NCBI GenBank assembly: GCA_035288785.1
Contig: DATDZF010000027.1
Coordinates: 1 to 41,689 of the forward strand
Origin: Candidatus Norongarragalinales archaeon
GTDB lineage: Archaea > Micrarchaeota > Micrarchaeia > Norongarragalinales > SBBD01
Reading direction: 5' to 3'
Length of the DNA: 41,689 nucleotides
Position numbers and translations under genes: made by a program. How positions within the stretch are numbered: position 1 is the first letter of the stretch; each line of letters opens with the position of its first letter. The notes under the pieces were generated by a model. It did no database searches. It saw only the letters and a list, made by a program, of their open reading frames with translations, and had not been told where the DNA came from. Of the stretch, positions 1-41,689 are shown one piece after another.

Positions 1-701
1 CAACGCAAAAGCAAAAGGCCCTGGAAAAGTTCTTCAAAATTGATTCGCAGGGGAAAAGACTTCTGGAGATTGCAAGGACATTTAGCTGGCAAAAGGAGAT
101 TAGGAAGCAGATTTGCTACAGGTCGTTCCACGCGTTGATGCCACTGCGCAGGGAAATAGCGAAAAGGGCCGGGGTCAGCATCAAGCAGCTGGGCTATTTG
201 CGGCATACTGAATTGCCTCTGCTGCTCGCGGGAAAATTTGACGCGGAAATATTGAATGAGAGGATGAAATTGCTCGTGTATTTCCCATATTCCGGCCTTA
301 AGATGCTCACCGGAAAGGCAGCGGAAAAATTCATGAAGCAAAACGTGGGGGAAGCCGCCGTTGATTTGGAGCAAAGGGAATTGAAGGGGCAGCCGGCATT
401 TTCGGGGGGATTGGTCAAGGGAACTGTCAAAATTATACTCAATGCACACGATATGAAGAAATTGAAGGAGGGGGATATCCTGGTCTCCCAAGCAACAAGC
501 CCCGTGATGGTTCCTGCCATGAAAAAGGCAGGGGCAATTGTAACGGACCAAGGAGGGCTTACATGCCATGCCGCAATTGTGAGCAGGGAACTTCGGAAGG
601 CGTGCGTCATCGGGACCAAATTTGCAACAAAAGTGCTCAAGGATGGGGATTTTGTGGAGGTGGATTCGATCAGCGGGGTTGTCAGGAAATTAACGCGGTA
701 A
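1..701 (+). CDS. PEP-utilising-enzyme mobile (swivelling phosphohistidine) domain protein, paralog 1; 5' end cut by window edge
   Basis: Frame 3 has no stop from nt 3 up to the TTG/ATG at 135/138. The extra residues (..GKRLLEIARTFSWQKEIRKQICYRSFHAL..) align with internal segments of the two downstream paralogs. The C-terminus carries the PF00391-type motif KKAGAIVTDQGGLTCHAAIVSRELRKACVIG with the phospho-accepting His. Confidence 0.8.
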   Translation, partial: TQKQKALEKFFKIDSQGKRLLEIARTFSWQKEIRKQICYRSFHALMPLRREIAKRAGVSIKQLGYLRHTELPLLLAGKFDAEILNERMKLLVYFPYSGLKMLTGKAAEKFMKQNVGEAAVDLEQRELKGQPAFSGGLVKGTVKIILNAHDMKKLKEGDILVSQATSPVMVPAMKKAGAIVTDQGGLTCHAAIVSRELRKACVIGTKFATKVLKDGDFVEVDSISGVVRKLTR

Positions 702-736
702 TTTATACCCTAGTCAACTAATTATTTTGATAAAAT

Positions 737-1408
737 ATGTGGGTCGCGAAAATCAAGTTCTGGCATGCGAACTCATACGTGACGGAGAAAACCCGGAACC
801 TGGATGCGGTATTCACATCATATTACCTCAACACCTACCAGGAGGGTGAAACAACCGTCATCACAAGGGTGGGGCTGGTATTCGGGAAGGATGCAGAGAA
901 ATTGATGAAAACCGTAATCTCGGATCCGCGCATCCAGATCCTCAAGGCGCAGGGAAGGCAGGTGATTTTCAAGATGCCTGCAAACCGAGCTTATCACACG
1001 ATCCTGCTGGACGGGAGCGTATTCCAGCTAAGGCCGCCGATTGCCAAGGGCGGCTTTGAGTATTGGGAAATTGCGGCAATGGACAAGAAGCACATTAAAA
1101 GGCTCATGGAGCGCATGAACAAGAGCAGGAAGGAGGCGTGGGCGGAAATGCTCTCGCTTCGGGAGGAGGATTTGAACCTGTTCATGCCAAGCGCATTCTC
1201 CAAGTTGACTGAAAAGCAACGCTGGGCATACGAGATGGCATGCAAGTACGGCTATTATTCATACCCGCGGGAATTTGATTTGGAGACGATCGCAAAAAAA
1301 CTGAAAATGCCTGAGAGCACATTCCGGGAGCACCTGAGAATAGCGGAAAGCAAGCTCTTCCCGGCAATTTGGAAGTTCCTCACGCCGGATATTGATGAGA
1401 TGAAGTAG
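737..1408 (+). CDS. HTH_10 (bacterio-opsin-activator type) DNA-binding regulator
   Basis: C-terminal LTEKQRWAYEMACKYGYYSYPREFDLETIAKKLKMPESTFREHLRIAESKLFP matches the archaeal HTH_10 pattern (LT.kQ...l..A...GYy..PR......lA..lgis.st..eHLR.aE.Kl). About 220 aa, typical for this family. Confidence 0.7.
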   Translation: MWVAKIKFWHANSYVTEKTRNLDAVFTSYYLNTYQEGETTVITRVGLVFGKDAEKLMKTVISDPRIQILKAQGRQVIFKMPANRAYHTILLDGSVFQLRPPIAKGGFEYWEIAAMDKKHIKRLMERMNKSRKEAWAEMLSLREEDLNLFMPSAFSKLTEKQRWAYEMACKYGYYSYPREFDLETIAKKLKMPESTFREHLRIAESKLFPAIWKFLTPDIDEMK

Positions 1409-1431
1409 GCGGAAGATTGACTCCCGACATA

Positions 1432-2229
1432 CTACTTTTTCTTTTCCTTGAGCCAACCAGAGGCGACATGCTTCCTTTTTAGGGCATCAAACATCCTCTT
1501 GCTCATCCTGTTTAGGCCCGATCCCTCTAAAGTCGTCAAGGCGACATCGGTCCAACCTCCGGGTGTCCTGGCTTTCGCAATTACCTTAGTTGGATCGGAA
1601 GATCGCAACATCGCGGATGTGCCCGGCATGGATTCGATCAGCATGGAAAGCGCATGCTCCCTGGGAATGCCGCTGTTGACCGCAAGCGAATCTATGAAAC
1701 TGGAGAACAAGGCAGGAGCCATAGAAACCAGAGTATATTTCGGCATCTCATTCTGGTGGACAACCTGTACTTTTCCAAAGCCACTCAACACCCTCCGAAT
1801 CTGGAACTTCTTCGTAGGAGCGAGATTCGATCCAAAAGCAACGGGCAGGAATATGCGGCCGTGTTCCATGACGATGCTTGGCATGAACTGGGCAACATTC
1901 CTTGCGGAGGTCATTTCCGCCAGTCTATCCGGAGAGAACCCGGTCATGCAGGAAAGCAGCGGCTTATCCCTCGAAATCGCCGACCCGTTCTGTTTCAGCC
2001 AGCCTTCGAATTGGTCGGGCTTGAGGCAAAGTATCGCAATATCAGAGGAGGAAATGGCCCTCCTGGCATCGGTAGTTATCCGAAAGCGAGAGCCTTCAAA
2101 TCTCGATATTCTGCCCCGCCCCCTCCTGACAACCGCGTTAACCTCATGGGCTTCCCCAGCCTCCCTTAAAGCTCCGCAGATCAGCGAGCCCATTTTGCCA
2201 TTCGCGCCGATTATAGCGATGGAAGCCAC
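1432..2229 (-). CDS. proC: pyrroline-5-carboxylate reductase-like NAD(P)H oxidoreductase
   Basis: N-terminal Rossmann motif IAIIGANGKMGS, mid LCLKPDQ (ProC KPq motif) and C-terminal dimerisation-domain motif TPGGWTDVALTTLE (ProC SPGGTT..gl..LE). GTG start at 2229 is preceded by AGGTGA 7 nt upstream. Confidence 0.65.
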   Translation of the reverse strand: MASIAIIGANGKMGSLICGALREAGEAHEVNAVVRRGRGRISRFEGSRFRITTDARRAISSSDIAILCLKPDQFEGWLKQNGSAISRDKPLLSCMTGFSPDRLAEMTSARNVAQFMPSIVMEHGRIFLPVAFGSNLAPTKKFQIRRVLSGFGKVQVVHQNEMPKYTLVSMAPALFSSFIDSLAVNSGIPREHALSMLIESMPGTSAMLRSSDPTKVIAKARTPGGWTDVALTTLEGSGLNRMSKRMFDALKRKHVASGWLKEKKK

Positions 2230-2528
2230 GGAATATCACCTAATCCTTATTCGGGGGTTAAACGGAATAATTGCTAATGACAGCCTAATAAATCGAAAGG
2301 AATCGGCTAAATAAGGTACTCTCAAGTCTAGACGTTTTGCTGAAACCCGCGCTATCGCGGCTAAATTCTAATTAAAAGGATCCGTTATATCACTACAAGG
2401 GACGTTCAAGGGGTGGCTGGGCATGGAAACAATATTTATTCTAGGGGTAATTGGATTCTTCTTATTCGGCGAAATCGAATCGGACCATATGCCGATGTGG
2501 CCGTAATTAAGGACGAAGAGCTTATCCG

Positions 2529-4052
2529 ATGCGAGTGATCAGAATGAACCTTATCTGGGTGTATGAGGACCACAACACCGACCTGTTCCCGTTCTATTAT
2601 TTCATCGACCACTGGGTTTACGTCCCAAAGCTTATCAAGAACAACATATCGGAAAAGTTCGTCGTATTTTCCGCTGGCACCGTCCAATACTATGTCGACA
2701 AGAAGAGCTACCCCAAGGTCGGCATGGAGGTTTTCGAGTACATATTCAACAAGGGCGGGATAAAAAAAATCGGCCGCAAGGTTGATGAAGGCTGCAGGAA
2801 AATCCTGGAAATTTCAGGAAGGCTAAAGGGCGCAAACTTCCGGCTGATGCCGGTAAGGAAGCTGATTAGCCTATATGCGGAATACGAAAAGGAAATGAAC
2901 GAGCTAAATGACTGGGGTACGCTTTATGGCGCAATGGAATTCGGGGAGGAGGTGCTTTCCACAAAGGGGCTTAAAGAGCAGCTTGCCTTCCTTGCAAAGA
3001 AACATTCCGTGAAGGAAGCGCCGGAGCATGCGATGGCGGTCTTGATGGCGCCGAGGAAGGGCGCGTTCATGAGGAAGATGAAAAGCGATGTGCTAAAACT
3101 TGGACTTAAGATATCCAAAAGGAGGCTCCCGAAACTATTTTCCGGTGATGCGTCTGCAATTGAGAAGCGGCTATTAGGTTATCCGGAAATCCTCGGGGAA
3201 GTGGAAAAGCTAAGGAAGGATTACGAATGGATCAATTACGGCTACCAGGGGCCTTTGATGGGGCTCGATTATTTCATCTCGCAGGTAAAGCAGGTGTTGC
3301 AGGGGGATGTGGAAAGGGAACTATCCCAGTTTGAAAGCGAATTCGCAAGGCTGAATGAAGCGCAAATGCGGCTTGAAAGGCGGTTCCATATTGGCGGGGC
3401 GCTTAGGCGCAGGTTCGAGGTGCTCCGGGAGCTCTCATACCAGAAATTCTACCGGAAAGAGGCGCAGTTCCTTGCATTCCATGCAGTTGAAGGGCTGCAG
3501 ATGGAAATTGCAAGGAGATTGGGCCTAAGTCTTCAGCAACTTAGGTATTTTGCATTCGACGAGGTAATGGCAGCGCTTAGGGGAAGCACCGGCCTTAATG
3601 CAAACCTTGCAAATGAGCGCATGAAGCTTTGCATTTATTATTTCAAGGATGGAAAGCACCGCGTCATTTCCGGGCGGGAAGCGCTCCGCTGGATGCGCTA
3701 CCTTCCAAAACGCAAGGAAATCGCGAAAACCGACGAGCTGAGGGGCGATTGCGCCTCTCCCGGAAAGGTGCAGGGAAGAGTCAGGATTGTGATGAATGCA
3801 AAGGACATTGTAAAGGTGCAAAGGGGAGATGTGCTGGTATCGTTTTCTACGAACCCCCAGATGGTGCCAGGGATGAGGAAGGCGGGCGCAATTGTGACTG
3901 ATCAGGGAGGCGTAACCTGCCATGCGGCAATTGTATCACGGGAGCTGAAAATTCCGTGCGTAATTGGCACCAAAGTGGCCTCAAGAGTGCTTAGGGATGG
4001 CGACAGGGTAGTGGTGGACGCAACTAATGGAATCGTGAAAAAAATTAAATAA
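2529..4052 (+). CDS. PEP-utilising-enzyme mobile domain protein, paralog 2 (helical N-terminal region plus swivel-His domain)
   Basis: C-terminal RKAGAIVTDQGGVTCHAAIVSRELKIPCVIGTK. The roughly 400-aa N-terminal region is homologous to paralogs 1 and 3. No GGKxxN ATP-grasp or TIM-barrel PEP-binding motifs seen. Confidence 0.8.
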   Translation: MRVIRMNLIWVYEDHNTDLFPFYYFIDHWVYVPKLIKNNISEKFVVFSAGTVQYYVDKKSYPKVGMEVFEYIFNKGGIKKIGRKVDEGCRKILEISGRLKGANFRLMPVRKLISLYAEYEKEMNELNDWGTLYGAMEFGEEVLSTKGLKEQLAFLAKKHSVKEAPEHAMAVLMAPRKGAFMRKMKSDVLKLGLKISKRRLPKLFSGDASAIEKRLLGYPEILGEVEKLRKDYEWINYGYQGPLMGLDYFISQVKQVLQGDVERELSQFESEFARLNEAQMRLERRFHIGGALRRRFEVLRELSYQKFYRKEAQFLAFHAVEGLQMEIARRLGLSLQQLRYFAFDEVMAALRGSTGLNANLANERMKLCIYYFKDGKHRVISGREALRWMRYLPKRKEIAKTDELRGDCASPGKVQGRVRIVMNAKDIVKVQRGDVLVSFSTNPQMVPGMRKAGAIVTDQGGVTCHAAIVSRELKIPCVIGTKVASRVLRDGDRVVVDATNGIVKKIK

Positions 4053-4114
4053 TTGAAAGGGCTTGCGAGCAAAGAAAAAATAACGTTCATAACATCAAAC
4101 AGAAGGTAAAAAAT

Positions 4115-5596
4115 ATGCTCTGGACCAAAATCTGGACGCACCGGCCCTACTCCCCGGCGGTAATGAGCACTGTTGTAGCCGCAACCGTGCGGGGCTTTTC
4201 TGAAATAGTTCCGGAGAGCAAAATCAGGATGGGCGCAACCTATTGGGACGGGGGAATGGAGGATTATTTTTACCCAACAGAGGGGCTTGAACAAACAGTA
4301 AGATCGCTGAACGAGGAGATGATAAAAAATCCGGAGCGCATTTTCTCATTCTTCGAGGCGGCGCTTGAGAAGGCCAAAAAGCTAAACGAATTCAGCATGA
4401 AATATAAGGGAAAAGGCCTTTCCACATTTTCAGATGAAGAGCTTCTTTCCCACCTCAAGGAGTTTTCCAAGAGGTTTTATGATACCTACCAGAATGCCAC
4501 TTTAATGATAATGCTGGGCTACCAGCCGGAAACGCCGCTTTACTTCCAAATGATGGAAATCCTTCGGAAGAGGGCCGAATCCGAGCCGGAAAAGTTCGCG
4601 GAATACCTGCTGATCCTTACACGCCCCCCCAAGAGGCTAAAGACGCAGGCACAGGAAAGGAGGGCATTGGAAATTGCGCGGGAAGCCAAAAAGAAGGGGC
4701 TCTTGGAGGGGGAAAAAATCGCTTTTGTCTTTGCTGGCGAGCTCAAATCAATTGCAGAGGAATTCAAATGGCTCTCATACGATTTTTGCATATCAGCCGG
4801 ATGGGATGAGGGCCATTATGTGGGGCTTGTAATGGAAAAGCTTGGCGCCAAATTTGAGGACGAGATTTCGCTCATTGACAATTATGAGGAAAGGGTTAGG
4901 GAGGATTTTGATGCGATTTCGAAAAAGCTTGGCCTGAACAAGGCGGAAATTTCCATTTTCGATCACGTTGGCCAGATGGGGTATTACAAATGGGCGCGGG
5001 AGCATGAGTTCCAGCAGGCGATTTTCAATAACTTGCCAATCCAGGTGGAATTGGGGAAGCGTGCAGGGCTTGCCCCAAAAGAAGCCATGTTTTTGCTGCC
5101 TGAAGAAATCGAATTGGCGCTATCCGAACCACAAAAATTCAAGGAAAAGGCACTATTGCGCCTAAAGAACATGCTCTACATTGCGGATGGGCAAAAGACC
5201 ATTATCCTGGAGGGAGAGGAGGCAAAAAGGGAATATTCAAAATATATATTTTCCAGGGAAAAGATAGACATTTCACAAACGGAACTTAAGGGAATGCCTG
5301 CGTGCGCGGGGTTTGCAAGGGGAAAAGTCAGGATAATCAATACCTCGGCGGAGATGCACAAGATGCAAAAGGGGGACATCCTGGTTTCCGCGGCTACAAT
5401 GCCGGATCTGGTGCCGGCAATGAAGAAGGCAGCCGCGATCATAACCAACGAGGGGGGGATCATGTGCCATGCGGCAATAGTGAGCCGGGAACTCGGGATC
5501 CCCTGCATCGTGGGGGTCCGGAATGCGAATAAGATTTTGAAGGATGGGGATGAAGTGGAAGTGGATGCGGCGAAAGGGACAATAAAGAAGAAGTAG
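4115..5596 (+). CDS. PEP-utilising-enzyme mobile domain protein, paralog 3
   Basis: C-terminal KKAAAIITNEGGIMCHAAIVSRELGIPCIVGVR. Architecture is collinear with paralog 2. SD-like GAAGGT lies upstream of the ATG. Confidence 0.8.
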   Translation: MLWTKIWTHRPYSPAVMSTVVAATVRGFSEIVPESKIRMGATYWDGGMEDYFYPTEGLEQTVRSLNEEMIKNPERIFSFFEAALEKAKKLNEFSMKYKGKGLSTFSDEELLSHLKEFSKRFYDTYQNATLMIMLGYQPETPLYFQMMEILRKRAESEPEKFAEYLLILTRPPKRLKTQAQERRALEIAREAKKKGLLEGEKIAFVFAGELKSIAEEFKWLSYDFCISAGWDEGHYVGLVMEKLGAKFEDEISLIDNYEERVREDFDAISKKLGLNKAEISIFDHVGQMGYYKWAREHEFQQAIFNNLPIQVELGKRAGLAPKEAMFLLPEEIELALSEPQKFKEKALLRLKNMLYIADGQKTIILEGEEAKREYSKYIFSREKIDISQTELKGMPACAGFARGKVRIINTSAEMHKMQKGDILVSAATMPDLVPAMKKAAAIITNEGGIMCHAAIVSRELGIPCIVGVRNANKILKDGDEVEVDAAKGTIKKK

Positions 5597-5622
5597 TCAG
5601 AGCGAATTATCCCTAATAATAC

Positions 5623-6522
5623 TTAGAATCTCGTGAGTTTTCTATATTCCTTCATCCGGTTTTCGATTTCTTCTTGTTTGAGGGAAAGGAGCTTGTTCAC
5701 GGAAAAGTCCTCAATTGCAAATGAGCCCATCAGGTTGCCGTACGCGACCGCTTCTTTTAGCGTTTTCAGCGAGAGCTTGCCCTTCCTTGCAAGATGGCCC
5801 ATGAAGCCCCCTGAAAACGAATCGCCGGCGCCGGTGGGGTCGATGGAGGATTCGAGGGGGAATGCGGCAAGCGGGAAAATCACGTCCTTGTAGAAGAGGA
5901 TGGAGCCGTGCTCCCCCTTCTTGATTATCACGACTTTTGGGCCCAGATTGGAAAGGTGCCTTGCGGCCTTGATGATGTTGGGGGTGTTGCAGAGCATGCG
6001 CGCCTCGATGTCATTCAAAACGATGCAGTCAACATGCGAGATGGTTTTTTCCAGTGCCGCCTTGTCATGCTGGATATAGAATTCTATCGTGTCCAGCATG
6101 GAGAATTTGGGGCTTGAGAATTCCCTTAGCACTTTCAGCTGCTTCTCCGGCGGGGAAGTTCCCAAATAAACGTATTCGGAGGATTTGAGACCATCGGGTA
6201 TCCTTGGCTCGAAATTCTCGTACACGTTCAATTCTGTTGCGTTTGCCGTCCGAGTATACATATCATAGGAGAAAGTTGAATCGAAGAAGAAGGTCTTTTG
6301 CTCAGGGTGCTTCTGGACACCCAGCATGTTTACGCCCGCCTTCTCAAGTAGGTCCCAATAATTTTGGGGGAAATCATGCCCAACAGCCCCAACAATGGAA
6401 ACCGGCGAGAAGAACCTTGCGGCAAGTGAAAAATAGCTCGCGCTCCCGCCAAGCACCCGCTCAACGGTCTTGAAGGGCGTGCGCGTGGTGTCAAGGGCAA
6501 TTGTGCCGGTTGCTAGGATCAT
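5623..6522 (-). CDS. PfkB-family (ribokinase-like) carbohydrate/nucleoside kinase
   Basis: PfkB signature 2 DPTGAGDSFSGGFMGHLA near the C-terminus, N-terminal GGSASYFSLAA, about 300 aa. Confidence 0.85.
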   Translation of the reverse strand: MILATGTIALDTTRTPFKTVERVLGGSASYFSLAARFFSPVSIVGAVGHDFPQNYWDLLEKAGVNMLGVQKHPEQKTFFFDSTFSYDMYTRTANATELNVYENFEPRIPDGLKSSEYVYLGTSPPEKQLKVLREFSSPKFSMLDTIEFYIQHDKAALEKTISHVDCIVLNDIEARMLCNTPNIIKAARHLSNLGPKVVIIKKGEHGSILFYKDVIFPLAAFPLESSIDPTGAGDSFSGGFMGHLARKGKLSLKTLKEAVAYGNLMGSFAIEDFSVNKLLSLKQEEIENRMKEYRKLTRF

Positions 6523-6589
6523 TTCATCTATACAACCTTACTGCAAACGATTTTAAAAGATGTTAAGGAAATGTTGTGGGGAGTGGAGC

Positions 6590-7978
6590 ATGAATATCGA
6601 CGAATCGGCTTATTTGGCAGAACCCTTCCGCATCAAGGTGGTAGAGCACCTTAAGGTTACGGATAGGGCTTACCGGGAAAAGGCGATTAGGGCATCTGGC
6701 TTCAATTTGTTCAACCTCCAGGCAGAGGATGTTTACATCGACCTCCTCACCGATTCGGGCACCTCCGCAATGAGCGATGTGCAGCTTGCAGGGCTCATGA
6801 TGGGCCACCAGGCATATGCGGGAAGCAGGAATTTCTTCAAGTTCGAAAAAACAATCAAGGAGATTTTCGGGTTCAAGAATGTGCTGCCGGTGCACCAGGG
6901 AAGGGCGGCGGAGAACATTCTTTTCACATGCATGGTGAATAAGGGGGATGTGGTTCCGGCCAATTCCCATTTCGACACCACAAGAGCCAATGTGGAGCAT
7001 AATGGGGGAAGGGCGGAGAACTTGGTGATCAAGGAAGCGTATGATACTGAAAAAATTCTGCCATTCAAGGGAAATATGGACGTGGCGAGGTTGATTGGGC
7101 TGATCAAAAAGGTGGGGAAAGCAAAAATCCCATTAATTCTCCTCACTATCACCAATAATGCTGGAGGAGGACAGCCGGTTTCCATGGAGAACGTCAGGGA
7201 AGTAAGCAAAATCGCACGGGAAAACGGAATCCCGCTGTTCATTGATGCATGCAGGTATGCCGAGAACTGCTATTTTATCAAAACAAGGGAGAAGGGCTAC
7301 GAAAGCAAGAGCGTAAAGGAGATTGCAAAAGAATTATTCTCGTATGCGGATGGATGCACGTTTTCAGCAAAGAAGGATGCACTTGTCAACATCGGAGGAT
7401 GCCTTTCGATGAATGATGATGCGCTCTTTGAGAAAGCAAGGGAAATGCTCATCTTGATCGAGGGCTTCCCTTCGTATGGCGGAATGGCGTGCAGGGATCT
7501 GGAAGCTGTTGCAATAGGCATGAGGGAAGCACTGGACGAGGCATATTTGAAAAACCGCATCAGGCAGGTGCATTATTTGGGAGCGAAGTTGGAGAAAGCG
7601 GGAATACCGGTCCTTTTGCCTTTCGGGGGGCATGCGATATATGTGGATGTGAAAAAATTCTTCCCGGGCATCCAGCAAAGGGAATTTCCGGCACAGACTT
7701 TGGGGGTGGAGCTGTATATTGAGGCAGGGGTCCGGGGAGTTGAACTTGGGACATGCGCATTTGGGAAATTTGGGGAGAATGGGGAATTGGTCCCTCCGGA
7801 ATTGGAATTATTGAGGCTTGCTATTCCGCGTAGAGTGTATACGGACAGGCATATGGACGTGGTAGCGGACGCCCTGATCAACATATTCAAAAGGAGGGAC
7901 AAAATCAGGGGGCTTAGGATGACATACGGTGCGAAAAACTCCCTTAGGCATTTCACGGCAAGGTTTGAACCGATTTAA
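6590..7978 (+). CDS. tnaA: tryptophanase (tryptophan indole-lyase), PLP-dependent beta-eliminating lyase
   Basis: Collinear with TnaA/TPL throughout: EPFRIKVVE, YIDLLTDSGTSAMS, HQGRAAENILF, NNAGGGQPVS, PLP-lysine motif SAKKDALVNIGG, RLAIPRRVYTDRHMDVVAD, LRHFTARF. The ATG at 6590 is preferred over 6560 because N-terminal length then matches TnaA. Start is uncertain by 30 nt. Confidence 0.9.
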   Translation: MNIDESAYLAEPFRIKVVEHLKVTDRAYREKAIRASGFNLFNLQAEDVYIDLLTDSGTSAMSDVQLAGLMMGHQAYAGSRNFFKFEKTIKEIFGFKNVLPVHQGRAAENILFTCMVNKGDVVPANSHFDTTRANVEHNGGRAENLVIKEAYDTEKILPFKGNMDVARLIGLIKKVGKAKIPLILLTITNNAGGGQPVSMENVREVSKIARENGIPLFIDACRYAENCYFIKTREKGYESKSVKEIAKELFSYADGCTFSAKKDALVNIGGCLSMNDDALFEKAREMLILIEGFPSYGGMACRDLEAVAIGMREALDEAYLKNRIRQVHYLGAKLEKAGIPVLLPFGGHAIYVDVKKFFPGIQQREFPAQTLGVELYIEAGVRGVELGTCAFGKFGENGELVPPELELLRLAIPRRVYTDRHMDVVADALINIFKRRDKIRGLRMTYGAKNSLRHFTARFEPI

Positions 7979-7980
7979 CC

Positions 7981-8496
7981 TTATTTTTCGCCATGAAGGA
8001 GTTTTCGGAATTCTCTATCTTCAGCCTCCGGATCCCTCTTTGGAAGTTTTCCCAATTTAAGGCGGGGAATGAACATGAAACCATGCTGGAGGCAATTTAA
8101 CGCAAGGAAAATATAGAGCCATATGAAGAACGGTTTTTGGGTCATGCTTTCATTCAAAGAATAAGCAATTAGAGTGTAGGGCACAAAAAGCAGGAGCGAG
8201 ATCCCCAATAAAATAAAAAAAACGTAGGTTGAATGCCACCTTTCGGAAAGTTGTTTTGGGGTGGACTTTTTCCCTTGGCTAGATTCCATAAGGGAGTCCT
8301 TGAATACGAAAAGGATCAAGACCAGGAGCGCCCCGCCCACGAAAGTAAGTCCCTGGCCGAAATTGTTGGGGTCACCAAGGCCAAATATGAATGCCAATAG
8401 CTGCTCAATTTGCTTTGGGAGGGAAATCAGTCCTGTTGCAAGGAACGAAAATACAAGCCATCCAAAAAGCGAAACCGCTTTTTTTATATGATCCAA
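7981..8496 (-). CDS. hypothetical polytopic membrane protein (about 4 TM helices)
   Basis: Hydrophobic segments LFGWLVFSFLATGLISL, LTFVGGALLVLILFVF, VFFILLGISLLLFVPYTLIAY and FFIWLYIFLALNCL. Lies 27 nt downstream of the beta-CASP gene on the same strand. Confidence 0.5.
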   Translation of the reverse strand: MDHIKKAVSLFGWLVFSFLATGLISLPKQIEQLLAFIFGLGDPNNFGQGLTFVGGALLVLILFVFKDSLMESSQGKKSTPKQLSERWHSTYVFFILLGISLLLFVPYTLIAYSLNESMTQKPFFIWLYIFLALNCLQHGFMFIPRLKLGKLPKRDPEAEDREFRKLLHGEK

Positions 8497-8523
8497 GGTT
8501 ATGCACCCGTTAGAGAAATAAGC

Positions 8524-9867
8524 TCACAGCTCGAAAGTATCCCCGACAGCCGGTATAAATACCTCGATTTCCTGCCTATCCTTTTCCGCCTGCTTTTCGA
8601 TTGCCGCCTTGAAGTCGGTTTGCTTTTCGCCCTCGCCGTGCACTATGAAAACCTTCTTGAGCCCTTTCACGGCACGGACAATTTGAAGCAGCTCTCTTTG
8701 GTCGGAGTGGCCGGATAAATTCGCGCGCTCTATTTGGAGGCCAATATCAATTCTGCGGTTTCCGGCAACGAGTGTTTTTGCGCCATCGAGAAGCGAGCGG
8801 CCGGGCGTCCCTTCTGCCTGGTAGCCGGTGAAAAAGAGCTTATTTTTGGGATCGTTCCCAAGCTCCTCCAAGTAACTTAGCACGGGGCCGCCATTGAGCA
8901 TTCCGGAAGTGGTGACAATTATGCATTTTCCGCTTTCAAACACATCACTGCGATCCTTTCTTTGTGGGAGCACGTAATGCGGCGATTTGAAGGGGTCATC
9001 ATCCGAGGTAAGGATCCGGCGCTTGATCTCATCCTTCAAATAAATCGCGTTGTGGCGGTAAACCTTGAGCATCTTCTTGACCATTCCATCGATGAAAATG
9101 GGAACCTTCTCAAGCTTACCCGAGCGCATGTAATTTTCGAGGATGAAGAGCACTTCCTGCCCCCGTCCGGTGGCAAATGTGGGAATGATAACCTTGCCGC
9201 CGTGGCTTAGGGTCTTTTGCACGCCCTCCACGAACGCATTCGCAGAATCCTTCGCTGCCGGGTGGGAGTCGGCATTTCCGCCATAGGTGCTCTCGATGAT
9301 GAGCACATCCCCTTCCAAATTCTGGTACTTGGCGCCTTCGACGAGCCTCGAATCCCGCGTGTTGATGTCACCGGTGTAGATGATTTTCTTCTCGTCGAAA
9401 ATTTCAGTTATGGCGGCGCCGAGAATGTGGCCTGCGGGAGTGAATTGTATGGATTTCGAGGAATCCAATTCCCCGAATTCGAGGATTTCGGTGTTTTTGA
9501 GCAGGTGGTTCACATCGCGCTCATTGTATGGCGAAAAGCCGGTGTTCAGCTTGAGGTAATCCGCAAGCAGGATCTGGATTAGGTCGCGCGTAGGCTTTGT
9601 AAGTGTAATTTTGCCCCTATAGCCGGAGGCATAAAGCGCGGGCGCATACCCGGAATGGTCCATGTGCGCGTGGGAGATGACCACCTTTCCAAGGGAGCGT
9701 ATGATGCGGCTGTCGAGCTCGGGGAATTCCTCGCGCTTGCTCTTGAGCTTAACGCCGCAGTCAAGGAGGATATTATGCTTTCCTTCAAGGAAAAAGCAGC
9801 TCCTGCCTACCTCCTGCGAGGCGCCGAAAAATGAGATTTGCGTATTGATTTCACCAAAATAAAACAA
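8524..9867 (-). CDS. beta-CASP metallo-beta-lactamase RNase (aCPSF2-like, no KH domains)
   Basis: MBL motif VISHAHMDHSGY, EVGRSCFFLEG near the N-terminus, and C-terminal beta-CASP/RMMBL motifs (LSGHSDQRELL, VFIVHGE). Start is uncertain: in-frame TTG at 9867 or 9930. The ATG at 10095 overlaps the upstream gene by 134 nt and encodes R/S/P-rich junk. Confidence 0.8.
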   Translation of the reverse strand: MFYFGEINTQISFFGASQEVGRSCFFLEGKHNILLDCGVKLKSKREEFPELDSRIIRSLGKVVISHAHMDHSGYAPALYASGYRGKITLTKPTRDLIQILLADYLKLNTGFSPYNERDVNHLLKNTEILEFGELDSSKSIQFTPAGHILGAAITEIFDEKKIIYTGDINTRDSRLVEGAKYQNLEGDVLIIESTYGGNADSHPAAKDSANAFVEGVQKTLSHGGKVIIPTFATGRGQEVLFILENYMRSGKLEKVPIFIDGMVKKMLKVYRHNAIYLKDEIKRRILTSDDDPFKSPHYVLPQRKDRSDVFESGKCIIVTTSGMLNGGPVLSYLEELGNDPKNKLFFTGYQAEGTPGRSLLDGAKTLVAGNRRIDIGLQIERANLSGHSDQRELLQIVRAVKGLKKVFIVHGEGEKQTDFKAAIEKQAEKDRQEIEVFIPAVGDTFEL

Positions 9868-9961
9868 AAAATAAGGCGAATGTGGGAAACTGCTTGGGGT
9901 GTGATTGGGATGCCTTCCAAGTGTTTCCAAATTCAGCTTATTTTGCGAGCATTTAATTTTT

Positions 9962-10363
9962 TCAGCCAGCGGAGGGCTTCTTGTCGACCTTGAACTTCTG
10001 CACAGTGATGGGCGCCGGAATACCAACAGAGAAGGCAAGCAGCGAGCCAACCGCCATGCCGGTGTATGTGACGGAATTGAGCAGCATCTCGGCAATTGGC
10101 TGGTCGATGTTCTTGCTCTTTTTCCATCTTTCCTCCATCTCCTTCATTGCCTTTTCAGTGTCCTGCATGTAGACCTCACCTTCCAGCTGGATTTTTGCGA
10201 GCTTGGGCTGGTAATCGATGTCGTATGAATACTTGACGCCGATGTGCTTTCCCTTCAGAACAACATCCTTTATGATGAGGTTGAGGCTAAGTGATGTCTG
10301 ACGAACTTCGTCAGCATTCTTCTCTGCTCCCGTCTTGGTGACCTTTCCGCCTATGATTTCCAT
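9962..10363 (-). CDS. hypothetical small protein, first gene of the beta-CASP operon
   Basis: The ATG at 10363 is preceded by GAGGTG with a 5-nt spacer. The 133-aa product (MEIIGGKVTKTG...) has no motif I recognise. Confidence 0.5.
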   Translation of the reverse strand: MEIIGGKVTKTGAEKNADEVRQTSLSLNLIIKDVVLKGKHIGVKYSYDIDYQPKLAKIQLEGEVYMQDTEKAMKEMEERWKKSKNIDQPIAEMLLNSVTYTGMAVGSLLAFSVGIPAPITVQKFKVDKKPSAG

Positions 10364-10591
10364 AAAAACACCTCGAATGGGATTGAATGGGGGATGTGGA
10401 GCGTATGTCCGCAATGAGCCATTAACCCAAGAATAACCGTTGCTCCATCATTAGGTTGGAAAACCTATTTTAAACCACCCCAATGCATCGCGGGATGGAG
10501 GGGCGCGGAAATATGCCGCAAGAATGCCCCTTCCCAGAGGAAAAAAAATGAGTTTTTAAACCTTCAAGGGAATAAGGGATTGGTGATGTTT

Positions 10592-11077
10592 ATGGCAGAG
10601 GAAGTTTCGCGGTTTCATCAAACTGTAAAGGAACGCATTTCTAGGGGTCATATCACTTTCCAGAATGATCGCATTGATAGATTTCATGAGAAGGCATTAG
10701 CTGCATCCGGGGGCCACATCGAATCCCCGCTTATTGGTCTTGCAAGGAAAATAAAATTTAATGCAGCGCATGTAGATGAGGCAACGGGCGAGGTAAGGTT
10801 AAATGGAAAAATAAACGTCGGCAGGCTATTTCGTAAAGAAGCCGGTATCACTCTGGCCTCAAACGGGAGGGAAATCCGGATAGATGTGGATCTTCCAAAC
10901 GCATATCAGGTTCAGGGACTCCATATTTCTGAGGGTAAAATAGGGACAAGGGCGGAACCTGCGAGGACCACCGATAGGAGTGGAAAGGCAGTTCGGGCAA
11001 ATGACGCCGTTGGCCGATTTATCGAGGCGACACGGATAAAATTCATTATGGCTGCAAAAGGAGCGTTGAAATCCTGA
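10592..11077 (+). CDS. hypothetical protein
   Basis: ORF with GGTGAT 4 nt upstream of the ATG at 10592. No recognisable motif. Confidence 0.4.
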   Translation: MAEEVSRFHQTVKERISRGHITFQNDRIDRFHEKALAASGGHIESPLIGLARKIKFNAAHVDEATGEVRLNGKINVGRLFRKEAGITLASNGREIRIDVDLPNAYQVQGLHISEGKIGTRAEPARTTDRSGKAVRANDAVGRFIEATRIKFIMAAKGALKS

Positions 11078-11141
11078 CCTTAAGCCTTCTTCACATCCAT
11101 TCGACATGCGGTTGGGCCTTATGCCTTCTTCACATCTATTC
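11078..11141. repeat. near-tandem duplication of the 3' end of the PIN-ATPase-KH gene
   Basis: CCTTAAGCCTTCTTCACATCCATTC (11078-11102) against CCTTATGCCTTCTTCACATCTATTC (11117-11141): 23/25 identical, period 39 nt. Confidence 0.75.
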
Positions 11142-12831
11142 TCATGCCCAGCTTCTTTTCGAGCTTGGTGATGTTGGCGCCGCGCTTCCCGATGACCCTT
11201 GCGAATTGGTGGTCCGGGACAAACAGGATAAGCTTATTCCCAAGGACCTCGTAGTTGTAGCTTTCAAGCTCGGCATTGAGGATGCGAACGATCTTTTGCT
11301 CATCAACATAATGGTCGGGGGCGATGTCGGAATCCGGATTTTCGCTTTCAGTTTCCCTTTCCTCAAAATTGCTGCCGGCTTTGTCATGCCAGTTTCCCTT
11401 TGAACCTCCGTGCCTTTGGAATTTTCCAGCGCTCCTTGCGCCCCTTCCAAAATTGCCTCCGGAACTTCCCTGCCTCATCTCCCTTTTTTTGAGCGGCAAA
11501 ACCACGGTTTCCTCGCCGAACTTGTAGATTTCGTATTCCGGCTGCTTTGTTTGGAAATCACGAACCTCGATCACCGGCCTTGAAAGGTCCTGCTCGTACA
11601 TTCCGGAGGGGACCTTCATGGTGAGCTGCATGTCATAGACCTTTTCGATGCGCCCATTTCGGACGAAAAGGATAGTGTCGATCACTTGCGGGATCATGCC
11701 CAGATCGATTTTGCCAATGAAGCGCTGGACGGCATCAATTGGTTTCGAGGCGTGCACAACACCCACCATCCCGATGCCGGCAAGCCTAAGGTCGGAAAAG
11801 GTGTGGAAATCATCGGGTTTCCGAATTTCATCGTAAATGGTGTAGTCGGGGCGGACAAGCAGCAAAATGTCGGCTGCCTGCATGAAGGAGCCTTCAAGGG
11901 GCGCATACTGCGTTATCTCCTTGCTGACCTGCAGATCACGGGGCGATTCCAAGGTCTTGATGATCTTCTTGCTAGAGGCATAATATTCCGCAAGCGCGGT
12001 TGCAAGGGTAGATTTTCCGCTTCCAGGAGGACCTGCGATCAAAATGCCCTCCGCATGCGATTGGAGCCTTTCAAAAAGCGCTTCCGAAAGCTCATAATCC
12101 TCGATTTTCAGCTTGGCAATGGGCCGAACCAAGGTGAGTTCGAACCCTTCAGAAAATGGGGGCCTTGTAAAGGTGACCCGGAAATCGTTTATTTGGAGAA
12201 CTGTTGCGCCCTTCTTATCGATCTCAATAAAGCTCTTTTGCTCCCTTTTAGAGAATTCAATTGCCTCCTTGACCATCCGTTCAATCTCATCCTTGGAAAT
12301 AAGATCCTTGGAAAGTTCAGTAAGCACGAACTGGCCGGGAAGCCCTATTTTTGCCTTTGGCGGGCAGTTTTCCTTCAAATGCACCGAAAGCGTGTTCTTC
12401 TGGGTGAAGAATTTGGTGAATGAGAGCTTGGCTTCCATGATGATGGGCTTCAAATACTCCACTTGAAGGCCTTCTGCCTGGGCAACCCTGCTCTGCACCG
12501 CATCGGTGGTCATAAGGACGGCATCTAGCTCCTTTGCTAGTCCCCTTATCTTCGAATCTATTTCACCAAAGCGGGCGTTCTTGATCTCAAATGCGGTAGG
12601 CCTTTCGCCTTCGAATTTTACCTCAATCCTGCCCTGCTTTTGCATTTCCTGGAGCTTCTTTAGTTCCTCCAGCCCCGTAAAGCCTACTTCGCGGCCAACG
12701 TTCGCCTGGTATTCGAGCTCAGCAATGGTTGAGCGGGCAATCACCAGCCGTATTTTCTCATGCCCCTTTTGGAGCAATTCCGAGATGCGGCCGTCTATTA
12801 GTACGCCTGTGTCCGGAACTATTGTTTTCAT
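11119..12831 (-). CDS. PIN-domain / PilT-like ATPase / KH-domain protein (COG1855 family)
   Basis: N-terminal PIN pattern MKTIVPDTGVLIDGRI, Walker A GILIAGPPGSGKST, and C-terminal KH motif VIGKRGANITKLEKKLGMRIDVK. GAGGT SD lies upstream of the ATG at 12831. Confidence 0.85.
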   Translation of the reverse strand: MKTIVPDTGVLIDGRISELLQKGHEKIRLVIARSTIAELEYQANVGREVGFTGLEELKKLQEMQKQGRIEVKFEGERPTAFEIKNARFGEIDSKIRGLAKELDAVLMTTDAVQSRVAQAEGLQVEYLKPIIMEAKLSFTKFFTQKNTLSVHLKENCPPKAKIGLPGQFVLTELSKDLISKDEIERMVKEAIEFSKREQKSFIEIDKKGATVLQINDFRVTFTRPPFSEGFELTLVRPIAKLKIEDYELSEALFERLQSHAEGILIAGPPGSGKSTLATALAEYYASSKKIIKTLESPRDLQVSKEITQYAPLEGSFMQAADILLLVRPDYTIYDEIRKPDDFHTFSDLRLAGIGMVGVVHASKPIDAVQRFIGKIDLGMIPQVIDTILFVRNGRIEKVYDMQLTMKVPSGMYEQDLSRPVIEVRDFQTKQPEYEIYKFGEETVVLPLKKREMRQGSSGGNFGRGARSAGKFQRHGGSKGNWHDKAGSNFEERETESENPDSDIAPDHYVDEQKIVRILNAELESYNYEVLGNKLILFVPDHQFARVIGKRGANITKLEKKLGMRIDVKKA

Positions 12832-12863
12832 ATCTATTTACCTCATATAAGCTACCCGTAATT

Positions 12864-12878
12864 TTTCCTTAAAGGAAA
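12864..12878. repeat. perfect 15-nt palindrome TTTCCTTAAAGGAAA upstream of the PIN-ATPase gene
   Basis: 7-nt arms around a central A, 33-47 nt upstream of the ATG at 12831. Confidence 0.7.
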
Positions 12879-13118
12879 TATTGGTTAGCCCAAAGTCCTT
12901 CTAAGATCCAGATCTAAAAGAATCAGACTTTAATGTCCGTAGCTTTTGCCTTTACTTAGAATTAGTAAGGGGATATGGAGCAACTTCTATTTAAACTTTG
13001 GTATTAATGGAATTGGGCGGATTGCCGCCCTTAAACATCAATTTGAGTACTAAATCAAGGGTAAACGTTCTATCAAGACAGTATATATAATAGGTAAGAA
13101 ACAGCAGCTTTCAAAAGG

Positions 13119-13126
13119 TTTATATA
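13119..13126 (+). promoter_or_regulatory. TATA box (TTTATATA) for the giant surface-protein operon
   Basis: Consensus archaeal TATA in a 338-bp AT-rich divergent intergenic region, about 63 nt upstream of the ATG at 13189. Implies a leader of about 40 nt containing GAGGAGGG. Confidence 0.5.
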
Positions 13127-13188
13127 CTTCTTGTCCCTAATTAGTAGTAACATAATTGTGGGCATAGTTTGTTTGAGGAGGGATAGCT

Positions 13189-16100
13189 ATGAATGGTCGG
13201 ATTATTGGTCTACTCGCATTGATCTTGCTTGCGGCAATGATCACTAACCTTAATGCGACCTATCCGCCGGAAAGCTGTTTGGATAAAATCAACAACGATC
13301 CAGCATATGGCGATCCTAAAATTGATTGCGCCGATAGGCAAAGCGGCGGAGTAGGCGCGCTTACCTGCCCTGCAGGATCTTATCATCCCGATGCGTGCCC
13401 AAATGGGGAAAGCCCATTTTGCGTGCCAGGCCAGGACGATTATGACATGGTTTACAAGGCAGGGTGGATCTGCCCCTCTGGAGCAAATGTGCAGCTGGAG
13501 CTTGGGGAGGAAGAGTATAGGCAGATGACGCCTGAAAGTGGGGCTATTTCTCCTGAAAGCTATTACGGTGACGAAACAGCCGAATCAGATGAGATAGATA
13601 GCTCCTATTACTATTATTACGATTATTACGAGGAGCAAACCACAACTCAAACAACCACCATCGAAACTACTTATGGCGAGAGCGGGGCGGGCTTTGGATC
13701 GGAAGATGGACAAGAAGGTACAATCAACGGAGTTTCATACTCATACCCTTCAGACATGGAAGTTGCAGACCAAGGCATCGAATACCCGGCATATGAACCG
13801 GACTTTGGTTCCGGGGGCTATGAGGGCTACAATTACGATGAATCCGGCTACAATTACGAGGGAAGGTGGCATCTGCAGCAGGAATCCTACTTCCCGCTTT
13901 GCGGCGATGGGGTTTGCAGCTATGGTGAGGGGTGCTATTCGGATTGCGGGCCCCTGAATTCGTACAATAATTACAACTACAATTATTTTGATTATTACGA
14001 TTACGGATACGCTTACGGCTATTGCTATGTGAATTCGCCAACCTACGCAATTGCAGGCGACCGCGTACCAATCCAGGTCGTATTCAATGGTTATGCGCCA
14101 TATTCGGTGCAGGTAGATTGCGGCGATGGCGGCAGCACTATCGCTTACAGGAATGGATATTACAGCTATGGGAACGTGATGTATGCATATTGCCATTATA
14201 CGTATGAGGGCATTTTCTTCCCAAGCGCATATGCTTCCGGCACCTCGTGTTATTCGGATCAAATTATTGTTAGGAACAGGGGGAGCGGCGGAGGCGGGGG
14301 CTATTACTACCCAACGCCAACACCTACTCCACAAACGAATACCGGCAGGCCCATGGTGAACCTGCTCTACCCAACAGGCGGCGAAATATTTGAGGCAGGA
14401 GAGCGCATTGGCATAGAGTGGGATGGAACCGGCATAAACAATTACAGGGTGCTTTATTCCACAAATGGCGGGCTAAGCTGGCAGGTGCTGCAGGCGGACC
14501 CGTATTATTCCACATCCGTCAGGTGGACGGTGCCAAACCTTGACATCAACGACCTGAGAATTAAGGTTGAAGGCCACAGCGCAACGCACAGCCTTGTTGC
14601 CTCGGATACTTCGGGGTATATCGAAGTGGTAGGAAGGGCGGCCATATCTCCGACCCCTTATCCGACAAACTACCCAACTCCGACGCCCGGAACTCCGGAA
14701 TGCGCGCTTACTGCGTTCCCTTCAGCGCTGCAGGAGGGCGAAAGCGCCGTTGTGACGGCAAACTATTATTCACTTGCAAGGTCGCCGAACACAATTTCAA
14801 TTGATTGCGGAAACGGCCAGCAGAAGAATGCGGTGGACTGCTTTGGAACCACTGGAAGCTGCGCGGAATTTTGCAATTACCAGGGCAAGGGGACCTTTAC
14901 TGCAAAGGCGATTGCATCAGGCACGGCCTGCGCCCCTGTGCAAATAACAGTCAGCGAAACATCTGCTGAGAAATGCACCGATGGGACATCGTTTGGCGAT
15001 TGCTCGGAACAGAAACCGAAATATTGCGATGACGGGATATTGGTAGATAGGGCAAGCATCTGCGGCTGCCCCTCGGGAAAGATTGCCAGCGGGAATAGGT
15101 GCATTGAACCCTTCGGGAGCTGCACCACAGCAGTCAGCCCCCCAACCGTAAGGGCGAATGAACGGGCAACAGTTAGCATTGATTATGAGGGCATACCCCT
15201 CGGCACCGGGACGGCCCAAGTAATTTGCGGCAATGGCGATCTGGAAAGCGCTCGCTGCACACGCGCAAGTGAGCTGAGCGGCAGCTGCACCGCAGAATGC
15301 GTTTATGGGGAGGAAAGCTATTACCCGAAGAAATACGCCGTAGGGGCGAAGGTTAAGGGGATTTCATGCAGCTCTGCAAATGTGCAGGTAAGCGCGCCTT
15401 CCGAAACAACCGGAACCCTTCTGGCAAAGGTGTCGGAATGCGTTGGCGGGGATGTGATCGAGCACGCAAAGGTGAGGATCCAAAATAACGAGGATTTCTA
15501 CACCGATTCGAACGGCCAATTGAAGGTTTCATTGGAGCCAGGCGCCTACAATTTGGAGGTGTCAAAGCCGGAATTCAACGGCCAAAGCGCGAGCGTCCAA
15601 ATCAAGAAGGGGCAGATATCGACATCCGAAGTGTGCCTTAAGCCCGCGGGCTGCAGCATTTCAGCGGAACTTGTAAGGGTGCCAGATACGGATGACTCAA
15701 ATCCCGTACTGCTTTACCAGATCAGGATCACTAATAATCTCAATTCTGAGAACGAAATTTCCCTTTCGTACTCATCTGCATTCCAGATAGAAGGAGACCA
15801 GCTCGTTGTGATTGGGGCTAAGGAATCGAAAATTGTGAACGTGCTGGTACGTGCGGAAGGGGCAATTGTGGGAAGGAGCTATGGGATGGTCGCAATAAAA
15901 GGGGAGGGAGATTGCGCAAAGAACATCGAGCTTCCAATCAGCATCGTTGGGGGCCTTAGTTTGGAGCTCCAGCAGCACGACAAGGAATCCTTCGCGGATA
16001 GGAAGGTATGTTTTGATTTCCTGGTAAGGAACCGGGGCGAGAACGAAGGGGTCGTAACCCTGAACTTCGAGGGGGATTTCGAAGGCGAATTCAACGTGCC

Positions 16101-18654
16101 CCAATTCTTCCTGACAAGCAGGGAAATAAGGGACGGATTGCAGTTCTGCGCAAATGTGCCCTCGGGAGAGAGCGGCTCGCATGCATTCACTATCAGCGCG
16201 CTTAGCCCAATTTCTGATGCCTACGGCAGCGTTGCCGTGAAAGTGCTGGATACGGGGGATTTCGAGACCGATATCGACGGCGCATGCATCATTGTCCATG
16301 ATTATGCAGAGCTATATCCGGTCACCATCACAAACGATGTCGCGGATGGCGATTATGCAGTGACACTTAGGGATAACGAGGCAAATGCGCGTGCGACCCC
16401 TTCGGTGCTCTACAATTTCAAGAAGGGCACAAGCCGCACGGTCTACATCTCCGCGGATCCTGACAATATAGACTACGGGGATTCATACATGCAGCTCGTA
16501 TTGAAGCGCGACGGGTCTGTTGCATTGCAGCAGGATGTTTGCATCGCATCCGCAACCAAGCGGATCGCAAGGAGGGACATCTTCTCGCAGCTTTCGCAGG
16601 GCACCCTGAATTTGCAGGCAGGCGCAAGCGCAAGCACAACCCTGACCATCAGGAACACGGGCACGAGGACAGATGACTATTTCATAAGGGTGCAAACGCC
16701 CCTTAGCGTAAGCATCTCGGAGAGTTCGTTCACATTGGATCCGGAGGAGGAGAAGAAGGTTACGATCAAGGTTTCGGCTTCCGCAACAGAGGTCGCAAAG
16801 CGCTATTCCATCCCAATAAAAATTTATTCCGGAAGGGGACAGGGCGGCGTCATATATGATGGGCCATCGGATGGCGGCTACGGCGGGATCGGGACCGCAT
16901 TTGTGAAATGCGGCAATGGCAGGACCGTTTCATTGCAATGCGATGAGGGCTCCTCGAGCTGCTCTGCAGTTTGCAAATACACCGATACCGGAAGCTACAC
17001 CCTGCAGGCAAATGTGGGCAACGAGGAGTGCAGGGACAACAGCATCCGGGTGATTCCTGAGAATTCGAACGGATGCGCAATTTCAGCGGAATCAGTGAGC
17101 CGGGAAGACACAAACACAATTGTAAAGGTCAGGTACAGCCAATTGCCCCGCGAGCCGACAAACGAGGAAATCCTGATCTCGTGCGGCAATGGCAACAGTG
17201 CAACTGCGGACGATTGCGATGGGCTTTCGGGAACGTGCAGCGCAACATGCAGCTACAGCTCCAAGGGCACATTCACCATAAATGCAAATACGGGCGGGGT
17301 CACGTGCACTCCATCTGAAATCGAGGTAACAGGCGATTCGGAGTTCTGCTCCATCTCATCCCCCGGGCTTGCGGAAGAGGACGACACCGTGACAATAGGC
17401 CTCAAGTACAGGAATGTGTATTTTGGCGGGCAATTCTACCAGAACAGTTATTCTGGCGATACGGCCGATGGGTACTACGACAGCAACGGGATTTTCCGCT
17501 ATTACGACAGCAACGGCAACGGCTACTATGACAGCTACGGGAATTGGCACAGCTACGGCACATACTATTCCGGAAGCGGCGTGCTGTTGAAGACGGAAAA
17601 CCTGGTCGTGATCGTAGGGGGCGGCGGTGCTTCCGGCACAATCACCCCGGGCGATTTGCATCCGGATGCAGTGGAAGTCCGGCGCGTGCTTTCCGCAGAG
17701 CTTCCCTCAAAGGGGAAGGCAAATGTGGCGGCGACATTCAAGAACATGCGCGATTACAAGCTTAAGGACATCGCCCTTCTAGTTGAAGGATTGCCACAGG
17801 GCGTTACGCTTACGCAGGTGGCGCCATTCGAAATCGAGGCCGGTAGCGAAAGGACAATCTATTTCAGGCTGGAGGCAAATGGCGCAAAGGAAGGGGTTTA
17901 CCATCCAACGCTCACCCTCAGGTTTGATTCGCAAAGCGTCCAGAAGGAATTTGAGCTCAAGATTGCGCCGGAAACCGAAATCCTGAAAGCCGAGATAAAA
18001 ATATTGGGAGTCGAATATGCGCAGGAAGGAGGCAGCGCCATCGCCCGCCTTAGCTTTGAGGTAACAAATAAGGAAGGGGGGCAGGTCCAGCTATCGCCGA
18101 TCTTCCGGGACATGCCGCAGAATTGGAGCGCGCAAGTCGATCCTTCCCTTGGCGTCATCAATGCCGGGGAAACGCTTCAATTCAACGCCAACATTACCGC
18201 AAAGGAATACGAGCAGAAGAGCTACACGCTCCTTCTCGAGCTTAGGAGCCCAGATGGAAGGAGGTATTCCGAGCCGGTGGCAATTGAATTCCAGAAGCTT
18301 GGCATTTTCAGCGGCCTGTTCACATTCTTTGGGGCACTAGGGCCGCTGCAGGTGCTGGTGATCCTGGCAATCCTTGCACTCGCGGTATTTGCAGTCACTT
18401 CCCGCGAGAAAGGCAAGGAAAAGGATGAGGATGATGGTGGCCCATCGGAACGCCTAAAGAGCATAAGCGAGGAAATAAGGCCAATGAAGGGGAAACAGAC
18501 AACTTTGCTTGATGAACGCAAGTACAAGAAGAAGGGGGGCGCCTACGAGGCAACCGAGGAGATAGAATCCCCCGAATACATTGAAATGGACGATGCGGAT
18601 GTGACCGACGAGGATGCCCTGAAAACCCCGCCGGAAGACGAGGAAGACGATTAA
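13189..18654 (+). CDS. giant secreted, C-terminally membrane-anchored surface protein (1821 aa): Cys-rich PKD-like modules, BNR/Asp-box domain, CarboxypepD_reg-like domain, CARDB/NEW3-like sandwiches, Tyr-rich tracts
   Basis: Signal peptide MNGRIIGLLALILLAAMITNLNA. Five xxCG[ND]G...GSCxxxCxY...G[TS][FY]T modules. STNGGLSW Asp-box (14458-14481). TLTIRNTGTRTDDY..FTLDPEEEKKVTIKV NEW3/CARDB pattern. TM helix LQVLVILAILALAVFAV followed by an acidic tail. GAGGAGGG SD before the ATG. Confidence 0.85.
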   Translation: MNGRIIGLLALILLAAMITNLNATYPPESCLDKINNDPAYGDPKIDCADRQSGGVGALTCPAGSYHPDACPNGESPFCVPGQDDYDMVYKAGWICPSGANVQLELGEEEYRQMTPESGAISPESYYGDETAESDEIDSSYYYYYDYYEEQTTTQTTTIETTYGESGAGFGSEDGQEGTINGVSYSYPSDMEVADQGIEYPAYEPDFGSGGYEGYNYDESGYNYEGRWHLQQESYFPLCGDGVCSYGEGCYSDCGPLNSYNNYNYNYFDYYDYGYAYGYCYVNSPTYAIAGDRVPIQVVFNGYAPYSVQVDCGDGGSTIAYRNGYYSYGNVMYAYCHYTYEGIFFPSAYASGTSCYSDQIIVRNRGSGGGGGYYYPTPTPTPQTNTGRPMVNLLYPTGGEIFEAGERIGIEWDGTGINNYRVLYSTNGGLSWQVLQADPYYSTSVRWTVPNLDINDLRIKVEGHSATHSLVASDTSGYIEVVGRAAISPTPYPTNYPTPTPGTPECALTAFPSALQEGESAVVTANYYSLARSPNTISIDCGNGQQKNAVDCFGTTGSCAEFCNYQGKGTFTAKAIASGTACAPVQITVSETSAEKCTDGTSFGDCSEQKPKYCDDGILVDRASICGCPSGKIASGNRCIEPFGSCTTAVSPPTVRANERATVSIDYEGIPLGTGTAQVICGNGDLESARCTRASELSGSCTAECVYGEESYYPKKYAVGAKVKGISCSSANVQVSAPSETTGTLLAKVSECVGGDVIEHAKVRIQNNEDFYTDSNGQLKVSLEPGAYNLEVSKPEFNGQSASVQIKKGQISTSEVCLKPAGCSISAELVRVPDTDDSNPVLLYQIRITNNLNSENEISLSYSSAFQIEGDQLVVIGAKESKIVNVLVRAEGAIVGRSYGMVAIKGEGDCAKNIELPISIVGGLSLELQQHDKESFADRKVCFDFLVRNRGENEGVVTLNFEGDFEGEFNVPQFFLTSREIRDGLQFCANVPSGESGSHAFTISALSPISDAYGSVAVKVLDTGDFETDIDGACIIVHDYAELYPVTITNDVADGDYAVTLRDNEANARATPSVLYNFKKGTSRTVYISADPDNIDYGDSYMQLVLKRDGSVALQQDVCIASATKRIARRDIFSQLSQGTLNLQAGASASTTLTIRNTGTRTDDYFIRVQTPLSVSISESSFTLDPEEEKKVTIKVSASATEVAKRYSIPIKIYSGRGQGGVIYDGPSDGGYGGIGTAFVKCGNGRTVSLQCDEGSSSCSAVCKYTDTGSYTLQANVGNEECRDNSIRVIPENSNGCAISAESVSREDTNTIVKVRYSQLPREPTNEEILISCGNGNSATADDCDGLSGTCSATCSYSSKGTFTINANTGGVTCTPSEIEVTGDSEFCSISSPGLAEEDDTVTIGLKYRNVYFGGQFYQNSYSGDTADGYYDSNGIFRYYDSNGNGYYDSYGNWHSYGTYYSGSGVLLKTENLVVIVGGGGASGTITPGDLHPDAVEVRRVLSAELPSKGKANVAATFKNMRDYKLKDIALLVEGLPQGVTLTQVAPFEIEAGSERTIYFRLEANGAKEGVYHPTLTLRFDSQSVQKEFELKIAPETEILKAEIKILGVEYAQEGGSAIARLSFEVTNKEGGQVQLSPIFRDMPQNWSAQVDPSLGVINAGETLQFNANITAKEYEQKSYTLLLELRSPDGRRYSEPVAIEFQKLGIFSGLFTFFGALGPLQVLVILAILALAVFAVTSREKGKEKDEDDGGPSERLKSISEEIRPMKGKQTTLLDERKYKKKGGAYEATEEIESPEYIEMDDADVTDEDALKTPPEDEEDD

Positions 18655-18665
18655 GGCGATCTGCA

Positions 18666-21600
18666 ATGCAATTGAGAATAATTTTGCTGGCCCTACTGGT
18701 ATTGCCCCTTGCGAGTGCATCGGCAATAATCCTGGATTCGACAGGGCAGGAGGCATGCGCAACGGACCAGCTGGTAATATCAGGTATATTGCAGAATGCC
18801 AAGTCCGTTGCAGACAAATACGATTTGAGCGTCACAAGCAAGGATGGGCTTTCGGCATTCGTTACCCCCAGTTTGGAAGTGGACGCATACGGAATTGCGA
18901 GATTCGACTTGTTCCTCTCGCCCGTTTGCCTCGATGCGGGAAGTTACGATTACGAAATTACCGCGGGCAGCGTCCGGGGCGAGGTAGTTTCTGAAAAAGG
19001 CAGCATCCAAATCAATAGCTGCGAGCTCATGGAGCTGCGCATCTCCCAGACGAAAACCGAGGTGTGCAACGGCGAATCAGCAAGCTTTGCGATTTCCGTG
19101 AAGAACCTTGGCAATGAGGAGCAGAACTTCACCTTGGGAACGGATTTGGAGGCGGGAACGTATACGCTCTCGAAGGATAAATTCCTTTTAAGGCCGGGTG
19201 CAGAGGGCAAGGCAACACTCAACCTGAATATACCCGCCAACCTTTATGCGCAGGGGATGCTCACATTCAAGGTTAGGTCGGAAAGCACCTACAGCTGCGG
19301 GAGCAACAGCCGCGAAGTGCAAGCTTCAATAAATGTCCGTAGATGCGATGGCGCGAAACTGACCGCCTTGCAGGATTTGCAGGTGCAAGCCAATACCAAA
19401 TCGGTTTGGAACGTCTTCATTGACAACCAGAAGACGCCAGATTCCTATGGCCTAGTACTGGAATGCGCGGATTTTGCTGCATTGCCAGTTGAACGGGTAG
19501 AGCTGGGGGAGCTTGAAAGCGCAAACATCAATATCCCAATTGCGCCAAGGCTCGAGGATGTGGGGGAATACGAATGCAGGCTTACCGCGACCTCGGAGAA
19601 ATTCAGCAAATCATATACCACAAATCTCAAGCTGAAAGTGGTGCAGGAATATGCGGTGAAACTTGAGGCACCTTCGCAAATCAAGGTGTGCATGGGGGAT
19701 GACGCTTTGATCAAGGTAAAACTATTGAATGCGGGCAAGGCGAACAAGTACGCTCTGGCGGCTCCGGGAGGGGAAGTGGCGCTTTCAACAGGCGAAATTA
19801 ATGCGGCTGAAAATTCCACGAATGAATTTGGCCTGGCAATCAAGGGCAACGCACTGGATGCGGGAGTGAACACGGTCGAAGTGGCCGTGAGGAGCCCGTA
19901 TGCCGCCGCAAAAAGCTCCACAAGGATAATCGTGGAGGATTGCTACAATTCCGCGCTTTCCGTATCGCCAAGGACAATTGAAATGTGCGCGGGCAACGGT
20001 GGCGACAATGTGGTTGTTAGGGCGGTAAATAAGGGAACCAGGGAGGATTCCTATGTGCTCTTTGTTGCAAGCAAACCGGGATTCGATACGCAGTTCTCTT
20101 CACAGGAAGCATTCCGGCTCGGGCCAGGGGAAAGCAAGGAAATCGAGTTGAAAGTGAATGCAAAGGAGGATGCTAAATCAGGTAATTACGAAATCGAGGT
20201 AAATAGCCGGGGAACTAATAGCGAGGAAAGCGCAAGCTTTTCTGTGAATGTGCTTCCGGTTAGCGTTTGCCATTCGCTAAAATTGGAGGTCGATGGGAAT
20301 TCACGGAGGACGGGCTCTGGCATTGGGAAGAGCTTTAGGATCAGCATAACCAACAATGGGCGGTTCAAGGAAAGGGCGGAATTGATATTGAAGGAAAAGC
20401 CCGCCTGGGCGTACATTACCCCCTCGTTCATAGAAGTGCTTCCGGGGACAAAGGAGGAAGCATTGATATATTTTGCACCGCCCCTAAACGAGGCGCTTGG
20501 CAATTACCCAATTGTAGTGGAGGCGCGGGGGAAATACCTAGAGCAAACTCTTGGCCTTAATGTCGAGGTAATCGCGCTGGAGGGTGGCGAAGGGCAGGAG
20601 GCAAAAATTGACCTTTCAAACGTGAAAATTCCAACAGATCTTGAAAGGGAAACTGAAACACCCATTGAAATAGACATATACAATTCAGGGGACGTTGACC
20701 TGCATAATGCAAGCATCCTATTCTCGGAGGCAGTATCAATTGTCGGGCAAAAGCCCTTTGATGTGGAGGCGGGGCAGAGAAAGAAGATTGCGCTTGTCGT
20801 TACAATTGGAAAGGAAGCCCCCGAGGATGTAATGAAAATTAAATTGGGAGTCTATGCGGCAGAAGGGTCCGCGGAAAAGGAGGTCACCATCAAGGCAGTT
20901 GAAAGCCGCCTTGATGTGGCCCAGAAGGAATCAAGGGAAGCCGAAGGCGGCTTTGATATCGCACTTGCCTTGAAAAATAACGGCGAGGAGGCCCTTAAGC
21001 TTAAGGCGCATTCGCTGGAAAATGCGAATTATTCCGAAACGGAAATCGGCTTGCAGCCTGGGGAGGAGAAGGAAATTAGGGTCAAGCTGCAGGAGGGGCG
21101 CGAAACGCTTGTGTTCGAGGACGAATTAAGCGGGAAAATATACCGGAAGAGGATAGAAGTAAGCGAAACGGGGGATATCACGGGCCTTTTCGTGGCATCG
21201 ATGGGCAGGGTGCTGCCGTTTCTGGTTGCGATAATTGCCGGCGCAATCGCGCTTTACCTGATAGTATCGAGGCGGGGAAAGATCGCAGAAAGGCTCGATG
21301 GAAAGAAGGGAGAGCTTGAGGGCGAGGATGAAAAGGGGCCTGAATTTTACGAGGAATCCGAAAGCGAGCCGGACGTTGCCGAGGAGAAAAGGGAGGAAGC
21401 GGAAGAGAACACTGCATTGGACAGGAAAGGGGAGGGGGATGGAATTGATGAGGGCGCGGATGGCTTGGAGGACGACATTGACAGGCATCACATTTTCTCG
21501 GCGGTTGCAGCGGGGAAAAAAGCGACTGTTAGAAAAAAGGCACCAGCGGCAGCGGAAAAGAAGGAAGCAAGCAAGGAGGGCAATAAAAAAACCATTGGTA

Positions 21601-21764
21601 AAATGAAACAAAAGCCATTGGTAAAAAGCCGGAAAGCCAGTAAGCAAAGCGCAGGCGGGGGGAGGAAAAACGCCTCAACGCAAACGGAAGGGCGGAGCCC
21701 GCACCCGATGCAGGATTACCACATCTATTCCGGGCCTGAAGCGAGATGGCATACCAATCAATAA
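18666..21764 (+). CDS. giant secreted, C-terminally anchored surface protein 2 (1032 aa), COG1470-like CARDB/NEW3 repeats with a long charged cytoplasmic tail
   Basis: Starts 12 nt after the stop of the previous gene. Signal peptide MQLRIILLALLVLPLASASA. Repeated units such as FAISVKNLGNEEQNFTL, VVVRAVNKGTREDSYVL..LGPGESKEIELKV and FRISITNNGRFKERAEL. TM LPFLVAIIAGAIALYLIV, then about 230 aa of E/K-rich tail. Confidence 0.85.
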   Translation: MQLRIILLALLVLPLASASAIILDSTGQEACATDQLVISGILQNAKSVADKYDLSVTSKDGLSAFVTPSLEVDAYGIARFDLFLSPVCLDAGSYDYEITAGSVRGEVVSEKGSIQINSCELMELRISQTKTEVCNGESASFAISVKNLGNEEQNFTLGTDLEAGTYTLSKDKFLLRPGAEGKATLNLNIPANLYAQGMLTFKVRSESTYSCGSNSREVQASINVRRCDGAKLTALQDLQVQANTKSVWNVFIDNQKTPDSYGLVLECADFAALPVERVELGELESANINIPIAPRLEDVGEYECRLTATSEKFSKSYTTNLKLKVVQEYAVKLEAPSQIKVCMGDDALIKVKLLNAGKANKYALAAPGGEVALSTGEINAAENSTNEFGLAIKGNALDAGVNTVEVAVRSPYAAAKSSTRIIVEDCYNSALSVSPRTIEMCAGNGGDNVVVRAVNKGTREDSYVLFVASKPGFDTQFSSQEAFRLGPGESKEIELKVNAKEDAKSGNYEIEVNSRGTNSEESASFSVNVLPVSVCHSLKLEVDGNSRRTGSGIGKSFRISITNNGRFKERAELILKEKPAWAYITPSFIEVLPGTKEEALIYFAPPLNEALGNYPIVVEARGKYLEQTLGLNVEVIALEGGEGQEAKIDLSNVKIPTDLERETETPIEIDIYNSGDVDLHNASILFSEAVSIVGQKPFDVEAGQRKKIALVVTIGKEAPEDVMKIKLGVYAAEGSAEKEVTIKAVESRLDVAQKESREAEGGFDIALALKNNGEEALKLKAHSLENANYSETEIGLQPGEEKEIRVKLQEGRETLVFEDELSGKIYRKRIEVSETGDITGLFVASMGRVLPFLVAIIAGAIALYLIVSRRGKIAERLDGKKGELEGEDEKGPEFYEESESEPDVAEEKREEAEENTALDRKGEGDGIDEGADGLEDDIDRHHIFSAVAAGKKATVRKKAPAAAEKKEASKEGNKKTIGKMKQKPLVKSRKASKQSAGGGRKNASTQTEGRSPHPMQDYHIYSGPEARWHTNQ

Positions 21765-21860
21765 GAGAAAGGGCCGCCACCGGCAAGGTGCGAATTCCAT
21801 CAATCCGTAATTTTGCGCCTTGAAAAATGGGCTTTTGGCGTTTTGCATGCCATCACAATT

Positions 21861-21868
21861 AATTTAAA
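21861..21868 (+). promoter_or_regulatory. TATA-like box (AATTTAAA) for dcd, implying a leaderless or near-leaderless mRNA
   Basis: Centre lies about 26 nt upstream of the ATG at 21891. No SD between them. Confidence 0.4.
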
Positions 21869-21890
21869 CAGCCGGAATGTTCTAATTCTC

Positions 21891-22415
21891 ATGCTTCTAA
21901 GCCGGCTGGAGATATTGAAAGCTATTAAGAAAAAAGAGATAGCTGTGACGCCCTTCGATAGGAAGTGCGTGGGGGCCGTTTCCGTTGATTTGCACCTGGG
22001 GAACGAATTTCTGCTTTTTAGGAAGCACGGGAGGGCAATTTTCGTCAAGGAAGAGACCATCTTGCCAAGAAACCATGCGCGGAAAGTGGTGCTTGGGGCC
22101 CACGAGGTGCTTCATCTAAGGCCGCACCAATTCGTTCTCGGGGTTACGAAGGAAAAAATCAAATTATCGGGGAAATTTGCCGGAAGGATTGAGGGAAGGA
22201 GCAGGTTTGCAAGGCTCGGGCTGATGGTCCACATATCATCGAGCCTGGTGCAACCCGGGAGCAATAATGTGCAGGTTCTGGAGATCGTAAACCTCTCGAC
22301 AGTCCCCCTAATTTTGAAGCCCGGAACCAGGATCTGCCAGATGACGTTCTACCCAACAAGCAGCGAGGAGAAATACGAGGGGAAATTCAGGCTGCAGAGC
22401 GGAATTAAGGTCTGA
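21891..22415 (+). CDS. dcd: dCTP deaminase
   Basis: LSRLEILKAI...VDLHLGNEF, GRIEGRSRFARLGLMVH and VLEIVNLSTVPLILKPGTRICQMTF match the Dcd/dUTPase-fold family. ATG at 21891 is preferred (N-terminal length; TATA 26 nt upstream). Confidence 0.9.
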   Translation: MLLSRLEILKAIKKKEIAVTPFDRKCVGAVSVDLHLGNEFLLFRKHGRAIFVKEETILPRNHARKVVLGAHEVLHLRPHQFVLGVTKEKIKLSGKFAGRIEGRSRFARLGLMVHISSSLVQPGSNNVQVLEIVNLSTVPLILKPGTRICQMTFYPTSSEEKYEGKFRLQSGIKV

Positions 22416-22459
22416 AAAAAGGGCGGAAATGTCTAAATTTGGCGCGAAAAAGAAGGCTA

Positions 22460-22481
22460 ATTCAACTTGTTTTGGTTGAAT
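22460..22481 (-). terminator. hairpin plus T5 tract downstream of the relE-like gene
   Basis: ATTCAAC-N8-GTTGAAT. On the minus strand it is followed by TAGCCTTCTTTTTCG. Confidence 0.4.
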
Positions 22482-22502
22482 CAAGGAAAATCCAGGCTTA
22501 TT

Positions 22503-22751
22503 TCAAAAGCGGTAAGCTGTTTTTCTGTGCTCCAAGAAAGCAAAATAAATCGTGTCGCCTTTTTGGGAATAAATTATCCTGAAAACCTCGATCCGCTCGC
22601 TCCGGTAATTCTGCATTGGTGCATGCAGGGGCTTTCCTAATTCGGGCATTTGAAGGATTTTATCCATTCTCCTTAAAATTAGCCGTTGTTGGTTCTTATC
22701 CAATTTTTTCAGCGAATTTTCAAATTCCTTAGTCAGAACGAACGGGTGCAT
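22503..22751 (-). CDS. RelE/ParE-family type II toxin
   Basis: About 82 aa. Pattern LKKLDKNQQRLILRRMDKILQMPELGKPLHAPMQNYRSERIEVFRIIYSQKGDTIYFAFLEHRKTAY fits RelE/ParE (..gk.L.g.l.g.ys.R.g.yRiiY.....i.i..i.hRk.aY). Confidence 0.75.
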   Translation of the reverse strand: MHPFVLTKEFENSLKKLDKNQQRLILRRMDKILQMPELGKPLHAPMQNYRSERIEVFRIIYSQKGDTIYFAFLEHRKTAYRF

Positions 22752-22953
22752 CAAGCTTCAGCTCCCTCCGAAGATGCCGGAGATGCCTGTACTTTTTGCC
22801 TCCACGCTGTTCCACTTCCCTAACCGCACGCCAGAATTCGGGCTTAGAAAACAGTTCCAGATCCTCCAAATAGCCCGCGAATTCACCCTTCAGGCGTTTT
22901 GCCTCAAGCATCATTTTTCTTCCGTAAGCGTCAGTCTTTTCGAATTTATACAT
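22729..22953 (-). CDS. putative cognate antitoxin (unclassified)
   Basis: Small ORF directly upstream of the toxin and overlapping it by 23 nt. No recognisable RHH/AbrB/Phd motif. Start chosen at the ATG at 22953, because the longer form to 23010 would overlap the recJ-like stop. Confidence 0.45.
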   Translation of the reverse strand: MYKFEKTDAYGRKMMLEAKRLKGEFAGYLEDLELFSKPEFWRAVREVEQRGGKKYRHLRHLRRELKLDAPVRSD

Positions 22954-22999
22954 ACCTAACACTACATATGGTTTCTGCTGTTTGCAATTATAAGCCTTG

Positions 23000-24580
23000 C
23001 TAAATTCCAATCTGCTGCTTGATTGCCTTTTTTGCTGTCAAAAGGAATTTCCTTATTGCATCATCTGTATTCGGGAAAGATGCGCCGGCCGCAACCGAAT
23101 GGCCTCCCCCGAACCCTCCAGCTTCCTTGCTTGAATTGCCCATCACTTCCCCTAAATCAAGCCCCTTTTCAACTAGCCCCCTCCAGGCCCTTGATGAGCC
23201 CTTTACCTGGTTGCTCTCATCGACTGCGAGGGCGATGATGGGCTTTGTGCGCTCAATCAAGCCGGAATTATAGTAACTTCCGGCAACCGAGCCGATTACC
23301 GTGTCGGGGATTTCCTTCCTTGCATCAAGGAGGTAAAATGCTCCCATGTCCTCCGTGAATTTTTTCGCGAAGGAGATTGATTTGGAGATTTCCATGCGGT
23401 GCGCAAGCAGAAGGGAATGCGCCTCCTCGTAAGCGCCGGGCTCGTTCATGCAAAGCGAAATCCCCACATCATGCCTGCCGCCCCTGCCGCACGCATTGAG
23501 GAGGGATGAAAATTCATATGCATCGTAAAGCTCCGAATCGTTTTTCTCATGTGGGAACAGATACACCTCCCCAAGCATTGACTTGATTACCTCCTCGGCG
23601 ATGCGTTTCTCATAGCAATAGTACATAAGGCCCCCAATCAGCCTTATCCTATCCTCTTTAGGGAGGTCATAGTATCGCAGCCATTTCCGCTGGCCGTTTT
23701 CCTCCCGGAAGAGCGGGATGCCGGTTTTTTTCAGGAAGAGGGCACAGCCCTTCGCATTTCCCGTGAGCCCCGGAAGGAACGGCTCCGAGCAGAAATTCAG
23801 GAAGCTTACAAGGCTGCGCGAAACGCGCCCAAATAAGCGCAAATCAGAGATTACATCAACAACCTTGAATTTCCGTGCCTCTTGGAGCATCAAATAATTC
23901 AGCCCCCTAAGGCCCCTTATGTCCTGCACATCCCCAACTGCGCCGATGATCCCAAGCTGCGCCATTCTTTTTGCACATTCGACCGGGCTGCATTGCGAGA
24001 ACACGAAATAAGCCGCAGAGGAACTGCAAAGGTAGAATGACCCATCGATGTTGAAATTGTGGCAGTTTATTATCGTGAATGCATCGGACCTATTCGCAAT
24101 TGTTTCTGGAGAATGGTGGTCTATTTGCAGGATGCTTTTCCCGGCTAGTGCAATTTCATTTATCTTGCTGAGGAAGCCGGTGCCGATGTCCACGAATATC
24201 ACGTACTTGCACGGGTCGTTTCTGATATTTGCGATGATTGCATCGTCCATTTTCTTGACGGTAAGCATCCTGAAGGGGGTTTTGCGCTCCTTTAGGGCAA
24301 GCGCAACAATGGAGCCGGAGGCGAGCCCGTCGCAATCGAAATGGTTCACGATAAGGGCGTCCTTGAAGGTATCCAGGGTCCGCCGGCCTTCCCTTGAGGC
24401 AAAGGAGATGAAATCGGCGATGTCCTTTTCAGAAAGCCCCCCGGGGGCCGGGTTCTCCTGGGGATTGATTGATTGGCGCTCAAGGGGCTTTCCGCCAGGG
24501 GAACTGCCCGGCGCCTTAGCCGCTTTTCCCTCAAGCTCCTCGTGCGCATCTTCGAGGAAATCGAGAATTTTCCGGTTCAT
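23000..24580 (-). CDS. RecJ-like DHH/DHHA1 phosphoesterase (archaeal RecJ/GAN-type nuclease)
   Basis: DHH motif I NHFDCDGLASG, motif II VIFVDIGTG, motif III LQIDHHSP, and DHHA1 motif GGFGGGHSVAAGASF. About 70-aa disordered N-terminal extension. Confidence 0.85.
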   Translation of the reverse strand: MNRKILDFLEDAHEELEGKAAKAPGSSPGGKPLERQSINPQENPAPGGLSEKDIADFISFASREGRRTLDTFKDALIVNHFDCDGLASGSIVALALKERKTPFRMLTVKKMDDAIIANIRNDPCKYVIFVDIGTGFLSKINEIALAGKSILQIDHHSPETIANRSDAFTIINCHNFNIDGSFYLCSSSAAYFVFSQCSPVECAKRMAQLGIIGAVGDVQDIRGLRGLNYLMLQEARKFKVVDVISDLRLFGRVSRSLVSFLNFCSEPFLPGLTGNAKGCALFLKKTGIPLFREENGQRKWLRYYDLPKEDRIRLIGGLMYYCYEKRIAEEVIKSMLGEVYLFPHEKNDSELYDAYEFSSLLNACGRGGRHDVGISLCMNEPGAYEEAHSLLLAHRMEISKSISFAKKFTEDMGAFYLLDARKEIPDTVIGSVAGSYYNSGLIERTKPIIALAVDESNQVKGSSRAWRGLVEKGLDLGEVMGNSSKEAGGFGGGHSVAAGASFPNTDDAIRKFLLTAKKAIKQQIGI

Positions 24581-24696
24581 AATTCAGGCCCAGCATGAAA
24601 GGAAAAGAGAATGTTAATAAATAATAGGCTGATGAGTAATATCAAGGGGGCATATAGGGCAGCAATCCTGATTTTGGAACAGAAGAGGTGGGCGTT

Positions 24697-25461
24697 ATGG
24701 CAGTCGAATGGCTTGTGCTGGGTTTTTTCATCATCATATTTGCGTTCATGAGCATCAAGATAGTAGATCAGTATGAACGCGCGGTAAAATTCCGGCTGGG
24801 GAAGTACGTTGGAACCCTTGAGCCGGGGCTCAATTTCGTCATCCCCGTCATTGAGAGGATCGTGATGGTGGACATTAGGCTGCAGACAATAGACATCCCC
24901 GCGCAGCAGGTGATCACGAAGGACAACGTTCCCGTGCAGGTGAATGGCGTCATATATTTCAAGGTCAGCAGCCCTGAAATTGCCATAATCAAGATCCAGA
25001 ATTTCGGCTATGCGATCTCGCAGTATGCCCAAACCGCCCTAAAGGATGTTGTGGGCGGCATGAGCCTTGACCAGCTTTTGGCCGAGCGGGACGAGATTGG
25101 CAAGGCAATCGAGCAGCTTGTGGAGAAGGAAACCAAGGATTGGGGGATGGAAGTCGAGGTCATAAAGATGCAGGATATCGACATGCCCGAGGAATTGAAA
25201 CGGATAATGTCAAGGCAGGCGGCAGCTGAAAGGGAGAAGCGCGCAAACATCACAAAATCCGAGGGAGATAAGCTTGCAGCAGTCAATCTTGCAGCCGCAG
25301 CAAAGCTGATGGCGGAATCGCCCGGGGCAATGCAGCTCCGGACGCTTCAGACAATTGACGGCCTTGGGCCAACTCCCAGCAACACGGTGGTGATGTTCCC
25401 GATAGATATCTTAGAAACATTGAGGTCGTTCTCGGATTGGATGAAGGCAAAGAAGAAATAA
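24697..25461 (+). CDS. SPFH/Band-7 stomatin-like protein
   Basis: N-terminal TM helix, then IKIVDQYERAVKFRLGKYVGTLEPGLNFVIPVIERIVMVDIRLQTIDIPAQQVITKDNVPVQVNGVIYFKV. GAGGTGG SD 6 nt before the ATG at 24697. Confidence 0.9.
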   Translation: MAVEWLVLGFFIIIFAFMSIKIVDQYERAVKFRLGKYVGTLEPGLNFVIPVIERIVMVDIRLQTIDIPAQQVITKDNVPVQVNGVIYFKVSSPEIAIIKIQNFGYAISQYAQTALKDVVGGMSLDQLLAERDEIGKAIEQLVEKETKDWGMEVEVIKMQDIDMPEELKRIMSRQAAAEREKRANITKSEGDKLAAVNLAAAAKLMAESPGAMQLRTLQTIDGLGPTPSNTVVMFPIDILETLRSFSDWMKAKKK

Positions 25462-25492
25462 TTGATTCGCAAAATAAACAGAAGGGGTAAGG

Positions 25493-25529
25493 CGACACGA
25501 TAGGGGGAACTGGTTCCCCATTTGTGTCG
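25493..25529 (+). other. 37-nt two-tier hairpin 3' of the stomatin gene
   Basis: CGACAC-GATA-GGGGAAC-TG-GTTCCCC-ATTT-GTGTCG: a 6-bp outer stem, a 4x4 internal loop and a 6-7-bp inner stem. No adjacent T-tract. Confidence 0.45.
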
Positions 25530-25715
25530 ATTGGATGAAGATTAAGAAGAAATGATAGATGTGCTATCGCACTGGAAGAAACCGCATTGGGAAGTGGTTG
25601 GCAATAATGCCGATACGTACTTTTGCAAATACCCCAAACCAGCATGAAATAATTACAAATATCGCATCAAAGCACCGTCAGCAGAAACCGGGAGCCATAT
25701 TTCGAGGTGGTCAGG

Positions 25716-26789
25716 ATGGAGGGATTGATCAGAAGCGTAGAGACTATTGACGGGGAGGAAACACTTTCGAAAGGGCTCAAGCGGCTGGCCGATAGCGAGA
25801 TGCTGGTGGTCACGAGGAATGGCAAGTACGCAGGAGAGCTAAGGGCGGATATGCTATTGCGGTTCAAGGCGGACGCCGATGTGGAGAAAATCAGGAAGGT
25901 GGCACGCAAGGGCAGCATAGTGTCCGAAAGGGATGCGGGCAAGTTCGGCACGCTATTTGAGAAATTCTCAAAATCCGGGATGCGCTGGCTTGTGGTGGTT
26001 TCAGCAATGGGCAAGCCCGTTGGGATGGTGCATGCACAGGACTTGCTCAGGTCAGTTGCGGATTCGGTGAAAGGGCAGGACGTGCGCGAGTGCATGGAGA
26101 AGGTAATAACGGTAGATGCGGGAACGCCATCAGACAAGGCGGAGGAATTGATGGTGAAGAGCAATGTCAGGGAGCTTGCTGTTTTCGATGGGGGAAAATT
26201 TGCGGGCGTCCTAACGGCAAGGGATATAGCGGTAAAGATCAAGCCTTACATGCGAAAGAAGCTGCACACGATCAAGCCGCGGGAAATGATGGATGTTGAA
26301 AAGGAGCCGGTCCGGAGCATCCTCACGCCGGAATTCGAGATAAGGAAGGCGCAGCTTGGAATGGGAATCGGGGAAGCCCTAAGGGCTGCGGATTTCGAGG
26401 AGGCCTACATTTTCGAGGGCCAGAAATTGAAGGGGCGGCTTTCCTATTACAAGATATTGAAGGGCCTTGAGCTCGTGGAGCCGGCGCATATAGAAGTATC
26501 GGGGCTCACTTCCGAGGAAAATATGTTCAAGGAGTCAATATTCGAGGAATGCGCCTTGCTCCTTAGGAAGTTCGGGAAGGGCGGGCGCATCCACTTGCAC
26601 ATCAAAAGCTCCCGCAAGGGAAAGGAAAAGAAGATTTTCGAGATACACGGCCGGCTAGAAATCGGTAAGATGAGCTTTGTATGCACGACCCCGGAAATAC
26701 AAGGCCACAAGGAAAACTGGGATTTGGGGATGGCCGTTGCAGAAGTGCTCGCCGAGCTGAAAAAATCATACCTGAAAAGGAAGGGGTAA
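25716..26789 (+). CDS. four-CBS-motif protein with C-terminal HPF/RaiA (S30AE)-like domain
   Basis: Four CBS-like units (e.g. VITVDAGTPSDKAEELMVKSNVRELAVFDGGKFAGVLTARDIA). The C-terminal 100 aa has a beta-alpha-beta-beta-beta-alpha pattern resembling HPF/YfiA. GAGGTGG SD before the ATG at 25716. The CDS call is firm; the C-terminal domain assignment is tentative. Confidence 0.75.
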   Translation: MEGLIRSVETIDGEETLSKGLKRLADSEMLVVTRNGKYAGELRADMLLRFKADADVEKIRKVARKGSIVSERDAGKFGTLFEKFSKSGMRWLVVVSAMGKPVGMVHAQDLLRSVADSVKGQDVRECMEKVITVDAGTPSDKAEELMVKSNVRELAVFDGGKFAGVLTARDIAVKIKPYMRKKLHTIKPREMMDVEKEPVRSILTPEFEIRKAQLGMGIGEALRAADFEEAYIFEGQKLKGRLSYYKILKGLELVEPAHIEVSGLTSEENMFKESIFEECALLLRKFGKGGRIHLHIKSSRKGKEKKIFEIHGRLEIGKMSFVCTTPEIQGHKENWDLGMAVAEVLAELKKSYLKRKG

Positions 26790-26846
26790 AACGCCTGGCC
26801 GCCCTCCTCGCAAAAACGGTAATCCATAGAGGCAGAGTGGTTGCTG

Positions 26847-28109
26847 ATGATCGACTTACTTCGTAAACTATTCGCAGGGGGGAAAAATGAGAAGAAGCCC
26901 CAAGAGCCCCTTCCAAAGGAAATGCGCCTTAGCCCTAAGGATTTGGAGCCCTACCTCCAAGCCGAGCTCGACTTAAGGCTAAAAGGATTCTACGGCAAGG
27001 CAGACGGGAGGATCAAGGCGATAATTGCGCTCTTCAAGGAGATCGAGGCGGCCGCATTGGAATTTTCCAAAAAGACCCTGAGCGTCGAAAACCCGCAGTA
27101 TGAAAAAATTGCAAAGCAGATGAAGGAAAACTACTTTTCGAGGATCCCAAAAATTCTGGGGGGGGTAAAAAGGCCCGAAAAAATGGACTACGAATCCATA
27201 ATGAAATTCCATGGCGAGACGCTGCAAGCGATGCTGCAAATAACGAAAATAACCTCCGACAATAGGTACCTCGTCATATTCTACAAGGAGGAATTCGGAA
27301 AGCTAGGCGGCCCAATCAAGGCGCTTTCTGAGGAGGAGGACGCCCTCGGAAAGCTGGTGGCGGAAAATTCCCCCACATACGAAAGCGCAGGGCGAATTGG
27401 TAGCAGCATTCGCACGGCACATGCATTGATCGCAGAAATTGAAGAAAAAAACCTAAGAAAAGCGGGCCTGGAAGCGGGATTGGAGGAATCGGCGGGCAGG
27501 TACCGGAAATCCGAGGAAGAATCAGAGATGGAAAAAGCGATCATCCTTGATCGGCGCAAAAAGGAGCTGGAAGGAATAATATCCGGCTACAAGGGCGGAA
27601 TTGCAGCGCTCATCCAGCCTATGGAAAGGCTGCTTAGGAAGTTTGAGAAGGCATCATCGGATAGGAAACTTGGGAAAACCGCGGATGCATATCTAAAGGA
27701 CCACCTGGCAGCTGCCAGGAGCGAGGGGATTGAGCTTTCCGAACTTAGGGCGCTTTGCACCGAGATTGGGAAATTGCTTGTGGAAAATAAAATCGAGGAA
27801 GAAGCGAGGGATAAGAATAAGCATTTGGGGATAATCCGCAGGATCCTTGCTGGCGAGGTAAGGGAGCTCATGGAAAGGCTTGGGAAGGCGGAAAGGGAAC
27901 TCGAGGGGGTCGAGGTGCAAATACGGGGATCGCATGCCCTGCTGGAAGGATTCGCCCGCTCAAAAAGGGCTATTTCTGATAGCGAAACAAAGGTTGCAAA
28001 CGCATCCGCAGAAATTGCTGCCGACACGAAGGCATTAATGGAATTGGCAGTTGGAATTGAGAAGGAGGCGGGCGGGTTTTTGGGTGCAAGACTGACTCTA
28101 GATATTTAA
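26847..28109 (+). CDS. hypothetical all-alpha coiled-coil protein (about 420 aa)
   Basis: Long uninterrupted ORF with heptad-like E/K/L/A-rich composition. No catalytic motif recognised. Confidence 0.55.
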   Translation: MIDLLRKLFAGGKNEKKPQEPLPKEMRLSPKDLEPYLQAELDLRLKGFYGKADGRIKAIIALFKEIEAAALEFSKKTLSVENPQYEKIAKQMKENYFSRIPKILGGVKRPEKMDYESIMKFHGETLQAMLQITKITSDNRYLVIFYKEEFGKLGGPIKALSEEEDALGKLVAENSPTYESAGRIGSSIRTAHALIAEIEEKNLRKAGLEAGLEESAGRYRKSEEESEMEKAIILDRRKKELEGIISGYKGGIAALIQPMERLLRKFEKASSDRKLGKTADAYLKDHLAAARSEGIELSELRALCTEIGKLLVENKIEEEARDKNKHLGIIRRILAGEVRELMERLGKAERELEGVEVQIRGSHALLEGFARSKRAISDSETKVANASAEIAADTKALMELAVGIEKEAGGFLGARLTLDI

Positions 28110-28221
28110 TCCTGCCATCGAGGCGGGCCCTTGTGGGCATCCGAATTATGTTGAATTCCCTATCGAGTTGGTTTTTAAGGCTGTGAGGGAGTTATAATTA
28201 CAGGGAAAGGGGGCGCCTATC

Positions 28222-28734
28222 ATGGATTTTGCCAGCATCGCATTCGGAGGGTTCTGGCGAAGGCTGCTTGCACTCATCATCGACAGCTTCATCGTGGGGG
28301 TGCCGTTTTGGATGATTGCAATTTTGCGCGGCAATTTCCTTGACAGCCTGGCATGGCTCCAACAGGCAATGCTGGCCTCCGACATCGCCTATTACGTTTA
28401 TTTTGAGGGAATGCAGGGGGCCACTTTGGGCAAGCGCGCCGTGGGGTTGGCGCTGGTTAAAGAGGATGGCACGTACCCGGTTGGATGGCAGACGGCGCTG
28501 TTTAGGTATTTTGCAAGGACGGCATCGTTTTTAATCCTTGGAATCGGCGTGCTAATGGTTGCATTCAGTGCAAAAAAGCAGGGCCTCCATGATAGGCTGG
28601 CAAGGACCCTTGTTGTAGCGTCTGGAAGCCTCGAAGGGATAATCATGGAACGGGAAGCGTCGAGTGCGCCACTTGCCGTTGGGAAAATGAAGGGAAGGAG
28701 AGTTGTGCACGCAAAGGCAAAACGGGGAAAGTGA
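28222..28734 (+). CDS. RDD-family membrane protein
   Basis: FWRRLLALIIDSFIVGVPFWMIA ... LGKRAVGLALVKEDG ... KKQGLHDRLARTLVV gives the R..D..D spacing and TM layout of the RDD domain. Confidence 0.8.
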   Translation: MDFASIAFGGFWRRLLALIIDSFIVGVPFWMIAILRGNFLDSLAWLQQAMLASDIAYYVYFEGMQGATLGKRAVGLALVKEDGTYPVGWQTALFRYFARTASFLILGIGVLMVAFSAKKQGLHDRLARTLVVASGSLEGIIMEREASSAPLAVGKMKGRRVVHAKAKRGK

Positions 28735-28735
28735 A

Positions 28736-29125
28736 ATGGACGAAAAGGGGCTCGTTTATGCATTGGCATTTGTTGGGATCGTGACCCTTGCGCTTCAGAC
28801 ATACGTTGCATCGCAGAATGCGCAAAAGATCCGGGAGGCGCTTCCGCCACTTCTTGAATCCGCGCTTTGCTACAGGGAGGGGGGCTCTGTGCTGCTATCC
28901 CTGCCGGCAAATGTGGAAAACTGCAGGAAGATTGAGAAAATATACCGCAACTTTGGGTCGAACCTTTGCGATTTTTTCCCAAATAGGCGCGGGAGCTGCG
29001 AAAAAATAGCCGAAATAGCTGATGAGCGCTACATGGATTGCATTGGAGGCTTGTTCAGCAATGAATACAAATATAGCGAGGGCTATCCGCAGGCCGAGCA
29101 ATATTGCAAGGAATTCGAGGGTTAG
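28736..29125 (+). CDS. small N-terminally anchored Cys-containing exported protein
   Basis: The ATG lies 1 nt after the RDD stop. TM LVYALAFVGIVTLALQTYV is followed by a 6-Cys soluble part. No known motif. Confidence 0.45.
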   Translation: MDEKGLVYALAFVGIVTLALQTYVASQNAQKIREALPPLLESALCYREGGSVLLSLPANVENCRKIEKIYRNFGSNLCDFFPNRRGSCEKIAEIADERYMDCIGGLFSNEYKYSEGYPQAEQYCKEFEG

Positions 29126-29127
29126 GA

Positions 29128-30012
29128 ATGGCTTTGAAAAACGGGCTGAAAATCAAGGGGGCAGATGCAAACGCCAAAGAAGCTATAAGCGGGGAATTCA
29201 GCTTCGAGGAATGCATAATTGGCCCATTCAAGCTCGTGAGGGAAGAGCCAAAAACCATGCTTCCAAGCGTCCTGGAGTGGATTCCGATGCTCATAATCGC
29301 AGTTGTGCTTGGGGATTTCCTCACGAAATACACTTATCTTGCAGGCAAATTCGCAAGCGCAGTGCAGAGCAACGACCCAACCATCCTATTCTCGGTCTTT
29401 AACGACTTGCTGGGCGCATTCATCAAGTACCTCCCTGATTTCGTGCTGATCGGCCTTTTATACGTGCTGATTTCAAATTTCCTGGCACTAGCATACTCCC
29501 ATATGGTCATGCAAAAACGCAGTGGGAAAGGAATTTTAATTGCGGAGGCATTTGGCGCCGCGAAAGGCCGCCTTCCGGGATTGCTTGTTGCCAACTTGCT
29601 GTTCACACTGACCGCATGCCTGGCGGGCATGGCATTCCTGCTCCTAATCATGCTCAGCAGCCTCCTTGGGATATTCGGGATTTTAGTTGCAATCATGGCT
29701 TTCATCATGCTGATTGTTGCCGCTTTTGTCCTGGGAATTGCAGGCTGGGTCCTCTCACCTATGATTATGATCGGCGGGAAGGGGGGGATGGAAGCATTTG
29801 CGGAGTCTATCCCATTTGCCTGGAAGAACATAAAGAGGGGGATAGCGGTAGTATTGGTAGCATTCGTGGTATCCGTGATCCTCGATCAGCTTGTAGCCGC
29901 ATTTACAGGAATACCATACGCCGGCCTTGCTGTTGCGAGCATGATTGGGCTTGCGGTCAATTCCTGGAAGGCGATGGTGCCCGCAGAATTCTACAGCGAA
30001 TCCGTGGAATGA
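29128..30012 (+). CDS. polytopic membrane protein (DUF-type, 5-6 TM)
   Basis: The ATG lies 2 nt after the previous stop. Several long hydrophobic segments (LLVANLLFTLTACLAGMAFLLLIML, GILVAIMAFIMLIVAAFVLGIAGWVL, etc.). Confidence 0.6.
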   Translation: MALKNGLKIKGADANAKEAISGEFSFEECIIGPFKLVREEPKTMLPSVLEWIPMLIIAVVLGDFLTKYTYLAGKFASAVQSNDPTILFSVFNDLLGAFIKYLPDFVLIGLLYVLISNFLALAYSHMVMQKRSGKGILIAEAFGAAKGRLPGLLVANLLFTLTACLAGMAFLLLIMLSSLLGIFGILVAIMAFIMLIVAAFVLGIAGWVLSPMIMIGGKGGMEAFAESIPFAWKNIKRGIAVVLVAFVVSVILDQLVAAFTGIPYAGLAVASMIGLAVNSWKAMVPAEFYSESVE

Positions 30013-30171
30013 AAAATCGCATCCGGCTATTGGCGGAGCGGGTCCACCGGAATGCATCAACGTGCCATGCAACAAGAACGCCACTACTAGATGCATCCAA
30101 GAGCCAAGGCCATTCCTTGCTTCACACGCAAAATGACTAATCTTTATAAGGGGGGAATTTGTAATCAGAAG

Positions 30172-31101
30172 ATGGTTCTCGAATTCAGGCGGGATTCAAC
30201 GAAGGATTCATTGGTCCTGATCGCCAACGAGCGCGGGAAGCGGCCCGTCGTATATGGCATGCAGCCCGCATGCCCGTTTTGCAAGGGCGGGGAAGCAAAT
30301 ACGCCCCCGACGCGCTACGCCTTGCCAAGTGATAAGGACTGGCGGGTGCGCGCATTCGACAACGTATTTGCGCTCGTGGGGACGGAGGGCAAGTACATCG
30401 AAATAAATTCCATCAACCCTGCCTCCTACGCATACGGCCGCCATGAAGTGATCGTGGAAAGCGACGTGCACGAGGAGCTCTTCCATGAGCTTGGCGAGCT
30501 GCAGCTGAAATTCGCATTCAACGTGTACAAGCATAGGTTCGAGGAACTAATGGCGGATGAATGCGCAAAATACGTGCACCTGTTCAAAAACCATGGCAGG
30601 AACGCTGGCGCAAGCATCGAGCATGAGCATTCCCAAATACTCTCATTCCCGTTTGTGCCAGAACTCATAGGAAAGGAAGTGAAAAACCTTCAGGAGTCTG
30701 AAAAAAAGGGCAAGTGCCTCATCTGCGAACTTTTATCCAAGGAGGCGGATAACATATTAATCGACAATGACTATTTCAGCGCCATTTGCCCCTCGTTTTC
30801 AAGGTTTGCAAACGAGATCTGGATCGTCCCAAAGGCGCATCTTTCCAGCATCGCGGATTTGACGGAAGCGCAGGGCCTGCATATGATGAGGCTGCTCAAG
30901 GAATGCATCCGGAGGGTGCACTTCATTGTCAAGGACTACAATATTGTTTACCATAACGCCCCAAAGGGGATGGAATCCCATTTCCATGTTGAAATTTACC
31001 CCCGGAGCGGCTATTGGGCGGGAGTGGAATTGGGGACGGGGGTAATTGTCAACCAGAAGAGCGAAAAGGACGCGCTTCAGACGCTAAGAGCCGTGAAATA
31101 A
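30172..31101 (+). CDS. GalT-like HIT-superfamily nucleotidyltransferase (galactose-1-phosphate uridylyltransferase / ADP-glucose phosphorylase family, COG1085)
   Basis: N-terminal zinc motif CPFCKGGE, active-site KNHGRNAGASIEHEHSQI (HxHxQ) and second half-domain CLICELL...HFHVEIYPR. Confidence 0.8.
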   Translation: MVLEFRRDSTKDSLVLIANERGKRPVVYGMQPACPFCKGGEANTPPTRYALPSDKDWRVRAFDNVFALVGTEGKYIEINSINPASYAYGRHEVIVESDVHEELFHELGELQLKFAFNVYKHRFEELMADECAKYVHLFKNHGRNAGASIEHEHSQILSFPFVPELIGKEVKNLQESEKKGKCLICELLSKEADNILIDNDYFSAICPSFSRFANEIWIVPKAHLSSIADLTEAQGLHMMRLLKECIRRVHFIVKDYNIVYHNAPKGMESHFHVEIYPRSGYWAGVELGTGVIVNQKSEKDALQTLRAVK

Positions 31102-31192
31102 TAATTTAGCAAGGCAGAATCGGTACGCTAGCTAATTCTATATGTGTTGGCCAAGCTAACAGCGGGGGGGTTTGGGCATTTGACCAAAAACT

Positions 31193-31212
31193 AAGGGGGG
31201 TCGCCCCCCCTT
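31193..31212 (-). terminator. GC hairpin followed by T5 on the minus strand (terminator-like), between convergent genes
   Basis: AAGGGGGG-TCGC-CCCCCCTT (8-bp stem). On the minus strand it is followed directly by GTTTTTGG. Lies 12 nt after the lipoprotein gene stop. Confidence 0.5.
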
Positions 31213-31223
31213 GGGTTGGTCAG

Positions 31224-32279
31224 TTAGACCGCGCTGTATGGATCAAAATCGCTGCTGGGTTTTGGCCTTGGGGAAGAGGTTTGGGAATAGTCCGCAAGGG
31301 GCTCTGGCTCATCGTTGGTGAACCTGAAATTGAATACTCCCTCAGAATGGGTTTTCCAGCTCTCGAGGTTTGGCGCTGCGCCATCGCTCCTCATGGAGAA
31401 TTCGGGCTTGCCGAAAGTCGTGTTTGCAACCGCATGCAATTGCACTGGCGGCTGCATGCTAAGGCTTCGCACAACCAGCCAGTAAATGCCGGGTTGGAGG
31501 GTAGTTTTGCGGTTCGCAGAGAATTTGACCCAGCCCCATTCGGGCGGAAGGGTAGAGTATCCTGTGGTAAGGCTCAGGGTATTCGAGCCCGAGGGCTTGC
31601 CTGCCGCATCCGGCCGAATTTCCGCATAAACATCAAAAATTTCATAGCCAGTTGCCGACTTCCTTAGGTAAAGTTGGATTTCCTTTATATCGCGGCTCTC
31701 CTTTAGCTCAAATGCCTGGCTTCGCAATGCAACCGAATTGATATCAAATTTCAAGTTGCCCGAAACGTCGGAAAAACCGTACGGATCGGCAGTGATGGAG
31801 AAGAGATGGTCGTTGTTTGCGGCATCCGCCTCTTCGGCGCCAGTGCCTAAGATTCGAAGCAGCAGGTTGTACTTGCGGGTTGTTTCGGGCTTGAATTTGA
31901 GCTTAACTGGGTTCTTATCCAAAAGCGCGGCGATGGCAACACTAGCCAGCTTGCGCTTCCCGTCATATAGCTCCACCATGGCAGAGCTCGGAACGGTTTG
32001 GCACGTCCCTTTGTCAAAAAGCACCTCCGCGCTAATGTCATTGGAAGAGCCGTAAACGACCAGTTCCGGGATAGTGACATCGCCGAACTTGAGGTCGGCT
32101 TTTGCGCATTCCCCGGCAGGACCCGTTGGCCCGGCGGGGGTGGATGTGGCCTGCACCACCGTTGAAGGAGTGGCCGTTGTTCCCGAAATAGGCGTCCCTG
32201 TGACTGCCGGAGGCTGTGGCTGGGTGCAGCCAAAGAAAAGCAATAGTGCAAACAAGCCCACAAAGATAAGTACTTTCAT
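31224..32279 (-). CDS. secreted lipoprotein-like protein with CARDB-like domain
   Basis: MKVLIFVGLFALLLFFGC lipobox-like signal, T/P-rich linker and CARDB-like segment ending AANNDH. TGAGGTGG SD 7 nt before the ATG at 32279 (the TTG at 32294 is rejected). Confidence 0.6.
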   Translation of the reverse strand: MKVLIFVGLFALLLFFGCTQPQPPAVTGTPISGTTATPSTVVQATSTPAGPTGPAGECAKADLKFGDVTIPELVVYGSSNDISAEVLFDKGTCQTVPSSAMVELYDGKRKLASVAIAALLDKNPVKLKFKPETTRKYNLLLRILGTGAEEADAANNDHLFSITADPYGFSDVSGNLKFDINSVALRSQAFELKESRDIKEIQLYLRKSATGYEIFDVYAEIRPDAAGKPSGSNTLSLTTGYSTLPPEWGWVKFSANRKTTLQPGIYWLVVRSLSMQPPVQLHAVANTTFGKPEFSMRSDGAAPNLESWKTHSEGVFNFRFTNDEPEPLADYSQTSSPRPKPSSDFDPYSAV

Positions 32280-32323
32280 CCAAGCCCACCTCAATTATTG
32301 ATATGATGGGAAAGAGGGGGAGA

Positions 32324-32331
32324 AATTTAAA
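32324..32331 (-). promoter_or_regulatory. candidate TATA box (TTTAAATT on minus strand) for the lipoprotein gene
   Basis: About 45-50 nt upstream of the ATG at 32279. Confidence 0.4.
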
Positions 32332-32510
32332 GGTAACTAATCGGCGCCTGCTTAAAGATCAGGTTGAGGAAAGGGGATTGCTGGGAATGAGTATAGAGCT
32401 ACGGGATTCGCTTGTTGGAAGGGATTGGCTTTTTGGCATATAGGGCAATGGCGTTCCTTTGCGGCTTTGCCATCGGCTTTAGGACATGCACGGCTAGGGC
32501 AATTGAATTT

Positions 32511-32556
32511 GAAAAAAGAATGAGAAAAAGAAAAAGAAAAAAAAGAAAAAAAGGGG
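32511..32556 (-). terminator. 46-nt polypyrimidine/oligo-T tract immediately 3' of the S-layer stop codon
   Basis: The plus strand reads GAAAAAAGAATGAGAAAAAGAAAAAGAAAAAAAAGAAAAAAAGGGG, so the minus-strand RNA carries several U5-U8 runs. Archaeal termination uses oligo-T. Confidence 0.6.
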
Positions 32557-32558
32557 AT

Positions 32559-35027
32559 TTAGCCCCTTACGGTGTCCCTGTTCTCGTTGAGCCAGTTGAT
32601 CAACGCATTGCCGGCTTCCTTGGTGTCCGCTGCAGAATAGCCTGCAACGACCAGCTTGGTTGAGCCAAACACCTGCACGATCGGTTGGTCACCGGACTTC
32701 AGGTCAACTCCCGCCGCTTTTGCGACAGTGTTCACGATCTGTCCACCAACGACAACCAGGTTTGCAGTGTCGGACGCTTCAGAGTCCAGCACCACTAGCG
32801 GGTTAGACGCAGTGTTCAGTTCGGTCACAACAGCCGCATCCTTCACTGAAGGCTCCAGGAGGTCAATGCCGGTTACGTCGCCAGCAGAGCCGCCGGTCAC
32901 CTGCGCAGTGATGGAGTCCACCATCAAGGAGTAGCCGCCGCCTATTGTGTAGGGGTCGCCCTCCTTCAGGTTGACTTTTGCATCAGAGCCAGTCCCGCTT
33001 GATCCGGATGCGCCGGATGTCAGCGTGAATCTTGCCTGAGCAACCTTCTTCGCGTAGCTGATGGTCGCCGATGACGAGCCAATGCCGGTGAAGATGTTGC
33101 CTCTGCGCGTGGTGTACTTGGGTTCCTTCGATGCGATGTTTGCCACCGTAGTGCCGTTATACCCTGCGGGATTGCTGTTGTCATAGCCGATCTTGTCAAC
33201 TGTAGTTGAGCCGATCGTGTTGACGAACTGGTCGAGGGTCACATCGTATAGGAGGTTCAGGTGGAAGTTGGTTGCAATTGCTGCCGAAGAGCCGTTGTTG
33301 GTCTCCGTCAACTCTGGGATTGCCACTAGAACGTTGGTTATGCCTCCTGAGTGGTTGTACGAGGTGTTGACAGACAGCACCGCATTCTCCTCCGAAGAGT
33401 AGTAATACGTGAGCTGCCCTGCGGTTGTGCTTGCATTGGAGTACGCGCCTGCGGCGGTTATGTAGAATACTTCGCCTGCCGGATGCGTTGTGTTGCCCGT
33501 TGCTTGCTCAAGCAATATGTATGCGTCGTTGACGGACCTGCTTCCGAACTGGAAGGCATTGCTCTTTCCGGAAACTATGCTGAGCACGTTTGAGGAAATC
33601 GCTGCGCCGTCATCGAGCGTCATTGCATATGACTTCAGGATGGAGAACGTCAGGGTGTCGTAGTCTACAGTTTCCAATCCGAGGAAGTTGAGCTTGTATC
33701 CTGGCATTCCCTTGATTACCTCAATGGATTCGCCCGGGTTCAACGTCTGGGAGATTGGGGTCTTGTAGGTCTGGTCGAGGTTGTTGTAGAGCTGGATTTT
33801 CGAGATTGCATCGGTAGAGCCAACGACCGCACTTATGATGTTGGAATACCAATTCTTGTGGGAGTCGCCGCCCGAAACTTCTGCACCGTTTGTCAGCACT
33901 AGCTGGCTCGAGTACAGCGAGACGTCGGCAATTCCTTGCTTTGCGAATGCGCCGGGGAAGACCTTGTTGACCTTCACCACGATGTTGTTCGCTTCTGCGA
34001 TGGTTGCGCTGTCGCTTTCTCCGAGGTATACCCTCTTGATGAGCACTCCATCCTTGTCGGAAACGTCGAACTGCGCCCTCTGTGGGGAGAACGCTGACAA
34101 GTCCTTCAGGGTGATGGTAAAGCCATCCTGGGTTGTAACGGATTCGTCGATGTTGAATGACTCCTTCCTGGTGATTTGCTTACCAAGCGTCACGGACGTG
34201 ATGGATCCGAACGTCGGGTTTGTATAGTCGAAGATGGTCCAAGTGTCGCCAAGGAACGTGATCTCGACGTTGCCCTTCTTGAGCATGTCGGAATCAGTGG
34301 TGCATGCGCCAGCGGACGTGTTCTTCGAGGTGTCCAAGCAAAGCGGAATTGGATCGGAAAATACGACCTCATAGCCGGTCTTTGCATACTGTGCCTGCAC
34401 AGCCTTTGCGGTTTCGTCATACTTCACGTATGCGAACGCATAGACTTTCTGCTCCTCCTTGGTGTTGGTTGAGCCCTTCGGGTAAGTGATCTTACCATCA
34501 GAGGGCATGCCTGCCGCGGGTGCGACGATGGACGTTAAGTCCTTCGTGATTACCTTGGGGCCGAGGTTGGAACCAAATGAGGTATTTCCGGAACCGAATC
34601 TGGATGTTTGCGCCGTGCTCCTGTTGCTGTCAACGGAGAAGTCGAGGTCGTCCTCGATGTACGCCTTCATCTCGTATGCGGTTGCCGGGTTCACTCCTGG
34701 CGTAGTTACTGTCAAGCCCACTTCCTTGTCCGAAAGTTCCCCTCCGGAGCCGGAAGATCCGAGCTTGTCGGTGTTCAATACTTGCACTGTCTGCGTCTTG
34801 TACGCAAGGTTACCCAGGACTGCCGCGATATTTGCTCCAACCACGACATCTACTGGCTGCGCCTTGCCTCCAATCACAACCTTCACTTGGGGCTCCCCGG
34901 CTGAGAAGAAGGGGAATGTTCCAACGCCGGCTGTGTCGACGCTGACTGCAGCGCCCACAAACGCCGCGCCCATCATGGCTGCGCCGGTTGCGATTGCCGC
35001 AATTCTCTTCACATTCATACTTTTCAT
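32559..35027 (-). CDS. S-layer protein (Methanococcales-type N- and C-terminal regions)
   Basis: Signal/N-terminus MKSMNVKRIAAIATGAAMMGAAFVGAAVS. T/S/N/G/V-rich with only 2 Cys. C-terminal VVGGQIVNTVAKAAGVDLKSGD..LVVAGYSAADTKEAGNALINWL. AGGTGA SD 5 nt before the ATG, long leader and a strong pyrimidine terminator. Confidence 0.75.
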   Translation of the reverse strand: MKSMNVKRIAAIATGAAMMGAAFVGAAVSVDTAGVGTFPFFSAGEPQVKVVIGGKAQPVDVVVGANIAAVLGNLAYKTQTVQVLNTDKLGSSGSGGELSDKEVGLTVTTPGVNPATAYEMKAYIEDDLDFSVDSNRSTAQTSRFGSGNTSFGSNLGPKVITKDLTSIVAPAAGMPSDGKITYPKGSTNTKEEQKVYAFAYVKYDETAKAVQAQYAKTGYEVVFSDPIPLCLDTSKNTSAGACTTDSDMLKKGNVEITFLGDTWTIFDYTNPTFGSITSVTLGKQITRKESFNIDESVTTQDGFTITLKDLSAFSPQRAQFDVSDKDGVLIKRVYLGESDSATIAEANNIVVKVNKVFPGAFAKQGIADVSLYSSQLVLTNGAEVSGGDSHKNWYSNIISAVVGSTDAISKIQLYNNLDQTYKTPISQTLNPGESIEVIKGMPGYKLNFLGLETVDYDTLTFSILKSYAMTLDDGAAISSNVLSIVSGKSNAFQFGSRSVNDAYILLEQATGNTTHPAGEVFYITAAGAYSNASTTAGQLTYYYSSEENAVLSVNTSYNHSGGITNVLVAIPELTETNNGSSAAIATNFHLNLLYDVTLDQFVNTIGSTTVDKIGYDNSNPAGYNGTTVANIASKEPKYTTRRGNIFTGIGSSSATISYAKKVAQARFTLTSGASGSSGTGSDAKVNLKEGDPYTIGGGYSLMVDSITAQVTGGSAGDVTGIDLLEPSVKDAAVVTELNTASNPLVVLDSEASDTANLVVVGGQIVNTVAKAAGVDLKSGDQPIVQVFGSTKLVVAGYSAADTKEAGNALINWLNENRDTVRG

Positions 35028-35051
35028 TTATTTCACCTATTTTTTGAACGG

Positions 35052-35070
35052 GCGCTTGAAAATCAAGCGC
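35052..35070 (-). promoter_or_regulatory. perfect 8-bp hairpin in the S-layer 5' leader
   Basis: GCGCTTGA-AAA-TCAAGCGC, extendable with a bulge to 35049-35075. Sits 25-45 nt upstream of the start codon, just 5' of the SD. Confidence 0.5.
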
Positions 35071-35301
35071 GCCCGCCTAACTCACTGTATTCATACGCAG
35101 CCGCAGGGGGCGACCGCGCCGTTAGCAAAAAACGTTGCTGCCAAAGGCCTTAAGCCCCTTCTCATAACGCATGAAGACCATCTCGCGGACATAATAATAA
35201 TCGCGCTCAAAGGTCTTTGGGCCGGGGTGCATCTCCAAAAAAAGAAAGATGCAGGCAGCAGATGCTTTCTGCTAAACTTCCTATTGTTCATCTTTAGAGG
35301 G

Positions 35302-35309
35302 TATTTAAA
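35302..35309 (-). promoter_or_regulatory. candidate TATA box (TTTAAATA on minus strand) for the S-layer gene
   Basis: The only consensus TATA I can see upstream of the ATG at 35027. It would give a 5' leader of about 250 nt. Confidence 0.35.
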
Positions 35310-35557
35310 GCTATCTTTCCCCGCCTGACGATTGACGATGTCGTCTTCTCGAAAAGACGTATTTTGGCCATTTTTCAGCTCTTTTTTAAGCCAGTTTTAC
35401 GAGCTAAAATCCGTTTTAGCTTTCAATTTAGACAGTTAACGAATCTTGTGGTTGAAAAGACTCAAAAACACTATAGGTTTGGTTAGGGAAAAAGACTTTA
35501 AAATCCTGCTATTTTTGGCCGTTTTTAACTATCTGCAACACGTGATGCAAAAAATAA

Positions 35558-35818
35558 TTAAGGTTTGCCGGATTTCGTTTTTTCAAACACCTTCATCATA
35601 ATTTTAATGTCCCGCAAAAGGGAAGTGGACCTGGCCCTTAGGGGCGAGAAAGCGCTGGCTTCTATTATATATTGGACGTTTGACGATCCTTTTTTATGCA
35701 ACACGTGAAGCACGGCATTTCTTGACTTTTGCGGCAGGATGATTTTGAGGGCATCCTCCGCTTCCTTCCCATCCTTAAAGTTGATGTCAAAGGTCGTTTT
35801 CATAAAATAAGTCGCCAT
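35558..35818 (-). CDS. pcc1: KEOPS subunit Pcc1-like protein
   Basis: About 80 aa. The pattern ...FKDGKEAEDALKIILPQ....YIIEASAFSPLRARSTSLLRDIKIMMKVFE resembles Pcc1/CTAG (a.ai..al.pe...l.i...a.d...lRaslns.lr.i.v). Start at 35818 or 35803. Confidence 0.5.
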   Translation of the reverse strand: MATYFMKTTFDINFKDGKEAEDALKIILPQKSRNAVLHVLHKKGSSNVQYIIEASAFSPLRARSTSLLRDIKIMMKVFEKTKSGKP

Positions 35819-35830
35819 TACCAGCAATAT

Positions 35831-37798
35831 TTAGCCAGGGCTTCCCATCCCCATGAGGCCCTTCCCGGCTGCCCCTTCCGCAGCTTTCTTGCGGATGTCA
35901 ACATCCTCCTTGCACTTCGGGCACGTATACACGAACCCACCCTCCTTGATTTTGATGCTAGGCGAGCAGTTGGCGCACATTCCAGTTCCGCAATACGGGC
36001 AGAAGATGATTTTCGTGTTTTTTGAGCTGCAAGTAGGGCAGCCCATGCCCTTCTCCGCCTGGATTTTGACAAAATCAATGGAGGATTTAGGTATAATCGG
36101 GGCGGACTCGCTTGCAGCAGACCCAAGGGAGGGCGTTGCAGCTGCCAATTGCGTTCCTTGTTGTGATAAGCCAGCAAGTTGGCTCATGACGCTAGAGCCG
36201 CCGCTGCCCGCATCCTCTTTCTTTTCTTGGGGCTTATCGCCGAGGAGGTCCTCGAAGGTGATTTCTGATTTTGGCGCCTGCTTTGAGGAGGAACCCTTTG
36301 GGGGGGTCACTTTCAAGTTTTTGGCAATGCCTTCGGTTTTGGTGCTTTTCAGTTGGGTGTAGACATCACTCACCATCGAATCAAACGACTCGCCCTGCAT
36401 TGCCGCTGCATTGCCAACAACACTTACCCCCTGCGTTTGGCCTGATTCGCCGCTTCTGACCAGGTACCTTCGGTGGACCATCGCGCCTGGAGGAAGCTCG
36501 CTTGCGGTTTTGGTTGCAACACCTCGCTGCTGCGCCTGCACCTTTTCGTAGAGCCGGCGATGGCCATCGCTGGGCGATTCCACGACCTCCTGCACCAAAA
36601 CGTCCTTTGGAAGGATATCCTGCAAAATTGCCTCCGCCTCGGTTTCCGTGGCCTTTTTTATCTGTTCTGCCCTCTGCTTTGGATCGGTTTCGAACTTTTC
36701 CTTTACAAAACCCTTCTGGCTGGCAGCGGCATCCGCTTCCTGGAACCTTGCTGCCGCATAGAGCCGCTCGTGCCCCGAAACATCCAGGGGCTTTCTTTGC
36801 TGGCCGTTTTGGGGAACGGTTGGAATTTCAATGTCATCGCCGCCCTTTCCCGCATCCGGCTTCTTTTCGTCCTTTATGATTTCATCCACCATTGCAAGGT
36901 AGCTTTTCCTAGGCTCTTCGGGCCCCAAATTTCCCTTCTTTTTATCATCCTTGAATGGAATGGAGATATCGGCAGAGGCATTTGCAGTGCTGGATGCAGC
37001 AATCGAAGGCAACGCCCCTTTTGCTTGCGCCTCGTTTTCCTGGGGTGGTTTTTCGAATGCGGGCTTTTCAATTACAATTCCCGAAGGTGGGTTCTCCCTG
37101 GCAACATACGGGGGCGCCATAATTGCCGCTTTCCCTAAAGGCGCACTTGGCGGGGCACTTGCTTGCCCGGCTATGAGCGGGCTTACCGTGACCATGGCCG
37201 CTTTTTGCATGTCCTCCAGCGCCACTTTCTTCTCATTTGCCTTTGGGGAGAACACATGCACGATTTTCGAGAAGAAATTCTCCTTCTTTTGGAGGATCAC
37301 ATGCTCATCCGAAACGACCTTTAGCTCATCTTTCCCAGTGACCCGCTCAGATGCCTTTTTTTCGGCCAATTCCCTTTCCTGCATGTCGCTTGTCTTCTTT
37401 GGAATGATAGTTTCCCTAACTTCCGGCTCCGGCTTGCGCTCAATATGCTCGATCTGGAGGGTGATTGTGGGCTGGCTCATGGGCATGCCAACCGTTAGGA
37501 ATTCCGGCCTCGAGAACATGAAATACAGCTTCATGGTGACGAACGAAAGCAAGAAGAGCAGGAATATGATTATCGCATATAGGCCGCTTCCCGTTAGCAC
37601 CTCCAGCTTGCCATCGAACGCATAATCGATGACCAGGGATGCCACGGCAAGAAGGCCACCTGAAATACCCGCAGCGCCAAGCTTGGTTTCCGGGCTAAGC
37701 GTGCGCACCTCCGGGTAAGTTAGCCGCAAAAGCAAATAGCCAAGGGTCACGGACCCCGCAATGTAATAGAGGTAAAATAAGTAGGCGAGGTAATCCAT
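35831..37798 (-). CDS. membrane-anchored protein with long disordered linker and C-terminal double zinc ribbon
   Basis: N-terminal 3-4 TM helices (YLFYLYYIAGSVTLGYLLL, GAAGISGGLLAVASLVIDYAF, LYAIIIFLLFLLSFVTMKLYFMF). C-terminal CPTCSSKNTKIIFCPYCGTGMCANCSPSIKIKEGGFVYTCPKCKEDV has four CxxC pairs. Confidence 0.6.
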   Translation of the reverse strand: MDYLAYLFYLYYIAGSVTLGYLLLRLTYPEVRTLSPETKLGAAGISGGLLAVASLVIDYAFDGKLEVLTGSGLYAIIIFLLFLLSFVTMKLYFMFSRPEFLTVGMPMSQPTITLQIEHIERKPEPEVRETIIPKKTSDMQERELAEKKASERVTGKDELKVVSDEHVILQKKENFFSKIVHVFSPKANEKKVALEDMQKAAMVTVSPLIAGQASAPPSAPLGKAAIMAPPYVARENPPSGIVIEKPAFEKPPQENEAQAKGALPSIAASSTANASADISIPFKDDKKKGNLGPEEPRKSYLAMVDEIIKDEKKPDAGKGGDDIEIPTVPQNGQQRKPLDVSGHERLYAAARFQEADAAASQKGFVKEKFETDPKQRAEQIKKATETEAEAILQDILPKDVLVQEVVESPSDGHRRLYEKVQAQQRGVATKTASELPPGAMVHRRYLVRSGESGQTQGVSVVGNAAAMQGESFDSMVSDVYTQLKSTKTEGIAKNLKVTPPKGSSSKQAPKSEITFEDLLGDKPQEKKEDAGSGGSSVMSQLAGLSQQGTQLAAATPSLGSAASESAPIIPKSSIDFVKIQAEKGMGCPTCSSKNTKIIFCPYCGTGMCANCSPSIKIKEGGFVYTCPKCKEDVDIRKKAAEGAAGKGLMGMGSPG

Positions 37799-37825
37799 AC
37801 AATAAGCGATGGGAAGGAAGTTTAA

Positions 37826-37857
37826 ATAAATTGGGGTACGTCAGATAAATTGGGGTA
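37826..37857. repeat. 13-nt perfect direct repeat ATAAATTGGGGTA x2 (period 19) in a divergent promoter region
   Basis: Copies at 37826-37838 and 37845-37857, separated by CGTCAG. Confidence 0.75.
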
Positions 37858-37948
37858 TTGCCGGACGGCGTGCCTGTTGCTTTAGTGTGGCAGGATTTCC
37901 GGGATCGAATGCCAGGGCTCCGGGTCAAGGAGATTGGCCACTTAAGCG

Positions 37949-37957
37949 TTTTATATA
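37949..37957 (+). promoter_or_regulatory. TATA box (TTTTATATA) for asnS
   Basis: About 48 nt upstream of the ATG at 38001. Confidence 0.5.
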
Positions 37958-38000
37958 GTTAGGGGGGCATATTTTTGGACGTAAAAAAAGGGAAAAAAAC

Positions 38001-39302
38001 ATGAAATCGGAATTCATTGAGATTGAAAAGCTGCTCGACGGCAATATGGAGGGAAAACAGGCGAAAATCCGGGGCTGGGTTTTCCGAAAGCGCACCTCAG
38101 GCGGGATGCTTTTCCTTGTCGTCAGGGATGCAACGGACATCATCCAGGTTGCCGTGAAAAAAGACAAGGTCGATGCAAAGGAGTTCGCCTTGGCGGAAAA
38201 AGCGCTGATTGAAAGCGCGGTTGAGATAAGCGGCGAGGTCAAGAAGGATGCGCGTGCCCCAAACGGCTTTGAAATGCTTGCATTGGAATTCAAGCTCACG
38301 CATTCTGCGCATGCGTTCCCGATCGCCAAGGACAACTCGCCCGAATTCCTTTTGGACATCCGACATTTGTGGGTGAGGAGCCGGGAAATCACCGCAACAA
38401 TGAAGGTGAAGGCGTGCTTATTGGAAGGGGTTAGGGAATACTTCAAGGGGGAGGGATATATCGAAACCACCCCGCCAATCATAGTCAGCGGGGCAGTGGA
38501 GGGCGGATCCACACTCTTCGAGATGAACTACTTTGGGAAAAAAGCGTTCCTCTCCCAATCCGCGCAGCTATATTTGGAGGCGCTGATTTTTTCGCTGGGA
38601 AAGGTGTATTCGATTACCCCCTCTTTCAGGGCCGAGAAGAGCAGGACACTTCGCCATCTTGCCGAATACTGGCATGTCGAGGCGGAGGCCGCGCATGCCG
38701 ACTTGGAGGACATGCTAAAACTTGAGGAGGGGCTGATATCGTCCGTCTGCCAAAAAGCCGCAGGGGAAAGGGCCAAGGAATTGAAATTTTTGGGCAGGGA
38801 CCCTCTTGAACTCAAAAAAATCGAGCCGCCCTTTGAGCGCATCAAATACGACGAGGCAATTGAAATTTTGCAGAAAAAGAAAAGCGAAATAAAATGGGGG
38901 GATGACCTGGGCACCGAGGACGAGCGCGTCCTCACTGCCGACAAAAAGGTTCCGATATTCATCACGCACTACCCAAAAGCGATCAAGGCATTCTACATGA
39001 AGGAGGATCCAGGCAACCCAAGGCTTGTTAGGAACAACGACTGCCTTGCCCCGGAAGGGTATGGGGAGATTATCGGCGGCTCCCAGCGCGAGGAGGACGT
39101 GGACAAGCTTATTGCAAGGCTAAAGGGGGATGGCGCGGACATTACCGCCTACGAATGGTACCTTGATTTGCGCAGGTACGGCAGCGTCCCCCATTCCGGA
39201 TTCGGGCTTGGGATGGAGCGCTTGGTTAGATGGGTGTGCAAATTGGAGCATATCCGTGACACCATCCCATTCCCAAGAGTGATGAACAGGTCGCATCCGT
39301 GA
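38001..39302 (+). CDS. asnS: asparaginyl-tRNA synthetase
   Basis: Class IIb aaRS. OB-fold N-terminus IRGWVFRKRTSGGMLFLVVRD, motif 2 SFRAEKSRTLRHLAEYWHVEAE (AsnRS-type FRAEKS.T.RHL.E.W) and motif 3 GGSQRE...YGSVPHSGFGLGMERLV. About 433 aa. Confidence 0.88.
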   Translation: MKSEFIEIEKLLDGNMEGKQAKIRGWVFRKRTSGGMLFLVVRDATDIIQVAVKKDKVDAKEFALAEKALIESAVEISGEVKKDARAPNGFEMLALEFKLTHSAHAFPIAKDNSPEFLLDIRHLWVRSREITATMKVKACLLEGVREYFKGEGYIETTPPIIVSGAVEGGSTLFEMNYFGKKAFLSQSAQLYLEALIFSLGKVYSITPSFRAEKSRTLRHLAEYWHVEAEAAHADLEDMLKLEEGLISSVCQKAAGERAKELKFLGRDPLELKKIEPPFERIKYDEAIEILQKKKSEIKWGDDLGTEDERVLTADKKVPIFITHYPKAIKAFYMKEDPGNPRLVRNNDCLAPEGYGEIIGGSQREEDVDKLIARLKGDGADITAYEWYLDLRRYGSVPHSGFGLGMERLVRWVCKLEHIRDTIPFPRVMNRSHP

Positions 39303-39327
39303 TTCTGCGTAAGGGAAGTGAGGCCCC

Positions 39328-39969
39328 ATGCATTTCTCCCTTTTTTCAGGAAAGCCATCAGGGCATAGCCGCCTCCTGATGCTTGCCCGGAAATATTGCC
39401 CAGACCTGAGGGGCAAGCGGGTGCTGGCTGGAGGGGATGACACCGGCAAGCTGACCGATTACCTGATTGCGGAATTTGGCGCAAACGCCCACGGTATTGA
39501 TAAGAGGAATAGCCGTTTCAACAGCAAGCTATCGGCCGTGAGGCAAAATCGCGTCCTACAAGGGGACCTGCTAAATCTGGAGCAGCATTTTGGGAACGAG
39601 GGATTTGATGTCATCTTTACCCACGACGTTGTAAGCACTGCAGGCCAAATCGTGGGCAGGTGGCCACGGCTTTGGCGCCATAGCGCCTCATGGAGGCAGA
39701 ATTGGAGCGCAAAAAGGGTCGCATTGTTCGACAGGATGGACCGCAGGGTCAGGAATACAATTGCTCCACGGCTTCATGCGGCATTGCTAAAGCAATTGCG
39801 CCCGGGAGGCATAATCATCCATACGGTCAGGCAGAGGGAAGAGCTCGGAATGACCCAAAGGAGATTCGAAAGGCTAGGCTACCGGGTGCTTCACCTTACG
39901 GCAAACGAAGCCGTGCTATCACGGGCGAACGATCCCCCTCCCCGGATTGAAGCGTTGTCCGAACGCTAA
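39328..39969 (+). CDS. class I SAM-methyltransferase-like protein with degenerate motif I
   Basis: RVLAGGDDTGKL (degenerate VLDxGxGxG), GIDK, QGDLLNL, FDVIFTHDVV and LKQLRPGGIIIHTV occur in the canonical order. GTGAGG SD present. Stop overlaps the next start (TAATG). Confidence 0.45.
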   Translation: MHFSLFSGKPSGHSRLLMLARKYCPDLRGKRVLAGGDDTGKLTDYLIAEFGANAHGIDKRNSRFNSKLSAVRQNRVLQGDLLNLEQHFGNEGFDVIFTHDVVSTAGQIVGRWPRLWRHSASWRQNWSAKRVALFDRMDRRVRNTIAPRLHAALLKQLRPGGIIIHTVRQREELGMTQRRFERLGYRVLHLTANEAVLSRANDPPPRIEALSER

Positions 39970-40907
39970 TGGAAGGGAATATATTTTTATCCAAGCAGCA
40001 TATTCCCGGAGGCGTTCATGGTTGGAAGCAAATGCGGGAAAATCTTTTTGATTTGGAGCTAAGGAGCCTTCGCATCAAGCTGGGGTTCGATTCGCTGCTT
40101 TTTGGGATCCTTGCAATTTCCAGCGTTGCCTCCATCATTTTCCTTGGCTCATTTGAATCGGATCCATTCCTCAGGGGGGCAGCATCACTTGCCATACTCG
40201 CGCTCCCCGCATCCTTATTTTATTTTTTGCTCGATTACCTTCGCGACAGCAGGCAAAGGCATCTGGAAGAAGAGCTTCCGGAATGCCTCTTCCAGATCGC
40301 CTCCTTCCCCGAAGGCACGCCCCTTGAGGAGATCATTGAAAGAATTGCGCAAAGGCCCTCTTTGCTTGGAAATGAATTCAAAAGGGCCCGCAACATGATT
40401 AATGCGGGCCTTCCCACGCAGGAAGCAATTGCAGCGGTTACGGAGGGCAATTCCTCAAGGCTGCTATCGCGCGCAATTTCCCTGCTCCTTGAAACCTACA
40501 AGGAAGGCGGCAAAACAATGCAGGCGCTTGGAAGGATTGCGCAGGACATCTACGAAATGCAAGCACTTCAAAGGGAATCCGCATCGGGGCTAGCCATGCA
40601 AAAATACTCCTTGCTTGCCGCTACCGGAATTTTGGTGCCAGGGATACTTGCAATCCTTTTAAGCATGGCATCATCGCTGGATTTTCCAAGCGGCGGGGAA
40701 ACCATCTGGGGAAATGCAAGCAACGCGGGCCTCATTTCCGCGGCAATCCTGTCCATCCAGGTATACCTGTTTTCCCTGTCGGCAATCGCGGGCATATTCC
40801 TTGCGATGCAGGAAGGGAAGCTTAAAAAGGCGCCAGTCTATTTTTGTATGCTGTTCCCCTGCAGCATTGCATTGTTCAATTTGCTTAGGGGGATTCGGGT
40901 TTTCTGA
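39969..40907 (+). CDS. T2SSF-domain membrane protein (FlaJ/TadC-like pilus/secretion platform, single domain)
   Basis: ELPECLFQIASFPEGTPLEEIIERIAQ...EFKRARNMINAGLPTQEAIAAVTEGNSSRLLSRAISLLLETYKEGG is flanked by TM helices, the GspF/T2SSF pattern. Confidence 0.65.
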   Translation: MEGNIFLSKQHIPGGVHGWKQMRENLFDLELRSLRIKLGFDSLLFGILAISSVASIIFLGSFESDPFLRGAASLAILALPASLFYFLLDYLRDSRQRHLEEELPECLFQIASFPEGTPLEEIIERIAQRPSLLGNEFKRARNMINAGLPTQEAIAAVTEGNSSRLLSRAISLLLETYKEGGKTMQALGRIAQDIYEMQALQRESASGLAMQKYSLLAATGILVPGILAILLSMASSLDFPSGGETIWGNASNAGLISAAILSIQVYLFSLSAIAGIFLAMQEGKLKKAPVYFCMLFPCSIALFNLLRGIRVF

Positions 40908-40919
40908 AGGGTGAGATGC

Positions 40920-41645
40920 ATGATCGTAGACATCCGTGAAATTGAAAAAGTTAGGCTCAAGAATGCCATCATGATCGAGGGCTTCCCGGGCATTGGCATG
41001 ATTGGCACGATTTCCGCCTCATACCTTGCAGACAAGCTGGGAATGCGCATCGTCGGCTACATCTCAAGCTCCCACTTCCCTCCAATAGCCGCAATCCACG
41101 ACTTCGTCCCAGTTTCCCCGGCGCGCATTTATGCCTCGGAAAAGCACAACCTCGTCATCCTTTTTTCCGAGTTCGTCATTCCTTCTGAAGTCGCGTACGC
41201 CCTTTCACAGAGGATATTGAAATATGCCAAGGAAAAGGGCGTCAAGGAAATCTATTCCCTCGCGGGGATCGCTTCCGATAAGCCAACTGACAAGATTTAC
41301 GGCATCGGCTCATCCAAGGAGATGGTAGATAGGCTCAAGAAGGCCGGAGTCGAGGTCATCAAGGAGGGCGCAACGCAGGGTGTTTCCGGGCTACTGATTG
41401 CGGAGTGCGCAAGCGAAAAATTCCCGGCGGCAAACCTTTTGGTGCAGACATCGCAGCCCATGGAGCCAAAGGGCTCGGCAAAGCTTCTAGCAAAGCTTTC
41501 CGAATTGATCAAGGTTCCGGTGGATGTAAAGCCGCTTATTGCAGAGGGCGACGTGATCGAGGAGAAGATCCGCTCCAGCATGGACAAGATCAAGGACCTC
41601 CACCAGAAGTACAATGAGATGGGATCGAACCCGGCATACGCCTGA
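40920..41645 (+). CDS. PAC2-family proteasome assembly chaperone-like protein (COG1938)
   Basis: AIMIEGFPGIGMIGTISASYLADKLGM..VGYI.S..FPP is the characteristic PAC2 N-terminal motif. About 240 aa. ATG at 40920 (GTG at 40911 is also possible). Confidence 0.8.
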   Translation: MIVDIREIEKVRLKNAIMIEGFPGIGMIGTISASYLADKLGMRIVGYISSSHFPPIAAIHDFVPVSPARIYASEKHNLVILFSEFVIPSEVAYALSQRILKYAKEKGVKEIYSLAGIASDKPTDKIYGIGSSKEMVDRLKKAGVEVIKEGATQGVSGLLIAECASEKFPAANLLVQTSQPMEPKGSAKLLAKLSELIKVPVDVKPLIAEGDVIEEKIRSSMDKIKDLHQKYNEMGSNPAYA

Positions 41646-41651
41646 GCGTCC

Positions 41652-41675
41652 CTAGGGAAACCAAGGTTTCCCTGG
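41652..41675 (+). other. inverted repeat/hairpin just after the PAC2 stop codon
   Basis: AGGGAAACC-AA-GGTTTCCCT (9-nt perfect arms, 41654-41673) with 1-2 further flanking pairs. Confidence 0.45.
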
Positions 41676-41689
41676 CTTTCGTAGCCTTC

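Follow-up and report, generated by a model that had tools for sequence, protein, structure and literature searches.

Two adjacent genes, here called P1 and P2, occupy 8576 of the 41,689 nucleotides of the analysed stretch of DNA (the window; 20.6%, in line with the share of about 20% given in the preliminary description). The explanation that we tentatively favour, with a confidence somewhat short of even, is that their products may form a two-component complex on the cell surface, where P2 would be a constant pedestal and P1 a modular arm, probably serving contact or adhesion. The pair is regarded as a candidate two-part contact structure because it recurs in other DPANN archaea, and an adhesin or cell-contact role is plausible from the architecture of the proteins together with their taxonomic distribution, on which the case for it is built. 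The wider conserved two-gene cassette of DPANN archaea, to which P1 and P2 appear to belong, had been missed in the preliminary description.

The two open reading frames are co-directional and consecutive, as described before (Table 1); the distance between the P1 stop codon (TAA, 18652-18654) and the P2 ATG (18666) is, however, 11 nt and not 12 nt. They had been called an operon, and the genes indeed behave as one unit, being adjacent and co-directional at every related locus. The TATA box at 13119, the Shine-Dalgarno sequence and the downstream T-runs proposed earlier are all present as candidate signals. An A-rich, BRE-like AAAAGG, a putative promoter element read from the sequence, stands 5' of the TATA-box-like TTTATATA, and the T4 runs are located in the 126-nt spacer between P2 and a dCTP deaminase gene with a probable real start at 21891. 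A protein identical to P1 is found in the public collection (P0001, on a 58-kb contig). There was no reverse transcriptase among the ORFs scanned, and repeat pairs of at least 30 nt between the operon and other sites did not go beyond chance-level matches; with neither the enzyme nor a template/variable repeat pair, the locus was rejected as a target of a diversity-generating retroelement.

Table 1. Coordinates of the features of the P1-P2 gene pair (positions in the window; aa, residues of the protein)
Feature	Position	Strand	Basis or remark
TATA-box-like TTTATATA	13119..13126	+	Read from sequence; candidate; 63 nt 5' of P1 start codon
Shine-Dalgarno-like GGAGG	13177..13181	+	7 nt 5' of P1 ATG
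P1 coding sequence, 1821 aa, 196 kDa, pI 4.5, 52 Cys	13189..18654	+	
P1 signal peptide, aa 1-24 (MNGR, hydrophobic core, LNA/T)	13189..13260	+	Hydropathy; cleavage site inferred
P1 Cys-rich N-terminal head, aa 26-100, 6 Cys	13264..13488	+	Sequence
P1 low-complexity Tyr/Glu/Thr-rich linker	13489..14016	+	Indel hot spot
P1 Cys module 0, aa 277-362, degenerate CG[ND]G copy	14017..14274	+	AF2 beta, pLDDT 55-67
P1 small beta domain, aa 388-484, single Asp-box-like STNGGLSW	14350..14640	+	
P1 Cys module 1 (aa 503-590), small Cys knot (596-644), Cys module 2 (643-737)	14695..15399	+	
P1 CarboxypepD_reg domain, aa 740-819	15406..15645	+	Pfam PF13620
P1 four NEW3/FixG_C-type Ig-like beta-sandwiches, aa 822-1215	15652..16833	+	AF2 pLDDT 65-90
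P1 Cys modules 3, 4 and 5, aa 1236-1474	16894..17610	+	Sequence, orthologs, AF2
P1 membrane-proximal NEW3-like domain pair, aa 1475-1705, SGLF at end	17611..18303	+	
P1 transmembrane helix, aa about 1706-1737	18304..18399	+	Hydropathy
P1 acidic cytoplasmic tail, 84 aa, net -14	18400..18651	+	Composition
P2 coding sequence, 1032 aa, 112 kDa, 12 Cys	18666..21764	+	
P2 ectodomain, eight ~100-aa beta-sandwich domains	18723..21161	+	AF2 pLDDT 75-92
P2 TGLF motif (aa 839-842) and transmembrane helix to about aa 868	21180..21269	+	Hydropathy, orthologs, AF2
P2 cytoplasmic tail, acidic half then basic half, 164 aa, predicted disordered	21270..21761	+	
Three T4 runs, candidate archaeal terminator (inferred)	21811..21844	+	At 21811, 21833 and 21841

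Kyte-Doolittle hydropathy gave exactly two hydrophobic segments in each protein, namely the N-terminal h-region (residues 1-25) and a transmembrane (TM) segment at about 1706-1741 in P1, and residues 1-27 and about 838-871 in P2, where AlphaFold2 (AF2) built a helix at 840-877. Basic residues follow directly after the TM segment (SREKGKEK in P1, SRRGK in P2). From the hydropathy, the modelled TM helix and these Arg/Lys residues P1 and P2 are predicted to be type-I membrane proteins; the topology suggested before (signal peptide, ectodomain, one C-terminal TM helix, charged tail) is borne out by hydropathy for both proteins and by the AF2 helix for P2. Both would be exported by Sec, with presumable cleavage of the signal peptides, and each would be anchored by its single C-terminal helix, leaving the tail in the cytoplasm. 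An [ST]GLF motif, which is not a described sorting signal, is conserved before the TM segment; TGLF of P2 is invariant, as is its G840 in a 19-sequence alignment (A4). No PGF-CTERM-type NCBIfam model matched P1 or P2 (PACE-CTERM-PROT reached 36.7 bits against a cut-off of 110), and an archaeosortase-type C-terminal sorting signal (PGF-CTERM and relatives) was rejected, considering that 84 and 164 residues follow the TM segments. Relatives of the Aenigmatarchaeota type terminate directly after it.

As the preliminary description had proposed, the proteins were modelled: AF2 yielded all-beta, beads-on-a-string arrays of beta-sandwiches with low pTM (0.28-0.30) and good per-domain pLDDT, and whole-chain Foldseek and PDB searches with P1 and P2 returned only generic tandem-Ig arrays. 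Both proteins carry tandem Ig-like domains of the NEW3/FixG_C/CARDB type (PF10633, PF11614, PF07705). The eight domains of P2 (residues 20-117, 122-225, 230-326, 331-424, 429-530, 538-636, 658-745 and 749-832) include Pfam matches to FixG_C (46.3 bits, cut-off 25.6) and NEW3 (27.7 bits, cut-off 24.4), and in distant relatives CARDB and NEW3 reach 51.7 and 59 bits, respectively. Across seven orthologs P2 is indel-free and evenly conserved, and all 12 of its Cys are invariant. These are confined to domains 1-6, with none in domains 7-8; the earlier reading of P2 as almost entirely CARDB/NEW3-like thus holds for the sandwiches (Pfam, AF2), but not for the claim that every unit is opened by a conserved Cys. 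P2 would be the partner that stays constant, its eight NEW3/CARDB-type beta-sandwiches forming a rigid chain with six conserved Cys pairs, which if extended would measure about 30 nm.

P1 would be the modular partner, where a NEW3-like array and a membrane-proximal two-domain-plus-TM module like that of P2 would be supplemented by the CarboxypepD_reg domain and six CG[ND]G modules rich in disulfides, and further by a Cys-rich tip and flexible linkers with many Tyr. The Cys-rich head and the Tyr-rich tracts noticed before are visible in the sequence; the head (six Cys within residues 30-95) matched no Pfam family, is kept in five close orthologs and differs in P0006 and P0007. The linker contains a CGDGxCxxGExCxxDC motif (residues 238-254), also found in the upstream partner at locus L014. 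The predicted CarboxypepD_reg-like domain was recognized as PF13620 at 754-814 (33.3 bits, cut-off 32.3) and is present in 7/7 P1 family members (best E-value 4e-17), while Pfam FixG_C matched at 1151-1212 (41.1 bits) and NEW3 at 1623-1671 below threshold. Among the five "Cys-decorated PKD-like modules" of the preliminary description the Cys modules are real: there are five CG[ND]G copies and a sixth (module 5) interrupted by an inserted, disordered stretch rich in Tyr, with further Tyr-rich tracts elsewhere, and AF2 models them as beta-sandwiches of ~85 residues (pLDDT 58-86). Their PKD label, however, did not survive profile comparison: the Pfam PKD models (PF00801, PF18911) matched neither P1 at E<=1 nor an isolated module at E<=10, a 23-sequence Cys-module profile found no PKD chain among the PDB sequences, and hhalign against true PKD repeats from L017 and L015 gave a Prob of 0.8%, so that PKD identity was rejected at profile level. 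Similarly, the STNGGLSW motif (424-431) could be located, but not the Asp-box domain claimed with it (BNR 12.6 bits, cut-off 27); the surrounding ~100-residue domain is an insertion occurring only in P1 and P0002 and is missing in 5/7 orthologs, and with this single motif a sialidase-like BNR/Asp-box beta-propeller was rejected. P1 modules differ between lineages by whole-domain insertion or swap; P0006 and P0007 have a second CarboxypepD_reg domain in place of the Cys knot.

P1 and P2 are partly paralogous. The Ig array of P1 is homologous to residues 20-640 of P2 (hhalign Prob 96.8%, E 3e-10), its membrane-proximal pair is paralogous to P2 domains 7-8 (blastp E 6e-5), and the membrane-proximal modules are colinear including the TM segment (hhalign Prob 95.7%, E 9e-9, 214 columns). 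Through these modules the two proteins might associate into a heteromeric surface stalk, with P2 as pedestal and P1 projecting through and past the S-layer as a binding arm, which would touch another cell, the host or a matrix.

The close homologs of P1 and P2 all come from Candidatus Micrarchaeota MAGs, and the episymbiotic archaeon suspected earlier is accordingly a DPANN archaeon (Micrarchaeota). At all Micrarchaeota loci (L001-L012) the pair is adjacent and co-directional, and the same housekeeping neighbourhood surrounds it in at least six Micrarchaeota species. The comparison with DPANN genomes, also proposed previously, revealed that the pair recurs: the P2 profile collected 1724 cluster representatives at E<=1e-3, of which 132 remained at E<=1e-30, and all members with an organism name belong to DPANN (Micrarchaeota, Aenigmatarchaeota, Diapherotrites), the named clusters being few and most relatives metagenomic. 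The P2-like protein of L020 shares 52% identity with a protein that carries the label Aenigmatarchaeota. In 8/8 distant loci a large protein with CARDB, PKD or CarboxypepD_reg is encoded directly 5' of the P2-like gene on the same strand. These upstream partners have 514 to at least 1970 residues, with a signal peptide evident in the seven complete ones; those of L017 and L018 carry canonical PKD domains (243 and 202 bits) in a position architecturally equivalent to that of the P1 modules. In L016, L017 and L019 the upstream protein has no TM segment and its P2-like partner has one, therefore the large protein is implied to be held by the partner. Since in pairwise searches the similarity of P1 to the upstream partners of other phyla is limited to the CarboxypepD_reg region, and the P1 Ig-core and C-terminal-module profiles add weak matches to the L017 partner only, it is mainly P2 and the architecture that suggest P1 and P2 to be the Micrarchaeota version of a two-gene cassette recurring in DPANN. 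The pair evolves faster than the flanking housekeeping genes (48-60% versus 65-87% identity), and faster divergence is typical of exposed surface proteins.

The true S-layer gene had been placed elsewhere in the window, and it was found at 32559-35027 on the reverse strand (822 aa; PF05124 63.8 bits, TIGR01564 S_layer_MJ 61.4 bits), its family being that of the experimentally shown Micrarchaeota S-layer protein (bioRxiv 10.1101/2021.04.28.441871). P1 and P2 matched neither of these two profiles, and were rejected as S_layer_MJ-type S-layer proteins. This S-layer protein has a signal peptide and no C-terminal TM segment, as would suit an alternative we consider unlikely, though still worth serious attention: P1 and P2 could be an envelope scaffold which tethers or spaces the S-layer protein above the membrane and binds no foreign cell. 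The model for it is found in Sulfolobales, where SlaB anchors SlaA. The gene for a large outer protein is followed here, as in slaA-slaB, by that for a smaller one anchored by a C-terminal TM, both being beta-sandwich-rich, and the large partner is anchor-less, like SlaA, in the three DPANN loci mentioned above; but both P1 and P2 have a TM segment and no coiled-coil stalk, Micrarchaeota have their separate S_layer_MJ-type protein, and neither the profiles A1 and A2 against PDB sequences (E<=1) nor Foldseek against the PDB revealed any SlaA or SlaB entry. The cassette lies within housekeeping genes of a syntenic core region, yet not beside the S-layer gene (~11 kb away, opposite strand). The even, indel-free conservation of P2 would agree with an anchor too, and uniform conservation with a core-genome position fits a structural envelope role equally well as an adhesin; nevertheless P1 and P2 (about 52% identity) diverge faster than the S-layer protein (66%), their extended lengths (P2 as given above, P1 over 50 nm) exceed the needs of a spacer, and the distal P1 modules are swapped between lineages, which is unexpected in a lattice anchor.

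Quite improbable is a pair of independent generic coat proteins, derived from an old tandem duplication and having no specific partner or ligand, which would provide protection, hydration or surface charge. Although the partial paralogy, the strong acidity of both proteins (pI 4.5-5.0), the profile searches, which detected neither a catalytic domain nor one known to bind ligands, and the frequency of C-terminal-TM Ig-like arrays in archaeal envelopes (PMC5898192) agree with it, the adjacency persists at 22-28% P2 identity and throughout the distant loci, and its retention over such deep divergence therefore favours functional coupling over a duplication relic. Anchor-less upstream partners also speak against a generic coat, as does the strong depletion of N-glycosylation sequons in P1 (2 observed, 13.5 +/- 3.3 expected), odd in a passive glycoprotein coat.

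The length of the P1 tail given previously (about 85 residues, acidic) was nearly exact and 35% of it is D/E, but that of P2 is considerably shorter than the about 230 residues described, and it is bipartite: residues 869-945 form an acidic half (net -17), whose basic counterpart spans residues 946-1032 (net +15). The suggestion that the tails couple to the cell interior is weakened because they are predicted disordered (AF2 pLDDT below 35) and clade-specific: identity beyond the juxtamembrane stretch is 8-22%, the P1 tail is retained only in part by close orthologs and almost lacking in P0006 and P0007, the tails of distant Micrarchaeota pairs have about 10-30 residues, and the median of 144 P2-like representatives is 11.5. 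Signalling receptors with contact-sensing ectodomains and tails relaying the signal to a cytoplasmic partner are thus very improbable, since in spite of the tail lengths, the complementary charge of the P1 tail and the P2 basic half, and close-clade motifs (RLKSI..EI, KQTTLLDE.KF and YIEMD in P1; SRR..RLDGKKG in P2), the tails are predicted disordered and nearly missing in most of the family, signalling domains such as kinase, HAMP or PAS were not found by profile searches of P1 and P2, and the adjacent ATPase is the housekeeping PINA branch-migration enzyme and not a secretion or signalling ATPase.

Bap/LapF/SiiE-class adhesins leave the cell by type I secretion and are retained in the outer membrane. 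The proposed P1-P2 complex would resemble them in its very long Ig-like repeat chains holding a binding tip off the cell, and a weak NCBIfam match to adhes_GNV_Cterm (E 0.29) was seen; in contrast, P1 and P2 are predicted to be Sec-exported with a type-I TM anchor, have no calcium-binding repeat signatures and show no significant homology to this class. From the same phylum, the cultured Micrarchaeote Mia14 has huge secreted PKD/CARDB proteins, for which interaction with host cells was proposed (Golyshina et al. 2017, PMC5498576), and these are likewise very large beta-sandwich proteins taking a sizeable share of a tiny genome. They were, however, reported to be strain-specific, to stem in part from lateral transfer and to contain fused beta-propellers (PMC5498576), whereas P1 and P2, compared by description, are a core, syntenic and conserved two-gene cassette without propeller. 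The arCOG02487/COG1361-type "predicted S-layer proteins with an Ig-like domain" (Makarova et al. 2015, PMC5898192) are also secreted or anchored archaeal NEW3/CARDB-like Ig proteins, but their MoxR ATPase/vWA/DUF4350 neighbourhood is missing around P1 and P2, membership being judged by description. Finally, as far as the account of Jing et al. 2002 cited in PMC5498576 goes, the PKD and YVTN proteins of the Methanosarcina surface layer, read as cell-cell interaction proteins, are comparable PKD-type beta-sandwich mosaics on an archaeal surface, from which P1 differs in that its Cys modules match no PKD profiles and it has no beta-propeller.

Host recognition and attachment of DPANN archaea is an open question, and cryo-ET of DPANN co-cultures made contact sites visible, with their proteins unnamed (PMC11329633). 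The cassette discussed here is conserved and syntenic, combines a constant anchored with a modular partner, and occurs in Micrarchaeota, Aenigmatarchaeota-like and Diapherotrites sequences; if it is a contact device, it would offer a defined target pair to antibody work, proteomics, subtomogram fitting and "host-range" comparisons between genomes. If P1 and P2 anchor the S-layer instead, this would explain how the Micrarchaeota S-layer protein, which has no TM segment, is attached, a question that came up with its discovery, and on either reading about 20% of the window moves from "hypothetical" to a testable envelope complex. A bolder and rather doubtful extension is that the P1-like/P2-like pair is an ancient, DPANN-wide surface organelle, in which the invariant P2 Ig-stalk would present an exchangeable, lineage-specific P1 arm setting the choice of host; if true, it would be the general means of attaching to hosts that has long been sought in DPANN archaea.

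Both open reading frames of the gene pair were found where the preliminary description had placed them, together occupying 20.6% of the window; they are indeed close and consecutive, with a gap of 11 nt instead of the 12 nt stated there. [quoted passage not shown] The C-termini are regarded as cytoplasmic because basic residues come after each helix. The P1 tail is acidic as had been described (84 aa, net charge -14), but that of P2 measures 164 aa and not about 230, and its two halves differ in charge, the first being acidic (net -17) and the second basic (net +15).

The previously noted motifs around the pair, TTTATATA at 13119, GGAGG at 13177 and three T4 runs at 21811-21844, were all found and may have regulatory roles; they fall in true intergenic DNA, since 21891 is the most likely start of the dCTP deaminase gene. 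A promoter and terminator scan of the window, which was bacterial and therefore ill-suited to archaea, returned counts equal to the shuffle expectation, and neither tRNA genes nor Rfam families were found in the window. The exact sequence of P1 is present in the public protein collection (P0001, on a 58-kb ENA contig). For P2 no 100% match was returned from this collection, the best being 58-60% identical, which suggests that the source annotation either omits the gene or has another call for it.

P2 (112 kDa) consists of eight beta-sandwiches of about 100 aa (AF2 pLDDT 75-92), the TM helix and a disordered tail (pLDDT <35). Its proposed CARDB/NEW3-type composition was borne out, FixG_C and NEW3 exceeding threshold, and the conserved cysteines said to open each unit are real, 12 of 12 being invariant in seven orthologs, but they are confined to domains 1-6. 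The Ig core of P1 aligns with P2 20-640 (hhalign Prob 96.8%), and P1 1503-1742 aligns with P2 657-872 (Prob 95.7%), colinear across two domains and the TM helix; judged from their sequences, P1 and P2 are partly paralogous. Immediately outside the TM helix both carry a [ST]G[LF]F motif, SGLF in P1 and TGLF in P2; TGLF is invariant among P2 orthologs, and the Gly of the motif even in the 19-sequence alignment with distant relatives. Aenigmatarchaeota-type relatives have instead ITG..ERPLWK followed by the TM helix and the protein end, resembling a signal for sorting or processing, of unassigned type.

P1 (196 kDa, pI 4.5, 52 Cys) has a more complex architecture. Residues 275-1474 are all-beta in AF2, and since the domains are well modelled (per-domain pLDDT mostly 65-90), the linkers disordered and the pTM 0.28, the protein is predicted to resemble beads on a string. 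Self-BLAST of P1 for internal repeats gave no off-diagonal match, so the modules were identified by motif and alignment; the consensus of the Cys modules is C..P...V.V.Y...P...V.CGNG...A..C.G..G.C.A.C.Y...G.F.V.A...G..C..A.V.V. Among the domain names proposed earlier CarboxypepD_reg was confirmed, while the Cys modules, PKD-like by eye, were negative in every profile test run, and the Asp-box label did not hold either (BNR 12.6 bits against a threshold of 27). The Asp-box-like domain is an insertion present only in P1 of the window and its homolog P0002.

Hardly any DNA similarity exists among the six Cys modules, the best being 37 nt at 73% (15201 versus 16884), and their duplications are thus considered ancient and not recent recombination cassettes. 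The CGDGxCxxGExCxxDC motif of the P1 linker recurs in the large upstream protein of the distant locus L014 (blastp E 0.05), and that of L013 has a looser version. The P1 ectodomain (window 13258-18303) is strongly depleted in N-glycosylation sequons (N-x-S/T), with 2 observed versus 13.5 +/- 3.3 expected and none of 2000 shuffles reaching so low a count; the P1 homologs P0002-P0006 are likewise poor (0-4 versus 12-20 expected), P1 and these orthologs invariably have 52 Cys, and sequons are not depleted in P2 and the S-layer protein.

Coordinates of the gene pair, of P1 elements, of other window genes (nt unless marked aa) and of the large proteins encoded upstream of distant P2-like genes (loci L013-L020)
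Feature	Position	Strand	Length	Remarks
P1 gene	13189..18654	+	1821 aa	
P2 gene	18666..21764	+	1032 aa	
P1 signal peptide	N-terminal, first element			
P1 6-Cys head	aa 26-100			no Pfam family
P1 linker	after head			Tyr/Glu/Thr-rich, disordered; holds CGDGxCxxGExCxxDC (aa 238-254; 13900-13950)
P1 degenerate Cys module	aa 277-362			
P1 small beta domain	aa 388-484			one Asp-box-like motif
P1 Cys module 1, small Cys knot, Cys module 2	knot aa 596-644			in that order
P1 CarboxypepD_reg	aa 740-819			33.3 bits, cut-off 32.3
P1 four NEW3/FixG_C-type sandwiches	aa 822-1215			
P1 Cys modules 3, 4 and fifth module	after aa 1215			fifth interrupted by Tyr-rich insert
P1 two further NEW3-like sandwiches	aa 1475-1705			then TM helix, tail
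P1 SGLF	18310-18321			
P2 TGLF	21180-21191			
aCPSF-type beta-CASP nuclease; PINA/PRK13764	upstream of pair	opposite		
dCTP deaminase, RecJ/DHH protein, Band_7, CBS	downstream of pair			
S-layer protein	32559-35027	-	822 aa	
PEP-utilizers paralogs	135-701; 2529-4052; 4115-5596	+		
Membrane protein	35831-37798	-	655 aa	
TadC/T2SSF-type protein	39969-40907	+		
L013 upstream protein			724 aa	CARDB
L014 upstream protein	L014:6386-7930		514 aa	CARDB
L015 upstream protein			739 aa	PKD
L016 upstream protein	L016:1-5915		at least 1970 aa	CarboxypepD_reg
L017 upstream protein	L017:587-5896		1769 aa	PKD 243 bits, CarboxypepD_reg 101 bits, CARDB
L018 upstream protein			1575 aa	PKD 202 bits
L019 upstream protein	L019:2442-6914		1490 aa	CARDB, CarboxypepD_reg, PKD
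L020 upstream protein			639 aa	CARDB

The modelling and Foldseek comparison that had been recommended domain by domain was run with both AF2 models as whole chains against the PDB; it recovered beta arrays, but the matches were generic and gave no functional lead, being only tandem Ig/ASH/macroglobulin arrays (HYDIN/CFAP, alpha-2-macroglobulin, C5, titin, gp210) with TM-scores of 0.05-0.3. In PDB sequence searches with P1, P2 and Cys-module profiles, a GH20 Ig domain and carboxypeptidase D were the only matches other than chance ones.

The close homologs of P1 and P2 all come from Candidatus Micrarchaeota MAGs. Orthologs of P1 and P2 stand in this order in the Micrarchaeota loci L001-L003 and L007-L012, with the same housekeeping flanks wherever flanks are visible (the genome scan with alignment A1 covered the close clade only, 6 species), and two distant Micrarchaeota, with P1-like proteins 28-32% identical, retain the pair in another neighbourhood (L004/L005, L006). 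A P2-family profile searched against 1.84 billion proteins yielded 1724 cluster representatives when the limit was E<=1e-3 and 132 when it was E<=1e-30, most of them 570-750 aa long with a signal peptide, a C-terminal TM helix, Cys-framed NEW3/CARDB sandwiches like those of P2 and conserved motifs such as GPxWxYxxP and EExxxYxxPP. The few clusters with an organism name are all DPANN (Micrarchaeota/Micrarchaeia, Diapherotrites, Aenigmarchaeota), and these few give no sign of the ubiquity in free-living archaea that the preliminary description had named as a refutation; a full-length alignment of the L020 P2-like protein with one labelled Aenigmatarchaeota shows 52% identity.

A large protein is encoded directly upstream of the distant P2-like gene, on the same strand, in 8 of 8 loci, with an N-terminal signal in all seven complete ones. 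At L016, L017 and L019 this protein has no TM helix and its P2-like partner has one, which suggests that the large protein is retained only via its partner. These loci represent a subfamily with P2-like proteins of about 575 aa, and their TM-less PKD/CarboxypepD_reg proteins end in a short basic/hydrophobic peptide, e.g. ...RSLLDRVTALIPF.

Compared with their counterparts in five other Micrarchaeota genomes, P1 and P2 of the window show 48-60% identity; in the same comparison the flanking housekeeping proteins share 65-87% and the S-layer protein 66%. P2 orthologs are essentially without indels. In P1 whole modules are inserted or exchanged: some orthologs have gained the Asp-box domain, in others a second CarboxypepD_reg takes the place of the Cys knot, and the Tyr-rich linkers vary in length. 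Conservation of the long P1 and P2 tails is confined to the membrane-adjacent part; the pairs of distant Micrarchaeota have tails of only some 10-30 aa, and the median for P2-like proteins is 11.5 aa (n=144 representatives). A DGR or hypervariability mechanism was rejected, template/variable repeats and a reverse transcriptase having been looked for and neither found.

The neighbours of the pair in the window are archaeal housekeeping genes. A link to a secretion ATPase was also discarded, as the PIN-ATPase-KH protein encoded upstream is PINA/PRK13764, a housekeeping enzyme that stands outside the system. Elsewhere in the window, three paralogous ORFs have the C-terminal PEP-utilizers mobile domain as their sole Pfam match (85-92 bits); the two full-length 500-aa copies, whose N-terminal 420 aa or so belong to no family, stand in tandem, and L003 has the same tandem pair. 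The 655-aa membrane protein has N-terminal TM helices and a Cys-rich zinc-ribbon/RING-like C-terminal end, with no confident family, and near the window end a pilus platform protein of TadC/T2SSF type (41 bits) is possibly a further envelope or attachment component.

This kind of protein is already known, since large PKD/CARDB surface proteins were noted in a cultured Micrarchaeote, where a role in cell-cell interaction was proposed (PMC5498576), and 'predicted S-layer proteins' of NEW3/CARDB type make up an established class in archaea (PMC5898192). In the literature searched we found no description of a conserved two-gene organisation in which the P2-like partner stays constant through several DPANN phyla, of the Cys-decorated module family or of the anchor-less variants of the large partner; the cassette, absent from these sources, may possibly have been described elsewhere.

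The best-supported model, to which we would give slightly less than an even chance, is a heteromeric, membrane-anchored surface stalk, in which P2 would be the constant pedestal and P1 the binding arm. An interaction of P1 with P2 is suggested by their deeply conserved adjacency, by the shared proximal module and by the anchor-less partners in other loci.

The main rival, which we consider unlikely but ahead of the remaining ones, is a role of the P1/P2 complex as anchor or spacer of the TM-less S-layer protein. The true S-layer gene does lie elsewhere in the window, as had been claimed (PF05124 63.8 bits, TIGR01564 61.4 bits), and its product has a signal peptide and neither a C-terminal TM helix nor an obvious anchor; proteins of this family form the Micrarchaeota S-layer according to proteomics, immunostaining and freeze-etch EM, and the same paper explicitly raises the possibility of such anchoring or spacing (10.1101/2021.04.28.441871). 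That P1 and P2 are a passive coat is rather improbable, and a function as signalling receptor is very improbable.

In the stalk model P1 would be a modular, disulfide-braced arm extending past the S-layer, a reach that we infer from domain counts alone (about 30 nm for P2 and more than 50 nm for P1 if extended); in a Micrarchaeota co-culture the gap between the S-layers of symbiont and host is 11-16 nm (PMC11329633). We infer likewise the interaction of the two proteins and the last step, in which the P1 arm would bind something outside the cell.

Follow-up and report, generated by a model that had tools for sequence, protein, structure and literature searches.

The open reading frame at positions 25716-26789 of contig DATDZF010000027.1 (GenBank assembly GCA_035288785.1, Candidatus Norongarragalinales archaeon) encodes four CBS motifs followed by a small C-terminal domain, and raises the question of what such a protein does and whether its last ~100 residues are related to the ribosome hibernation factors of the HPF/RaiA (S30AE) family. 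The original prediction, made by eye from the letters, proposed a candidate nucleotide-gated hibernation factor. All coordinates below refer to the analysed stretch of 41,689 nucleotides (the window). The reading favoured here, at a probability of roughly 85%, is that the 357-aa product is an ortholog, from Micrarchaeota, of Hib or AHA, a factor for ribosome hibernation in Archaea, as judged from profile and fold comparisons.

The gene (nt 25716-26789, + strand, stop included) begins with ATG at 25716 and ends with a TAA stop at 26787-26789. [quoted passage not shown] The translation gives 357 aa, is basic overall (pI 9.3) and contains the C-terminal amino-acid string of the original prediction letter for letter. 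A GTG start at 25707 was rejected and ATG 25716 was preferred, because the homologs begin with MEGLI or MDGLI. Nine close homologs (48-66% identity) were found and, where named, are all called 'CBS domain-containing protein' and come from MAGs of Candidatus Micrarchaeota; conservation among them is highest in the C-terminal ~100 residues. With conserved homologs and the same gene order in six Micrarchaeota MAGs, the reading frame is a genuine gene.

Residues 1-250 (nt 25716-26465, + strand) form a CBS tetrad, delimited with Pfam, model secondary structure and Foldseek. PF00571 matched the 357-aa protein at E 2.7e-17, scored as three stretches. The AlphaFold2 model (mean pLDDT 82.8), built like the other structure model on just 8-9 closely related sequences, contains four beta-alpha-beta-beta-alpha units: CBS1 at about 1-50, CBS2 at about 57-118, CBS3 at about 121-175 and CBS4 at about 196-250. 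When the whole model was compared with the PDB using Foldseek, four-CBS proteins (3ddj, 3kh5, AMPK-gamma, Sri and Dri) were aligned over ~270-300 columns at E 1e-14 to 1e-10; for AMPK-gamma, MJ1225 and SSO3205 the range was E 1e-14 to 1e-9. The Sri and Dri matches were to archaeal factors in their ribosome-bound form, SriA-D (9znf, 9zng, 9zni) and Dri (9e6q, 9e7f). The four CBS units that had been read by eye in residues 1 to ~255 are therefore present.

The C-terminal domain (residues 256-357, nt 26481-26786, + strand) was delimited with a separate domain model, Foldseek, a profile of 36 C-terminal domains (A4) and hhalign. [quoted passage not shown] In Foldseek searches with the domain model, the 25 best PDB matches were all HPF, RaiA, YfiA (pY), PSRP1, RafH or MPY chains (TM 0.51-0.72), among them RaiA 8rd8_D (E 3.7e-4), PSRP1 5mmj_y (TM 0.72), Staphylococcus aureus HPF 5ngm, Escherichia coli HPF 2rql and YfiA 4v8i. 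The first unrelated fold followed at probability 0.28 and TM 0.27. The modelling and fold search that had been named as a check thus returned the HPF family and not an unrelated domain.

The sequence link was less direct. Pfam scans of the 357-aa protein returned CBS alone, with nothing in the last 100-130 residues, and its own C-terminal domain gave no HPF match in direct Pfam (PF02482) or NCBIfam scans. A profile built from eight C-terminal sequences retrieved only noise from the PDB and reached 0.7% probability against five HPF sequences (hhalign). The HPF signal emerged only once the alignment had been enlarged with matches from a search of representative proteins, as follows. A profile of the window clade was compared exhaustively with 1.8 billion representatives and matched 48 proteins at E <=1e-3, of which about 30 have the same architecture of four CBS motifs and C-terminal domain (355-430 aa) and about 17 are short (95-183 aa), mostly standalone domains with some fragments or partial CBS fusions. 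One protein of 893 aa composed of repeats (P0042) was excluded as a false positive of this search. Standalone Micrarchaeota relatives came up in this search with E values between 1e-22 and 1e-4, and eight of ten in turn matched PF02482 (E 5.6e-5 to 0.03, 15.6-24.2 bits), P0055 alone exceeding the gathering score (24.2 against 23.7 bits). Two matched TIGR00741 (yfiA) at E 2e-7 and 2.5e-6, with 28-31 bits against a cut-off of 40.9, and some cluster members of the standalone relatives are named RaiA in IMG. Since the domain of the 357-aa protein has no direct match and its standalone relatives are mostly below threshold, the link to PF02482 and TIGR00741 is transitive only.

Profile-profile comparison gave a firmer result. 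An alignment of 53 C-terminal domains was compared by hhalign with an HPF reference alignment (A3), whose sequences were cross-checked in part only, the E. coli member agreeing closely with one PDB HPF chain, and was aligned over 92 columns with 95.7% probability. The fusion domains by themselves gave 89.4% and the short (non-fusion) proteins by themselves 96.5%, against at most 1.0% for 20 column-shuffled and one reversed control version of the HPF alignment. When profile A4 was searched against all PDB sequences, 12 of the 13 matches were HPF/RaiA chains, the best at E 2.1e-4 and four at E <=1.3e-3. Further homolog searches with A4 and with an alignment of 35 full-length fusion proteins (A6) produced 4 and 11 matches respectively, adding almost nothing. 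The profile check suggested with the original prediction therefore divided, in that the domain itself has no direct match to PF02482 and the enlarged profile does match HPF chains in the PDB; taken with the fold and the transitive evidence, these results uphold the S30AE-like assignment, and the C-terminal domain is homologous to HPF.

The view in the original prediction that S30AE factors are classically bacterial or plastid is out of date. Hib (Madru et al., October 2025, 10.1101/2025.10.11.676729) consists of four CBS domains and an HPF/RaiA domain and is reported there from 47% of the genomes of Archaea; the proteins named are P. abyssi Q9UYR4 (PDB 9SR9-9SRF), of 392 aa, and Thermococcus barophilus F0LKU5. 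In cryo-EM of 70S ribosomes the Hib C-terminal domain occupies small-subunit active sites, and on the large subunit the CBS module was seen in three places, including the peptidyl-transferase centre (PTC). Deletion in T. barophilus delayed regrowth and lowered 70S pools. AMP was bound by the N-terminal domain with a Kd of 12 μM, better than ADP and ATP, and with a stoichiometry near 1:1, yet neither AMP nor ATP clearly altered the binding of Hib to ribosomes. HPF/RaiA-like proteins that stand alone were located mostly in DPANN and Nitrososphaerales (same reference). AHA, Haloferax volcanii HVO_2384 (Souza et al., February 2026, 10.64898/2026.02.22.707292), has the same architecture, sits on 70S ribosomes with its HPF domain on the 30S and its CBS tetrad on the 50S subunit, and inserts 'loop 3' of CBS3 into the PTC; a knock-out phenotype was reported in H. 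volcanii. The AHA survey counted 3,160 homologs in 17 phyla, and one of its PSI-BLAST seeds came from Micrarchaeota (Fermentimicrarchaeum limneticum A0A7D6BN20). Together these studies describe an AMP-binding factor whose HPF domain blocks the decoding site of the 30S subunit and whose CBS tetrad blocks the A/P/PTC region of the 50S subunit, with AMP/ATP placed at the CBS3/CBS4 interface in homologs (10.1101/2025.10.11.676729; 10.64898/2026.02.22.707292). A CBS-HPF fusion that is reported from 17 phyla, and from about 47% of the archaeal genomes, is no novelty of this genome.

The 357-aa protein was connected to this family directly. Profile A6 matched PDB chain 9sr9_H (392 aa, labelled 'Dehydrogenase'), which belongs to the Pa-Hib entries, in a single collinear stretch (7-367 against 11-374, E 1.2e-48) that spans all four CBS motifs and the C-terminal domain. 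The C-terminal profile alone scored only ~12 bits against the Pa-Hib C-terminal domain, so the full-length match is carried mainly by the CBS part and by collinearity. Both proteins have the tetrad and HPF/RaiA-like layout, a long post-CBS3 loop with an I-K-P motif and an extended beta2-beta3 hairpin. They differ in length (357 against 392 aa), in an extra seven-residue insertion before the last helix of the Micrarchaeota protein, in the replacement of the CBS4 aspartate by lysine and in the low similarity of their HPF domains, and the Micrarchaeota clade is a divergent branch. AHA, compared by its published description, is the same family of four-CBS-HPF fusions under another name. The full-length protein is thus homologous to Hib, and the collinear match, to a protein whose function is known from cryo-EM and genetics, supports the hibernation-factor reading. 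Since the fusion was described in 2025-26 as Hib/AHA, the 357-aa protein is not a new kind of protein; the idea that the architecture itself made a new candidate factor has been overtaken, the architecture having been demonstrated in Hib/AHA and surveyed across Archaea, including Micrarchaeota.

Nucleotide-binding motifs were compared by column counts in the 35 fusion proteins. At CBS3 the ribose/phosphate-binding motif G164-V-L-T167-A-R-D170 (nt 26205-26225, + strand) is kept, with G in 35/35, S or T in 33/35 and D in 33/35, and G164-T167-D170 is the best-conserved candidate adenine-nucleotide site. At CBS4 the corresponding motif reads G240-R-L-S243-Y-Y-K246 (nt 26433-26453, + strand), lysine replacing the ribose-binding aspartate in the clade of the 357-aa protein; this column holds D in 15, K in 8 and N in 5 of the 35 proteins. 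CBS1 and CBS2 are degenerate, and in the 357-aa protein the canonical G-x-x-T-x-x-D is kept only at CBS3. AHA, by contrast, holds an AMP at each of sites 3 and 4.

Two basic segments correspond in position to parts of Hib or AHA that contact the ribosome. A loop after the CBS3 helix (residues 175-199, IKPYMRKKLHTIKPREMMDVEKEPV, nt 26238-26312, + strand) was recognised by low pLDDT, a conserved motif and the alignment with Pa-Hib. It is disordered in the AlphaFold2 model (pLDDT <50 at residues 181-191), the region 172-200 carries a net charge of +5, and K174, K176, P177 and Y178 (a K-x-K-P-Y motif) and K182 are invariant in the close set. K-[VI]-x-P is kept across the 35 fusion proteins, and the profile alignment places 'FIKPRFKAQY' of Pa-Hib at the same position. 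The loop is a candidate counterpart, on this sequence evidence, of the AHA/Hib 'loop 3' that enters the PTC. In the C-terminal domain, model strands 291-301 and 305-316 form a long basic beta2-beta3 hairpin (residues 291-316, nt 26586-26663, + strand) with the tip SRKGKEKK, a net charge of +5 and K301, G302, K306, H311, G312 and R313 invariant in the close set. Hib has at this position its archaeal-specific beta14-beta15 insertion, a point of contact with uS12 (Madru et al., 10.1101/2025.10.11.676729). Helix alpha1 of the same domain is acidic, which, like the lysine at CBS4, counts against the Hib reading.

A further feature separates the clade from its relatives. Alignments revealed a seven-residue insertion, P326-K332 (PEIQGHK, nt 26691-26711, + strand), between beta4 and the last helix and followed by W335. 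H331 is invariant and W335 is conserved in at least 90% of the 35 fusion proteins; residues 329-334 have pLDDT <50. An insertion at this position occurs in most Micrarchaeota fusion proteins (P0049 and P0054 are without it) and is absent from the standalone HPF-like proteins of Micrarchaeota, from Pa-Hib and from bacterial HPF.

Other known systems share one half of the protein each. The C-terminal fold and the element-by-element alignment are like those of HPF/RaiA (YfiA, pY) and PSRP1 (PF02482), with a last helix that has a basic end; compared with bacterial and plastid HPF, the 357-aa protein adds the fused CBS tetrad and archaeal-type insertions and is without the dimerisation domain of long HPF. 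CBS-only ribosome inhibitors of Archaea have been described as SriA-D/ARC-P/ARC-A and Dri (Nissley et al., 10.64898/2026.01.19.700200, 10.1101/2024.11.12.623245; Zhu et al., 10.64898/2026.01.19.700304). For residues 1-250, their tetrads ranked near the top in both fold and sequence comparisons, and the Sri and Dri matches were confined to the CBS part: Sri/ARC are tetrads without an HPF domain and Dri consists of two fused tetrads, whereas the 357-aa protein is one tetrad with an HPF domain. The four-CBS disc fold is also common to AMPK gamma, MJ1225 and SSO3205, which lack an HPF domain, and AMPK gamma acts within a kinase heterotrimer, unlike the tetrad-HPF fusion.

The surroundings of the gene were compared in six Micrarchaeota MAGs, whose loci had been retrieved with a narrower alignment (A2). 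They share the order dCTP deaminase, RecJ/DHH (- strand), SPFH, hib, a 422-aa gene, GalT/HIT and orf356 (- strand), from which the window departs by two insertions. Directly upstream of hib there is always an SPFH/stomatin gene (nt 24688-25461, + strand; Pfam Band_7, E 1.8e-42), which in the window is separated by 254 bp and has syntenic copies in L001, L003 and L004. Directly downstream there is always the 422-aa gene (nt 26841-28109, + strand, after a 51-bp gap), coiled-coil according to the original prediction, which gave no family match in Pfam or NCBIfam and adjoins the hib homolog in 6/6 loci at 33-42% identity; an RDD gene (nt 28222-28734) lies downstream of it. The stomatin and RDD neighbours named at the outset are accordingly where they were placed. 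Identity across loci is 47-60% for hib, 33-42% for the 422-aa gene and 82-90% for SPFH, the first two diverging more quickly than the genes around them. Because the six syntenic genomes are closely related, their shared gene order is weak evidence for a functional link and may just reflect common descent. Named representatives of the fusion and standalone forms are all Micrarchaeota, including Norongarragalinales. Within the window no second, standalone HPF paralog or further CBS-tetrad gene was found, nor any tRNA or Rfam family. Standalone HPF-like proteins with a basic N-terminal extension also occur in Micrarchaeota.

Two other explanations were weighed against a Hib ortholog. In one, the protein is a CBS regulator that does not bind ribosomes, and its C-terminal domain has merely converged on a small fold of dsRBD-like, ACT or ferredoxin-like type. 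The missing direct family match for the domain itself fits such a view, as do dsRBD structures in the Foldseek results, far down the list at probability 0.3-0.8 and TM 0.26-0.42; the top 25 fold matches are nevertheless exclusively HPF-family chains, the profile-sequence and profile-profile HPF matches are significant with clean controls, and the family connects to PF02482 and TIGR00741 by way of intermediates and to Hib without any. Convergence is disfavoured on these grounds, and we consider it very improbable.

The other explanation accepts the homology and proposes a diverged Hib paralog or derivative that has kept the fold and changed its role in Micrarchaeota, for instance as a 30S-only binder, through altered nucleotide sensing or through a tie to the adjacent SPFH and 422-aa genes, in which case the new role would account for the insertion and for the lost CBS4 site. 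It draws on the insertion with its invariant H331 and near-invariant W335, found neither in Pa-Hib nor in bacterial HPF or the standalone forms, on the lysine at CBS4, on the faster evolution of hib relative to SPFH beside an always adjacent, fast-evolving 422-aa gene, and on the weak match of the C-terminal domain to that of Pa-Hib. The full-length collinear match to Hib and the conservation of the CBS3 site and of loop 3 speak instead for the same mode of action, Pa-Hib likewise binds one nucleotide per molecule, and the shared gene order of closely related genomes may be mere inheritance; we consider a changed role unlikely. That the Micrarchaeota Hib clade forms a distinct functional sub-type, marked by the His/Trp insertion, the loss of site 4 and linkage to the SPFH and 422-aa genes, is a speculative proposal to which we likewise give low odds. 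If it were true, these features could, for example, anchor hibernating ribosomes to the membrane of these host-dependent cells or control them there.

For the preferred reading, an ortholog of Hib/AHA, a mechanism can be proposed by analogy with P. abyssi Hib and H. volcanii AHA; that the 357-aa protein binds ribosomes and a nucleotide, what its loop does and whether the nucleotide regulates it are inferred from these homologs. [quoted passage not shown] Idle 70S ribosomes would in this way be silenced and kept from dissociating or being degraded. The CBS3 site (G164-T167-D170) would take up an adenine nucleotide, AMP being the likeliest. The term 'nucleotide-gated' goes further than the evidence, as the homologs bind AMP, ADP and ATP yet AMP and ATP had no clear effect on ribosome binding, and gating by nucleotide is hypothetical even for the characterised members of Hib/AHA.

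Public records of the 357-aa protein and its relatives say just 'CBS domain-containing protein', and here a careful by-eye reading recovered a remote homology that escapes the present Pfam and NCBIfam models. Through it, a probable Micrarchaeota (DPANN) ortholog with small lineage-specific differences joins a family of ribosome hibernation factors that was established in Thermococcales and haloarchaea in 2025-26.

The gene for a 422-aa protein (26841-28109, + strand), described as coiled-coil in the original prediction, adjoins hib, the gene encoding the CBS tetrad fused to an HPF-like domain. It lies directly 3' of hib in all six related Micrarchaeota loci and is separated from it by 51 bp in the window. 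The protein is fast-evolving (33-42% identity across the related loci) and has no match in Pfam or NCBIfam.

The next genes on the same strand were compared with the same six loci by tblastn. Three ORFs occupy 28222-30012 (+ strand): the first (28222-28734) belongs to the RDD family, the second encodes 140 aa and the third a multi-pass membrane protein of 302 aa. None of the three was matched in any of the six loci, where the GalT/HIT gene follows the 422-aa gene almost directly. This segment is an apparent insertion of ~2 kb in the window, and the "RDD membrane cluster" of the original prediction is therefore not a conserved neighbour of hib.

Upstream of hib, a putative toxin-antitoxin pair (22503-23010, - strand) is flanked by the genes for dCTP deaminase and RecJ/DHH. 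Its 82-aa ORF matches the ParE-family toxins (PF05016, E 1.8e-6) and overlaps the putative antitoxin, a 93-aa ORF that lies upstream of it. The flanking genes are only ~40-100 bp apart in two of the related loci (L001 and L004), so the ParE pair looks like an insertion peculiar to the window genome.

Elsewhere in the window, two ORFs are very long, at 1821 and 1032 aa (13189-21764, + strand), and carry Ig-like/FixG_C, CarboxypepD_reg and NPCBM_assoc domains, and a separate 821-aa protein (32559-35027, - strand) matches an S-layer family (PF05124); all three proteins are probably located at the cell surface. RNA-processing genes are found within 8524-12831 (- strand), namely a beta-CASP/metallo-beta-lactamase RNase (8524-10095), probably aCPSF-like, and a protein combining PIN, ATPase (T2SSE/AAA) and KH domains (11119-12831); neither shows an obvious link to hib. 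tRNA genes are absent from the whole 41.7 kb, and no Rfam family reached its gathering score there.

Beyond the window, the standalone Micrarchaeota HPF-like proteins (among P0038-P0056, from the profile search) carry a basic N-terminal extension of ~20 residues (e.g. MVKRLLKKFYAKAKG...) before the S-G-L strand, whereas bacterial HPF is devoid of this extension. The insertion of the Micrarchaeota fusion proteins is absent from the standalone proteins. The fusion profile, built from 35 full-length proteins, also matched PDB chain 9l96_a (E 3.6e-37; also 9l98, 9l9c and 9l9v), a 406-aa "CBS domain-containing protein", over the CBS tetrad and into the HPF-like domain up to its first strand. The sequence of 9l96_a is acidic and haloarchaeal-looking, and the chain is probably a further solved homolog of Hib/AHA, the characterised archaeal ribosome hibernation factors.
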